Assembly: GCA_025558095.1 (NCBI GenBank) | Contig: JAIVFI010000018.1 | Location: 248,001-312,000, forward strand | Length of the DNA stretch: 64,000 nucleotides | From: Hyaloraphidium curvatum SAG 235-1 | Lineage: Eukaryota > Fungi > Monoblepharomycota | Reading direction: 5' to 3' | Shown: piece after piece, positions 1 through 64,000 of the stretch | Position numbering within the stretch: the stretch's first letter is position 1 | How the letters are laid out: each line of letters opens with the position of its first letter | Program-made: the position numbers and the translations under genes | Notes under the pieces: model-generated | What the model saw: only the letters and a program-made list of their open reading frames with translations | The model's database searches: none | Told to the model about the DNA's origin: nothing

Positions 1-1
1 C

Positions 2-1603
2 TTAGAATCGACAGAATTGCCCGAGAGTCGCACATACCTTGTAGCCCTTTGAATAGCCAAGGTTTTGCATCAGGGACGTCGGCGCGTTCCGCAGGTGGAG
101 AGGAACAGGGTAGGCGACCTCGGTGTTGACGGCTGCTTCGACCATCTTGAGCCCGCGGTACACCTCGACACTCTTCGGTGCCCTGGCAAGATAGACCACG
201 CACTGCGCTATGCAGACGCCGCACTCGGGCATTCCAATAAACTGCACTGCCTGCCACGTAGCAATAGCCTGTACGAGAGCCTGGGGATCTGCCAGCCCGA
301 CGTCCTCGCTCGCAAAGCGGATCAGCCGCCTGACGATGTAGAGCGGGTCCTCTCCGGCGAAAAGCATGCGTCCCATCCAGTAAAGCGCAGCATCCGCATC
401 TGAGCCCCTCATCGATTTGTGCAACGCTGAAATCATATCGAAGTGCGAGTCCCCCTGGTCATACAGCAAATGGCTCTTTTGCAGTGCGGCCAGCACCCGC
501 TCCGCGGTAATCGTGACGACGGGCCGTGTCGACTGCAGATCCTCGGCAACTGCGGTCACTGTCGATGAAGAATCTTCGCGGGGAATGTCTCTCGATGAAG
601 AATCTTCACGGGGAACGTCGCGGGCCTGCTGTCTCTTGCTGGCGGCAACCGAGGCCTCGATCACCAGCTGAAGCGCATTGATCGCGCTCCTCGCATCGCC
701 ATCGCACGCCGAGGCGACCCTGTGCAGTACATTGTCGTCCCACTGCACGTCCAACGACAACCTCTTGCATTGGATCTCCGTTGCCCGAGTCAGAATCGTT
801 TCTAGCACGGGGATCGAGAGACTATGCATGACGACGGTCCGGCATCGCGAGAGAAGGGCGCTGATGACGCGGAAAGACGGGTTCTCCGTGGTCGCGGCAA
901 CAAGCGTGAACTCGCCCTTCTCTACAAAGGGAAGAAAGAAGTCCTGTTGCGCCTTGTTGAAGCGGTGCACCTCGTCCACAAAGAGGACGGCGTTGCGAGT
1001 CTCGTCGGGGTGCGCTCTCTTGAACCCGGCTGCCCGCTCCGCTGCGGCCTTGACCTCCGCCATGTTCTCCTTGACTGCCGAAATCTCCCGATAGAATGCA
1101 GCGTGCTTCCCGATGAGGCGGGCAAGAGTGGTCTTTCCGCACCCGGGATTGCCCCACAGAATGAGCGACGGGCATTTGCCCGCCAGGATGAGGTCCTTCA
1201 GCAGGGAGTCGTCGCCGACAAGCTGGTCCTGCCCCAGAAGCTCTTCCAAGGTCTTTGGACGGGCGAGCTCCGCCAGAGGAACCGTCGGATCGTCCTCCGG
1301 CCGCGAAAGCCGAGGTCGTTTCGGTGCGGGCAGCGGGGAAACCGCCTGACCGACTTCAGCCCCAGAATGGCCCCCAGCTGCCGGTGCCGCGGAGCCCGAA
1401 GAAAGTTCTGGCTTGTCCCTCTTCCGTCCGAGGTCAAACAAGGTGACCTGCCTCGCTGGGGGCAGTGTGCGTGGGGGAAGTTGCTGGTGCCTCCCAGTCC
1501 CCTGCTTCGGCGGCATCGTTTCGGGACAGCCCGCGTCCAAATGCGCGTTGATCGAAATCGAATCAACGAGGCGAGAACAAGCCGGACACTCGACGAGCGA
1601 CAT
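2..1603 (-). CDS. MGS1: WRNIP1/Mgs1/RarA-family AAA+ ATPase with N-terminal UBZ zinc finger; 3' end continues beyond the window after an intron near nt 38
   Basis: [16 protein letters not shown]; Walker A GNPGCGKT; [13 protein letters not shown]; ATTENPSF; [12 protein letters not shown]; ASEDVGLAD; [10 protein letters not shown]. Confidence 0.95.
562..621. repeat. 30-bp tandem duplication inside MGS1 ([10 protein letters not shown] / [10 protein letters not shown])
   Basis: tcgatgaagaatcttcgcggggaatgtctc followed by tcgatgaagaatcttcacggggaacgtcgc. Confidence 0.9.
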
Positions 1604-1692
1604 CGCGGCAACGGGGTTCTAAGGTCGATGGGACGACCGACCCGGCCGCGGCGCGCGCGCGAGTGCGTGTGAGGGCAGGACCGAACGCAAAG

Positions 1693-2607
1693 ATGCCCGC
1701 AACCGCCGCCTTAGACGCGCGCGACAGAGTTGCCTCCTTGCTTTCGAAGCATTCGAGCAGCATCTTGATGGCGAACCGCGATGCGGTCCAGGAAAAGCTG
1801 TTTTCGCTCGCTTCGGGAGGGCCGGAGGCTCTGCACATCGTGGCCGATTTCGACATGACCCTGACCAAGTACTGGGTTCCCGGACCGGCCGACGGGAAGC
1901 TGCAACGGAACGTATCCTCACACGGCCTCGTGATGCGCAGCAGCGCCATGACGGATGAGCTCCGCCGCCGGACGGACGACCTTTACAGGCTCTTCTACCC
2001 GATCGAGGTCTCGCACACGGTACCACAGGCGGAAAAGGTCGCAGCCATGGAGGAGTGGTGGATAAAGGCGCACGAGATCATCATGGAGAGCCGGATGAAG
2101 AAGAGCGACATCGTGGAGATGGTCCGGGGCACTGTCGTCCAGTTCAGGGGCGGAACCGACCGGCTCATGGACCTCGTAGAGCAGCTCAGGATCCCGATGC
2201 TGGTGTTCAGTGCGGGTCTGGCCAACGTCATCGAGGAGATTCTCCGGCAACATGACCTGCTGCCGCCGCATCTCCACATCGTTTCGAACCAGATGCTGTT
2301 TTCCGAGGACGGAACTGTCTGCGGTTTCGCGGAACCGCTGATCCACGTCTTCAACAAGAGCGAGGCAGTCTTGCCGGATACCATGGACGTGGAGACACGG
2401 CCGAACGTTCTGCTGCTCGGCGACAGTCTCGGCGACTTGCACATGAGCGACGGTCTCAAGTCGACCCATGTAGAGCTCACTCTTGGCTTCCTGAACCACG
2501 ACGAGGACAGGTTAAGGCAGCAGTACCTGGACGCCTTTGACATTGTGTTGGTCGGCGACCCACCGATGGATTTTGTCACCGATCTGCTGGAAATGGTGTC
2601 TGCTTAG
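1693..2607 (+). CDS. Pyrimidine 5'-nucleotidase (NT5C3/UMPH-1 family HAD phosphatase), intronless
   Basis: HAD motif ADFDMTLT; MEEWW; VFSAG; LIHVFNK; LLLGDSLGDLHM; GFLN. Confidence 0.92.
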   Translation: MPATAALDARDRVASLLSKHSSSILMANRDAVQEKLFSLASGGPEALHIVADFDMTLTKYWVPGPADGKLQRNVSSHGLVMRSSAMTDELRRRTDDLYRLFYPIEVSHTVPQAEKVAAMEEWWIKAHEIIMESRMKKSDIVEMVRGTVVQFRGGTDRLMDLVEQLRIPMLVFSAGLANVIEEILRQHDLLPPHLHIVSNQMLFSEDGTVCGFAEPLIHVFNKSEAVLPDTMDVETRPNVLLLGDSLGDLHMSDGLKSTHVELTLGFLNHDEDRLRQQYLDAFDIVLVGDPPMDFVTDLLEMVSA

Positions 2608-2672
2608 ATACAGAGAAGTGAAAGCCCTCCCGTGTGCCCTCCCGCTATGTACAGTCCCTCACAATTCCCCTT

Positions 2673-4982
2673 TTACGGCATCGCCATGGGTCCCCTTGAG
2701 TCCGTGAGGACCATCGCCCGAAGTGCCGCGTCCAGCGTCTGCGCAGTCTGCCGATCGGAACCGGGAACACGTGCTGGTTTGCCAGCAGATTTGCTCCGGT
2801 CCCCCGTAGGAGGGGTAGTGGGCGACCCGCTCTCCATGGAGCGTTGCGAAGAGTCGCGGCGCGGGGGGATGGCGGCCAGGTTCGACGAAGCTTCCACTGC
2901 CGGAGCCGATTCAAAGATGAACGCATGCCAGTTGCAAAGGTCCTCGACGATGACGCAGTCTGCTTTGAAGAGCTCCGCTGCTGCCGTTGCCGCCTCGGTT
3001 GTGCTCATCGACTTCTTGTCGGAACCAGACGGAAGCACCTTGGCATCGAGCGGGACGGAATTGAAAATGATGGCACCAAAGATGGTGGCAAGAGAAGAGA
3101 TCGTCATCCGGTTCTGGTGCGAGTTCATGGCCACCCTGCGGGAGCGGTCAGCAGATTCTCAGGTTCCCGACGCACCAACAAACCTGCACAGATGGTCCAC
3201 GATGCACTTCAAGGTCATTTGGTTGATCTGCGGCTGCGCCCGCATGAGGTACCTCAGCTTGATCATCCTTTGGCCGGGATCCGTCATTCCTACAGAAAAA
3301 TGAGCGGCACTTCCAAGTCAAGCAAAGAAAAAGGCACTGACTGCTGTACTCCGCCCGATCCTTGTCGGACAGAGAAAAGAGTGCCTGGGGAAGCTCTCGA
3401 ATGTAGAGCTTGAGCAGGGCAGCCACGACGTTGACGTCCTCCGCCTCGGGAATAACATCAAAGTCGACAGTCTCGTCCTGCTCGTGTTTCGTGCGCAGAG
3501 TTGCAACTGCGGATGCGAGCGCCGGGACGCGGTACAGTCCCTCTCGATCCAGGCCTGTAGTTGGTCGTGTCAGGTTCCGGCCTAATGACGGCATGGCGCC
3601 TCCATGCCCACCGCGCCGGTCCAAGGTCTTGACGCACTTCTCCACCACAAGCGGAATCTGCCTCCTCTTGGATTGCACGTGACGTTCCAGGTCGAGGCCA
3701 AAAGTCATGTCCTTCAGCTTGCCAAACCCATACTTCTCGTAGCTGACGACGTCCGGACCGATCCACGCCTGGCGGATCTCGCCGCGGTAATGTTGCAGGT
3801 CCGCCTCTGTCCGAATGGCCTCCACAAGCGAGGAAGTCTTCTTCGAGAGCTGTGATTCGCAAGTGAGCCCCTTTCACCGACGGTGCAAGACAGTCAGCGA
3901 ACCTCCGCGTCCTTTGCTATCGTGCTCTCTTGGATGCGAGAATACTTGGAGCATGCCTCGCGACACAACTGGAGGCGTTCCTTTTCCAGCCGCTCCAGCT
4001 CGCCGAATCCCCGATCGACGGCTTCCTGGAGCTTGTAGCGTTTGTCCTCCAGGCTAAGCACGCCGTAGCGATATGCCTGGTCGCATTGTTTGAGTTCCTC
4101 CGTCAGCCTGAACGTCTGTCCACAACCGGTGAGCAGAGCTCCAAAACCAGCAATGTCGGGCCCCCACCTTGGATCCCACGTTCTCCATGCCCAAGTTCAA
4201 CCACTTCTTCTGCTCCGGAATCTCGCCGAAAGCCCCGTCCCCGTCGTGCAGCGACTGCTCCCCTTTGGCAGCAAACTTGGCCATTGCCTTTTCCAGCTCC
4301 TCCGACTTCAACTCGTAGGCCTTCTTGAGCTGCACAAAGCGACGTCAACGCCGGCTTCACAGGTTTGCCCGCTGCTACGGAACCTTGGCGATCTGGATCC
4401 AACGCAGTTCGTTGTACTCCCGCGACTCAGTCTTGACGTCGCTCTTGATGGTCTGGACGGCCTTTTTCTGCAGCTCCCGGAACCTGATGAGCTGCGGCAG
4501 GATGTCCTGCTCCGCCGTGTTGGCCATCCGCATGTGCGCCGCGGCCGCGTTGGAGGCCGAGGCAAAGATCGACTCCCATGCCTGGTTGAGCGTCGACTCC
4601 TGCCGTTTCTTGAGCCTTATCAACCGTCGTCAGAATGTTTCGCATTCCAACGTGGGCAAGGAGGCCGTACGCGGAGGTTCCGGTGTCGCTATCCAACTCC
4701 ATCGCCGATGTTGTCTGCTTCGTGTGCGACTCGAGCCGCTTCTGGAGCCTCTCCAAACCGAGTGCATATTGCTCATCGAGCTGGCGCCTGCCGACGGGTC
4801 GATGAGCCGCCGTTCGGTCTCGGGATGACCGCAACTCCCGGAACGCACTTCTCCTGGAGGAAGCAGACTATCTCGTCCAGCTCGCTCTCCGTGCGCTCAA
4901 TGACGGCTTTGAGCGCCGCATAGTCGTCCGACGTGGAGCTCTTCGAGCCCAGGCCGATTTTCGAGAGCGCACTCGTGGTCAT
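2673..4982 (-). CDS. RhoGAP with N-terminal coiled-coil, F-BAR-like region (Rgd1-like); multi-exon
   Basis: FGLDLE..IPLVVEKCV; GLYRVPA arginine finger; VVAALLKLYIRELP; NRMTISSLATIFG; helical N-terminal exons from MTTSALSK. Confidence 0.85.
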
Positions 4983-5182
4983 CTTTGGGGGGCCAACGCT
5001 GCCAATGTTTGGAGGCGACACCGCCCGCATACCACCGTCCGTCCTGGAAGCCCGTACCGAACGCTGGCCATTTTACATGCCTTGCAATCCAGAGTTTTGA
5101 CACAATTGGAATACGATTTGCCAACGGTGACCTCGCCGCAGCAGCGCGGGACACGACACTTTCTCTCCATGCTGTTGGGTCA

Positions 5183-7043
5183 ATGGGCTTGGCGTTCCGC
5201 GCGACGTGGCGATTGGCCTTCCAAGCCGCGCCGTGCTTTGCATTTCGAACGGGGCCGGACAACTGCATGCGGGGCATTGCACATCGGGCTCGGCGCCCCG
5301 TCTCGTACCTTGCCTCAAGATCTTCGCCGGGTGCCTTATCAAGGAGCACGGGGGAGTTCTGCCACCTCATACTGCAGCCGCACTTTGCTGCTGCGTCAGC
5401 GAGAGCGTCGTCGCTTTTGCCTGCGGTCGCCGGCGATCTCGTCGGCCGCTTCGAACGATTTCGCACGGGCCGGGCCTCGCAGACTGCGATCTTGTCGGCG
5501 GTCATCGTCGAACAATCTCTCCAAGCCGAACGTCGCTTTGCCAAAAGCGTTGGAGCGGCATTTGCGGGCAGGCCGCAGAAAGAGGGCAAGACCGCCTTCG
5601 ACGACTTTGTGGGACGACACTACAGAGCTTACGCCGCCTCGCTGGGCGAGCTTGGCATTTCGAGACCGAACACAGTGATCTGCGGACATGAGTCTCACGT
5701 CATGACGAGGGAAGATGTTTGGCGGACGCTAATGAAAGCCGGTCTCGTGTACCGCGGCCTGTTTGAGGGCTGGATGGCCTGGAACGACGAGAGCTTCTTC
5801 CGTGAGGACGAATCGAACCTTCACCGGAAGGGTGGACTTCGTCAGATCGTGCTTTCCGACTCCAGGAGTACTCGCGTGCTGACAGACGCGGCAGGCGACG
5901 CCGTTTACAAGACGAAGCAGGTTGCATTCATGTTCCGACTGTCAAGGTTCCGCGATCGGGTCATTCGCTGGCTTTTGACCTTTCCCGACGGTTGGGCGCG
6001 ACGCACGTTGCCACGCTGCCAGCAGCTCACTCAAGGTTCCCCCAGCCATACAGCCGCAGTCCGCCCGGGATGCTCTTTTGGCCACGCTGACCGCTTCGCC
6101 CGGAGGGCTTCCCGATATCCCACTTACGATTCCCCGATCGCGTTTCCCCTTCGGCGCACAAGTGCCTGAGGATCCCAACCAGTGCTTCAGTGCCTGGTAC
6201 GACGTCTTTTGCGGGTACCTCACCTCGTCACACGGACGGTTCTGGCCTCCCACGATGCAGCTCCTGCATCGCGAGTCGCTGCAGGTCCATGCGGCGTGGA
6301 TCGCGATGCTCATGGCGCTGGAGCTCCCGCTGCCCCTTAAAGTATGGGCGCTGCCAGACGTCGACAGGATCGGGGACGGCAGCACCGGTGCCCAAGACTT
6401 CCTGCAGCGATCGGGTGCGGATGCGGTCCGTTGGTACCTCTGCAGCCTGGTGGAACCCGGCGCCGACGTCGTGGCGTTCTCGCACGACGCTCTAGTTCGA
6501 GCCTACGGGGAGCTAGCGGAACACTTCAACGGTCTGGTGGACGATCTCGGTTCGCCGCCATACAATCCGGAGCGGATCGTGCCGCTGTCGCCCGGGTACT
6601 CGATCGCCGCGGACGCCTCTTTCCAGGACATGCTGCAGGAAACCCCGTACCGCTGCGATAACCAGATCCTGCAGGCCCTCGACCCGCGGGCAGCGAGCCG
6701 GACCCTGGTCGATCTGCTTGCGCGCACCCGCGCGTTCCTCCGCGACGGGTTCTCCAAGGCGAGCGGGTCCTCCCCCGCGCGCAGACGGTCCCTGCTCTAC
6801 CACGGCTTCGAAGCCCTGCGCATTATCTGCACGCTTGCGGACGCCTCTTTCCTCCCCGACACCTTCTTTGCGGAAGCCCTCGATTCAATGGGCGTCCCCG
6901 CCGAGGAACGGACGTGGGACCACGCCGTCAGCCGTCGCATCGGCGGATCGGACGAGCAGCTTCAGCTTCCTCCCGGATTCGCCGCCGACGTGGCGCTTCC
7001 TCCCTTGCCAGAGGTCATGCCCTGGGTCGACGAAACGCAATAG
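5183..7043 (+). CDS. Degenerate methionyl-tRNA synthetase-like protein (mitochondrial type) lacking HIGH and KMSKS; intron 5991-6045
   Basis: GLVYRGLFEGW..DESFF; FMFRLSRFRDRVIRWL..PDAIQP; AWYDVFCGYL; GADAVRWYL; EALRII are colinear with MetRS; basic presequence-like N-terminus. Confidence 0.75.
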
Positions 7044-7116
7044 ACGCCCCGGTTCCGCGCAAAAGAGATTATTCACAGGCGGCGGCGTACACCTTCCCCA
7101 CGGTCCAGCGCATCCT

Positions 7117-8156
7117 CTACCACCCGCTCGTCTGCGGGGCCTCGGCCCAGTTGCCGGCGTCGGCGGCGGCGAACTCGCCGGCAGCCTGGGGCTCGGCACC
7201 CCAGCTTGCGTCGGCCTGGCCGGGTGCGGCGGCATCGGTTGCAGCCCACTGCAATGGGGATGAAGATTAGCGCAGGTGCGGGGAAGTGCGGAGCATAGAG
7301 GCCCACCTCTCCCGTGACCTCCTCCGCGGCCCACTCGCCGCCGGCCTGGTACTGCTCGGCGGGGAACGCGGCGGCCTTCTCCAGCGCCTGCTGCTCCTCG
7401 GCCTGCTTCTCGGCCTCTTCGGGGTCGCGGTAGAAGAACATGTCGACCATGACGGACCAGGGGGCCGTCCGCGAGATGGAGCCGCGCAGCCGGAGGACCT
7501 CGCGGGCGAGCAGGTACCAGATGAGGCCGATCGAGTGCTTCGCCTTGTTATTGCAGGGGATGGCAACGTCGATGTACCTGGGGGCCAGTCAGTACTGGGA
7601 GGCATGGGCGTCGGGGGGACGAGGAACCCACTGGAGCGGGCTGTCGCTGTCGCACAGGGCGATGACGGGGATGTTGACGTACGACGCCTCCTTCACGGGC
7701 TGGTGGTCCGTCCGCGGGTCCGTGACTATGATGAGCCTGGGCTCCCTGAACGCCTTCGTGATGTAGTTGGTGAAGGTGCCGGGGGTGAAGCGGCCGGCGA
7801 TGGCGGTGGCGCCGGTGTACTGGGCGAATTTGAGCACCGCGCGCTGGCCGTACGGCCGGGCCGAGATGACGGTCACGTCCGCGGGGTTCTCGATGGCGGC
7901 AATGACCCGGGCGGCGAACACCAGCTTCTCCCAGGTCTTCTGGATGTTCAGGATGTTGATGCCGTCGGCTCTCCGCTTGTAGACGTAGCTCTCCATCTGG
8001 TGGCCGGCGTTCTTGGTGCCGATGTGCGACTGGGCCGCGAGGAGCATCGAGATGTCCTCGGGCGTGGCTGTTCCGCGGGCGCCGTGAGCGGGCCGGGCGG
8101 GCCGGGCGGGCGATGTTTCGCCACTCACGCTGCAGGACCGCCGGGAGCTTGCTCAT
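7117..8156 (-). CDS. RPS0: 40S ribosomal protein uS2 (RPS0/RPSA); multi-exon
   Basis: [18 protein letters not shown]; [15 protein letters not shown]; [24 protein letters not shown]; [12 protein letters not shown]. Confidence 0.97.
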
Positions 8157-8417
8157 CTTTGCGTTGTCCGCGTCAACCGACGGGCAGACTGTGCGGGCGC
8201 CGCGGTCAGCGCCATTTCAGGGGAAATCCGGCTGTCCGCGGCGGGCCAAGAACGGAGCGCACTCCAGGCACTCGATTCCGGCCGCTGCCGCAGAGTCCGC
8301 CGAGCAAAGGCACGCACCAGGCGCGGAGAGGAGGTGGGCGGAGAGTTTGAAGGAGCGCGCGCGATGAAAAGTCCTAAGAGGCTCGTAAGGGACTTAACGC
8401 TGAAGCCTCTACCAACC

Positions 8418-9679
8418 ATGCCGGCGCCGCTGGCAGCCCGGCGCGGCTGCGGGACGGTCTTGCTCTGCCGCAGCCGCGCATCGCAGGCTGTTCTTCCTTG
8501 CGCCGCGGCCGCCCGGCGCCCGTTGGCCCTGCTTGCCGCGGCACGGCCCGGGACACCCTCTCGCGCTCCCCACCCCCCTTCTCGCCCGACTGTCCCTTCC
8601 GCCTTCCTTGCTCCCACTTCGCGACGCTGGAAACACATCAACGTGTACCGCGCGGTGCTCAAGCTGACCAAGAAGGCCGAGTACGCGATCCGCGGCCTGG
8701 CCAAAAAGTACAAGCAGCACTACTACTACATCGACGACGTGTGCCGCTTCGCTGGCTGGATCGGCAAGTTCCACCCCGACGAGGCGTGGCGGACAGAGTG
8801 GCTGGAACGGTACCAGAAGTGGGAGGAGTGGGTGGTCTTCCCGGCACCAAGGCGGGTAGCCCGATCTCACCATCCGCCGCTCCTAGCTACCGCACGGACA
8901 ACTTCGACAAGTCCGTCCTGTGGCAGGACGACGAGATGGATCTTAAGCTTGCCCGCATGCTGTACAATAGGGAGGAGCTGCTCGCCAAGCAGCTCGAGGC
9001 CGTCCAGAAGGACCTGGACGCCTTCATGGAGCTCGTCATGCAGCTCCCCGAGCGCCGGCCGCTGTGGTTCCCGCGCTATCCGCGGATCGTCGAGCTGGGG
9101 AAGGACGCCAAGATGACCAAGGGCAAGAAGAGGCAGCGGCGGTGGGAGGAAAAGGCCCTCCAGGATGCCATGGAGAACGGCACGCTGTGGCAGCCGGCGC
9201 CGACGTTCCGCAACACCTCGAACCACCCGTGGTCGCCGGAGAACCGGGCAAAGGCGGGCGGGGAGAACGGGGAGCCCGCGACGGACAGCGGGCCGAGGCC
9301 GGCGGAGGACAGACCGCCGCCGCGGAGGAACCCGATGAACGCGCTGCAGCGGGGCAGCCTGCTCCCGAAGCAGTCGAACGTGGTCAAGAAGAAGGCGCCA
9401 CCGCCGGCGACGTACGTGCCCAAGGTGTCCGGCGGGCCCTTCATCGGCAAGGAGGGCGTGCGGAAACTGGTCTCGCGGAGGGCGGAGCCCGCGGTCGCCA
9501 AGAAGGGCGGCCGCTCGGCAAAGAGGGCTGCCAAGGCCTCCGGCGCGGCAAAGCCGGTGAAGCCGGTCAAGGTGCAGCCCCGGACGACGGCGAGGGCGAT
9601 CCTGGAGGCAAAGGCCAAGGCTAAAAGGAGGACGATCGCGACGAGGCGGCAGAGGAAGCAGACGCGGAAGAATGACTGA
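8418..9679 (+). CDS. Hypothetical protein, probably mitochondrial (Arg/Ala-rich presequence, Lys/Arg-rich C-terminus); intron 8828-8886
   Basis: Strong GC3 codon bias; two ORFs join in frame through a GT..AG intron; no family recognised. Confidence 0.65.
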
Positions 9680-9783
9680 TGATTGTAATGATCATACTCT
9701 CTGAACATGGCCATTATTTGTGCGATGGATAGTGTTCAGCAGTTGCAGTTCCAGTTCTAGTGTTCCAGTGTTGCAGATCGAGT

Positions 9784-10785
9784 CTACGTTCGGCGGCGGC
9801 TCGTTGTACGCCTTTTGGAAGTGGCCCGCCTCTTGCTCGACGCCACAGCACGGCGACGGCTCGAGGTACGGCGCTTGGTCGACATGCGCCTGGCGGTCGT
9901 TTTGCGCCGCGTCGTGGGCCTCGTCGTCGTCCGCAAGATGACGTTCCCGCGCTCCGCGGGAGGATACCCGGCCAGGACCGCGTGTATCCAATGCCCCGAA
10001 TCGCCGTTCTCCAGCCTCTGGTATACCCCGAAGGCGCCTTTGGTCGCGCATCCCACGCCCCACGAGACGGTCGCATGCTGGACCCAGCGCCCGCGCACGA
10101 AGCTCATGAGCGGCCCGCCCGAGTCGCCCGCGCAGGAGTCCCTTCCCCCGTCTTCGGGGCCCGCGCAGATCGACGTCCGGTTCAGTACGGGTGTGACCGG
10201 TTCCCAATCGGCCATGAGCAGGCGGCAGCGGTCCAGGGGGACGGTCGGCATGGTTACCGCCCGCAGCCGGTTGGGCATGACTACCGATTTGGCCTCGGTA
10301 GAGCCCCAGCCAGCCACCACGACGGGCGAACCGTCCAAAGGCGGCAACGTGGGGTCGTCAAGGTTCAGAACGGCTATTCCGGGCGGCGGGCCAGAGAGCT
10401 GCCGGAGCTCCCAGATTGCGAGGTCGTTGGCGAACGTCGTCGGGTCGAAACGGGGATGCCGACGCATCCGCACGACGGCAAACACGGATGCGCGGTCCAC
10501 GGAAGGCGGCACGGCCTTGTCGTACCGCCCGGCGTACACCCGCATTTCCGCGAGGGGGTACACGTTGTCGGTTCGCGTGCAATGCGCGGCGGTGAGCAGG
10601 AGCCGCCGCCCGATCATGGATCCCGTGCAGTACGTTTGGTCGTAGATCGTGATGAGCGCGACGAAGGGGAAGGTGCCCCTCGTCACCGTTTCTCCCCCGA
10701 CGATGTTCGCGGTGAGGTTGGCGGGAGCGGCCCCTGCCCCGGCAAACCAGGCCGCCAGCAGCGTCCAAGCCGCGAAAAGCCGCAT
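9784..10785 (-). CDS. Secreted trypsin-like S1 serine protease with polybasic Arg/Thr/Ser tail, intronless
   Basis: Signal peptide MRLFAAW..; IVGG; LTAAHC; NDLAI; DSCAGDSGGP (Asp in the S1 pocket); VSWGVGCA. Confidence 0.95.
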   Translation of the reverse strand: MRLFAAWTLLAAWFAGAGAAPANLTANIVGGETVTRGTFPFVALITIYDQTYCTGSMIGRRLLLTAAHCTRTDNVYPLAEMRVYAGRYDKAVPPSVDRASVFAVVRMRRHPRFDPTTFANDLAIWELRQLSGPPPGIAVLNLDDPTLPPLDGSPVVVAGWGSTEAKSVVMPNRLRAVTMPTVPLDRCRLLMADWEPVTPVLNRTSICAGPEDGGRDSCAGDSGGPLMSFVRGRWVQHATVSWGVGCATKGAFGVYQRLENGDSGHWIHAVLAGYPPAERGNVILRTTTRPTTRRKTTARRMSTKRRTSSRRRAVASSKRRATSKRRTTSRRRT

Positions 10786-10979
10786 GGAAATGCCCGCCGC
10801 GCCGCGATTCATCCTCCACGCCGCCAGCCCTCCGATGAGCCGCGCTCCGACGCCCGAGAAAAGTAGTTGGGGACAAGCGACGATCGTCGATCTGCTCCCA
10901 AAATGCGCCCTGCTGCGCCCGTTCAGGGTCAGGTTTCGCCGACGAGGCGCCGACGCCTTATTCAGGGCGGGGCGGCAAG

Positions 10980-11984
10980 ATGGTCGGCCGATGCGCTCTG
11001 CTGCTGGCCACCGTGGCATTGTCGTGGCCGCTCATCGTGCCGTCGTCGGCGCTTCGCCTGGTCACCTTCGGCGACTCGCTGACCGATTCCGGAAACATAT
11101 TCAACCTCACGAACGGGACCACTCCATCGCCTTCCTCGGGCTACTACCAGGGATCGTTCTCGGACGGCCCCGCGTGGAACTTGCTTGCCTCTCGCCGCCT
11201 CGGCGCCTCGCTGTGGGACTTTGCCCACGGATCGGCGACGTCGGACAACTCGCTCGTCGAAGCGAATGACATCGCCGGCCTCGGGCGGCCGTCACCGGAC
11301 GTGCTGGAGCAGGTGGATATGTACCGCGCGCGACTCGCCGCCGAACCCCTGCGGGAGCCGACACTCCACGCGCTGTTCATCGGCGCCAACAACTACTACC
11401 GCTCCCTGGAATTCGGAAAGGATCTCCAGGAAACCGACGTGACGAGCTTCGTCAACAGCACGCTGAACGATGCCGAGGCCATCATCGCGGCCGCGAGGAG
11501 GGCCAACATGACCGGCCCGAACGGCGCTATCAAGCTGGCCGTCCTCGGGATGTACCCCTTGGAGCTCGCGCCGGCCTTGAACCCCTTTTGCTTCAACCGG
11601 ACAAGGATCCGCACTCTGATGGAGCTGCACGACCGCCTGCTCCGCGCCTCGCTGCCTTCGCTCCCGGCCGAGACTGCCTTCGTGTCGGTCCGGACCCCGC
11701 TCATGTCCGCCAACTTCTCGCAGGAGCTCCTGACGTCGGCCTGCATCGCCGTGTCGCCCTGCAAGGACGGGGCGCCGGGGTCGTTGGCCAGGGCACCGTT
11801 CCTCTGGTGGGATCCGTGGCACCTGACCTCGCGGGGGAACGAGATCATCTCGGCGCAATACCTGTCCGTGACGGGGTCGACCAACGGGACCGTTCCGAGC
11901 GGGGCGTTTGTGTCTGGTCCGTCGACGCGGACGGCGGGGCTAGCTGTCATGGGTGCGCTGTGGATGCTACTGGCTGGCTTCTGA
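10980..11984 (+). CDS. Secreted GDSL/SGNH lipase-esterase, possibly GPI-anchored, intronless
   Basis: Signal peptide; FGDSLTDSG; FSDGPAW; FIGANNY; WWDPWHLT (DxxH); hydrophobic C-terminus. Confidence 0.9.
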   Translation: MVGRCALLLATVALSWPLIVPSSALRLVTFGDSLTDSGNIFNLTNGTTPSPSSGYYQGSFSDGPAWNLLASRRLGASLWDFAHGSATSDNSLVEANDIAGLGRPSPDVLEQVDMYRARLAAEPLREPTLHALFIGANNYYRSLEFGKDLQETDVTSFVNSTLNDAEAIIAAARRANMTGPNGAIKLAVLGMYPLELAPALNPFCFNRTRIRTLMELHDRLLRASLPSLPAETAFVSVRTPLMSANFSQELLTSACIAVSPCKDGAPGSLARAPFLWWDPWHLTSRGNEIISAQYLSVTGSTNGTVPSGAFVSGPSTRTAGLAVMGALWMLLAGF

Positions 11985-12155
11985 TGTCTCTCACGCACGC
12001 CACGGACTTGGAATTGTGAATATGCACTACGACTAATGTATTTGCGGAATTGAATGGATTCGTTGCTTGCTTTCGAAACAATTCGGTCTATCTACTCCGT
12101 CGGCCCGCTCAGGCATCCTCTGATCCGCGATCTCTTTCGATTACCCGATCCACTA

Positions 12156-15008
12156 CTACACAACGGGCCTCTTTTCGCCATACCACCAGTTCCTCGGCGT
12201 CTCGGCCTGCGCGGGCACCGGCACCGGCACCGCATCGTGGTTCGGCTCCTCCGCCACCCCGTACCCCTGCCCCGCCCCGTACCCGTTCTGCGGCGGTGGC
12301 GACGCCGGCGACGTTGGCGCGGACAGCAAGGTGCCCGTGCCCCTGGGCCCGATCCACTCCCACGACTCGTGCGGCTCGCCGGCCACCATGACGTCGATCA
12401 CCCGCACGTTGGCGTTGTGCTCCACGTCCTTGCGGACCTTGAGCCAAATCCGGCGCACGTCCTGCACGCTGCCGACGTAGTACCGCCCGTCGTCGTGCTG
12501 CGGGAAAGGTCCCTGCCCGCGGCGGCTCCGGGGAGGCGCGACGTGGGTGATGTAGTAGTCCCGGAGCTGGTTGATGCTGACCGCCCCCTCCGAACCCCTG
12601 AGCACGTTGATCACGGCCTGCTGCAGGTCGACGACGAGCTCCCGCTCCTCCTCGGCGCGCTTCCTCTGGCTCCTGAAGCTGCTCAGGAACCACGACAGGC
12701 CCAGGAGCACGGCGACGAGGGCCAGCACGCGGTACCCGATCCTCCTCGCCCAGCAGCCCCACGACTCGATCGGCGCCGAGCTCGTCGCGATGGTCCCGTT
12801 GTCGTACGACAGCCGCGGGAAGTAGATCTTGCCTTCGTCGCCGCCGTCGGCGGCCGGCTGCGCCCTCAGCACCGCCCCGAAGTTCTCCCACGCGGCCTCG
12901 AGCTCAGACGGCGACACCGCGTCCGACCCCGCCTTTCCGCTGCCCGCTGCCATTTTCACCGCCTCCCACGCCTCCCGTTCCGGCATCCCGCTCCCCGTCG
13001 AGGCGGGCCGCGCCTCGCCGCACGCCACGCGCCCCCTGTGCTCCCTCGCCGCCTTCTCGGCCCGCTCCGCGATCCAGCTGACCACCCGGCTGCGCTTCCT
13101 GTCCGCGTCAATCTTGCGCGTGTCGAGCACGCACGCGGGCTGGTTCAGCGGGAAGGGCAGCACGTCGGCGGGGAGGGCCTTTTGCAGGAAGGTCTTCTCC
13201 TCGATGTGGTCCGGCGAGCAGCGCACCACCTTTTGCCGCTCGCAGACGGCGTTGGGCGGGCAGGCGATGACGGAGGGGAGCACGCGGTTGAGGGGGTTGG
13301 TCCTGGTCCAGCCCGGTGCGGCGGCGGCGGGGACGGCGGGGAGCGCGGGGATGTCGGGGAGGTTGGGCTCGTAACCGGAGAAGGTGTTGCGGTACCAGTC
13401 CGCGCCCATGAAGCCCGAGGTGCCGAGGAGCACGGCGAAGAGGACCGCGAGGGGGCCGCGGTAGGGGGAGGCCTCGGGCTGCGGGGCCGCCTTGCGCTTG
13501 GGCGGGCGTTCGGGGCCCAGCGAGATGCGCTTGCCCTCGCCCGTGGGCGAGCGGCGCGCGCTTTCCGTGGGGGACACGGGGAGCACCGCCGCCGGGCGCG
13601 ATGAGGATCCCGAGGAAGTCGAGATGGGCTGCACCTCCTTGCCGGCCGGCTTGACCTGCGGCCCCAGGCCGGCGAGCTTCTCCTTGAGAACCGGGATGGC
13701 CGCCTGCTGCTGCTTGAACTCGCTCAGCACGGGGTTGCGAGCCGCGCGCTCCTGCTCCTGCGCCTGCGCGAGGCGCTCGGCGGCGGGGCGGGAGCGGCGG
13801 GCGAGGGTCTCGGTGCCGGACCGCGCGGGCGGTGCGGGGGCGAACGAGGCGTCATAGACCGGCTGCGCGGGAGCGGGGACCGGGGCGGGAGCAGGGCGGG
13901 GTGCAGGAGCAGGAGCAGGAACGGGAGCGGGAGCCGGCTCCGGCACGAAGCGGGGAGGGGCCGAAACCGGGGCGGTGCGCACGGCCGTCGCCTCCATCGG
14001 CCTGCGCGGGGCCAGGACCGGCTCGCGGGCAGCCATGGGCGCAGGTGCGGGCACCGGCGCCTTGGCGGTCACCGCGGGGTGCGGCGCCGCGATCGGCGAG
14101 TCGACGTAGACCGGCGCGGGGGTGCTGAAGGCGAACGGCTGCGGCGGCGACTCGACGTACGGCACCCTCGCGGGGTCGGGCGTCGCAAACGCCGAGTCGG
14201 GCGTCCACTTCGGCAGCTGGTACTTTTCCTTGACGATCGGCGGCACGGCGGGGGTGAAGTGGTCGAGCGAGGGCGCAGCCGGGCCGGGCTGCTGCGCGGG
14301 GGTGCGCGGGGCCGAGCCGGGGCCGGGCAGCGACTTGCGCGGCTGGCCCTTGAGGCCCGCGACTGCGGGGTGCGGGGCGGGGGCGGGGCGAGCGGGCGAG
14401 GGGCGCTTGCGCGGGGCCGCCTCGTCCGCGCTGCCGCTCTCCGCGGTGCCCGCCCCGCTGCCCTCCGCGTCGGCGTCCGCCATGTCAACGTCGCCGCCCG
14501 CAAACGAGGCGTCGCCGGCGTGCGCCCGCTTGCGCTTGGGCGTCTTTGCGGGCGCCTTCTTTGCCTTGCCCGCGGGCGCCTTCTGCGGCGGCGACTGGAA
14601 CGGGTTCTCGTCCGAGAAGTGGTCCGCCAGCGGGTCGACCGGCGGGTCCGCGGCCTGCTCCTCGCTGATCTCCGCGCGGCGGCGCTTGCGGGGCTCCTCG
14701 GCGGCGGGCTCCCCTGCGGCCCCCGGCGGCGCCTCGCCGTCCGCCTTGCGCCGCTTCCCGCGCGACGCCATGCCCGGCGGCGTCATCGCCCGCTGCAGCC
14801 CGCGCCGCCGCTCCGCCAGCAGCGCCGCCCGCTTCGGCTCGAGGTGCGTCTCGAACAGCGCGACGTACTCCTCGCGCTTCAGCCGGGTCTGCGGCACGGG
14901 CACGTCGTTGGCCGCAAGCAGGCTGACCAGCTCGGCGATCTTGAGCTTCGCGACGTCGAACCCCTCGGCGAGCCAGTCCACGCGGCCGGGCGAGCCGGGG
15001 GACGCCAT
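12156..15008 (-). CDS. SRC1: Man1/Src1/Heh1 inner nuclear membrane protein (HEH/LEM plus Man1-Src1 C-terminal domain)
   Basis: FDVAKLKIAELVSLL HEH; FSDENPFQ; two TM helices; CPPNAVC; C-terminal IWLKVRKDVEHNANV..WEWIG. Confidence 0.9.
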   Translation of the reverse strand: MASPGSPGRVDWLAEGFDVAKLKIAELVSLLAANDVPVPQTRLKREEYVALFETHLEPKRAALLAERRRGLQRAMTPPGMASRGKRRKADGEAPPGAAGEPAAEEPRKRRRAEISEEQAADPPVDPLADHFSDENPFQSPPQKAPAGKAKKAPAKTPKRKRAHAGDASFAGGDVDMADADAEGSGAGTAESGSADEAAPRKRPSPARPAPAPHPAVAGLKGQPRKSLPGPGSAPRTPAQQPGPAAPSLDHFTPAVPPIVKEKYQLPKWTPDSAFATPDPARVPYVESPPQPFAFSTPAPVYVDSPIAAPHPAVTAKAPVPAPAPMAAREPVLAPRRPMEATAVRTAPVSAPPRFVPEPAPAPVPAPAPAPRPAPAPVPAPAQPVYDASFAPAPPARSGTETLARRSRPAAERLAQAQEQERAARNPVLSEFKQQQAAIPVLKEKLAGLGPQVKPAGKEVQPISTSSGSSSRPAAVLPVSPTESARRSPTGEGKRISLGPERPPKRKAAPQPEASPYRGPLAVLFAVLLGTSGFMGADWYRNTFSGYEPNLPDIPALPAVPAAAAPGWTRTNPLNRVLPSVIACPPNAVCERQKVVRCSPDHIEEKTFLQKALPADVLPFPLNQPACVLDTRKIDADRKRSRVVSWIAERAEKAAREHRGRVACGEARPASTGSGMPEREAWEAVKMAAGSGKAGSDAVSPSELEAAWENFGAVLRAQPAADGGDEGKIYFPRLSYDNGTIATSSAPIESWGCWARRIGYRVLALVAVLLGLSWFLSSFRSQRKRAEEERELVVDLQQAVINVLRGSEGAVSINQLRDYYITHVAPPRSRRGQGPFPQHDDGRYYVGSVQDVRRIWLKVRKDVEHNANVRVIDVMVAGEPHESWEWIGPRGTGTLLSAPTSPASPPPQNGYGAGQGYGVAEEPNHDAVPVPVPAQAETPRNWWYGEKRPVV

Positions 15009-15319
15009 GGTTGGGAGTGGAGTGGAGTTTGCGAGGTGACCACTCGGCATGGACGCGCGCCTTGAGCTTGCGGGCGGCACCTTGCGGAAACCCCGGACCG
15101 ATCCGGACCAGATTGACATCGCGCGGGCATTTTCGATTGAAAAAGAGCCGTCTAGAACCCCCCGAATTTCATCCCCGCCCGCGCGCCCCGGTTCGCCGCC
15201 CGCAAGGGTCCTCTTTGGTATCGACACAGAAGGTGTGGTATGGCGCGGGCCCCGCCCGCAAGATGCTGGTGTTTGCTGAAGATGACGTAGGTGGCGGATG
15301 GAAGGCGCCGGCTGCGGAT

Positions 15320-16652
15320 CTAGCGGCGCTTGAAGAGGTAGTGCACGATGCACCACTCGTTGCCTGCCGCCCCGACCGATCAGCACCACACCCTCCCCGG
15401 CAGGACGGAAAAACCCACCGGCGCTGTACCCGAAGAACTCGGCGCACGCGAGGTAGAACACGCGCCAGCGGTTCCACCACGCGTACCCGGCCGCCTGCGA
15501 GCCGTAGGTCTTGACCATGAGCGGCATGATCTCGGCGCGGTGGGCGTCCATGTTCTTGAGCCAGTCCTCCGAGGTCTTCTCTGGAGCGCAAACGGGGATC
15601 AGCAGGCGGAGAGAGGACGGCCGGGCAGCCGCGACCCACGGTAATGGGTGCCGTCGACGATCCACCTGTCCAGCACCTCGAGGTGCTCCTGGAACCACAG
15701 GAACAGGTCCGCCGAGGGCATCGTGCCCCCCGTGAAGAAGTACTTGGCCATCCACGAGTCGTCGTCGGCCGTGTCGTAGTCGTAGGCAAAGTGCTTGTGG
15801 GCAAAGATGTGCACAAAGAGGCGGCCGGTCTCGGGGACGAGCCAGGTGGAGACCTTGGCGAGGAGGGCGCGGTAGTTCTTCATGTGCTCGAACATCTCGA
15901 CCGAGATGATGCGGTCGAACCTGGAAGGGCGGAAGCGGGGTCAGCCTTCCGCCCGGGCCCGAACACCCCGCCCCGGCGCACGCACGTCTCGGTCTGCTCA
16001 AACACGTTGATGTCGCTCGTGATCACCCTCACGTTCCCGAACCCCCTGTCCCTGCACACGCCCTCGATATGCGCGCGCTGCGTCGCCGAGTTGGACAGGC
16101 TGGTGATCCGCGCGTTGGGGTACTTCTCGGCCAGGTACAGCGTGAGCGAGCCCCAGCCGCAGCCGAGGTCCATGATCTTCTGGCCGTCCTGCACGCCGGC
16201 CTTCTCGCAGTACGAGGCGAGCATGAGCTCCTCGGCTTCGTCGAGGGTGGTGGTGGCTGCCGGGGAGGGGTGGCATGAGCACCGGTCCGGCCGGGCGGAG
16301 CGCGGGGCCTCGGCGGCGACCGGGGACGCGCCGGCCCGACAACGAGGCGGGGAAACCCACGCGAGGTGTAGAGGCACGACGAGTACTTGAGCCTCTTCCC
16401 GAGGCACATCTTGAAGAACTCGGTCGGGAGCTCGTAGTGCTGCTCGTTGGCCTCCTTGGTGTGGATCGCGATGCTCGGCGTCTCCTTGAGCATCGCAAGG
16501 TAGCGCTTCTTGTCCTCGTCGTTGCGCACCAGCGAGCCCTGCTCCGACTGCGCGAGGCGGTCCCCGCACAGCTTGCGGATGCCGGCGCGGAGGAGGAAGT
16601 CGGGGAGGTAGCCCTTGTCGAGGAGCGGCTCGTAGATGGCGGCGAGGGACAT
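15320..16652 (-). CDS. CNMT-like (coclaurine N-methyltransferase / Cfa-related) SAM methyltransferase; multi-exon
   Basis: [23 protein letters not shown]; [12 protein letters not shown]; EMFEHMKNY; FFTGGTMPS; [14 protein letters not shown]. Confidence 0.9.
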
Positions 16653-17448
16653 GGCAGCGCGTCGGGCGGGCGGCGGACGGGCGGAGGAGGGCGATTGATG
16701 AGGGAGGTGGTGGGAGCGCCGGGGCGGGCGCGGGGTTTATGCGGGGATCGGAGCGGAGATGAGAGGTGGCTCGAACGCGGTCGGCTCCGGGGGTCAGGAC
16801 GGACCGAGCCCATTCACATGCCCGATCAGCAGCAGGGAGGATGCACCGGATTTGATTTTTCTACGTTACAGAAAGGCGATTCGGGGGAGGATGGCCGGAG
16901 TGCGGCGTCCGCTGCGTCCGATCGCGGTCCGAGAGGGCCAGCACCCCGATCGGCGCTGCATCTCGCGAAGACAAATGCCGTGGCGGCACGCGGACAACGA
17001 TCTGCGCCCTCCCAGAATGCGCAGGCCGCGGCGACACGGCGGATGCGGCAGGGGACGGCGGCTTTCAGTTGAGTGGGACCCGCGGCGGCCGCGGCCGCGT
17101 CGGGAGATTTCCACCCGCACATCCGATCAGACCCCAAAGACCGCGGAGATCCACGCGCGACACCGCACGCGTCCAACGCGGCCTGTGCGCGCATCGCTAG
17201 GCGACGGTCCAAACGGCGCCGACGCGGCGTGCCAGGGGTTCAGGGCTTTTGATCCGGGATCCCCCGAGGAGCCCGCTCGGGCCACGGTTTCGCCGGACGC
17301 TCGGGCCGTCCGCGAGCTTAATCGCGGTCGCCGGCCGCCGAACTCCGGCGACCCAACACCGCTCTCCGCGCACTCCCCCCGCGCCGCCCCGGAGCCTCCC
17401 CGCCGCGCCGCACACGGACCCCGACCCGCCCCATCCCGCCCGCGAAAG

Positions 17449-19194
17449 ATGTCGGCCGCCGTCGCGCCGCAGAGCAAGCAGCCCGCGGGCTCGCTGGCGG
17501 AGTACCTCCTCGACTCGGCTCCTGCTCGCCTCGCGGCCTCGGCTGGTGGGCTGCTCGCGCCCGATCCACCGTCCCCGCTGATCCCCCTCGCCAAACAGCC
17601 CGCTCCGCCGCCCTCGGCCTGCTCAGGTCGATGCGCAGCGGCCAGCTGACTCTGACCGACGAGACCGGCAAGCGCCACCACTTTGGCGTGCAGGGCGCGC
17701 CCATGAAGGCCAAGATGCGGGTGCTCCGCCCGGCCTTCTGGCTCCGCGTCGCGCTGTTCGACCACCTGGTGCGTTCGGGTCGTCTTGACTTGCGTCGGTG
17801 TCGGAGTTGACATAACACGCCCGTTGCCTGCCCATCTTGTTCCCCCTTCGCGATGTGCCGCGCGCCTCTCTCCCCGTCTGGCCCACCCGTGATCTCGCGC
17901 GCCCAGGGCTTCGGCGAGGCCTACATGTACGGCGACGTCCAGGTCGACGACCTCGGCGTCCTGCTCAAGGTGCCCATCCCCGCGTCGCTGGCCGATCTCG
18001 GTCGTCTCACCTCCATGGCCCTCCCAGATCTTTGCCCAGAACCGCGACGCCTTTGCCGACTTCCGCCTCCTCCCCCCCACCCTCGCCCGAGTCTTCGACC
18101 ACCTCTCGGTCCTCCAGTACATCGTCACCGTCCCCGCCAACACGATCTACAAGGCCATCACCAACGTCTCGGCGCACTACGACCTGGGCAACGACATGTT
18201 CCAGTCCTTCCTGGACCCGACCATGACCTACTCGTGCCCCATCTGGAAGACGGTCGACCCCGCCGACCGCGAGGAGGAGAGCCTGGAGAGCGCGTCGCTG
18301 CGCAAGCTCCACACCATGATCTCCAAGGCCCGCATCGGCCACGCCGACCACGTCCTCGAGATCGGCTCGGGTTGGGGCTCCATGGCCATCGAGGCCGTCA
18401 AGCAGACCGGGTGCAGGGTGACCACGCTCACGCTGTCGGTGGAGCAGAAGAAGCTCGCCGAGGAGCGCATCGCCGCCGCGGGGCTGTCGGACAGGATCAC
18501 GGTGCTGCTCAAGGACTACCGCGCCTTCGTCTCGGAGCACCTGGCCGCGGGCGGCAGGCCGTTCGACAGGCTGCTGTCGTGCGAGATGCTCGAGGCCGTC
18601 GGATTCGAGTTCCTGCCCACGTACTTCGACTGCGTGGACCGGATACTGGACAAGAAGCGCGGCGTGGCCTGCATCCAGTTCATCTCCATGCCCGAGAGCC
18701 GCTACGAGGAGTACCGCCGCACGACGGACTACATCCAGAAGCACATCTTCCCCGGTGGGTCCGCGCGCCGCCCTGGACGCCCCCGGCCTTGTTGATCCCG
18801 ACGCCTCCGCCAGGCGGCCACTGCCCTACCCCGACCGCCGTCATCGACGCCGTCTACAAGGGCTCCAAGGGCAACCTCATCGTCGAGGACCTCGAGAACA
18901 TCGGCGGGCACTACGCCAAGGCCCTGCGCATCTGGCGCGAGGAGTTTGTGCGCAACTTCGACAAGGTCGTCGCGGCCGCGGACGAGAAGCACAAGCGCAT
19001 CTACGACGACGTGTTCCGGAGGAAGTGGGAGTTCTGTGGGTCCTCCCCGGCTCCGCCAGCGGTACCGAGTCTCACCCACCCCGACAGACTTTGCCTACTG
19101 CGAGGCCGGCTTCGCCGCCAAGATCCTCGGTGACCACCACATCGTGCTCTGCCGCGAGGCCGACGACTCGCTCCTCTCGGGCATTCCCATGTGA
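17449..19194 (+). CDS. Cyclopropane-fatty-acyl-phospholipid synthase family methyltransferase (Cfa/UfaM/UfaA1 type); multi-exon
   Basis: GFGEAYMYGD; HYDLGNDMFQSFLDPTMTYSC; VLEIGSGWGS; SCEMLEAVG; YIQKHIFPGG; HYAKALRIW; YCEAGF. Confidence 0.93.
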
Positions 19195-19420
19195 TCGCCC
19201 CTTTGCTGCGAGCTGATTTATTCCCGAGGGCGGGACGGGACGGCAAAAGACCCGCGCGGGGGCGGTGCCGCGGGATACCACGACGCGATTTCGTTTAGAC
19301 CTGGGGCTCTATGAGGTCCGGCCGGCGGCCGGGGCCCTTCTTTTTCTCTGAGATGGTGTACATCCGCATCCCTTGATCTATGGCTTCAACTCGACAATAC
19401 TGCGCCCCCAGTCCACGCAA

Positions 19421-20928
19421 TCAGATGCCGCCAACCTTGCCCTCGACCGGCGATGCCGCCTCGGCAGGGGCGCCGGCCGCCAGCGGCTTCCGAGCCTTGA
19501 AGTAGTACATGGGGGTGAAGATCTGGGTCTCGCCCGAGCGCACGAGCGCGTGCGCGCCGACGTCCAGGAACTGGCTCACGGTGGTGGTGCCGGGGGGAGC
19601 GAGGCGGATGAGCTCGAGGAAGCGGGTGAGGTAGCTGGTCACGCTGGAGAAGAAGGGCAATGAGGCGCGATCGCGACGGTGCAGCGAGACGAAACCGACC
19701 TGCGGCCCCACGGTTGCCGGAGCCAGCCGATCGTGATCCCCTCAAGGGTCCAGAGGGCGCTCAGGTCCGTGGTCAGGGGCCAGTACCAGGGCCGCTTGTT
19801 CGTGGCCTTAACAATGTCGTGCTCGTAGGCCAGGTCGACGTCCTCGATGACCTCGAAGCCGACCTCGACGAGGCACTGCTTCCACTCCTCCGTCGTGTAC
19901 CATTTCGGGATCGAGTTGCCCGTCTGCGGCGTCACGAATCAGGCCAAACGCCCCGAAAGTGTCGCGCGCCGAGGAAACCAACCGCCAGCTCGTGCATGAT
20001 GTCGACGTGCTCCTTGTTGTTCGGGTCGTACTTGTCCGTCAGGCACCACTCGTACGCCGCGTACACGCCGCCGGGCTTCAGCACGCGGAAGATCTCCTTC
20101 ATGACGTCGCTCGGCCGGGGGGCGTGGCACGCGGCCTCGATCGAGTAGGCGGCGTCGAACTGCTCCGCCTCGAACGGCATGTCGAGGAAGTTGCCCTTGA
20201 CGGCGCGCGTGAGCCCGTCGAGGCCAAACTTCTTGCAGTAGTGGTTCACGCGCTCGACCTGGTGCCCGTTGAAGTTGATCCCCGTCACGTCGGCGCCCGA
20301 GAAGCGCGCCATCTCGCGGAGCGGGCCGCCGACGCCGCACCCCACGTCCAGGACCTTCATGCCGGGCACGAGCTCCAGCTTGTGGGCCAGGTACGTCTCG
20401 TGGCGCTTGACAGCCACCGACAGCGTGTCGCCCGCGTACATCCGGGCAAAGTGGAACGAGTCGCCCCAGGCTGCGGGGAAGGCGGGTTTAGGCGAGATTC
20501 CAAGAGCTGGGGATCACGGGAAGCTCACCGTACTCGTAGAAGTCGGTGACCTGGAAAGGAAGCAGAATCCGGCAGGGCATCTTTAGACATCTTTTCCAGC
20601 GGCGGACGACACCAAAGGGGCTCACCAGGTCGTAATACGCGCGGGTCAGCGTGTGCGCCGACTCGAGCCTCTTCTGCTCGTGCACATCGGCCACGCCCTC
20701 GCCGTTCTCGGCCTTGGCCCGCTTGAAGGCCTCCGAGTACTCCTGCGCCACGCGCTCGTGGGTCGCGCGGCTCTCCGCGTCCAGGTTCTTCTTGGCCATC
20801 TTCGAAATGAAGCTCGCCTCCGCGGCGTCCTTGGTGAAGTGGATCGCGCTCTTGGCGTCCGCCGCGCCGTTGGCGCGGCCGTTGGCGGCGGCGGCGCCGT
20901 TCTCCGTGGCAGGTGCGGTGGAGGCCAT
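19421..20928 (-). CDS. ERG6: Sterol 24-C-methyltransferase (ERG6/SMT family); multi-exon, with a 22-nt exon at 20529-20550
   Basis: YYDLVTDFYEYAWGDSFHF (spliced); LDVGCGVGGP; YSIEAACHAP; YEW; IFTPMY. Confidence 0.9.
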
Positions 20929-21447
20929 TGCGGGAGTGGAGAAGCGAAAGGAGGTGAGGTGTGCTTTCTGCGGAGCGCGCCCCGTGGGCCGAGTCCAGGC
21001 GCCCGAATTCGGCTGGTGATCGTCGCCCGTCCCCTGCCTCGAGAGAGCGGCGAAGAGAACGAGCGTTCAAAATACGTTCCGCTAGTCGATCTCAAGCTGC
21101 AGATGCCGCTTTGGCGTTGGATTGGTGTCGGGACGGGTCGGGTGGCGCCGGCAGTCCTAGGTAACCGTGCGAATCCTTCAAAGCCGCTCAAGCGGGCTCC
21201 GCATATGCAAGGACTTATATCAACACTATGGGATCAATGCTCTCGATGATGTTTGCCATCCGCTCTCTCCTCTTGTCCTGAGTGGTCTTGGCGCCTTGGC
21301 CGCGCCTGAGGCCGTGCCCTCGTGACCGAAGGTCGCCACAAACAGCTCAAACGCGCCCCCCCGGTTCTCGCGCCAAGGGTGCCTGCCGGACGGCCTGCTG
21401 CCGGTCCCTAGTGCATTTTGACTGGCTGCGCTACTGGGACCGGCGAG

Positions 21448-22654
21448 ATGGCTCTCGTGCTCGCGGGGAGGACCAGAGGAGGCAGACCGGCCGGGGCTCA
21501 GGCACCGGCGACGGTTGGCCTTCTGGACGTGCCAGGTGGGACTCTCGGTGCCAATCTCGTCTCTTGGTCCGCCATTGACCTTTTCTGCCCTTCTTTCCTG
21601 CTCGTGAATGCCACCGCGACGGGCCGAATCGCGTCCTCAACCCCCACCCACGTGCGGCGGACCGCGACGCGACGGCGACCTGTGCCAACATCCTTCCCAC
21701 GCCATGGCAGTCGAGATCATTTTCTCGGTCTTCTCTTTTCTTCCTCGGACCGAGGCCTTCCGGGTCCGCGGGGTGTGCAAGCTTATCGACTTCGTCGCGC
21801 ATTCCTACCTCTACTGGACGGACTGCTCGTTCGACGCCGCGTACCGGCAGCGCACCGGACCCCGTGTCTGCTACCGTATCAGGATCCAGCCGGGGGACGC
21901 CGTCCTACGCCGCGTTTTCGAGGCGTGTGGAAAGGCCGTCAGGCGTGTCAAGGTGCACGCCGTAACGGACCAGCAGCTCTTTGCGACCATGCTGGCCAGT
22001 GGACGCAACCTGCGGAGCCTGCATCTGGGGGCTCTGTCGACGCCGGCCGTTCTGGCGCTCTTTGCGGCGTTGGAGACGGCTTCGTCCGACGGTAGCACGC
22101 ACCTGACGGGCGTTGCCGAGCTGCATGTCGTTGCCACCCCTGCACAGCGCGATCCCGCAGCCCCCGACGCTCCACTTTCGCTAATCGCACGGGTCTTCCC
22201 GAATCTCAAGGCTCTCCACCTGCTGCTCCACTCGACGCTTGAGCCTGGTGACGTGGCATCCCTCACCGGGCTCCACCACCTCGTGGAGCTCTCGCTCGCC
22301 AACTGCGATCAGCTCTCGTCGGCGCACCTGTCGCCTTCGCCCTTCCCTGGCCTGCGGTACCTGTTCCTGTCGCACCTACGTTCGTTCCGCGACGAGGACG
22401 TCCTGCATTTGCCGGCCGGCCTGAGCCTGCTCGCGCTCCACGGCGGCCGATTCCTCACGGACGACATGGTTCCGCACCTGGGTCGCTTCCGCGAGCTGGA
22501 GTGGTTCAAGGTGCTCGCGTGCCCGGGGCTCTCGCTCGCCGCCTTTGATCCTCTCGAAGCGTTCGAACCCGCTCTGGGATGCCCCATGGTGCACTCGTGC
22601 GTCGGACGGTCGGGTGGTCTTGGGATGGCCTTCAGGAGGCGTGGTCCTGTCTAG
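21448..22654 (+). CDS. F-box / leucine-rich-repeat protein; intron 21536-21710
   Basis: Spliced LLDVP|VEIIFSVFSFLP..VRGVCK F-box; LRRs such as FPNLKALHL and LVELSLANCDQLS. Confidence 0.8.
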
Positions 22655-22846
22655 TGTCCTAAAGCGGAAGTGCGCTTTATCGATCTGAAACGCAATGAGC
22701 GACTGCGACAACATCGAGGAATGAACGACCTTGGGAAACGACATGTAAAGGACACAGAGACACGAATGTAGATCTAGACCTGATCTGACACTAAGTAATA
22801 TTTCATCTTTCTGAGAAGTCGAGCCTAAGGCAGCTGCGCCGAGCGA

Positions 22847-23195
22847 GCTCGCCGTTTCGCACCGCCGCCCGAAGCGTCCGCCTGGGGTGATTGCACGGCG
22901 AACTCCCCGGCATCCACAAAGGGCAACAGGCGGATCGCGGCGTAGTGCCGACTGAGACTGAAATGTTAGGGTTGCACGGAGGACAGATGGTCCTCTATTG
23001 TGTTGGGGCGGCTCAGAGGAGGGGCCCGTCCCCCGCAGCCACGAAAACACCCGCCGCACTTCACACATCGAATCATCGGCGAAAAGGGCCACAAAATGGG
23101 GAAATGAGCCGGACGGATGAGTTGAAAAATGAGCAGTGGTCAGAAAACGAAAAAGAGCAAAACAGGCGACGGAGTGTTTCGATCACTCGACGTTT
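22847..23195. repeat. Left arm of a 349-bp inverted repeat
   Basis: Reverse complement of 24208-24556; the mirrored ORF translations differ at only 4 residues. Confidence 0.95.
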
Positions 23196-23235
23196 GGGTT
23201 ATGAGCCCAACACTCTTCCACTGAGCTACGTCGCG
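23164..23235 (-). tRNA. Initiator tRNA-Met(CAT)-like gene, 72 nt, with atypical C1:C72 and U73 (possible pseudo-tRNA)
   Basis: CGCGACG-TA-GCTCAGTGGAAGAGTG-TTGGG-CTCATAA-CCCAA-ACGTC-GAGTG-ATCGAAA-CACTC-CGTCGCC-T; three consecutive G:C anticodon-stem pairs and A54/A60 as in eukaryotic initiators; followed by T-runs. Confidence 0.8.
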
Positions 23236-23499
23236 CGGTATATCGCTGGTTAGCCCGTCCGGGGCCTGATGGCGCGCGTCCGCCCGCCCCCCCAGTCTCC
23301 CACGCCCCGATCCCGGCCGCGGCCCCGCGCTGGCCGCGGATCGCCGAGCGCAATAGTAACTGGGATGCCGGACTCAAGCGCTTCCCGCTGGACGCACCGT
23401 TTTCGTCCGTTTCCGCTGGACCGGTCGACGAGTTTGAGTGACGCTTGGGCCGTTTTTGCGTCACCACCGACACCACCGGCCGAGACGCCCACCACAATT

Positions 23500-24180
23500 A
23501 TGTCTTCGCAGTCGTCACCGCGCACGCCCTGGCCATCCGCTTATGGCTCTGGCGGCGGAGCGTCCTCAACATCGACGCCCGCGCGTTCCGGCGGGGGCCC
23601 TGCCGCGAGTACCCCCTCCTCTCCCGGGGAGGCATTCGTCAACGCGGTGGCGGCGCAGGTGGCGGACAACCCGGAGACCGCAGCTCGATTGCGGTTAGGC
23701 GGCTACGAGTACAACCTACGGCAGAAGCGCGAGCGGCGTGCCGGCCAGCTCCGCGAAGCCATCGCGGAGCGGAAGCGCCAACTCGAGCCTTTTGTCGCCG
23801 AGAAGAAGGACGCCTTCGCGCGGTACGCTGCCGAGGTTAAGAGGGGTCCGGTGCCTGGCGCTTCCGCTGTGGAGGAGCTCGAGCGCGTCGTGTGGGCTTT
23901 CGAGGACGCGGTCTCCCTGCAACGCACGCCGGACGCCGTCTTCCAGGCGCTGTTCCGGACCAACCCCGACGCCGCCGAGCGCTATCTTGCCATGGCGCGC
24001 GATCCGGTCACGAGCGACGTAGGATCGTTGCCCTGCTTCGTGCTGGAGCTCAAGCCCGGTGCGGAGGAGATGCTGGGTCAGTGGATGCGCGACCGGGGCC
24101 TCGATGGCTCCGCGAATTGGGACGTTCCTCGGGTCGTGGCCGGCACGGACGTCCCGCACGAGAGCTGCTGTACACCGTGA
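23500..24180 (+). CDS. Orphan intronless ORF between the inverted repeats (ORF open from 23269)
   Basis: Long ORF with plausible helical content; no transposase motif recognised. Confidence 0.55.
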   Translation: MSSQSSPRTPWPSAYGSGGGASSTSTPARSGGGPAASTPSSPGEAFVNAVAAQVADNPETAARLRLGGYEYNLRQKRERRAGQLREAIAERKRQLEPFVAEKKDAFARYAAEVKRGPVPGASAVEELERVVWAFEDAVSLQRTPDAVFQALFRTNPDAAERYLAMARDPVTSDVGSLPCFVLELKPGAEEMLGQWMRDRGLDGSANWDVPRVVAGTDVPHESCCTP

Positions 24181-24207
24181 GGGCCCGGATGTCGCGGCGA
24201 AACCGCT

Positions 24208-24556
24208 AAACGTCGAGTGATCGAAACACTCCGTCGCCTGTTTTGCTCTTTTTCGTTTTCTGACCACTGCTCATTTTTCCACTCATCCGTCCGGCTCATT
24301 TCCCCATTTTGTGGCCCTTTTCGCCGATGATTCGATGCGTGAAGTGCGGCGGGTGTTTTCGTGGCTGCGGGGGACGGGCCCCTCCTCTGAGCGCCCCCAA
24401 CACAATAGAGGACCATCTGTCCTCCGTGCAACCCTAACATTTCAGTCTCAGTCGGCACTACGCCGCGATTCGCCTGTTGCCCTTTGTGGATGCCGGGGAG
24501 TTCGCCGTGCAATCACCCCAGGCGGACGCTTCGGGCGGCGGTGCGAAACGGCGAGC
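24208..24556. repeat. Right arm of the 349-bp inverted repeat; begins with the 3' half of the tRNA
   Basis: aaacgtcgagtgatcgaaacactccgtcgcctgttttgctctttttc... mirrors 23195 down to 22847. Confidence 0.95.
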
Positions 24557-24796
24557 ACGCCTCGCTCGGCGACGCATCACTGGCCGACGCCTCGAAATCA
24601 GCCGCTGCTCTTCTTGGTGGAGCTAGACGGAACCCAGGGACAACTCCTCCCTAAGGCGCGAGGATGATGTCGTGTCCCTCAATCGATTAGCAGACTGCTC
24701 CGTCGATCGCGTCGACTCGCCGCGCAAAGCGACGCGTTGCTGCTGACAGGCCTGTCTCTGGACCCAGAAGGCCCGCATTCATTCCATCGGAAAACG

Positions 24797-25874
24797 ATGA
24801 TGGCGGACGCGGGCGACGGCCGCGACGAGGAACGCGTTTCCGTCGCGGAGGACGACGGAGACCCGGCCTGGGTTACCGACGACGGGGAGGGCGACGATGC
24901 GCAGGAATCCCCCGAGGACGACGAGGAGAACGAGGACGAAGCGGGAGAGGAAGAGGAGGAAGAGGAAGACGGGGAGGAGGACGACGGAGACGGGCTCCCG
25001 GCGCCGTCGCAGGAACTCAAGTCCATGTCCCTCAACTTCCCGCTCACCCAGGCCCGGCTCGTCCAGCTCGCCGCGGACTCCGTACCTCGAGAGCCTGGAC
25101 ATCAGGCCCGACTACGCCGGCAGCGCCCCCACGCTCTCGTTCGGCGACGTCTCGTTCCGCAGGCTGCGGACCCTCTCGGTGCAGCAGCCGCTGACGGACA
25201 TCTTCTTCGTCAAGGAGCATTACCCGGCCATGGAAAGCATCTTTTTGGAGCAGTACAGGTCCGGGGGCATCCACATGGACCTCCCCAGTGCGTATACAGC
25301 CCGGCCCGAGGGACTGCAGCGCTGACGCGGACCCCCGCAGGGCTGACGTACTTCTCCGCGCAGCACTGGATGGTCGACGACCCGCACGGCTTCGGGCCGT
25401 CCCTCAGCCGCTGTCCGAAGCTCGAGACAGTCAACTGCTACAAGCTCTGGGGCCTCGGTTCGTCCGACCCGTCCCTCGTCCCGATCGTGCCCTCACGCAG
25501 CACTCGCAGGCGTCGGTTCCAGGAGCCGCGGCCACCGCCTCGCCCTCCCCTCGCTCGAGGAGCTGGACCTGTACCGCTCCGACGACCTGGGCTTCCTCGA
25601 GATCTGGGCGCCGCGGCTGCGCAAGCTGAACCTGCAGGCGTGCTACGGCATCGAACGCGTGGACGTGCTGGGTGCGCCGCCCGAGGGGTACGCGGACTAC
25701 GTGAAGCTGGCGCCGCAGAAGGCGTCGAGGTACATCGTCAACTTCATCAACACGAGCGTGCCGGCGGGGAACGTCGTCAGGAACCCGAGGTGCCGGAAGG
25801 TGTTTGCCAACGACGAGGACGACGAGTTTGGGGACGGGTCCGCGGCGCTCCAGGAGGCGTGGATGCTCGCGTGA
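24797..25874 (+). pseudogene. LRR-like protein with acidic N-terminus; apparent frameshift near 25073 (pseudogene or assembly error)
   Basis: PYLESLDI, CPKLETVNCYKLWGL, LEELDLYRSDDL, APRLRKLNLQAC; frames switch at ctcgccgcggactccgtac with no good intron. Confidence 0.55.
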
Positions 25875-25986
25875 AGCGGGGCTCGGGTGTGTTTGCCGTG
25901 GTCGGATCGGCATGTCGTTCTATGTATCATTTGGCATCGTGGATGGGTATTGCGCCAGCATGCGACATCGATGGCGGACCGCCCAA

Positions 25987-27654
25987 TCACCCGGCCCACC
26001 CCACCTCCCTCGCCGCCTTCTCGAACGCCTCCCACCTCCCCCCCTCCCTGGCCATCAGATCTTCCCTCCCCCCCGTCCCGTCCGCCTTCCCCATCTCTCC
26101 CCTCCTGTACCCCGCGATCCGCACGCACACGGCGTGCGACGACGTGTCCCACGCCCAGTTGGTCCCGAACACGGACTCGAGGTTGTACCGCGAGAGGAGC
26201 GCGCCGGCGGCCGAGAGGAGGAGGGAGAGGCCGCGCGGCGGGGACGGGGGCCGGGCGAGACCAGGGGTGGGGGAGGGGAAGAGCGGGGTCGAGGGCCAGA
26301 GCTTCGAGGCGAGGCGGGAGGCGAGGCCGGTTGGTAAAGGGGAGGGGGAGGGGTCGAGCAGCGCGCGCAGGACCGCGGCGGGTTCCCCGTCCCAGTCCCC
26401 GCGGGCGAAGCCGAACGCCCACGCCTCGAGGGGGTCGCGGCCGGCGGCGGCGTGCAGCGCGAGCTCGTCGCCGAACTCGGGGGAGCGGAGGACGATCTTG
26501 GGCGCACCCGCTGGGGCGGCGAACGCGTGTTCGGTGTCCCAGTCGCGCTCGACGGCGAGGCCGCGCGATTCGAGCCAGGTTTCGAACCACCCGCGCTCGC
26601 CGCCGGAGACCCAGCGCAGCGTGCCGCGCTTCCGGCCGTCGCGGAGGGGAACGGGTCGGCCAAAGACGGCCAGGCCGCGGGCGTAGTGCAGCGCCCAGGC
26701 CTCCCAAAGGATGCGGGGGAAGGTGAGGAAGGCGGCCAGGGGGAGCATGAGCAGGGCGCGGAGGAGCGACCAAGACGTCAGCTCCGTCGCGGAGGTCGTC
26801 CACAAGCGGGCGTGGAGGTGCTTCTTGTGGGTGAGAGGGAGGTCGGGGAGGTCGGGCAGCTTGGTCGGCTCGGGGACCGACGCCTCCGGGGCCGGCAGCT
26901 CCGCGATCGGCGCCCAGTGCGAGATGGCGACGTCGGCCTTCATGGAAAGGAGGGGATCGCGCACCTGGAAGGCGTACAGGCCGGTGCGCGGGCTGAAGGG
27001 GGAGACGTGAAAGGTCCGCGGCAGGATGTGCGCGTGCGTGTACCTAAGAGGTGGGGGCGGTGCTGTCAGTGATCCCGTCGGACGAGCTGGATCGCGGTCA
27101 CCCCACCCCTTCCGGATCAGCGTCTTCGTGCCCTCGCCCCCCGGACCGTGATCCAGCACGTAGAGGAATCGCTCGCCAAAAGTGTTGTTGACCTCGGCCA
27201 CCGTGCACCTGAGCTTGGGCGCCTCCCCGCCCGCGGCAGCGGAGTAGCAGAACCACACGTTGAGCGGGTTGAAGGCCACGCCGAACACGCGCGGCATGGT
27301 GAAGAGCAGCAGCGGGCCTGCGATCTCCGCGGGCGGGATGCCCCCGACGCGTGCTGCGGCCCACTCGAGGCGTGCCCGCATGCCGCCCCTGCCGGGCACC
27401 TCTGCCAGGTAGTCCTCCTCGCGCACCTCGACGACGGGCGGCAGCCACGGGCGGTCCCCGGCTGCCCGGCAGCCGAAGAGGGGGAATGCGGGGGAGCGGG
27501 CGGGGTTGCGGGCGTCGAGGGCGTCGACGTCGAGCAGCAGGTGGAACAAGTCGTAGCGGAACGAGTGGCCGGTCGGCAGCAGCCGCGCGTGCGCCGTGCG
27601 CGTGAAGTGCAGCGTGTGGCCGCGGCCGATCGCGGTGTCGGCGGCGGTCGCCAT
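25987..27654 (-). CDS. DUF1365 family protein (UfaO-like) with C-terminal extension; one short intron near 27045-27102
   Basis: HARLLPTGHSFRY; TMPRVFGVAFNPLNVWFCY; AEVNNTFGERFLY; FHVSPF; PRILWEAWALH. Confidence 0.9.
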   Translation of the reverse strand: MATAADTAIGRGHTLHFTRTAHARLLPTGHSFRYDLFHLLLDVDALDARNPARSPAFPLFGCRAAGDRPWLPPVVEVREEDYLAEVPGRGGMRARLEWAAARVGGIPPAEIAGPLLLFTMPRVFGVAFNPLNVWFCYSAAAGGEAPKLRCTVAEVNNTFGERFLYVLDHGPGGEGTKTLIRKGWGDRDPARPTGSLTAPPPPLRYTHAHILPRTFHVSPFSPRTGLYAFQVRDPLLSMKADVAISHWAPIAELPAPEASVPEPTKLPDLPDLPLTHKKHLHARLWTTSATELTSWSLLRALLMLPLAAFLTFPRILWEAWALHYARGLAVFGRPVPLRDGRKRGTLRWVSGGERGWFETWLESRGLAVERDWDTEHAFAAPAGAPKIVLRSPEFGDELALHAAAGRDPLEAWAFGFARGDWDGEPAAVLRALLDPSPSPLPTGLASRLASKLWPSTPLFPSPTPGLARPPSPPRGLSLLLSAAGALLSRYNLESVFGTNWAWDTSSHAVCVRIAGYRRGEMGKADGTGGREDLMAREGGRWEAFEKAAREVGWAG

Positions 27655-28045
27655 CGGGTCCTCTCGGTGGATCACGCGGTGCGGGGAATCCGGGAAGGGG
27701 GGCCGCCGAACTCCGTCTGCGCGGGAGCCGCTCGGGGACGCCGGCCCGGGCGCGATGACTCTTGGCGCGCTCAGGCCGCGCCGGATTAGTCACTTTCGGC
27801 GCTCGGGCCGTGTTCGGATTAGAGGCGGGATCGCCGCATGAATGTGCTCCGACTCCCGACATCCGCCGCTGATCCGGATCCCAACTCCGCGGTACGCTGC
27901 CCGACGGCATCGCGCGCCCTAATCCCGCATTCTAATTGCCTGCATTTTGCAGACCGTTTCCCGCTCGGCCGCAGCCCGCCTTCTGCGGTTGACTGCCTCC
28001 CCCGCCGGTTGGCACGAGCACCGCTTCCTCCACCCGATCCCCGCA

Positions 28046-30041
28046 ATGCCCGCACGCTCCGGGGCCGCACGCCGCGTGGCCGTCGTCGGCTCCGGCGTCG
28101 CCTCGATGGGCGCCGTGTGGTGCCTGACACGCCACCCGGACGTGCTCGTCGACATCTTCGAGGCCGGCTCGTACCCCGGCGGGCACACCCACACCGTCTA
28201 CATAGAGAGCCTGGAGGTCTGCGAAAAGGCAGCAAAGGCAGCCAACGGCCATGCAAATGGCCACGCCAACGGCCACGCGAACGGCCACGCCAACGGCCAC
28301 GCCAAGCCCGCCGGCGCCCCCAAGCCCGCCCTGGTCACCGACGTCCCCGCCACGCCGACGCAGCTCCCCGTCGACACCGGCTTCATCGTCATGAACCCCG
28401 TCACCTACCCCAACTTCCTGGCCTTCCTCGCCCACCTGCACGTGCGCACCGTGCCCTCGGACATGTCCTTCGCCGTGTCGCGGCGCGCCCCGGAGAAGCC
28501 GCTGGAGCCCGTGCTCGAGTGGGCTGGCGCGGGGCTCAGGACGCTGTTTGCGGACTGGAGGAACCTGTGGGTCGGGGGCGGCGGGATGTGGAGGCTGGCG
28601 CTCGACGCGTGGAAGTTTGGCGAGGAGGCCGAGGAGATGGTGCGCAAGGGCGAGATGGAGAGGTTCGACGACGACGGCAAGTTCGTCGGCAAGCAGGGCT
28701 GGACGCCCAAGGAAGGTGCGTGTCGTCTCTAGCGGTGCCCGGCATCCCGCCAGCGGCAGATCACTGATCTCTCCCTCCCCTCAAGATGTCGCGATCGGCG
28801 ACTTTTTCAAGTCGCGCCCCTACTCCACCTTCTTCTACGAGAACTACATCCTCCCCATGACCGCCGCCATCTGGTCCACCCCCGCCGAGGAGGTCTACGA
28901 CGGCTTCCCCTTCGACACCCTCGTCCGCTTCATGCGCAACCACAAGCTGCTCGAGCTGGGCGAACGGCCGCAGGTGCGCCGCCCTCCGACCTCCCCCACC
29001 GGCTTCGTGCTGACCTCCCGCGCCCCCGTTCAGTGGCTCACGGTCGAGAACGGCTCGCGCTCCTACGTCTCCGCCGTCCTCTCGCAGCTCCCCTCCACGC
29101 AGCGCCTGCACCTCAACACCGCCATCCGCTCGCTCCGCCGGGAGCGCCGCGGCTCGGCGTGGGAGGTGTTCCTCACCGACGCCTCGGGCAAGGAGTGGGG
29201 GCCCTACGACGCCGTGGTGATGGGGTGCCACGGGGACCAGGCGCTCGAGATCCTGGGGGAGCAGGCGACCGAGGACGAGAGGAGGGTGCTGGGGAGGGTG
29301 GCGTTCACCAAGAACCGCTGCGTGCTGCACCGTGATCCCAGGGTGCGTCGATCTCGGGCCTTCCATTCCGGTCGCGATCGGTGCTGAAACCCCCGCCTGC
29401 AGCTCATGCCCGCCAACAAGCTCTGCTGGTCCTCGTGGAACTACCTCACCCTCTCCCCCACCGGCGCGGAGAAAAAGTCGACCTCCATGTGCCTCACCTA
29501 CTGGATGAACAAGCTGCAGCCCTTCCTGGACCCCGCCACGCACGGCGACGTCTTCGTGACCGTCAACCCGTTCGTCGAGCCCGAGGGCAAGCTCGGCGAG
29601 TGGACGTACGAGCACCCGAGGCTCGACGCGGGGCTGGTGGCGAGCCAGGAGGAGATCAACGCGGTGCAGAACAAAGCGGGGGTGGTGTTTGCCGGCGCGT
29701 GGACCAACTACGGCTTCCACGGTGGGTTCCGAGCCATCTCGTTCCGCGCCGAGAGCTGATGAAGAGCTTCCGCCGCAGAGGACGGCATCACCTCCTCGCT
29801 CCTCGCCGCCTCGTCGATCGGCTTCCCGCCGCCGTTCCCCGTGCACATGAATGGGGGATACCCGACCCACCGCAAGCCGTACCCGCCCGCGGCGGGCGTC
29901 GACCCGATCGTGGTGGCGCCGCCCAACTACACCCGCAACACGGAGCGGAAGAAGGCCGGGTCGGTGTCGTGGGGCGCGTGGGGGGCGGGCAAGGTGGCGG
30001 GCGGGATCGGGTGGGCGCTGGGCAAGGCGGCCGGGTTCTGA
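28046..30041 (+). CDS. COG2907-type NAD/FAD-binding flavin oxidoreductase (UfaD-like); multi-exon
   Basis: VAVVGSGVAS; FEAGSYPGGHTHTV; VDTGFIVMNPVTYPNF; SDMSFAVS; YILPMTAAIWS; WSSWNY; LTYWMNKLQ; YEHP; GAWTNYGFH..GITS. Confidence 0.92.
28241..28300 (+). repeat. 5 x 12-bp coding tandem repeat (ANGH)5
   Basis: gccaacggccat gcaaatggccac gccaacggccac gcgaacggccac gccaacggccac. Confidence 0.9.
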
Positions 30042-33000
30042 GGGGCCGACGAGCGGGGAAGATGGAGATGAGTTGGACTTAGACGCGCCGAGCTGTATCG
30101 TTACCCCCCGATTCCCATATCGATCTTTGACGCCGATACGGCCTTCATTCGCTTTGCGTTCTTTCGCCTCCCGAAAAGATCTTACCCCTGCGACTTCCGG
30201 GGCTCCACAAGAAGCACCACCACATCGATCGCCGCCCGGGGTGTCGGCCCGCGCCGCTCGCGCCCTCAGGCGCAGCCTGCAGCGAACCCTGCCCTCACCA
30301 CCGAAGCCCGCCGACCGCAGGACCCACGCGAAGTTCCCTGCCAAGATGCCGAGCACGCTAGGGGAGGTTGTGCTGCCATGGCGAGTCAGCGCGCAGCGGC
30401 GTGCTGGACTGCGCCCATCCGCAGTCTTGCCAGAGCAATGCTACGAGGCACGCAAGTCGCGGTCAACACCGGCGGTCACTTGGCGGTGGCGGTGGTGAGG
30501 GGCCGGAACCGTCCGCTTCATTGCCTTGCTTGTCTTTGCTTGCCGAAGGTGATCGGACGCCTCAATCCACGTCGACCAGAGGAGGAATCTGACCCCCAGC
30601 GGCGCTCGGGACTCCACAAGGAGCTCCGGATCGCCGCAAAGGGTGTTGGGACCACGCCGCCCGCGGTAGGACTTAGTCCAAGCCGCGGGCCTGCAGCGCC
30701 CCGCTCTCCACAGTCGCCGCCAGGCCGCGAGGGACCACTCGCGAACCACCCTCGCACCGCCATGGCACCGGAACGCATCTGCTTTTCCATCCGCATATGG
30801 CGCGCTTCCATGGCCTTCGATGCGGGAATACTTGCGACCACGTTGCCGGCACCATGGCAGCAGGAGGTCGCGGTCGGGTCGCAGCCCCTGGTGGCGGCGA
30901 AGGATGAAGAGTCCCGTGCGATCAACGATCTGCACGCTCGCCCTGCGCGTGCATGGGCGCAGGCTCCGCGGTTCCGATCGAGCCCAGGCCGTCGAGAGTG
31001 CGATCATGCTGGCCCGAAACCCTCGTGAAGCAAGACCCGTCCCACGGAACAGGAACAGCGATCTGACCCCAGACGGCCCATCTGCCGGCGGCAACAGACG
31101 GCGGTCGGCGCCCCCGACGAAGCTCTGGGAACCTCCGACGCATACCGCGTCGAAGGCTGACCGAACGAGCCCAATCGAACCCGCAGAGCCCTCCCCACCC
31201 TCTCTCCAGGATCTCCCCGCCGTCCTACGGGACAACGGATCCACGATCATCACCCCGCAGCAGGTCCCATACGGGCCGTCGTGCTTGTGTCCCGACCACC
31301 GCTCGAGCTTCCCGCCCGACCGCGGCTATCGAGCAATCAGTCGACGCGGCTATCGAACCAGCCGACCGCCGCCGTCGATCGCGCAAGACCCGGCGCCCGC
31401 TCAACTGCGGGCAGTCATCCCCGGGTGTTCAACAAGCGCGTGCTCCGACGGGATCGCGATCTCTCTGCTCGGTGTGGGCCACCTTCGAGCGGCCGGTCGA
31501 ACCACGGTCCGACGGGCCGGGTAGAGAGTGCGCAAGGCACGGCAAGGCGAGGCTGACGGCGCTCCTGGCGCTTCGTCGGCGCTTTCGCTCTCCGGCGGTG
31601 CACTCGTGCGACTTTTCCTGCGGGCACCGCCCGGATGCTTCTCGAGGGCACCGCCCCTTTCCTTTGCCGTACCGAAGCTTTTTCGCCCATTTTCCGATTA
31701 TCTGGAGGTCGGGGGAGCGTCAGAAGGCGACGCCGTGGATCTCGAAGGGCCGCGGGAGACAGGAGACCCCCTGTTGTCGGGCGGCCGCCGAACCTACTTT
31801 TCCACTCCGTTCCTTCATGATTGCTGGCAGAGCACAGATGTTAGCGGCGTGTGCCGAGGTTGCTTACCGAACAGCCGTCTGTGCGGGTGTGGTGTCGAAT
31901 CCAGTCGGCATCGTGAGCCGGAGGTGGCGAAAAGCCGAGCCGACCGCTGATGTCACCACCCTTCATAAACCAAATCTGCCCCCAGGCCAAATCTATTCGC
32001 TTCGAGGCACAATTATGAGCTGGCTCGCTAAAATCCGCTGTTCAACGCAATGTGTCAGACGTTGGCAAATGCCGTCTGCCAGCATGGGCAAAACAAGATT
32101 CACTTCAATCAACACCGCCTAGAACACCGCGTCCGAGGAACAATGAAGCCAGGAAACGTTTCTTTCGCTTCGATTTTGAACTTTTCCCTTGCCGAGGGCC
32201 GTTGAGCATCTCCGGGCGCCCCTGTGCGGTCCCATTGCTCGGCATGGTCACTACGTCCTCAACCGAGATCGGCAATCCATCGAGCCGAGTCCTTAGAAGT
32301 AGCAGATAGCGCACCGTCCGCTTCCACCTGTCTGCTGCGCCGGAATTCGCCCGCCCGTGAGCACCTCCTCCGCGGAAGCTCCACCAGCCCGGCTTCGCAA
32401 ACACGCCGGCGACCTCCGGCTCTTCGGTCCGCACCCGACTGCCCCGGCGTCCGCCTGTCTCCCCCGGGCGGGACGGGTCGCAGGGCCCGTCGCTGCACGC
32501 GAGGGACCCGCGGGGAGCGTTTCAACGGGTTCCGCGAGCGGGCAGACACGCGGTGCCGCCGAAACAGAGGCCGCCGGTGCAGCCGCGTGTAAACGATTGC
32601 GGGCGGCCGTGGGAGTCTTCCTGCTGGCGTCGTCCGAGCTTGGTGGTCCGGGGATGGCGCCGGGCGGGAGGAGCATTGGGATTCGTGTCGGGCGAGCGGG
32701 TCGGCCGTCCGCCGTCCAGGAACGCTCGCCGCGCGAAGCCCGCAGCTGGGAGATGCCGGCAAAATTGGGGCAACGGGGCTCATAGCAGCAGGCGACGGGT
32801 GAGCGCGTGCGGGGGTGCCCCGAGCGGTGACGGTGCGCCTTGGGCCGGGGCCGCGGTGATTCGACCTCCCAGCCGTCCCGCGGCCTTCAAAACATTCGAC
32901 GAGAGCGGCCGGGGTGGAGCTGCCGGCTCAATGCCGCGTGGTGGAAAAAACGCAGCGCGGGTCAACGAGTCGGGTTGGAACTTCGGACGCGCCGTTTCCG

Positions 33001-33286
33001 CGCCCGGCGCCGCCGGCGGCGTGGAGCGCGGTGCGGGGGCGACGCGTCAGCGGTGCATGCGGGTGCTCGCGGGCCTCCATCGCCGCGGGCGCCCACGGGG
33101 TGATTGACCCAAACAATGGAGGTGCCTTGGCTGTGCTCGGAGCCGATTTTCAAAGTCGTCGCAGGGGCTCTGCGACCCCCGGACCGGCTGCATTTCGGTT
33201 TCGACTTGCTACCTGCGCGGCGCGGCGCCGATCGGCCGGGAGGGAGGGCGTGGGGGGGGCGCCGAAGGTTCCCAGCCAGCCGCGAC

Positions 33287-33293
33287 TATAAAA
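33287..33293 (+). promoter_or_regulatory. Putative TATA box
   Basis: TATAAAA in very GC-rich DNA about 115 nt upstream of the ATG at 33405. Confidence 0.55.
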
Positions 33294-33404
33294 GGCAGGG
33301 GCGCCGCCATTGTTTGGGCACAGACACCTCGTGTCATCACGCCCCGCCGCCATCGCCGCCGCCGCCGCCGCCTGCTGCCGCTACATACCCTGACGCTGGC
33401 AAGC

Positions 33405-34670
33405 ATGTCTGGCGACGGCCGCTCGCACATGGGCCGCGCGTTCGGCGGTGTGCGCCGCTGGTGGGCCCGCACCACGGCCGCGCTCGCCCGGCGCCCGCAC
33501 GCCCCCGCGCCGGCCGCCCACACCGCCTCCCGAACGCTTTGGGCCAAGCTCGCCCCGATCGGCGGGCGGATGTCGGCGGCGGAGAGCGGCTTCGACCGCG
33601 CGCCGCCGCTCGTCGTGCCGGTCGGTCCCGCCCTGCCCGCCCCCGCCCCCCCGGCACCGGAGCCCAGCCCCTCCCCCGTGGACACTCTCGCCGTCACCGG
33701 CGGTGCTCCGTACCCGCGCACACGGGCGGTCGCCCTCGCCGAGGACATCCGCGACTACCACGGCCAGGGGCCTCCGATGTCGCTCGTGGCCCTCATGAGC
33801 ACGATTGGCTGCGACGCCGACTTCATCCAGGCGCAGCTGGACAAGGAGGTCAACACCTACGAAGCCGTTTGGCTCCTCAAAAAGGCCGGCGTCTCGGTGC
33901 AGAAGGTGGTCAAGCTCGCGGGCTCGAGCGCCGAAGCCGTCCGGCAGCTGGCGCTGCTCGTGGACGGGCTGGAAGGCCTTGAGCCGGAGCCTGCGCAGCA
34001 GGAGTTCGTCGAGCAGGAGCCCGTCGGGCAGGCCGCCGCGCAAGCCCTCGAGGAAGCCGGCGTGCCTGCCTCGGACGGGACCCTCGACGCCTCCGAGAAG
34101 CCCTCGGACGCCTTCGAGCTCGTCAGCGACGCATCTTCCGTGCAAGCCCATGGGGAAGCCGGGATGCCCGCGCAGCTCGAGGACGTGGCCGCGCCGCAGG
34201 ACCGCGCCTCCATCGGCATCGGGAAGACCACCTTTGCCGAGCGCCTGCAGTTCTGGGAGGGCAAGATCGCCGCCGGGAGCGCCTCGTCCCTCGTGCAAAC
34301 CGATTCGGGAGCCTGGGACAGCGCCTCGGGGGAGATGCAGCTGGTCGTCGGCCCGCCCGCCGTGCAAGCCCAGGCGGAAGCCGGGGCGGGCGACGACAAG
34401 CTGTCGGTCTATGGCTCGGAAGCCGACTCGGACACCCTGAGGGGCAGGTCCTCTGACGACCTGTCCCCATCGACACCGACCGATTCGATGGAGGACATGC
34501 TGATGGGACTGCCGGATGCGGACACGATGGAGCCGCATGCCGGCAGCACGGGCGCGGAGGAGGTGGGATTGTCCAAAGGGCCCCACATCCCCCGCCCGGC
34601 CCCTTCCCTGGGGAGGCTGTTTTCCTTGAGTCGGTTTGGTCGCTCGCGGGGTGCGCAGAGCGCGCAGTGA
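33405..34670 (+). CDS. Hypothetical, largely disordered acidic protein, intronless
   Basis: 421-aa ATG ORF with GC3 bias and upstream TATA; no family recognised. Confidence 0.6.
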   Translation: MSGDGRSHMGRAFGGVRRWWARTTAALARRPHAPAPAAHTASRTLWAKLAPIGGRMSAAESGFDRAPPLVVPVGPALPAPAPPAPEPSPSPVDTLAVTGGAPYPRTRAVALAEDIRDYHGQGPPMSLVALMSTIGCDADFIQAQLDKEVNTYEAVWLLKKAGVSVQKVVKLAGSSAEAVRQLALLVDGLEGLEPEPAQQEFVEQEPVGQAAAQALEEAGVPASDGTLDASEKPSDAFELVSDASSVQAHGEAGMPAQLEDVAAPQDRASIGIGKTTFAERLQFWEGKIAAGSASSLVQTDSGAWDSASGEMQLVVGPPAVQAQAEAGAGDDKLSVYGSEADSDTLRGRSSDDLSPSTPTDSMEDMLMGLPDADTMEPHAGSTGAEEVGLSKGPHIPRPAPSLGRLFSLSRFGRSRGAQSAQ

Positions 34671-35166
34671 GGGAGGACTTGTGGAGGCCCGGCGCGAGAC
34701 GTGCGCGGCCGGGCGCGAAGGAGCCTGTCGGCGGACCTCCGCCGGGGGACGCAGATGTCTTCGGACTTCATTGGGATGCCGGGCCTCATGGCACGGCAAC
34801 ACGTCTTCAGCAGAAGCCCCGGCGCGGATCCGCGTCGCCGGGGCGGTCCCGCAAGGACCTGAAGGAAGGAGTCGCAAGGGTCGGCGAGGTTGGGCGGAGC
34901 CGGAAGCTCGGCCGCGGATCCAGGGACTGGCCACCCCCGGGTCTGCGGTCGGGCAGATGGCGAAGCCTGCCTAACTGATCCGAGCGAACAAACATGAGCC
35001 ACAGCATGACATCGTGTAGCATAAGCAGCGGCAAATCTGACAGTTTGACATTCTGCGTATCTCCAGGTCCACTTCTTCCACGGACTCCTCAGGTCCAAGT
35101 CCATTGCGTTCGACGGAAACAATCACTGGCGCATTCCTTCTATGCTACATCGCGTACATCAGGCTC

Positions 35167-37148
35167 TCACAGCCCCGCCCTGGAAAAGTGCTTCGCCATA
35201 TCGATGACTCTCCACCCTTTCGTGCGGGGGCTGATGGGAAGCGTAGGGTCCAAGACCTGGTCTCGGGTGAAGACCGCAGCGTAGGTGGCATGTTCGATGT
35301 TGTCCTACGGCGGGCAGCACCTCGTCAGCGGAGAGCGATCGAGCACGCAATGTGGGTAGCTACCTCTTTGCCGACTGCCACCTCGCCCTTGGCATTCCTG
35401 AACAGAAGAATCTCCTGGGTCTGAAAGCTCACGACCAGCACCGGAACCTCGGTATCGAGGATCTTGGCCGCAACAAGCTCCACGTTCCGGACGTCCAGAA
35501 GCTTGCAATCGGAAATAAGGCCCTGCACCTTTTGCGCCGCGATACCAGCCGATAGAACGGAATACGTCTGAGCCGAGAGAATATGAGCAAGAGTCCTCCA
35601 CCAGCACAAGGGCCGCTTCTCACCGACTCCCCGCACCACTCCTTGAGCGCCTCCGAATCCGATCTGAGGTAGCTCTCCATCACGTCTGGAATGATCCACT
35701 CGTGTGCGTCCTTGATGAATTTGTCCGTGCGGAACTTGGGGTCCACGGCCTTGAAGCGCCTGACGGTTTGCGCCGTCTCGGTTTCCCCAAAGGCCCTTCC
35801 CACGGTGTCGAACACGTCCCGGAACCGCTCCACGATCGGGTTGTCCGACTCCTCCATGGCGCTCCGCACGGCAAACATCCGCTGCATCACCGGGTTCTTC
35901 TCCTTGAAGCTCTCCCAGGACTGCGCCCAGCGCGACTGCTGGTGCAGCACAACGTTGTTGGCCTCGTCGTTGGCTTCGACCTCGCGGTTCGGATCGCGGA
36001 TGAAGGGGTTCGCGGCCATTTCGGCCTTGGCGCGGGCTTCGCGTTCGGCACGCTCTGCCTCGCGAACATCCCGTGGTTTGTAGGGGGTGTAGCGGTTGGT
36101 CGCGGTGCTGTCGGGGTTCTCGACGGCCTTGTGCAGGGCCTGGGCACCGCTCGCGGCCGTCCGCGTGACCGGGTTGTCCACGATGGGTTTGGCAACCTGG
36201 AAAAATGATGAGATCAGCAAAGGTTCACCACGAGCGGCGGAGAACCGTGGTTGGGCAACATGGAGTCGTGCATCACAAAGAGGTGCTGTGATTCCACCAA
36301 GCGGGCACCAAGATGCCCGTAGAAAGAGAACCATCTCGGTCACCCGAGCGCCCGGAACTCCCAATGAAGCAAATACCCCAGCACGGCTTCCCCGGAAGGC
36401 TCAAGGATAAGAGATCACTCACAGTCACGACAACCTTGCCCGTCACCTCGACCGTCTTCTTGACCGCCTCGCTCTCGAGGACCTGTTCGGCCGTGTCCAC
36501 CACCTTCTTCACCGCACCACCGGTTGCCTCGGCAGCGGCTTTAGCACGCTGCACGACGTCCGACGAAGCGATCTGCTCGCCCGTCGCCGAGAGCTGCTTC
36601 ACGCCCTCCTGAAAGTCCTGGCGCTCCTTGACCTGGCGCCGTACCGACTCCATGAACTTGGCAAAGACGTTGACATTACGCGATTGGGTGAGCAGGGGGA
36701 GGGATGGGGCAGGGGGAGCGGAGGAAGGGCCAACCGCACGGCCCAGGGGAGAAACGCTGACGACCGTCGATGGAGGCATCATCAAGCTCCTCGAATGATA
36801 GCCGCGCATGTGGTGAGCGTCCATCGATCCGGCAAGTGCCCATTTGCGGCCCGGGAAGGCCGGCGAAGAGGCACCCGCGGCGGCAGAGAAGCGTCCCAAA
36901 AGTGCCGAAGAGGGGAGAGCCGGTCGCGCAGCAGCGGCAAGCACCCCTGCGGCTCGTGATGCGCCGGCAAACGGCATCGTCCGCAGACCACAGACGCCGC
37001 GGACGGCGAGCACTGGCCTGCCGGTGGCGGGGGCAAAAGGTCCGCGGGGCGCGGCGGCGCTTCGTGCGGCACCGGCCGGCACCGTCGCTGCGGAAGCGCC
37101 CAGAAGAGCTGCTGCTGCACGCGCAGGCGGAGCAACGACTGACGCCAT
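35167..37148 (-). CDS. TIM44: Mitochondrial import translocase subunit Tim44; multi-exon
   Basis: Presequence; FMESVRRQVKE; MEESDNPIV; ETETAQTV; WIIPDVMESYL..LKEWC; PVLVVSFQTQEILLFRN; GWRVID. Confidence 0.93.
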
Positions 37149-37232
37149 TGACGGCTGTCGAAGAGTTCCGCAAAGTTCGACCCGTTGCGTCACCGACGCC
37201 GGAAGCGACGCCAGACAAACAAAGAACACGAA

Positions 37233-38540
37233 ATGGGGCTCGAGTCCCCGGAGCTGGCGCCCGTCCCTCCGCCGGGGGCTTGCCGGTTCTACTTTCCGAA
37301 AAAGAAACGCTTCTGCAGGGGGCCGCCCGGCGAATCGGGCCTGTGCACGCTCCACGCGCCTCCTGGGGAAAAGGTTTCCTGCCCTTTCGAGCCAGGGGTC
37401 TTCATACTGCCCCGGGACCTACAACGACATCTCGCGATATGCCCGAACCGGCCTCTGCCACCGCCTCTGTATTTTGCGAAGGGCGTGAACCGCCGGCCTG
37501 GGGAAAGTGAACCTGCGAAGGGCGTGCAGAACGCGAACGCCCGAGCCCTCGATGCCATGTCGGTTGAGCAGTTCCTTTCATTTGCTGACAAGATCGATCG
37601 ATTGTACACGCTGAAGGTGCTGGAGGGCGGGACAAGGGCTGACTTGAGGACGGCGACGCTGGAAGTGGAAAAGCTCGAGGCGCTAGTCCCCACCAGCACA
37701 ATTCACCTCGGTAAACACAGCCGCCAGATCTCCTCTCTCGTCGCGCACCTGTGTTTGTTGGGTATGGATCCGTCGTGGACGCTTGTTGAGTTTGGCTGCG
37801 GCCGAGCGGAGCTTTCGCAGTTTGTGAATGGGGCATTATCGGGACCTTCGCGGTTCGTGCTCGTGGACAGAGAGAACCCGCGGAACAAGTACGATGCGCC
37901 GATACGGAATGCCCGCCACCCTGGACACGACGCGGGATCGGAGACCAACAGGCTGATCATCGACATCGCCGATCTCGATCTCGCAAAGGTCGCTCCGATC
38001 GCTGAGGACCTGTCTCGGCCGCTGTTGGCCTACAGCAAGCACCTCTGCGGTCCTGCGACGGATCTTACGCTGCGCTGCTTGTCATCTTTCGCAAGCCAGG
38101 GCGGAAACGTCGCCGGGATCGCGATCGCGTTGTGCTGTCACCAGCGTTGCACAGCAGACTCCTTAGCGGGTGCCGAATTTCTCGTCGGAGACCACGCGGA
38201 CATGCTGACGGAGGAGGAATTCCGAGCCGCTTGCGTGGTGAGCACGTGGACGCTCAGCTGGTACGGCGAGGAGAGGCAACGCCTGCCGAAGGATACCAAC
38301 GGTGACTCGACGGAGCAAGACGGGACGGCAACTCCTCCCGAAAACAGCTCCGCCACTCATTGGTCTGGCCTGCCGCGCGACGCGCTCGAGAAGCTGGGTT
38401 TCCAGGTGAAACGGCTCCTTGATTGGGCGCGTTGCCGGTATCTGGACAGCGTCGGTCTCGAAGCCGAGCTCGCGTACTATGTTCAGAAGGACGTGACGCC
38501 CGAGAACGTGGTTCTGCTGGCGACGCCGAGGAAGAATTGA
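37233..38540 (+). CDS. TRM13: tRNA:m4X 2'-O-methyltransferase Trm13, intronless
   Basis: CRFYFPKKKRFC..CTLH zinc finger; KHSRQISSL; VEFGCGRAELS; IDIADL; SKHLCGPATDLTLRC; ALCCH; VTPENV. Confidence 0.93.
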   Translation: MGLESPELAPVPPPGACRFYFPKKKRFCRGPPGESGLCTLHAPPGEKVSCPFEPGVFILPRDLQRHLAICPNRPLPPPLYFAKGVNRRPGESEPAKGVQNANARALDAMSVEQFLSFADKIDRLYTLKVLEGGTRADLRTATLEVEKLEALVPTSTIHLGKHSRQISSLVAHLCLLGMDPSWTLVEFGCGRAELSQFVNGALSGPSRFVLVDRENPRNKYDAPIRNARHPGHDAGSETNRLIIDIADLDLAKVAPIAEDLSRPLLAYSKHLCGPATDLTLRCLSSFASQGGNVAGIAIALCCHQRCTADSLAGAEFLVGDHADMLTEEEFRAACVVSTWTLSWYGEERQRLPKDTNGDSTEQDGTATPPENSSATHWSGLPRDALEKLGFQVKRLLDWARCRYLDSVGLEAELAYYVQKDVTPENVVLLATPRKN

Positions 38541-38606
38541 GGCATGGTATCGATCTATGGAGTGTATGGTCTCGGAGTGCCATGTCCGAGAGAATGGAGA
38601 ACCGAA

Positions 38607-39104
38607 TCACTTCTTTGCCGCAGCCGCCTCCCTCGCCTTCCGTGCCTCTTGTCCGCCGACGAGAAACCACGCTGTGTGGCCCAGGAAGTCCAGGATGCGC
38701 CTCTTCGAGTCCGCGTCGACCTTTCCTTCGCCCTCGAGCTCGTCCAGCACCGCTCCCATGTGCATGAGCCAGCGCTCCGCCGCGGCGGGGCTCACGTCGA
38801 AAGGAGCATGCCGCCCAATCAGTGCAGGGTGTCCTTTCCGCTCCCAGTACAGTTTTGGACCCCCGAACCTCCCGATGAGGAACTCGTACTGATTTTGAAC
38901 GGCGTCCGCCTCGACACGCGGCGCGAAGATGTCCTTGAACCACGTCTCGCTGTCCGTGTACACACGACGGTAAAATCGCGTCGAGAGAGTCACGAAGAAG
39001 TCATATCCGAGTAGGTCAAACAGGCTCGGCGGTTCATCAACGGCAAAGGCGCGTTCCACGGGGATCCCGGACTTTTCCGACGCGTAGTCCTGGAGAGATT
39101 GCAT
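38607..39104 (-). CDS. Group II truncated (2/2) hemoglobin, plant GLB3-like, intronless
   Basis: MQSLQD..AFAVDE; LSTRFYRRVY; QNQYEF..GGPKLY..RKGHPALIGRH..F; AAERWL; HTAWFLV. Confidence 0.93.
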   Translation of the reverse strand: MQSLQDYASEKSGIPVERAFAVDEPPSLFDLLGYDFFVTLSTRFYRRVYTDSETWFKDIFAPRVEADAVQNQYEFLIGRFGGPKLYWERKGHPALIGRHAPFDVSPAAAERWLMHMGAVLDELEGEGKVDADSKRRILDFLGHTAWFLVGGQEARKAREAAAAKK

Positions 39105-39284
39105 CGATTCACAGAGGAAAGCGGCGGCAGAGGGAGAAGTAGTAGCCTGCCGAGGGAAGATGCCGAGGGAAGAACAGCAGGCGGGACGAGAAGCGCGGAA
39201 GGAAGTGGAGTGCGGGAGGTGACGCGGCCCGGCCGCGGAGCCGAGTCGTCCTCCGCCGCGTGCGATCCACAACCTTCCCGTGCG

Positions 39285-40000
39285 ATGTCTCGCGCCTTCC
39301 TCCTGACCGTGGGACATCAAAGAATAGTCTGAAACACTCTACCGTAGCTCATCGCTCCATTCCCGCCCCGACTGGACTCGCAACGGCAGGCCCGGGTCGG
39401 CGCGCTCTCCCGTGCTTCCACCCTCCCTGCCCCCTCGGCCCGCACCGCCGTGCCTTTTCTCGCCGGTTCGCGGAGATGGCTCTCTGATGCGCTGCGGGAA
39501 ATGCTGGACAAGGTGGCTGGAGCCCGGTTCTTGGGAAGACGGAGCGGGTGCCAACGGATCGTGCCGTGTCGCAGGAGACCAAGGGGAACGACGTCGTCCT
39601 TTTCATGAAGGGGACGCCGGATGCGCCGCGATGTGGCTACTCGAGGGCGGCGGTGCAGATTCTGCAGGTCAACGGTCGGTTGCTGGACGGCGAAGGTGGA
39701 CCGGATGGCAAGGCTCACATTTGAATAACAGGGGTGGACATGGCAAAGCTGAAGGCCTACGACGTGCTCTCTGATGAGGATCTCCGGACCGGGATCAAGG
39801 AATACTCGTGGGTTATTGCGTCTCTCGGCCCCGGACAATTCTGATTGCCGTCCGAATTCAGCAACTGGCCCACGATCCCCCAGATCTACGTCAAGGGCGA
39901 GTTTCTTGGCGGTGCCGACATCCTCTACAACATGCACAACAGCGGGGAGCTCGAGCAGCTGCTCGTCAAGGAGGGAATCGTGCCGAAGAGCGAGGAGTGA
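39285..40000 (+). CDS. GRX5: Mitochondrial monothiol glutaredoxin Grx5; multi-exon
   Basis: Presequence; [17 protein letters not shown]; LRTGIKEYS; [18 protein letters not shown]. Confidence 0.9.
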
Positions 40001-40050
40001 TTCTGCTGCCACCGTGTTCAAGATTGAGCTCTTAACATAGTATCTAGCCC

Positions 40051-41664
40051 TCATTCGGGTTTCGTCGACTCGTAAATCTCGCCCAGCGCGTCCAGAGCCA
40101 CGCACCGCCGCCGACGCACCTCGCGCCCGCGCTCCTGGTCGCCCGCGACCACCTCGCAGACCTCCTTGATCACAGAGAGCAGCTCCAGCTTGGAGCCGAG
40201 CCACAAGGCCTCCATGCCCTTTGTCGCGGCCTCCATCTCCAGCTTCCGCGTGAGCTCGGCCTCCTCCTCGGGCGTGAGCTCCTTCTCCCCCTTCTTGGGC
40301 TTGGGCGGTTCGCGCGGCTCCCCGTCCTCGCCCGCCTCCCGGGCCTTTTTCCGCTCCTCCAGCTCCTGCCTGGAAAGGGAAACAACAGTCACCATCGGAT
40401 CGACGGTGTCGAGGTAGCGAGATGTCTCACAGCTTCGAGAAAGAGGCCTGCAGCTCGTATGCCACCTTCACCGTCGAGTACGTTTCCGAAAGAAGGTGCC
40501 GCTTTTCCCGCAGCCCGCCCATGAAGCGGGCGCCGAATCCCCATATCCTTCGCCCGATGCCGCCCGTCTCCACGTCCAGCTGCACGAGGTGCTGCCGCGC
40601 CTGCAGCCGGTACATGGTCCCGAGCGCGTGCAGCAGCTCCACGCCAAAGTTCTCCTTCCGCAGCTCGCCCGCCTCCTTCGAAAACCACTTTCGGAACTCC
40701 TCCATCGCCTGCCGTTCCTCCTCGGCGTGGCGCGAGAGGTGCTCCGCGGCGTCCTCTCCCTCGGCGGGGAGCGGGAAGGCCGACACGTATCGTTCCAAGC
40801 GCCCCGACAGCTTCTCCGAAAGCCGCTTCACGCGGGCCGCATGCTCCTCCTCCCGCTTCTGCTTCTTCTCGGCCTCGTCTTCGGACTTTGCGTCGGAGCC
40901 CGACTTGGAAGCCACCGACTTGTTGAGCGCGTCGCCGAAATCCTTGGCGATCGCAATGTCTCCGATGATGTCTGGCAACGATGTGTCGTCAGCACAAGAG
41001 CAGAACAAAGATTGAAATCGAGCCCACCGATGAAGGCTTCGCCCCCGAACTGCCCGCGAAAGAATTCGACAGGGTCGGCGAAGATGGCCGCGGCCGCGGC
41101 CTCCGTGTCCTCTCCCCCGCCCGGCGCAAACGCAGCAGCCCCATACCGGTTGTAGGCCGAGCGCAGTTGGGGGTCCGACAGGACCTGGTACGCCCTCGAG
41201 ACCTTCTTGAACACCTCTTCCGCGTGCGGATCCCCGGGGTTCTTGTCCGGGTGGTGCTTCTGGGCCAGGAAGTAGTACGACTTCTTGATCTCGCCCGCAC
41301 TCGCGGCGGGCGACACATTCAGCGTGTCGTACAGGTCCGTTTCGAGCGGGTCCTCGTCCGTTCCGGTCCGCTTCCGCGCTTTGCCGTTGGCGCGCTTCTC
41401 GGGCGCCTCGACGGGCACGGTGTTGGGCGCGGAGCACACGTAGCACTCGACACGGTAGCCGTCCGGCGGCGGCGGGCCCTCGGGCTCGAACTGGAAGCGC
41501 GAGCGGCACGCCGAGCACTGCGCGACGCGGGGCTCGACCACGGCGTGCGACCGCAGCAGCGGGGGGCGGGGCGACGGCGTCCGCGCGGGGCTCGCATCGT
41601 GGAACTGATCGTTGTCCTCGCCGTCCTCCGGCGCTCCCGGCGGCGGCCTCGTCGGCGGGTCCAT
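40051..41664 (-). CDS. DnaJ protein with DnaJ-X domain (Djp1/Caj1-like) and N-terminal CxxC..CxxC; multi-exon
   Basis: LYDTLNV..HHPDKNP; AYQVLSDPQLR; ENFGVELLHALGTMY; ALWLGSKLEL..VIKEVC. Confidence 0.88.
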
Positions 41665-41779
41665 CGCCGGTTGATTGTTGTCGGGCGTCCCTCGTCCCTC
41701 CCGCCTCCCCACGTGACGACGTGGCGGTCGACACCGCCCCGCCTCACCTCCTCCCACATCGCCGCAGCTTGTGGCCGCG

Positions 41780-42657
41780 ATGGACTCGCCGCCGATGTCG
41801 CCCGGGTCGCCGCCCCCCCAGCGGACCTTCGAACCGGAGCGCGTTATTCGCTTGACTGTCGGGGGCACCCTCTTCTTGACCACCCTGGGCACCCTGACCC
41901 TGTCCGAGCCCGACTCGATGCTCGCCGCGATGTGGGCGAACATGGGCACCCGCGCACCGGCCTGCTACGTGGGTGGATCCGCCGCGATAAGCCGCTGGCT
42001 GCTGACCTGTCTCCCACCTCCCTGCTCCCTCCGCCCTTCTCCGCTCCCTCCGCCCTCACCTTCTCTCCTTTCTTCTCTGTTTTCTCCTCGTCCTTGCCTT
42101 CGAAGGACCCCGCAACCGACAGCTACTTCCTAGATAGGGACCCGGAGCGGTTCCGCGTCGTCCTGAACTACCTGCGGACCCTCACGCCGCGGCTGCCGGC
42201 GGACGGGGCCGTCACCTGGGAGATGCTGCTCGACGAGGCGCGCTTCTTCGGCATGGAGAAGCTCGAGCGCCATGTCGTGGAGGAAATCGAGGGCGAAAAG
42301 AGGGCCAAGGCCGTCGGCAAGGGCGGGGCCACGTACTACCTGCTCAGGCTGAGCCGGACCAACGTGCGGCCGGGACCGGACGGACCCTCCTCCGACTTCC
42401 GCGTGGACGGCTCTGACGTCTGCTCGTGTCTGCTCTGGGACTCGCCGCCCGCCGGCGCACCGTTCACCCCGTCGGTGCCGTCGGTCACGGACATGGAGAG
42501 GCTCGATTACGAGCTGGCAAACTTCCTCGCCGGCGCGGGCCAGCAACTGAACGCCGAACTCGAGCGTTTGTACCGGATGGGGTTCCGAGTCTGCGGTTTC
42601 AGCCCCAACAAACAGGTCTCCTATGGGGGAACGTTAATGTTCCGCAAGTCGATCTAG
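41780..42657 (+). CDS. BTB/POZ (KCTD-type) domain protein; one intron
   Basis: IRLTVGGTLFLTTLGTL..DSMLAAM; YFLDRDPERFRVVLNYLR; EARFFG. Confidence 0.88.
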
Positions 42658-42781
42658 GTTCGCGGAGTCTCTGATTGTCATGTGTTTCGGGTTCGATCTG
42701 GCCTCGCAGAATCACTCATTTCCATGGTATTATACGGGTATCGTCCATTGCAATGTAAGCAAAGCCAAAGGGGATATGAAA

Positions 42782-43627
42782 TCATCGCCACCAATTGTAC
42801 AAGCCCATGCCCTCCTCCTGGATAGAGCCCTAGCCGTCGTTCAATCAGCATTCGGCGCACGAGCGGGGCCGGGAAGCAACGAGGACTCACGATGACCTGG
42901 AAGGGCACTTCTCGCGCTGGCGGTTCCGCAGCCCCCGGAACCTGCTCGTCCATCTTGTCCGGTACCGGCTCCGTGTCGATGAATTTGAGCATCAGCACGC
43001 GGAAAACAATGTCGCTCGATCGATCCAGCGGCAGCTCCTGCACTCCGTTCTCGGTTTCGAACTTCCAGACGAACTGGGCCTGCGACACGTTGCTGCGACC
43101 AACCCTAATCAGAAACCAAGCCCATATGCTCGTGTAAAGAGATCCCACTACTCCGAATTCGGTGGAAGCTGGCTTTCCGGGATGAATATGTCGTCGAAAA
43201 AGTCCATCGACACTGCCGACCCCGCAATGAGCGCATGGTCCCCACGAGGTCCCACTCCGGCTCACCCTTGATCCCGCCGTCGGAGCCCGGGCTGCTCGAG
43301 ACCACCTTGCCCACCAGCACCTCGCCGACCTGGGGCCGGAAGCACACCAGGCGGAATCGCACCTTGACCCGGTAGGAGCCGTCGAAGCACGCATCGACCT
43401 CCGCTTCCCCCAGCGCGAGGAGGTCAAAAACGCGTATGCAGAGGCCGACGTTGTGCAGGACCTGCCGCGGGCCGGTAAGGCGCCAGCGGACCCGAGGACC
43501 GCGAAGCAGGTCCGACCTTGTTCGCGTACTTCTTGTTCAGCGCGTCCGTGACCGCCGCATTTCGCGTCTTTCCGAACTCGGACGGTGCCACTTGCACAAC
43601 GTCCTTGAGCAGGGAAAGCACGAACAT
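42782..43627 (-). CDS. RPC25: RNA polymerase III subunit C25 (RPC8); multi-exon
   Basis: MFVLSLLKD..LNKKYANKVLHNVGLCI; FRLVCFRPQVGEV; C-terminal GSIQEEGMGLYNWW. Confidence 0.9.
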
Positions 43628-43770
43628 CGGCCGCGGAACACGGGGCGCGGTTGGTTTGCTTGCTTGATTGGACCCGCTCAGGCCGAAGCCGAGACTCCTC
43701 GCGCTCGATGCCCTCTGCCGGCTAAGCGACGCAGCGGCCCCGCGATTCGTGGGCCGTTTCATGCCTTGAA

Positions 43771-46700
43771 ATGGCCGAACCATTTGGCTTCGAGCGGGAG
43801 AGCGTCGTCCCGGACGCGGAGCCGCGGGACGACCCTGAAGGGGCGGACGAGGAGGGCTCGGAAGACGAGGAGGTCTTCGAGGTGGGCAATGTCTCGATCT
43901 CGCTCGTTTCATTTGGCTGAATGGGTTCCCACCGGACGCGTTCCTCAGATCGTGGACGTGGGTAGCCCGGCTCCAGTATCTGCCCCGATTGCGTGCTCAT
44001 GGACTGCTCGGCGCGTCTTCTAGTACACCGCGGCTTCGCCTTGGGAGCGATTCATTACTTCGATCGAACAGGCATTGACCAACTGGCATGTCGGCGACGG
44101 GTCTTTGGGCGTCCTGGATCCCGCGAAACGCGGTGACGAAGAGGGCGACGCGGACGTTCGCGTCCGCTCCGAGGTCGTGCGACTCGGGGACGCGGCATAC
44201 ACGCTTTCGTACCATGCCTTTTGCCCCGTCGGTGCTTGGGTTCGCTGGGAGGAGCCCGAACCGCGGCCGGACGAGCTTGCTGGGTGCCGGGCGGAGTTTC
44301 CTCCCACGACGTCGGCCCACGGATCCGGACCCCAGCCGCACGTGCTGCACCGTCAAACGGGTCTGACCCACTTCCTCACGCTCGCGGCCGCGGACTCGGA
44401 GCCCACGTTTGATCTGTCGACCAACAGGCTGCTCGCTTCCTCGCTGTCCGTCGCGCTGCACAACACCGCGTGCTCCCTGCCGGCTTTCGTTCCCCAGGGC
44501 CCTTCCCGTAGGGCCTTGTACACGGGCACGATGCTCGCCGGCGGAACGTTGGGCGACGTGGAGGTCAAGTTTAGGTCCTACCTTGACGGGCGCGGGACCA
44601 AGCTGGTGACCCCGGCCGACCTGGTCCAGCTCGCAGAAGCCCGGCTGGATCTCGAAACGGAAAACGATCTTTCCAGTGGGTCGGATTGCGTGAGTCTTGC
44701 AGCCGTCGGCTTATTCAAACGGATCCTCCAGCATTCCGCGACACTGCCCTAATGACCGCCCTCTTCACCTACCTCTACAAGCCCATCGTGGCTCCTCCTC
44801 TGAGTCCTTCCACCTCTCGTGCTCTTCCTCCCCTCCCGATTGGCACTCGCGGTACCTCCCTCGCGATCCTCAAGCTGGAGTGCCATTTTCCCTCGCTCAG
44901 CTTTCCCCCTTCGGACGATCCTGCCGACCCCGATCCGTCTGCCGCCCCGCTCTGGCTTTTGGGACGCGATTGGCGGCCATCCTCGCACCGCCTTGCAGAA
45001 GTTGTGGAGCTCCTCGTTTCGGAGTGGCTGGCAGCGCGGGAGCGCGAGAGCTCGGAGGGATCGGGACGGCGACGACCGTCTTCCCGCCTGGGCGCGGCCA
45101 TCGAAACTTTTGCGGCCAACATGGTCGGACTTGAGGACGAACGATCATCCGGTGAGCCAATGGCCATCGTTGAAACTACCGACGTCTACGCCACGGCCCG
45201 GGCGCTGTTGTCATGGGACTCGTACGAGCGGAAAGGTTCCCGCTGGTCTCCGAGCGCAGGCCCGGCTCCCCGGGGACCTAGCCATCCTCCGACCACTGAG
45301 CAGCTCGTGGCCCGTGCTCCCGGCGGCACGACTGTTCCCTTGGACTCCCTCTTTTGGCAGCTCGCGCACCGACTCCTCGACTGCGCTAGCCCCCAAACAT
45401 CACTCAGCTACCGTCACACGTCCGTCGCATCTTTCCTCCGCGCCACCTGGGCCGAGCTCCTTGACGCCTTAGAACGATGCTGGAACGAAGGCGCCTACGT
45501 TCCGGGGGTGAACTGGGCTGGCGACCCTGATCCGGATGATCTGGACGACACGGACGGGGAAGGGGACGCCGGCGGGACCGCACGTGGAGATGCAATTTCG
45601 GGGGCTGCGCAGGTCCCCAGCGTCGATTTGCGTCGCGCGCTTGTGCACCAGAAGCTCGAGATGCTGAACTGCTGCGTGCACACGCGAAATCGCAGGGTCG
45701 GTCTTCTGCCGGACGGCGAAGGTGGAGGGCACGTCTCGGGACGACGCCGGAGCTCCGAACTGGTGGATCCGCCAGATGCAGGTGTCGGCTCTCCCACACC
45801 TGGAGGCTGGCGAAGCAAAGATGACGAGGAAACGGATGTGGACACCGGCAGACCGACACTTTTGGGATGGAAATCTGGCATGGGTTTGCGCGAAAAGGGG
45901 GCGGACCTGACTAAGCGCCTCCTCGGGTTCGGCGCTGAGAATCGTGCCAAGGATCCGGGAAGCGCAGATCCGCTGGTCAAGCTCTTTGACCACATTGCGG
46001 GCGATGACCCTCCGGGTCCGAACGATGAGGACGACGGGAAGGGTACATGGGGAGAGATTCTCAGTTCGGTGCAGAAGGCTACCGACGGAAGCGGCCCGGG
46101 TACCCCAACCTCGGCAGCCGAGCCGGTGCCGCGATCCGTCGCAACGGAACGGCGCGTTGACGGTTGGAGCGGGGATGAAGCTGAGGACGATGAACAGGAG
46201 GATTCATCCGGTGAGGAGGAGGGTTCTCAAACGGGCGACGTCTTTTACGAGACGATGGAGGACGTACCCTCGTCGCCAAAGGCGCGCCGCGCGCGCCGAA
46301 AGGCGGATCGTGCTCGAATCCCCAGTGAAGATGTGGAGGCTTCCCAGGCTCCAGGAACAGCGAGGCCGCCGGCATCGCAGCCAAGGCCGTTCAAAGCCAG
46401 GAGAAGGGACATGGATCCGATCAGCCCCGTGTCATCTTCAATATCGGACTCGCACAACGCCTTCGGTGCATCCTACCGTTCGGATAGCTTCATCGAGGTC
46501 GAGAACAACTCGAGCCTCGAGTCGCGGCCGAGACCGGCGATGCAACAAGTCTCACCGACCTTGCTCATTGACGACGAGCAGGATGAGCAGGAACGGTCCC
46601 ACGATGAAGGACCCGTGGAAGGAGAGCTCGTCGACGAGGATGAACGGGCCGGTGGCTCGCACGTGCTGTTGGATGCGGCGGGCAAGCCAGTCATGCTCAT

Positions 46701-47796
46701 CAACGGCGCGTCCGAAGTCTGGGTTCCGATCGTGCAAGAGGCGGGCCACATGACCGAGGACATGGTCCAAACTTTGGAGGAGCGATTGGAGAGGCTTGGA
46801 CATGGGCAGGAGGCGGCAAAGGCCCGGGCCGAGTTGCAGACTGCGCACCTGAAGTCGGGTAGGTTCTTGCGTGAAGACCGCACGTGGGCGTCTGACGATG
46901 TGGTTGCAGACATGGAAGCGTTCAAGGCTGCGAATCCCAGGGCTTCGCTTGAGGACTTTGTGCGTTGGCACTCCCCGCGAGATTGTGTGGAAACGACAGA
47001 CTCAGATGGCAATGTCGTGGGCGTCACGCTCAGCCACCGAATGTTGGAGCCTGGCAACCTCTGGCTGGATCTGTGGAAGAGGGCGAGACGGGTCCCGGCG
47101 GCGAATCAAGAGCCTCTCTTTGACTACGAGACGGAGGCTCGTCGTGTTTTGGATGATCTGGGCAACCTGGGGACCTTCGACCTTCTCACGCAGTACGTTT
47201 GCATGAGTGCTTGAGGAGGCGACGGCTCATCTTGTTCCTCAGACTCCTTCCTACCGTCTTCTTCATCGCCTACGATACCCTATCCTCGCACGCTTGCGTA
47301 CGGGAAATACCTCAAGTGAAGAAGGCTGCGGATCATGTCGCAAAGCTGATCGCCCATATCCCATGGGACCACATCCGGTAGGTTCGCGAGGAATTTGTTG
47401 TCTTCGGTTGTCTTGACTCCGTCGCGCGACAGCTGGGGCGATCTGGAAGAGGTCAAAAGGCGCTTTGCGAACGTGCTTTCTGCCATCCAGGATCTCGAAG
47501 ACCACGTTGCACGGGCCAACGATATGTTGCTCGAGCTGCCGGACCAGTACTCTATGGTGGAGCGGCTGCTCTCGGGCACCGATACAGTGGTGCAAGATGG
47601 GCCGGAGCGGGATGCGGTCTGGCAGCTGTTCAGCGAAGGGGATCTGTTGCGGTCTCCGTCCTCCAGGGAGTTTGTGCTCAGGGCGACAGCGGCACGCGGT
47701 GGTGCCACGGCGTCATCGATGCAACGGTTCTACTTCTTGCTCAAGGATGGAGAAGCGCGAGTAATGGAAGTCCTCTCGCGGCCCGGAAACTTCTAA
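43771..47796 (+). CDS. Rab3 GTPase-activating protein catalytic subunit (RAB3GAP1-like); multi-exon
   Basis: Spliced EVFEIVDYTAASPWERFI; LVHQKLEMLNCC; MTED; DMEAFKAANP..LEDFVRWHSPRD; LSHRM..GNLW; REFVLRA. Confidence 0.92.
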
Positions 47797-47852
47797 TACC
47801 ACGATGTCACGACGATGGTATAACAATTCAAATGACGAAGATCATGGCAAGA

Positions 47853-48306
47853 TCATTTGGAAGTAAAGAAGCGCTTCAGCGCGTCGAGGTCCGTCAGGTG
47901 TACGTAGCGATCCAGCTTCGCAACAGCTTGTCCATCCTCGAACTTCAGCAAACAAGGCACGGATCTGATCATATTCCGATAAGGATGAGCTTTTGATTCC
48001 CACTCTTCCTTGGTGCCGACGCGAGCCTGGACCAGCACAACGCGGTGGCCCTCGAGAACTGCCTCCCTGTACGCGCTCACGATCCACGGGTCGGCAGTCA
48101 CACATTCGAGGCACTTGAGACCACCGTGAGCTCCAAGCAAATACACCGAGCAGCGCCATGCTCACCCAAGATTGCTCATTTGCTTCCATCTCCGACCCAA
48201 AGAACCAGCAGACCACGGGTGCTCCGTCCGCGGAGCCGTTGATCGCCGCAAAGTCGGCATCAAAGTGCGCCGGGTCCCGGATTTCGGGGAAAGCGTTGGG
48301 ATCCAT
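47853..48306 (-). CDS. TXNDC17/TRP14 (DUF953) thioredoxin-like protein; one intron
   Basis: Spliced QSW|CLECVTADP; VGTKEEW..HPYR; SVPCLLK. Confidence 0.8.
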
Positions 48307-48473
48307 GTGGATGGACAGACTTTGCGAACTGGAAAGGGCTTGGCTTGGTGGGTGCGCGTACTGTAACGGGTGCGCGAAAGCAGACCGCGGCTGACGCGTC
48401 CTGCGTCCGGCACGGGGATCGAGATGAAGAATAGTACAATCTCTCTCTGAGCCGCGAGGTCGGCAACCCCGCG

Positions 48474-51400
48474 ATGGCCGGGGCTGGGGCCGGCCGAGGA
48501 GGCCGGCCCGACGACGCGAACGGTCTCTTCGCGTGAGTGGACGATATGCCGCGTACGAAGGAGCCTTTCCGACGCGCGGTCCAGATCGATCGAGGAGCTC
48601 GAACGGCGCTTCCGTGCCGCGTCCGGGACCAAGGACGCGCTCTTCGACCCGGCCGTCGATGCCCTCCGGCGGGACCTCACGCGCAAGATCGAGCAGGTCA
48701 TGCTCTTGGACTATCCTTCTGCCGCTGGCAAAGATGTCGAATCGCGGCTGTGGAAAAACGTGATCTACAAGACGATCGACGACTACCGGAGGCAGAGCAA
48801 GCTGGTAGCTTTACTCGCGATGCCCTTTCTTGCCAGGGACTCACACCCTCGGCACATGCAGTTGACAGCGGTCGCTGCCAAAGTCAGCGAGCAAGGATCC
48901 TTGGCTGTGGATGCGCCAAGACGGCTGCGAGTCCTCAACGGTCAATTCCGAGCCTTCTTGACCGACACTGGCGGGTTCTACTTCCGTTTGATCCAGAAGC
49001 TGTGTGCCGTACACGCACTGGACGCGACGGAGTCAGTCTTTGCAGACACCTTCCGGACGGAGCTCGTGCCTCTGAGTGATGCTGAGAAGAGGCAGCTCCC
49101 GAAACCCACGGGTGCGGCGGGAGAGCCCGAAGCCGTCGGTCACGCCGTATGCCGCCTCTTGATTTATCTAGGGGACCTCGGTAAGCGCCGGAGGACCGGC
49201 TATCTCTGGGTGGCTGCTGATCGTCGCTTCACCGAACCAGCTCGTTACCGGACGCTCTACTCGGGGCTGCATAAACCCAACTACGCAGCGGCCGAAGAGT
49301 TCTACAGGCTCGCGGCCGTTCTGGCGCCCGATTGGGGGAATCCGTTCAATCAAATGGCCGTCATCGCAAACTACCGCTCGGACGATTTTGGAGCACTGCA
49401 CTTCTACCTTCGCAGTCTCGTTGTTCCTCGGGCGTTTCTCACGTCGAGAGGCAACCTCGATGTGCTTCTTCGCAAACTGCAGCGACGTGAGGTAGCAGCA
49501 ACATCTCCCTTTGCTCCTTGTGAGCCTGCTAGCGAGAAGGCATGGAAGGACGAATTTGGGCGGTCAATCGCCGCAATCTTCGCGCCGGAACGAAAGTGAG
49601 TCGGTGTTTGTTCCGCCAAGGTCTCCTCTAACCCCTTTTAAAGTGTCGGTTCCTTTCCTGCCCTGTCCTTGAATCTTCGTGGCCACATCCACGTTCCAAG
49701 ACGGCTTGTGCTTCTTGAGGCGATCGTCGGGCTAATGTCCCTCCTTTTCCTGCTCGAATCAAATGGATCAGCAGCGAACGATCCTGCTGCATCGGCGCTA
49801 AGGGCGGAGTTGCCACTGTGGCTGGACCAGTCGTTGCACGTCATCGCGGATGAAGTCGTCGGGTGGCAATCGGAGGCTGTCGTCCTGGCAACCGTGGACC
49901 TCATATCTCGCTGGGTGTTGAGGCGCTTGGAAACCAACGCCGGCGTTCCAGGTGCAACGATCGATGGCCTGATGAAGCTGAAGAAGCGGCTTTCGAGGAG
50001 AGGAGACTCACCCTCTCGAACAGCCCCTCGAGACACGCCGCGCGATCAATGGAAAGGATTCCTCCCGGTGGCTCAACTCCAGGATTTGGCCTCCTATGGC
50101 ACTCGAATCCGGGAACCGACCGTCGGCGACCTTGTGCGCCGGATCCTCTCGGTGCTGGCTCAAGTGCAGCAACGGTCTGGCTCGTTGCCCGCGTCCCTGT
50201 CTTCGCGCGCGGCTTTGGACAGCGCTTCGCCAATGTCACTTCCCACGCAGGAAGTGGCGTCGTCGTTGCCCGAAGAAGCTGCCTCGTTGGCTGTTGGAAG
50301 ACCCTCTTTGCAGCCGCAGGCAGGTGATCTCCTTGCGGACGAGGAAGACGAGGTGGTCGTGTTCACCGGGCGCTCTGCTGCTGGGAGAGGGCCGCCGACA
50401 TCGGGTAGCCCTGCTCCGGCGCAGAATCGGCTCATTTCCTCCCCGATCGCCCAAGTAATGACGGTTGGAGCGGCGGGGTCCCCAACTTTGAGCGGACTGG
50501 CTCTGGCGAGCGATCGAATGTCTCCAAAACCCGGTGTCATCGGTGGCGAGCGGCGGCCTCCAAGCGTGACACGCTCACCATCCGTTCAAGGGTTGGAGGG
50601 CCCGTCGACTCCCAAGTCGGCGGTGGCGGTTGCGAAAGGAGCAGGCTTTTCCGGGAGCGACTTGCCAATGAATCCATGGGCCAGGTCCTCGGCTCAATCG
50701 CCTGCGCTTTCGGAACCTCGTGGCAGCATGGAGCTCGACGAAGCAAAGCGAAAGGAGCTGCTTCTTCGTGACTTGATCAGTCCTTTGAAAGGAACGGGCA
50801 TCGGGGATGGCGCGTCGGTGACCGTCAATGCGGGCAGACCGATGTCGCCGTTCTCCTCGTTGCCCGGACCTGCCGATCATGCGGCTATCACGGCAGTTGC
50901 GCCGCAGAGTGACGCAATGGACATTCCACGGGACGATGAGGCCGATTTGGCCGGCATTTCCGTGGCTCTTGACGAAGATGTTGGCCGGGACGTGATGCAC
51001 TTTTTGGGCTTGGACGCGTCGCCACGAGAGCCCCGTTCAGGGGCTCTTCTGATGGAAAAAGCAATTCGGCAGCAACGCGAGCCGGGCTCGGAGGGTCCCA
51101 GCCAAATCGCACGCCATCCGCCCCCGGGTTTGGGTGGGATGGCCACATCGCAGCCATCTGTCGCCACTTCCCAGGTTCCCTTCAACGAACCACCGGCGCT
51201 TCCCAACTTTGCGGACGCAAATTCAGCTGCCCTCCTGGCTTTCTTCCGGCTCCAACAGCAGGAAGCAGCGCAGATGCAGGTTGAGGAGCAGCTGCGTCGG
51301 CAGCAGGAGCGGCTCGCGGGCTCATCGGCTGCATCGGACTTCACTTCTCCCTTTGCGGCCGCAATGGCCATGCAAGGCCTGGCTTCGATTGGCTTGCAGC

Positions 51401-51558
51401 CCGCAGCCGGCGGTATGCCAATCGCCTTCGCTCCCGCAGTCTCGGGATTGGGCGCCGTGCCAACGAATGCTGGTCAAGCAGGGTTTCCTTTTGGCTTGCA
51501 TCCTCTCCAGCTTCAGCTTCTGATCCAATCGGGGTGGCAACCACCAGCGAGCAATTGA
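48474..51558 (+). CDS. Est1/SMG7/Ebs1-like NMD or telomerase factor with low-complexity C-terminus; multi-exon
   Basis: VESRLWKNVIY; GFYFRLI; LIYLGDL..RYR; GNPFNQMAVIA; FYLRSL; SRGNL. Confidence 0.82.
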
Positions 51559-51892
51559 TGAAGGGACGCGCAGCCGACCACACGCGAACTTTCATGGTCC
51601 TCCGTCAAAATCCAGCCTCCCCGTTGACGCGCGTCTAATGGTGAGGACTTGCCACAGGCCGATCGATCAGAGGTGGCCATGGATCGGAAGATGCTCTGTG
51701 CCACATTGCTACGGCGAAAAGTGGCGCAAGGATCCCATAAGCGCGGCAATGTGTCTCTCCAGCCCGCCTCCGCGATGATCGTGACCTCGCACTCGTTCCA
51801 GTCAACGGAACTCGACATTTGAAGCCGATCGATCATCCATCGATTCACGTCTGTAGAACACTATGTAGCACACAGTTTTCGCTTTGAAGCCC

Positions 51893-53504
51893 TCAAATGC
51901 CCTCGCGAGGCCAGCACCAGCCCCACTCCAATCCGTCCGGGTCGTCCCCCTTTTGCATTGCAGTGATGGTGCCGTACAAAGCCTGGAGCCCTTCCAGACT
52001 TCCCGTGCCAACCTTTACAGACTCCTGCTTGGACTCCGAAACGTCTCGGTCGATCTGGGAGATCGGGGTCACAACCACAGCCGTGCCGACAGCTCCGACC
52101 TGCGAGCAGTTATAAATCAGCGTTGCCATCTGTCGCATCGTCGGTGCCCTACCTCGTTGAAGGCTCCAGACTTGACTTCATCCCACGAGATATCCCGTCT
52201 CTCCACGATCCAACCCAACTTCTTCTCAGCAATCTGAACGGATCGAATGGATCAATGACAGCAGCGGAAGCCTGCGGCAGAACGTACCTCGTACAGGCTC
52301 TGGTTGGTGACCGAGTTGAGGATGCTCTGGCTGCTCGGGGTCGCGTAGTGCCGTTTCCCGTTTGCGTCCGGGGGCGTAATGGCGATGAAGTTCGACGTGG
52401 CAAATTCCTCGATGTACGAGTTCGTTTTTGCGTCCAGGAAAAGCAGGACCGTGTAGCCGCGCTTCTTGGCAGCCGTCGTGGGCTTCAGACCGGGCGAATA
52501 GTTTCCACCCAGCTTCGCGTGACCTGCGACAAAGCCGTGTCAAGGTGACTTGCGCAATGAAGCAACGGCGTACAACACTCACCAACGCCGTAAGTGGCTG
52601 CACGATCAAGGTGATAGGGGATCAACGCCTTGGCCATGCCCGCCGGAGTGACGCCACCCTTGTAGTAATCACCGACGGGGTTCACCTTTACGAGGCAGCA
52701 GCATTCCCGTCAAGGAAACTACAGCGGCAGGACGCGAGTTGACTCACGAAAACCACGAACTTGTACTCGTCGGCCTCGTGCAGCCCGACCTGAGGGCCCG
52801 AACCAAACAAGAAAGGCCGAATGTACAGAGCGCCTCCGGTTCCATAGGGCGGCACGAAATCGATGTTGTCCGCAATCACGCGCCGGCAAGCCTCCAGGAA
52901 AAGCTCCTTCGGGGGAGCGACCATGGCGGACGCGTCCGCGCTGACCTCGATGCGCTCCGCGTTGACATCCGGACGGAAGATCCGGACCTTGCCGTCCTTC
53001 ATCCGGTAGGCCTTCATGCCTTCGAAGCAACTTTGGCCATAGTGGAAGACGGTAGCTTCATAAAGCCGTCAGCAACAGAGGAAGCCTGCCCTCCCGAAGT
53101 GCGGACACCGACCGGCAATGTGCAAGGTGATGTGCGGGTCATTGACCAGCACGCCCGAGTCCCATCCTTTGCCCTCCTTCCAGGTGTACTCGATGTGGGA
53201 CTTCGTAGGGAAGAGCCCGAAACCCAGGTTGTTCTGGTGACCGTAGAAGCAGCGGCGAACGTCCCGGCAAGGAAGAGGTCAGTGACAATGTTCTGGTGAT
53301 ACTCGGAAGCCATCCCGAGGGAACCGGCTGGCCGGAACTCACCCAGTCTGTTCCGATGGCGCGGGCGACAAAAGACGGGGAGTGGCGAAGTCGGCTGGAT
53401 GAGCACAGATGTCGGAGCGGGGGACGAGTCGACGAACCGATTTCGGACTTGGCAGCATGCCCGTTGGCGTGGCCGTTCGCGCCGTCTTCTCCAGAGCCCG
53501 GCAT
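51893..53504 (-). CDS. Branched-chain amino acid aminotransferase (fold type IV PLP enzyme); multi-exon
   Basis: EGMKAYR..IFRPDVNAER; VPPYGTGGALYIRPFLFG; VKLGGNY; GTAVVVTPI. Confidence 0.9.
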
Positions 53505-53618
53505 CGTGGGGTGATTGTGGAGCGGTTTCCGGGGATTTGCCCCTTGCCCACAGTCCCGATCTGATCCCCGCCAGGAACATCTCGGCTTCTTGGCGACAGG
53601 CGCGCTCCGAACGCAGCG

Positions 53619-54545
53619 ATGTCACGCGCATTGATCGCGTTTGCGCGTTTTCCGACGCGACGGGCGCTTTTGGGCGTCTACCCGAGTGTCTCCCCTCCGC
53701 GATGGGTCGCTCGCCCAGCCTCGACCGATTCCTCGCTCCTGGCCCTGAAGAACGCAGTGAAGTCCAAGGACTTTGTCAATGCCTGGAAGGACTACACCTG
53801 CGTCGCTTCGAACCCGACGCTTCTCAAGGAGATAACCCTCGCCGACGCTGGCAAGCTCCTGTCGCTGCTGGTGCGGTTGACCCCTCCATCTGGCCTCCAA
53901 TGCTCAACTTTGTCATTCTCAGATGAAGATACCTAATCAAGTCGATCAGATTGTGTCCCAGCTCAAGAGCTCGGGACATTCTTTTGACACGAGCGAGTTC
54001 AACACAATCGCACGTGCCGAGAGTCCGAACTGGGTCTACGGCGAGGCTATCGTGTTTCTGGACCTCATGAGGAAGCACGGAGCCAATCCGGACCTGACGA
54101 CTTTCACGACCTTGATCTCCTCGTTGTCTCGGAGCGACCCTGTGGGGGCACGCCAAATAATGGACAACGAGCAACCGGTCGTTGAGGTCCCGCCCGACGG
54201 ACGTATCTACACCGTGCTCGCCCGTGGATTTCTGAAGCAGGGAGACGTCGAGACGGCCAAGTCGATCCTCGACGAGATGACCATGTGTGAGGTGGGCGAG
54301 GAGGCGCTGCGGCAGCTTGTCACCGAGCTGACGATGGTTCTGTAGGTCAAGCCTGACGAGGAGGCCTTGCGGGAGCTTGTAAACGATCTGATGAGCAGTG
54401 GGAACATTGGTCTCGCCGAGCAAGGTGCGTTTCATGGCTTCACTCGCTTGATGATGTCAGTAACCCAACGTCTTCAGTGATGAACGAGATTCTGGGCGAG
54501 AAGGGTGCCTTGCCCGGTTTTGGCAGCGATGGCACCCGCACATGA
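53619..54545 (+). CDS. Small pentatricopeptide-repeat-like, probably mitochondrial protein; multi-exon
   Basis: Presequence; PPR-like FNTIA..MRKHGANPDLTTFTTLI and PDGRIYTVLARGFLKQGDVETAKSILDEM. Confidence 0.7.
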
Positions 54546-54595
54546 GCTTCTTCTGCGATTCTCTGATCTCACATGTCATTCCGATTCGACTCTTC

Positions 54596-55571
54596 TCACA
54601 GTTTGTAGGCTAGGTTCTGGAGAACACTCATTGGGCCCGAGGCCTTCATGTTCCTCATTTGGTCCTCGTCGGTCGCCAGCAGCCAGCCCGCGAACCCCAC
54701 GCTGTTGACCCCAAGCCCCCCGAAAGTCTCTGCCCTGCGCGGCACGCACATCATCCAGCGCTTTGTCAGGAGTAGATTGTGTGATGGAATACTCGGGTCC
54801 ATTCTCTCCGCCGCAACGTCCACGCCGTCGTAAACCGACAGATCGATCTCAAGCGGGCCGAAAGCAGCAGCAACGAGCGTCCGATAAACATCCTTAAGCT
54901 GCTCCGGGTCCGACACTCCGTCCGGCAGTAGGATGACGCGGTGGTGAAATGCGAATTCAGGGAGCGCAAATGGCCCCGCTGCCGGTCTGCCCGGTGCGGC
55001 CCTCGAGATTGCTTCCTCGATTGGGATCCCGGATTCGCTCGGAATGGCCTGGACATGCTTGTGCGGTTGAGAGGCACCGCTCAAGGGGCCGCAATTGTGG
55101 AACACCAAGAGAGGTTTGGAATCGTCGTCCCATTCGGACAGACACGTCCAGATCGCGGCGAGGTCCGCCGTCCTCAGCAGCTCATTCTGAATCCTGTAGT
55201 CCGAGGTCGCCAAGATGAAATGATCGCGGTTTACGCAGAACTTGTTCAGCACGACATTGTAGTCGCCAAGCTTCGTCACCAGAAGCGCCGGGTCCGGCGG
55301 GAGGAACGGATTGAACGGTTTCGGATTCGAGGGCTTCTCCGAGGCAGGTTTCTCGCCCCCAAGTTTCGGCTTCTTTGCCAAGGAAGGCACCAAACGTATT
55401 TGGAACTGCTCGGCTTCGTGAGACCTCGGCCGATAGTGAGGAAACTCTGCAGTCGCTCGCCTTCACACCACCGCTTTCGACGGTTTCTAGCTTGCTCTGG
55501 TGCCAAATCAGAGCATTGTCCGCAAGTGCCCGATCAAAGACTTTCTGCACGGAGCTCCTCAGCGAGCCCAT
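54596..55571 (-). CDS. Ap4A phosphorylase / ATP adenylyltransferase (Apa1/Apa2); one intron
   Basis: PSLAKKP; NPFLP; LNKF; NCGPLSGASQPHKHVQ (HxHxQ); NLLLTKRWMMCVPR; VNSVGFAG. Confidence 0.92.
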
Positions 55572-55663
55572 GACCGCCAGCTGCAGATTCGCAACGCGTG
55601 TTGATTTGGCTCAAAGGATTGGCGTCGGCTCTGTTGACTTGTCATCGGCAAACTCCGGCGGGC

Positions 55664-57783
55664 ATGTCCGGACGCGATGGCCACCTCCGGCAACGCGTCG
55701 TTTCCAAAGAATCGTCTCGTAGCTCGAAGAACGATGCCGATCGCGGGTACGATTAGCCAGAAAGAGGGGGTTAGCGTAACAACTCACAGGAGCTTCGCAG
55801 CTCCTCTCCAAAACGCCGCGTTGACGCGCTTTCGGAGCCCGAGGACGCGTCGAAGAACGCATCCTCGCTACCTCTTGCTCTCGTAGCTTGCCTGATTGGG
55901 GTGCGGGTATCGGGCGCGCTTCGAAACCACATCGAAGACTGCGACGAGACCTTCAACTACTGGGAGCCGACCCATTTCTTGCAGCACGGCTACGGTTTGC
56001 AGACTTGGGAGTATAGCCCGGAGTACGCCATTCGATCCTGGAGCTATGCCGGAATCCATGCGGCTCTGGCTGTGCTATTTGACAGTCTGACGTTGGGGAT
56101 CTTTGACAAGGTGACGCCGAGCCCCGGTAGAGCCGAATTCGGACCTGCTGTCTGACACGAGGCACTAGAGAGCGACGTTTTACTTTGTGCGGGTGGCACT
56201 GGCGCTGTTCTCTGCTGCATCGGAGATCTATCTTTCCCAGAAGACCGCGGCGCTCTACGGGCGGGAAACTGGAACCACTCTTCTGAGCCTCCTGGTGGGA
56301 AGCGCCGGCATGTTTGGTGCCGCTCCAGGTGGGCGTTTCTGGATGCTAGTGCCTCCGGTTGCATGCCAATCAAAGACTAGCGTACCTGCCCTCGAGCTTC
56401 GCCATGACAACGACAGCTTTTGCCTTTGCTACGAGCCTCGAGAGCCCCTCCGCTAGCCGAACCATGCGATCTGTGCTGTGGTTTGCCCTCGGAACCATTG
56501 TTGGCTGGCCCTTTGCCGGGGCCCTTGCAATACCATTCGCCGTCGAGGATATGCTGCTGCGCTTCGGCGATTCGACGAGGATCGGCGAAAGATTCCTCCG
56601 CTTGGTGCAAGCTGGCATCATGGCGGTGCTTCTGATACTGGTTGGTTGCGGAGGGAGGGACGAGTGCGGCGTTTGGCTGAGATCCGCGAATAGGTGCCCG
56701 TCATCGTTGTCGACTCTTTCTTCTACCGCAAGTTTGTGGTGGTTCCCTTGCAAATCGTCCTTTACAACGTCTTCGGTGGCGATCTAGGTCCCGCGCTTTA
56801 CGGCACCGAGCCGTGGTGGTACTACAGCGCAAACCTCGTGCTCAACTTCAACGTCACGTATCTGCTTGCAGCAGGCAGCCTTGTTCTGGTGATGTCGGAG
56901 CATCTCTTGCAAACGAGCCCGCCGCGCACACCTCCTGCGTCGCTCACCGTGGCCAAGCTGTGCAGCTTCTATCTTTGGACGGCCATCTTTACGGCCCAGC
57001 CTCACAAAGAGGAGCGGTTCATGTTTGTCGTTTACCCTCTCCTTTGCTTCAACGCCGCGCTTTCACTCTCGAGCGCTTCGCGTGTTCTTCAGCGCTTCCT
57101 GGGCTCTCGTTTCGGTCGTCTTGCTGTCCTCGCAGCCGTTGTAGGTTCCAGCGGCCTCTCGATGGCTCGCGTGATCGGACTCCACCGTTACTACTCCGCT
57201 CCCATGGACATCTATCGCACTTTGGGGCGGACCGTGGGCGAAAGATCTTCTTTCGGCAACGCATCTGTTTCTGTGTGTGTTGGAAAGGAATGGCATCGCT
57301 TTCCTTCCCATTACTTTCTTCCCGAGCTGGAACATCCCGGAGGCACGACCAAAGTACGGCTCCGGTTCCTGCGGAGCAGTTTCGGCGGTCTTTTGCCCAA
57401 AGACTGGGTTGAAGATGCACCGGAGCAACCGTGGCGGCGTGGCACGTTCCTCATTCCGACCGGCATGAACAATCGCAATCAGGAGGAGACTGATCGCTAT
57501 GTAAGTGACGACTTCTTTCTGCCCAGTCAGCATCCAACGCTCCCGCTAGGTCGACCCCAACTCGTGTGACTACGTGGTTGACTTACATCTCCCTTCTGCT
57601 CCAATCGACCCCCGAGATCCCGAATACGTTTCGATGCAAACACGGTGGCGGAAGGTTCAGTGCCTGCCTTTTCTGGACAAGGATCGGACACAGAGCATTG
57701 CGCGGATCCTTTGGGTTCCTGGACTCGGATCACGGCGAGTGTGGGGAGAGTACTGTCTCCTCGAGAGGGGCGATGTAGTCTAA
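55664..57783 (+). CDS. ALG9: ALG9 alpha-1,2-mannosyltransferase (GT22); multi-exon
   Basis: DCDETFNYWEP..QTWEYSPEYAIRSW; LYGTEPW; QPHKEERF; VCVGKEWHRFPSHYFLP; MNNRNQEE. Confidence 0.95.
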
Positions 57784-57817
57784 AGATGATCGTACGAGTT
57801 GCTCACTAGCAGAGGGC

Positions 57818-58708
57818 TCAAAGCTTGCCGCCTGTATCTTCGCCGACGACGAGGGGCAGGTTCGGGTCCGCCGTCCAATCGATGAGGCTGCCATCGTACA
57901 CTGCAACTTTGGGATGATTCAGGAGGAATCGCAGCACGAAAGCGTCCGATGTGGCTGCGATCCCTCCACCGCAGTAGGTAACCACCCTCTGGTCATCTTT
58001 GGCAAAGCTAAATTTTTGCCTCAGCGCCTCCACATTTTGGTAAGTCCCGTCCGGCTTGAGGATCGAAAGGTACCACACGTTCTTGGCACCGGGAATACGA
58101 CCAGGGCGCTGGTAGGATGTGTCTCGACCCACATGATTCTCGGGGCTAAGGGCGTTGACAACGCAGGTAGCACTTGATCCGTTGGAGATGGCCTGCTTCA
58201 GATCTTCCTTGTCCGCCCACAGCGAAGCGTCCAACTTGGGCGTGAACTTGACCTTGCCGGGCGGGAATCGCGATCCCGGGCCAGAGAACAGGGGACGACC
58301 TTCCTCCTTCCATTTCTCGAGGCCACCATCAAGCACCGAAGCGTTTCTGAACCCATACGAGTAGAGCATCCAGTAAAGGCGCGTTGACCACATCCTCTCG
58401 CTCCTGTCGTAGAGAACCACATATTTGGTCGAGTCCCCGATCCCAAGAGCCTCGACTTCGGCGGCAAACTGTTCGGGGCCGGGCAGCATCGACCAAACGG
58501 TGGTTCTCTTGTCCGCGAGATCGACTAGGAGGTCGGCGAAGGCAGCCTGGTCGTCCCTTCCAATGTGCTCCTTTTCGAAATCTTCTCGACCGCTCCTCGT
58601 CTTCCCATCGAGGAAGACGGTGGCATCGATGATACGTAGGTTGTCTCCCAGCGACTCGGAGAGGCGGGCCGCGAGCCAGTTCGTGTCCACGAGCGGAGGA
58701 GCCGCCAT
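57818..58708 (-). CDS. Tandem-domain rhodanese / 3-mercaptopyruvate sulfurtransferase, intronless
   Basis: LVDTNWL; VLDGGLEKW; GRIPGA; active-site YCGGGIAA; VYDGSLIDW. Confidence 0.93.
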   Translation of the reverse strand: MAAPPLVDTNWLAARLSESLGDNLRIIDATVFLDGKTRSGREDFEKEHIGRDDQAAFADLLVDLADKRTTVWSMLPGPEQFAAEVEALGIGDSTKYVVLYDRSERMWSTRLYWMLYSYGFRNASVLDGGLEKWKEEGRPLFSGPGSRFPPGKVKFTPKLDASLWADKEDLKQAISNGSSATCVVNALSPENHVGRDTSYQRPGRIPGAKNVWYLSILKPDGTYQNVEALRQKFSFAKDDQRVVTYCGGGIAATSDAFVLRFLLNHPKVAVYDGSLIDWTADPNLPLVVGEDTGGKL

Positions 58709-59030
58709 GCTCGGGCCGATTTGTGTCTCCCAACGACTTCAGAAAGGGGCGCCGCGAACCAGGCCTAGAGCGGGTGCACGCAATGTCCGGTGAACAATAA
58801 TCGCGATTGTATGCCGATGGAGAGAATGCGGATGGAGCCGCGCAGTTCCGACGATGGCCGGAACGGTTGCGCGAGGATGCGCAAGGACGCACGCCGAGCA
58901 CGCCATCACGCCATTCGCATTGCATTCGTTTAGATCGATGGCAAGCCGCAAAGCCGGCTATTTATTTCAGAGGGATCTAGATCATTCCCAAACATTACGC
59001 ATTCCGCTTCCCGCGCCCTCTAGTTCCACG

Positions 59031-62000
59031 TCATCGCAGCGGCTTCGACGTCGGCGAGGGCGCCATCTCCGGCTGGCTCGCCAGGCTGACGGAGCTCCCA
59101 GCGTTCAGCAGCCAGCTCTCCCGCGGTGGCGCCCGCGAGTTGCTGTACGTCGCGCCCTTGAGCTTTTCGTCCGCCGGCTTGGCCTGCTTGGCCCGCCGCG
59201 CCTTGTCCCGCGCCGCCATCTGCGCCTCGGCCTGCTCGATCGCCGCCGTCACGTAGTGGTCCTGGTCGAAAGGCCGGACCGCAACGCCCTTTTGCCCGGC
59301 CATGATGGCCATGGTGTTCATGTCCGACATGAGCGCCGCCGAGAGCTTCTCGCGCTCGTGCGCCTCCCACTCCACCCATCGGCGCATGTACATGCCCGAT
59401 CCGTCGAAATCGCCGTCCTTGGCATGGTCCGTCTTGCCGCTCTCGCCCGAGACCATGCGCGTTTGGCCCCAGCTGAAGTCGTCGAAATGCCAGTATGAAT
59501 AGATGGGCAAGACAAAGTTCCATATAGGAAGACTGGGAGCGGGAGGGTCAGCGCGCGGAACGGACGCCACCAGCGGCCAGACTCACCTCAAAATGTAGAT
59601 AAACATCCAAAAGACGTACGTCACGCTCTGTGCCGTGAAGACGATGAGGACGCCGGGCAGGCCGAGGATGGTCAGCAGCAGGACCAGGGGGATGATCGGA
59701 GGCGGGGTGGTGAAGAAGGAGATGATGAGGAGGTATATGGTGAAGCAGATGGCGGCCGGGAGCACGAGCGTTCCGACGAGCTCCATGAAGACGACTGGGA
59801 GACGGCGAGTCAGCTCCACGTACGGCCGCGCCGCCGCGAAATCGCTCACCAAACTGCATGGATATGCAGAACGTGCCGCACAGGTCGCGCACGAGCACGA
59901 GCTCGAACAGGTTGTGCACCGTCGAGTTGATCCACCGCCGCCGCTGCGACAGCAGGATCTTGAACCGGTCCGGCACCGTGGTCTTGCACTTTGCCTGGGG
60001 CACAAAGAGCAGCTTGCGGCGCGGGAAGGTCTTGAGCATGAGCGTGGTCAGGTACCGGTCCTCGCCCAGCAGGAGAAGGTTCTTCTTGTGCAGCGTGTCC
60101 ACCACGTTCTCGGCGTACTTTTCCACGATGTCCGGGTTGGCCAGGATCGGGACGTAGTACCCCTCGGGCCCCTTGGGCGCCTTGATGCGGTACATGCAGA
60201 AGCACCCGGGCAAGCACGTCACACCGCCAAACACCGACTCGAAGGCCTTGTTGAGGTGGTGCGAGATGTGGTACTCGAACACCTGGATCATGGTCACCCA
60301 GCTCTCGGTCTTGTTTTCGATCTTGGTCTCCCCGCACAGGCCCATGATGTTGGGGTCCCGCATGAAGGTGGCCACGAGGTGCCGCAGCGAGTCGGGGTAC
60401 ACCTTGGTGTCGGCGTCCACGAACATGATGGCCTCGTACTGGTCCGGCGGCATCCCGCCCAGGCTCCAGATTTTGGAGAACAGGTCGTACTCAAAGTCCG
60501 TGAGCCGGTCGTCGAAGATGACCTTGGACAGGAAGTTCATGACGACGATCTGCGAGTCGCGCTTGCCGCGGTTCCCGGGCTTGAGCAGCTTGCCCTCGGC
60601 GGCGAGCTTCTGCTCCTCGGCGTTGCCGACCTTGACGATCACCACCATGGGCACGCGGCGGTTGTACCCCTCGAGCGCGTGGCGGTAGTACCCCGCGTGC
60701 ACGCGCGCGCAGTTGAGCCGGCGCGAGCCGTCGGCGATGGCAACGTACGAGAGCGCCGGCGGCGGGTCGGGGAACCGCAGCGGCGCCAGCGCCTCGGGCG
60801 CGGGGGCCACCATGCCCGTGACGATGTCGGGGGTCGACTTGTCGTTGCCGGCACCCTTGACAATGCCGTCGCACACGACGAGGAGCAGCTTGCGCTCGTC
60901 GGGGTAGTCCGTCATGGCCAGCGAGTCGAGCGTGCTCCGGATGCCCTCCTCGCCCTCGGAGTAGCTGGCGCAAAGGGTCAGCTATCGTGGAAGCAATCCA
61001 TGCGCAAGACAACCCACCAGGTGACCATCAGTATCGTGTAGGCCAGGTCGCTCCTCCACTTTTCCGGCACCGGCTTCTCCATCCCGTTCCCGTACCCGAG
61101 CACCGCCGGCACCATGGGCGTCTGCGTCCCCGCCGACGCCTCGCTCTCGACGCTGTTCTCCGAGCGCCCGGCCAGGTTGCTCTCGGACAGCGACACCGAG
61201 TCCGCGGCGAGCACCTCGACCTTGAGGTTCTGCCCCGTGGTCGAGTTGAGCGTCGCCTGGCTCTCGTCCGCGCGGACCATCGGCGCGGGCGCGGTAGGGG
61301 TCGCGGTGCGGTGCTGCAGGTGCAGGCCGCGCCGGGTGTTGGGCTTCTTCTTGGCCGAGGCGTCGCCGAGCTTGCGCGAGAGGATCCAGTGGTATGCGAC
61401 GGCGAGGATGAACTTGATCAGGACCTGGGGCGGGCCGTCAGCAGCCGAATCACTGGCATAACGCCGCGAAAGTACACTCACCACCGCGACGATGAACACG
61501 AGCGAGACGTAGAGCACCACGTCCGACACCACGCAGCCGACCGACTTGGGGTCCACCACGCCGACCTTGAAGATCTCCACCAGGCACTCGGCGCGCTGCC
61601 TCAAATCATTGCTGCTCGTGAAGGCCAGCGTCGCGTCGCGCCCCAGGTTGAGTATCACGTTGCGGCGCACGGCGGGCCCGAGGAAGTCGGGCGCTTCGGC
61701 GAGCATGCGGAAGATGTTGAGGACCATGCCGTTGTAGACGATGTACAGCGGGTCCGACACGGTCACCTGGCCCGAGGTGGCGGGGGGCGCGGTGGCAATG
61801 ATCTGCTCCCAGTCGAAGAAGACGTCGCCCTGAAAGCGGAGCTGGCGGAAAGCCACGTCGCGGGCCTCGGCCGAGTAGTGGCAGGCCTCCACTTGGCTGC
61901 AAAGGAGGCAAGATCAGGCGGGAACGGCGGTGCGCCGGCTCCGGACAACGCACCCCTGCTGCCGCGGCCACACGCCGGGGATGGTGCACGGCCAGTGCGT

Positions 62001-63098
62001 GTAGTTGCTGCCCAGCACGCGCCTGCACACCGACTGCTCCGGCGGCGGCGGGAACAGGAAGCCAATGTCCCTGCCCACGGTCCAGGTCCACAGGTCGATC
62101 AGACCGTACTCGGTGGGCGGGTGGGTGTAGCCGTCGGTCGAGATGCCGCGGCCGTAGATGGCGGTGGCGCCCGCGGCGGCCAGCTGCGAGCCCTGGATGC
62201 GCGGCGCGGGCTTGCCGCACACGGTCTGGGTGAAGCCGAAGGTGAGGAAGCCGACGAGGGTGCAGAGGAGGAGGATGATGATGCACAGGGCGACCTTTTC
62301 GCGCCAGGCGTCCTGCTGGTCGCGGGTCTTTATGCCGCAGCACGAGAGCAGCGGCCGCACGGCCCAGAAGGTGAGCACCAGCACGGTGACGCGCCACCAG
62401 TTCCACGGGCGGCGCGGCGGCTCGGCGACGGGCTGCGGCACGGTGGCGGTGGTCTTTGATGCCCCGCGCGGGGGGGCGGCGTCGTTCGAGAGGGGCACGG
62501 GCTCCAGGATGCCCGCGGGACGCGAGCCGACGGCCGCCGCCGCAGCGGCGGCGCCCATCGGCACCAGCTGCGGCTGCGGGGGCGCCACGGTGAACTGCGA
62601 GGGCACGGCCATCGACAGCGGCCGGGGCGCGGCCACCTCGGGCACGGGGCCGCCGGCGAACGACGGCGACGGCTCAGCGATGACGAACTCCGTGGGGCCG
62701 TCCGACAGCACGGCGTGCGGCTGGCCGGGCACGGGCGGGCGGCGGTCCGAGGGCGCGCGCTCGTACTTGACGAGCGACTTGCCGCGGCGCGGCAGCGCGT
62801 CCGCGGGGGCGTCCACGCCGGCCTCTGCGGCGGCCAGCGCGACGTCCGACGGCGCGCGCGGCCGTGCGGAGGCCGACGGCGTGCGCTGCAGCGCCGAGTC
62901 CCTGCGCGGCGGCACCGTGCCGTGCGGCGGCGGGGGGGGCGGCGGGGCCCCGGGCGGCGGCATCGCGGGCGGCGCGGCCGCGGCAGGGGACGGCGCGCCC
63001 GCGCCGCCGACGGTCTGCGACCGCCGGTACGTCCGCGGAGGCGGCACGATGGCGGGCGGTTGCCCGCTCGGTGCGGGCGGCGGCTTCGCCCCGCTCAT
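59031..63098 (-). CDS. Chitin synthase, class IV (Chs3-like); multi-exon
   Basis: AWREKVALC; GNRGKRDSQ; VDADT; VTCLPGCF; LGEDRYLT; QRRRW; [10 protein letters not shown]. Confidence 0.95.
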
Positions 63099-63890
63099 CG
63101 GGGCGCCCGGTCGTCCGAGAACCGCTGAAGGGGATCCGCGGCGGGCACAGGCGGCGCCCTACTGGCGAGGCCCGGATAAGTGGGCCGGCGCCGAGGTGCG
63201 GGCAGGAAGGAGATGCAGGGCCGCAGGGGGCGGTTGTTCTCTTTTCGGCGAAGAGGCCCCGACTCAGCCCACTTCCGCTCGTTCGGGTCGAGCTCGCGAA
63301 CCCCGGCCTACACACATCTCCCTGGCATCTCCATCTAATCGCAACACACAGCTGATGCCTGTATTGACCATGAGGAGCTGTCTGTCGTTTTGGGGGAGGG
63401 GATCGGTGCCCTCAGCACGCCGCCTTCCATTCTGATCACTCCCCCTCCGTACGACATTGCATTGCCGCACCCGTGCGGCAGGCTCCAAGCGCATGCGGCT
63501 TCTCCGGGCCGTTGTAGCCCTGATCGCAGGCATGGACGGGCGGGATGCGGTCCAGGCGCCGGACCGATCGCAGGACCGGGGGTGAGCTCGAGGGGCCGTC
63601 TTCGGCACGGACAAAACACTCCTTCGGCCCTGGTCCGTACTAGTGCGAATGCGAAAGGAATGCACATATTGCTACGGTCAGTCCCTCGGTCAAGCCTTCC
63701 TGTCGGTCCCCGTGTCACGTGCACCCCTTCGTGCGCCCCACCCGGCGGCATTCCGTGTCCGCCGTGCACTGCTTCCGTTTCGAAAGCCGCACTGCCCAAT
63801 CCTGCTTATCTCCCGTGCCAGCAGCCACTTCCTTGCCCTCAGCATAGAATCGGTACGGGTTCTCGATCCAGCAGCCGTCTGCCAGTCAGC

Positions 63891-64000
63891 CTACTTGGCC
63901 CCGTAGCGCCCCAGTCCCCTCAGGATGGCCTGGAACTCCTCCCTCACGGTCTTTTCCTTGTGATCCAGCAGGAAGTTGAACGCGTACATCTGCCCCGCGG
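63891..64000 (-). CDS. Probable 3' fragment of a gene extending beyond the window
   Basis: Open frame ..QMYAFNFLLDHKEKTVREEFQAILRGLGRYGAK with GC3 bias. Confidence 0.4.
   Translation of the reverse strand, partial: AGQMYAFNFLLDHKEKTVREEFQAILRGLGRYGAK

Follow-up and report, generated by a model that had tools for sequence, protein, structure and literature searches.

The window analysed here, a stretch of 64,000 nucleotides of Hyaloraphidium curvatum DNA, harbors inside 15 kb four spliced and intact genes of the furan-pathway type, which are organized as two head-to-head pairs. One pair consists of a CNMT-like and a Cfa-like methyltransferase gene, the other of the genes for a DUF1365 protein and a flavoprotein. 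The gap between them measures approximately 6.8 kb and contains three unrelated genes and a pair of 353-nt inverted repeats. The following features were assigned:

15320-16652, minus strand: CNMT-like (FufM/LIME-like) SAM methyltransferase, 349 aa, NCBI model P0195
16359-16652, 15988-16254, 15641-15922 and 15414-15581, minus strand: exon cores of the CNMT-like gene, plus a short last exon with the stop near 15320
16653-17448, no strand: intergenic region of the CNMT-like/Cfa-like pair, by gene orientation a candidate bidirectional promoter
17449-19194, plus strand: Cfa-family (UfaM-like) fatty-acyl methyltransferase, 461 aa, several short introns, NCBI model P0075
19421-20928, minus strand: sterol methyltransferase, Sterol_MT_C match
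25987-27654, minus strand: DUF1365 (UfaO-like) protein, 534 aa, one 63-nt intron (27042-27104), NCBI model P0001
27655-28045, no strand: intergenic region of the DUF1365/flavoprotein pair, 391 nt separating the start codons
28046-30041, plus strand: UfaD-like flavoprotein of the amine-oxidase/desaturase superfamily, exons 28046-28712, 28783-28970, 29031-29341, 29402-29720 and 29778-30041

Layout and transcription of the locus

An earlier note on this DNA had described these four genes and the sterol methyltransferase gene as a cluster of spliced eukaryotic genes. Profile matches and NCBI models placed all five at the coordinates it had claimed, and they do lie within 15 kb, but as divergent pairs on opposite strands with unrelated genes between them. 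The splicing was seen directly for the second pair, which is covered by transcript contigs (run X1). These contigs skip the segments 27042-27104, 28713-28782, 28971-29030, 29342-29401 and 29721-29777, all of which are bounded by GT..AG on the coding strand, revealing one intron in the DUF1365 gene and four in the flavoprotein gene. The sterol C24-methyltransferase had to be removed from the proposed cluster. It is one of two paralogues and is not located beside the Cfa gene in a relative whose Cfa is approximately 72% identical. This gene and the three genes between the pairs are bystanders.

Within the intergenic region 27655-28045, only the segment 27831-27901 lacks transcript cover, as the contig pieces end at 27830 and resume at 27902. 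Both intergenic regions have a 15-mer in common (17333-17347 and 27701-27715) as well as a 10-mer (17274-17283, 17298-17307 and 27800-27809). Only one out of 301 control windows equalled the two regions in shared words. Judging from these few words, the two pairs may be co-regulated.

Properties of the encoded proteins

The model P0075, which is 100% identical to the window across the main exon, matched CMAS (PF02353) with 218 bits at a cut-off of 27, and Pfam CMAS exon matches were found at 18151-18762 and 18810-19010. The DUF1365 protein gave a PF07103 match of 173 bits covering profile positions 3-234 of 235, confirming both family assignments. With the NCBIfam equivalogs for true cyclopropane synthases, P0075 remained below the cut-offs (196.7 bits versus 400 for NF008686); its score with NF053839 was 235.7 bits, under the cut-off of 600. 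Where E. coli Cfa has His266, a bicarbonate ligand, a Gln occupies the site in the window protein, and the same holds for 11 of 11 fungal enzymes and for 61 of 63 bacterial ones with operon linkage. The residues corresponding to Cys139, Glu239, Ile268 and Tyr317 of E. coli Cfa are kept. Because of the missed cut-offs, the Gln and the position of E. coli Cfa outside the respective clade (see below), an assignment to the canonical E. coli Cfa equivalog was rejected. The Gln may be a signature that separates methyl-alkene-forming from cyclopropane-forming enzymes. By analogy, a UfaM-type activity yielding 11-methyl-12-trans-18:1 from phospholipid vaccenate is putative for this enzyme.

As Ternes is said to have reported in 2006, the sphingolipid C9-methyltransferase Mts1 possesses N-terminal membrane-spanning helices in front of its CMAS domain. 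Inspection of P0075 disclosed a hydrophilic N-terminus devoid of membrane helices, and an Mts1-type identity is thus disfavored. Another CMAS gene of the genome (L088; G000:C12:379485-380900) revealed, likewise by inspection, two hydrophobic N-terminal stretches as expected of a C9-methyltransferase. Fungal P0075 orthologues have automatically been named "Tuberculostearic acid methyltransferase UfaA1" and not after the Swiss-Prot C9-methyltransferases.

The DUF1365 match is the only one in the 31.9 Mb genome. The domain comprises residues 1-345 and is followed by a C-terminal extension of approximately 190 aa. All 12 residues that are invariant in the family across 58 fungal and bacterial sequences are retained (P130, E154, N157, T158, F159, E161, V196, S197, P198, Y206, I294 and A298). 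An AlphaFold model of the protein (pLDDT 80.9) gave only weak matches to beta-barrels with Z values of at most 5.6. A UfaO-type, O2-dependent furan closure is putative and derived by analogy. In the flavoprotein, NAD_binding_8 (PF13450; 28082-28264, 34.7 bits) marks an N-terminal dinucleotide-binding Rossmann motif, to which the PDB matches, amine oxidases and desaturases, are confined. Pfam Amino_oxidase (PF01593) did not match the window exons, which were searched singly and unjoined; the full-length orthologue of Chytridiales sp. JEL 0842 carries this domain.

The model P0195 is 100% identical to exon 2 of the CNMT-like gene. Individual exons of this gene scored 87-91 bits against plant coclaurine N-methyltransferase (6gkv) and 30-36 bits against E. 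coli Cfa, and its Psilocybe homologues are named (S)-coclaurine N-methyltransferase. For FufM and the CNMT-like AT4G33110, an identity of 38% has been reported (PMC10940516). A FufM-type methylation of 9M5 to 9D5 by this enzyme is likewise putative.

Bacterial operons and linkage in other fungi

Bacterial loci (80) were fetched by similarity to the fungal DUF1365 protein and 79 of them were scored. In bacteria, flavoprotein, DUF1365 and Cfa genes form one co-linear operon, which is very widespread and was complete in 60 of the 79 loci: 46 of these contain three separate co-linear genes and 14 encode DUF1365 and Cfa within a single open frame. Overall, about 15 loci harbor true DUF1365-Cfa fusions. 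Exon 1 of the flavoprotein matched the ORF directly upstream of DUF1365 in approximately 70 of the 79 loci (32-89 bits). A CNMT-like methyltransferase is encoded at most 8 kb from the operon in 18 loci, where all four window exons matched with summed scores of 209-310 bits. Its operon adjacency and its partnership with Cfa in fungal relatives support the view that the CNMT-like gene belongs with the trio.

In the Cfa tree, the fungal proteins form one clade (SH-aLRT 100). It lies within a group of bacterial enzymes that are operon-linked or fused (96-98), while E. coli Cfa, the sole canonical Cfa included, falls outside. The DUF1365 tree exhibits the same split, separating fungi, Acidobacteriota, Dehalococcoidia and fused types from Proteobacteria (97). 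Both trees were built from sequences other than UfaM, UfaD, UfaO and FufM, and the "Ufa clade" is represented in them by operon linkage alone. The proposal that the locus is a eukaryotic counterpart of the bacterial operon thus holds for the trio, which is homologous to it and clusters with forms that are linked in operons, not with E. coli Cfa, but not for the sterol methyltransferase. The nearest bacterial relatives include Thermodesulfobacteriota, Dehalococcoidia, Kiritimatiellota and Lentisphaerota, which are largely anaerobic lineages. Since such lineages suit two O2-dependent steps poorly, the product of the operon may differ between clades.

The divergent flavoprotein/DUF1365 pair recurs in Chytridiales sp. 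JEL 0842, where all five flavoprotein exons matched the divergent DUF1365 neighbour, and in Logan contig L007, where exons 1 and 2 did. The CNMT-like/Cfa pair, again divergent, is found in L090 as well as in a metagenome relative, in which a flavoprotein gene is located 8.5 kb from it. Both divergent pairs are thus encountered again in relatives of Hyaloraphidium. In Dikarya and in two further chytrids, Zopfochytrium and Fimicolochytrium, the genes are unlinked.

A candidate pathway to furan fatty acids

Furan fatty acids are potent scavengers of radicals and singlet oxygen in plants, algae and fungi, and reach fish and humans via the diet. We conclude with moderate confidence that the four genes constitute a lipid-modification module, the eukaryotic counterpart of the flavoprotein-DUF1365-Cfa operon complemented by an accessory second methyltransferase, which would make furan fatty acids. 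What follows on the individual reactions, their substrate and product and the physiological role is inferred by analogy with the pathway of Cereibacter sphaeroides and Rhodopseudomonas palustris. In a first step, the Cfa-like enzyme would methylate the double bond of an unsaturated acyl chain, either phospholipid-bound or in lipid droplets, giving a methyl-branched trans-alkene and not a cyclopropane. The UfaD-like flavoprotein would then convert this product with O2 to a conjugated methyl-diene, into which the DUF1365 protein, predicted to consist mostly of beta-strands, might insert one O atom from O2, closing the ring of a 9M5-type furan fatty acid with one methyl group. Finally, the FufM-like enzyme would put a second methyl group on the ring, leading to the 9D5 type. 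The product may intercept singlet oxygen and radicals, itself serving as the sacrificial scavenger. To our knowledge, an activity has been demonstrated for no eukaryotic member of these four families, and cis-vaccenate, the bacterial substrate, is not typically among the major fatty acids of fungi.

We regard it as rather unlikely, though worth serious consideration, that the four genes cooperate on acyl chains yet yield no furan, the end product perhaps being a methyl-branched, methylene, conjugated-diene or cyclopropane/cyclopropene fatty acid and DUF1365 having a role other than furan closure. The affiliation of the fungal proteins with a different, anaerobe-rich bacterial subgroup, in which O2-dependent chemistry is doubtful, would fit such a product, and so would the catalytic positions retained from Cfa (Glu, Tyr and Ile). 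Moreover, the function is established for two alphaproteobacterial systems only (PMC7380195), and plant flavoprotein-Cfa fusions are cyclopropane synthases in Sterculia, according to work cited in PMC4067076. On the other hand, a plain cyclopropane synthase is opposed by the His-to-Gln exchange at the bicarbonate site and by the missed equivalog cut-offs, and DUF1365 has retained every family-invariant residue. A FufM-like fourth enzyme is best explained by a furan substrate, and 9D5 does occur in fungi, since it was isolated from wild meadow mushrooms, as PMC10558370 relates with reference to Muller 2022. Even if the product were not a furan, the genes would represent a conserved, uncharacterised lipid-modification system extending from chytrids to Dikarya.

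That the proximity is coincidental, the genes encoding lipid enzymes of unlinked function and the Cfa-like gene belonging to another pathway, e.g., sphingolipid C9-methylation, we consider improbable. The unrelated genes and the inverted repeat dividing the pairs and the lack of linkage in Dikarya, Zopfochytrium and Fimicolochytrium speak for it, as does the existence of CMAS-family sphingolipid C9-methyltransferases in fungi (PMC10282164). Yet each pair is divergent and kept in relatives, the flavoprotein gene is again less than 10 kb away from the Cfa pair in the metagenome relative, and bacteria have these families in operons or as fusions. A C9-methylation role in particular is disfavored by the separate CMAS gene on C12 with its two N-terminal hydrophobic helices, which P0075 lacks, and by the automatic naming of the orthologues.

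Returning to the furan pathway, we tentatively put forward the wider possibility that the module is the long-sought way in which eukaryotes make methylated furan fatty acids, and that an early ancestor, which had taken up a bacterial operon as a block, passed it on to the fungi, the physical cluster surviving in the Hyaloraphidium lineage and a few chytrids alone. If this is true, the same genes in dispersed form would explain the 9D5 of mushrooms, and plant and algal homologues the furan fatty acids that pass through the food chain to fish and humans. From the locus, a gene-based explanation suggests itself for the dimethyl furan fatty acid that mushrooms contain. It also offers a candidate gene set for fungal furan fatty acids, a compact and intron-defined collection of four cDNAs for joint expression.

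Comparison with known systems

A fungal description of such a cluster was not found in the literature searched, in agreement with the earlier note. Its claim of novelty is nevertheless limited, because Lemke 2020 (PMC7380195) had already predicted eukaryotic homologues, and names for those of Arabidopsis were given by Omata 2024 (PMC10940516).

The 10-methyl operon of actinomycetes likewise combines a CMAS methyltransferase and a flavoenzyme acting on phospholipid acyl chains (BfaA/BfaB; PMC7791843). A corresponding tuberculostearic-acid-type pathway, in which the methyltransferase forms a methylene intermediate that the flavoprotein reduces, is suggested by the automatic name UfaA1, but we judge it very improbable: the proven bfaAB pairs its methyltransferase with a different "FAD oxidase", BfaA, is called distinct from ufaA1 by its authors and includes neither DUF1365 nor a CNMT-like enzyme (PMC7791843), both of which would be left without a role, and the window flavoprotein is of the kind preceding DUF1365 in operons. 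With E. coli Cfa (b1661; PDB 6bqc), the window protein has the CMAS fold and the N-terminal lipid-binding region in common; E. coli cfa, unlike the window gene, is not partnered by DUF1365 or a flavoprotein.

The closest counterparts of the proposed furan module are the two alphaproteobacterial systems, the only ones in which furan fatty acid biosynthesis is proven (PMC7380195). In R. palustris, the adjacent trio RPA2569-2571 (ufaM-ufaO-ufaD) suffices for 9M5, and FufM (RPA0924) makes 9D5; in C. sphaeroides, UfaM, UfaD and UfaO correspond to RSP2144, RSP1091 and RSP1090 (PMC7380195), the UniProt number of the UfaM reference being Q3J4I7 (PMC10940516). The same four families (CMAS, amine-oxidase-type flavoprotein, DUF1365 and CNMT-like) are present in the window. 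Compared by way of generic operon homologues, the window genes differ in being spliced and in their layout, which is that of two divergent pairs and not of a single co-linear operon. Furthermore, the fungal proteins belong to a non-proteobacterial, often fused subgroup, and the C-terminal extension distinguishes the DUF1365 protein of the window.

In Arabidopsis, AtUFAMD1 (AT3G23510), AtUFAO1 (AT1G30130) and LIME1/AtFUFM1 (AT4G33110) represent the same families including the CNMT-like one, their role in making furan fatty acids being proposed by homology only, and these homologues, LIME1 among them, co-localise on lipid droplets (PMC10940516, PMC12712439). There, one protein combines the flavoprotein and Cfa domains and the genes are dispersed, whereas in the window they are separate and clustered. 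Chlamydomonas exposed to singlet oxygen co-induces CFA1, CFA2/CPLD27 (annotated as coclaurine N-methyltransferase) and the DUF1365 gene Cre06.g269300 as part of a SAK1-dependent regulon (PMC4067076). The alga thus links the same families by co-expression and not by genomic clustering, which is what links them in the window. Physical pairing and shared, putatively bidirectional intergenic regions hence provide an independent type of evidence beside homology, co-localisation and co-induction.

Gene layout and transcription of the locus

Hyaloraphidium curvatum is a monoblepharid, chytrid-grade fungus, the genome of which comprises 31.9 Mb on 55 contigs with 58-72% G+C. The gene layout of the window was built from open frames, database models and transcript contigs (run X1). 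This layout confirmed that the candidate gene set assigned to 15320-30041 by the earlier note is present and spliced. The following features were located:

15320-16652 (-): CNMT-like methyltransferase (model P0195, 349 aa)
17449-19194 (+): Cfa-like methyltransferase (model P0075, 461 aa)
19421-20928 (-): sterol methyltransferase, ERG6/SMT-type (Sterol_MT_C gene)
between 21.6 and 25.9 kb: two LRR-type genes and one unknown gene
25987-27654 (-): DUF1365 protein (model P0001, 534 aa)
28046-30041 (+): flavoprotein (five exons)

The top database match of the DUF1365 open frame was a Hyaloraphidium curvatum protein with 96% identity across 100% of the query, the difference being accounted for by one in-frame intron. 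Spliced X1 contigs skipped five introns with GT..AG ends on the coding strand, one of them in the DUF1365 gene and the other four in the gene for the flavoprotein, which indicates that both genes are transcribed and processed. Between these two genes, positions 27831-27901 were the sole stretch without X1 cover. This gap fits a compact bidirectional promoter, the contig ends not being proven transcript ends. As queries, the flavoprotein exons were used separately, together with P0001, P0075 and P0195 for the other three genes.

Protein families and the bacterial operon counterpart

Membership in the CMAS and DUF1365 families, as claimed by the earlier note, was borne out by profile searches. 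The Cfa-like protein reached 218 bits against Pfam CMAS and its closest solved structures were bacterial Cfa enzymes. Its scores missed the NCBIfam equivalog thresholds of true cyclopropane synthases by a wide margin, and none of the four proteins has a dedicated NCBIfam model. The Pfam DUF1365 profile was matched over its whole length with 173 bits, the single match in the entire genome. Two exons of the CNMT-like gene gave 87-91 bits each against coclaurine N-methyltransferase 6gkv and 30-36 bits against E. coli Cfa. The flavoprotein bears an NAD_binding_8 Rossmann motif and matched amine oxidases and desaturases in the PDB at motif level only. Right behind this motif, exon 1 contains a low-complexity insert, (NGHA)x5 (about 28244-28303, +).

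An AlphaFold model of the DUF1365 domain was made from a 58-row alignment (pLDDT 80.9, pTM 0.82). The predicted fold consists largely of beta strands, with a pair of helices towards the C-terminus. Neither a PDB sequence search nor Foldseek with the model (E 0.001 or better) gave a match. VIA-align yielded Z values of 5.2-5.6, which are below kinship level, to calycin-like ligand-binding barrels, namely the phycobilin lyase CpeS, the oligomycin spirocyclase OlmO and nitrobindin. The model would be compatible with a barrel for hydrophobic ligands, which we regard as a lead only. A C-terminal extension of about 190 aa (25990-26649, -) had no Pfam match; it could be aligned to the C-termini of homologous proteins from chytrids, with which it has the stretch (F/Y)V(R/K)GD(W/F) in common. 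Bacterial DUF1365 proteins do not possess this extension.

The bacterial scan covered one genome per species and used conserved DUF1365 motifs. It yielded 596 confirmed stretches, the best 80 loci of which were retained. Their ORFs were annotated with the window proteins and exons, and 79 loci gave matches. Neither Rhodopseudomonas nor Cereibacter is among the best 80 of 596, and operon linkage served as proxy for the reference Ufa/Fuf proteins. The order flavoprotein-DUF1365-Cfa on a single strand was nearly universal among these best 80 loci. In 46 of the 79 the three genes were separate ORFs, and in 14 further loci DUF1365 and Cfa lay within one open frame; most leftover loci without complete trio were interrupted by contig ends. 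True DUF1365-Cfa fusions with contiguous domains occurred in about 15 of the best 80 loci (among them L008, L010, L012, L014, L015, L018, L019, L022, L025, L028, L029, L030, L048, L076), which is classic evidence for joint action of both proteins.

The earlier note had listed the CNMT-like methyltransferase without giving a reason. It does belong with the trio, as in 18 of the 79 bacterial loci a methyltransferase matching all four CNMT-like exons (209-310 summed bits) resided within 8 kb of the operon. This agrees with the statement that homologues of FufM, the CNMT-like second methyltransferase, occur in only a subset of trio-bearing organisms (Lemke 2020, PMC7380195). Operon-level counterparts were thus found for all four window genes. 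That the locus is homologous to the bacterial operon for furan fatty acids is strongly supported, and this homology now includes a fourth gene.

A fast maximum-likelihood analysis of 88 sequences from the Cfa family, in which support is SH-aLRT only from short searches and the bacterial sample is biased to resemblance with the fungal protein, united 19 fungal Cfa-like proteins in one clade (support 100). Its branching mirrors fungal taxonomy, with chytrids followed by Zoopagomycota with Basidiobolus and then Ascomycota. The clade nests (support 96-98) within operon-linked and fused enzymes of Acidobacteriota, Chloroflexota, Thermodesulfobacteriota, Lentisphaerota, Kiritimatiellota and other bacteria, apart from a proteobacterial operon clade of 37 rows. 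E. coli Cfa, the single canonical enzyme among rows that comprise no reference Ufa proteins, fell outside all 81 fungal and operon-linked rows. A DUF1365 tree of 80 rows, of the same kind, gave the same bipartition, fungi (support 96) and the same non-proteobacterial set (97) being set against 44 proteobacterial rows. These congruent histories suggest that both genes were inherited together, early in fungi.

Of five E. coli Cfa positions which we take to be bicarbonate ligands, Cys139, Glu239, Ile268 and Tyr317 were retained in the aligned window protein, while His266 was replaced by Gln. The same Gln was present in every one of the 11 fungal enzymes and in 61 of the 63 bacterial ones linked to the operon. 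In these alignments, it separates the operon type from canonical Cfa. It could, as a speculation, relate to another outcome of the carbocation intermediate.

Linkage of the gene pairs in fungi

The four genes form two head-to-head pairs. In Chytridiales sp. JEL 0842, flavoprotein and DUF1365 genes were also divergent, with 380 nt between them, and all five window exons matched. The Logan contig L007 contained the same divergent pair (DUF1365 41% identical). In a second Logan contig, L090, the order was HeH/MSC gene, CNMT-like (-), Cfa (+; 74-91% identical) and sterol methyltransferase (-). A JGI metagenome contig (Cfa about 72% identical) harbored HeH/MSC, CNMT-like (-) and Cfa (+) followed by TatD and other genes, the flavoprotein residing 8.5 kb further along, close to where the retrieved sequence ends. 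Both pairs have thus been kept together as units within the Hyaloraphidium lineage and some of the chytrids. The synteny which the earlier note had proposed to check in early-diverging fungi held for one pair or the other in each of these four and failed in Zopfochytrium and Fimicolochytrium, where, as in the Dikarya Mycena, Paraphaeosphaeria and Fusarium, no partner was found within 10 kb of DUF1365. According to database matches, genes of all four families are retained across fungi in dispersed form.

The window contains, downstream of the CNMT-like gene, a long gene for an HeH/MSC-domain (Src1/Man1-like) inner-nuclear-membrane protein (12159-15100, -). As L090 and the metagenome relative have this neighbor too, local synteny reaches past the lipid genes. 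In JEL 0842, the flavoprotein/DUF1365 pair has a DUF1295 gene (L001:20004-20979, -) at a distance of 8 kb; the DUF1295 family accompanies bacterial Cfa-type operons.

The two divergent intergenic regions have a 15-mer and a 10-mer in common, both absent elsewhere in the 64 kb window, and only one of 301 control windows shared as much with the first region. These words may point to co-regulation of both pairs, as a lead and not as proof. The two LRR-type genes between the pairs, 21608-22651 (+) and about 24780-25871 (+), are F-box/LRR-like and have no evident link to the lipid genes. The same interval contains two copies of a 353-nt inverted repeat (22843-23195 and 24208-24560, 98% complementary) around 1,012 nt that include an unknown open frame of 308 codons (23254-24177). 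The repeat has no other copies in the whole genome; the pair may stem from an inverted duplication at this site or delimit a segment that can invert.

Probable product and comparison with known systems

The bacterial pathway has been proven in C. sphaeroides, the adjacent R. palustris genes RPA2569-2571 being sufficient for the monomethyl type 9M5 and FufM yielding the dimethyl type 9D5 (Lemke 2020, PMC7380195). By analogy, we infer furan chemistry for the window genes. The product of the four-gene set may, on the other hand, be something other than furan. The nearest bacterial relatives and the bearers of DUF1365-Cfa fusions belong to mostly anaerobic lineages. Yet the desaturase UfaD and the DUF1365 protein UfaO both require O2 (Lemke 2020, PMC7380195). 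Fusions in such lineages are odd for a pathway with two O2-requiring downstream steps.

Further readings were rejected. The sterol C24-methyltransferase, counted as a cluster member by the earlier note, had to be removed from the pathway: it is one of two Sterol_MT_C paralogues in the genome (the other at C21:211994-212155), and it is absent beside the Cfa gene of the metagenome relative. It and the Cfa-like gene run towards each other and are about 230 nt apart, and it adjoins Cfa in the closest relative (L090); in Arabidopsis, SMT1 is a lipid-droplet protein (PMC12712439). A role of the window Cfa-like gene as sphingolipid C9-methyltransferase was rejected too, since its protein lacks hydrophobic N-terminal stretches and the P0075 orthologues are auto-named after UfaA1. 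A further CMAS gene, located on contig C12 (G000:C12:379485-380900; L088:1917-3390, -), does have two such stretches before the methyltransferase domain and is, by this architecture, likely the sphingolipid C9-methyltransferase of Hyaloraphidium curvatum; an ESM Atlas search with its N-terminal part (scores of 0.83) was uninformative. The tuberculostearic (BfaAB) pathway was dismissed, as BfaA is another kind of FAD oxidase and the authors of the bfaAB study set this operon apart from ufaA1 (PMC7791843).

Furan chemistry would be in line with eukaryotic data. DUF1365 presence in Eukarya has been pointed out (Lemke 2020, PMC7380195). In Chlamydomonas, SAK1-dependent singlet-oxygen-induced genes include CFA1, CFA2, also annotated as CPLD27, coclaurine N-methyltransferase, and a DUF1365 gene (Wakao 2014, PMC4067076). 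A statement in PMC10558370, citing Muller 2022, gives wild meadow mushrooms as the source of purified 9D5, and furan fatty acid contents are on record for about 20 species (Muller 2022); both CNMT-like and DUF1365 genes were found among database matches of Agaricomycetes. The earlier note knew of no fungal cluster. This still stands for the literature searched, which contained no description of fungal Ufa-like genes or of any eukaryotic cluster, but Arabidopsis homologues including the CNMT-like LIME1 had already been named from homology and lipid-droplet localization (Omata 2024, PMC10940516). A 2025 Arabidopsis root proteome, in which function was not assayed, confirmed this localization (PMC12712439). 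What is new here is a physically clustered fungal representative of a known pathway type, and with its four defined cDNAs the question of how eukaryotes make furan fatty acids can be put to a direct test.
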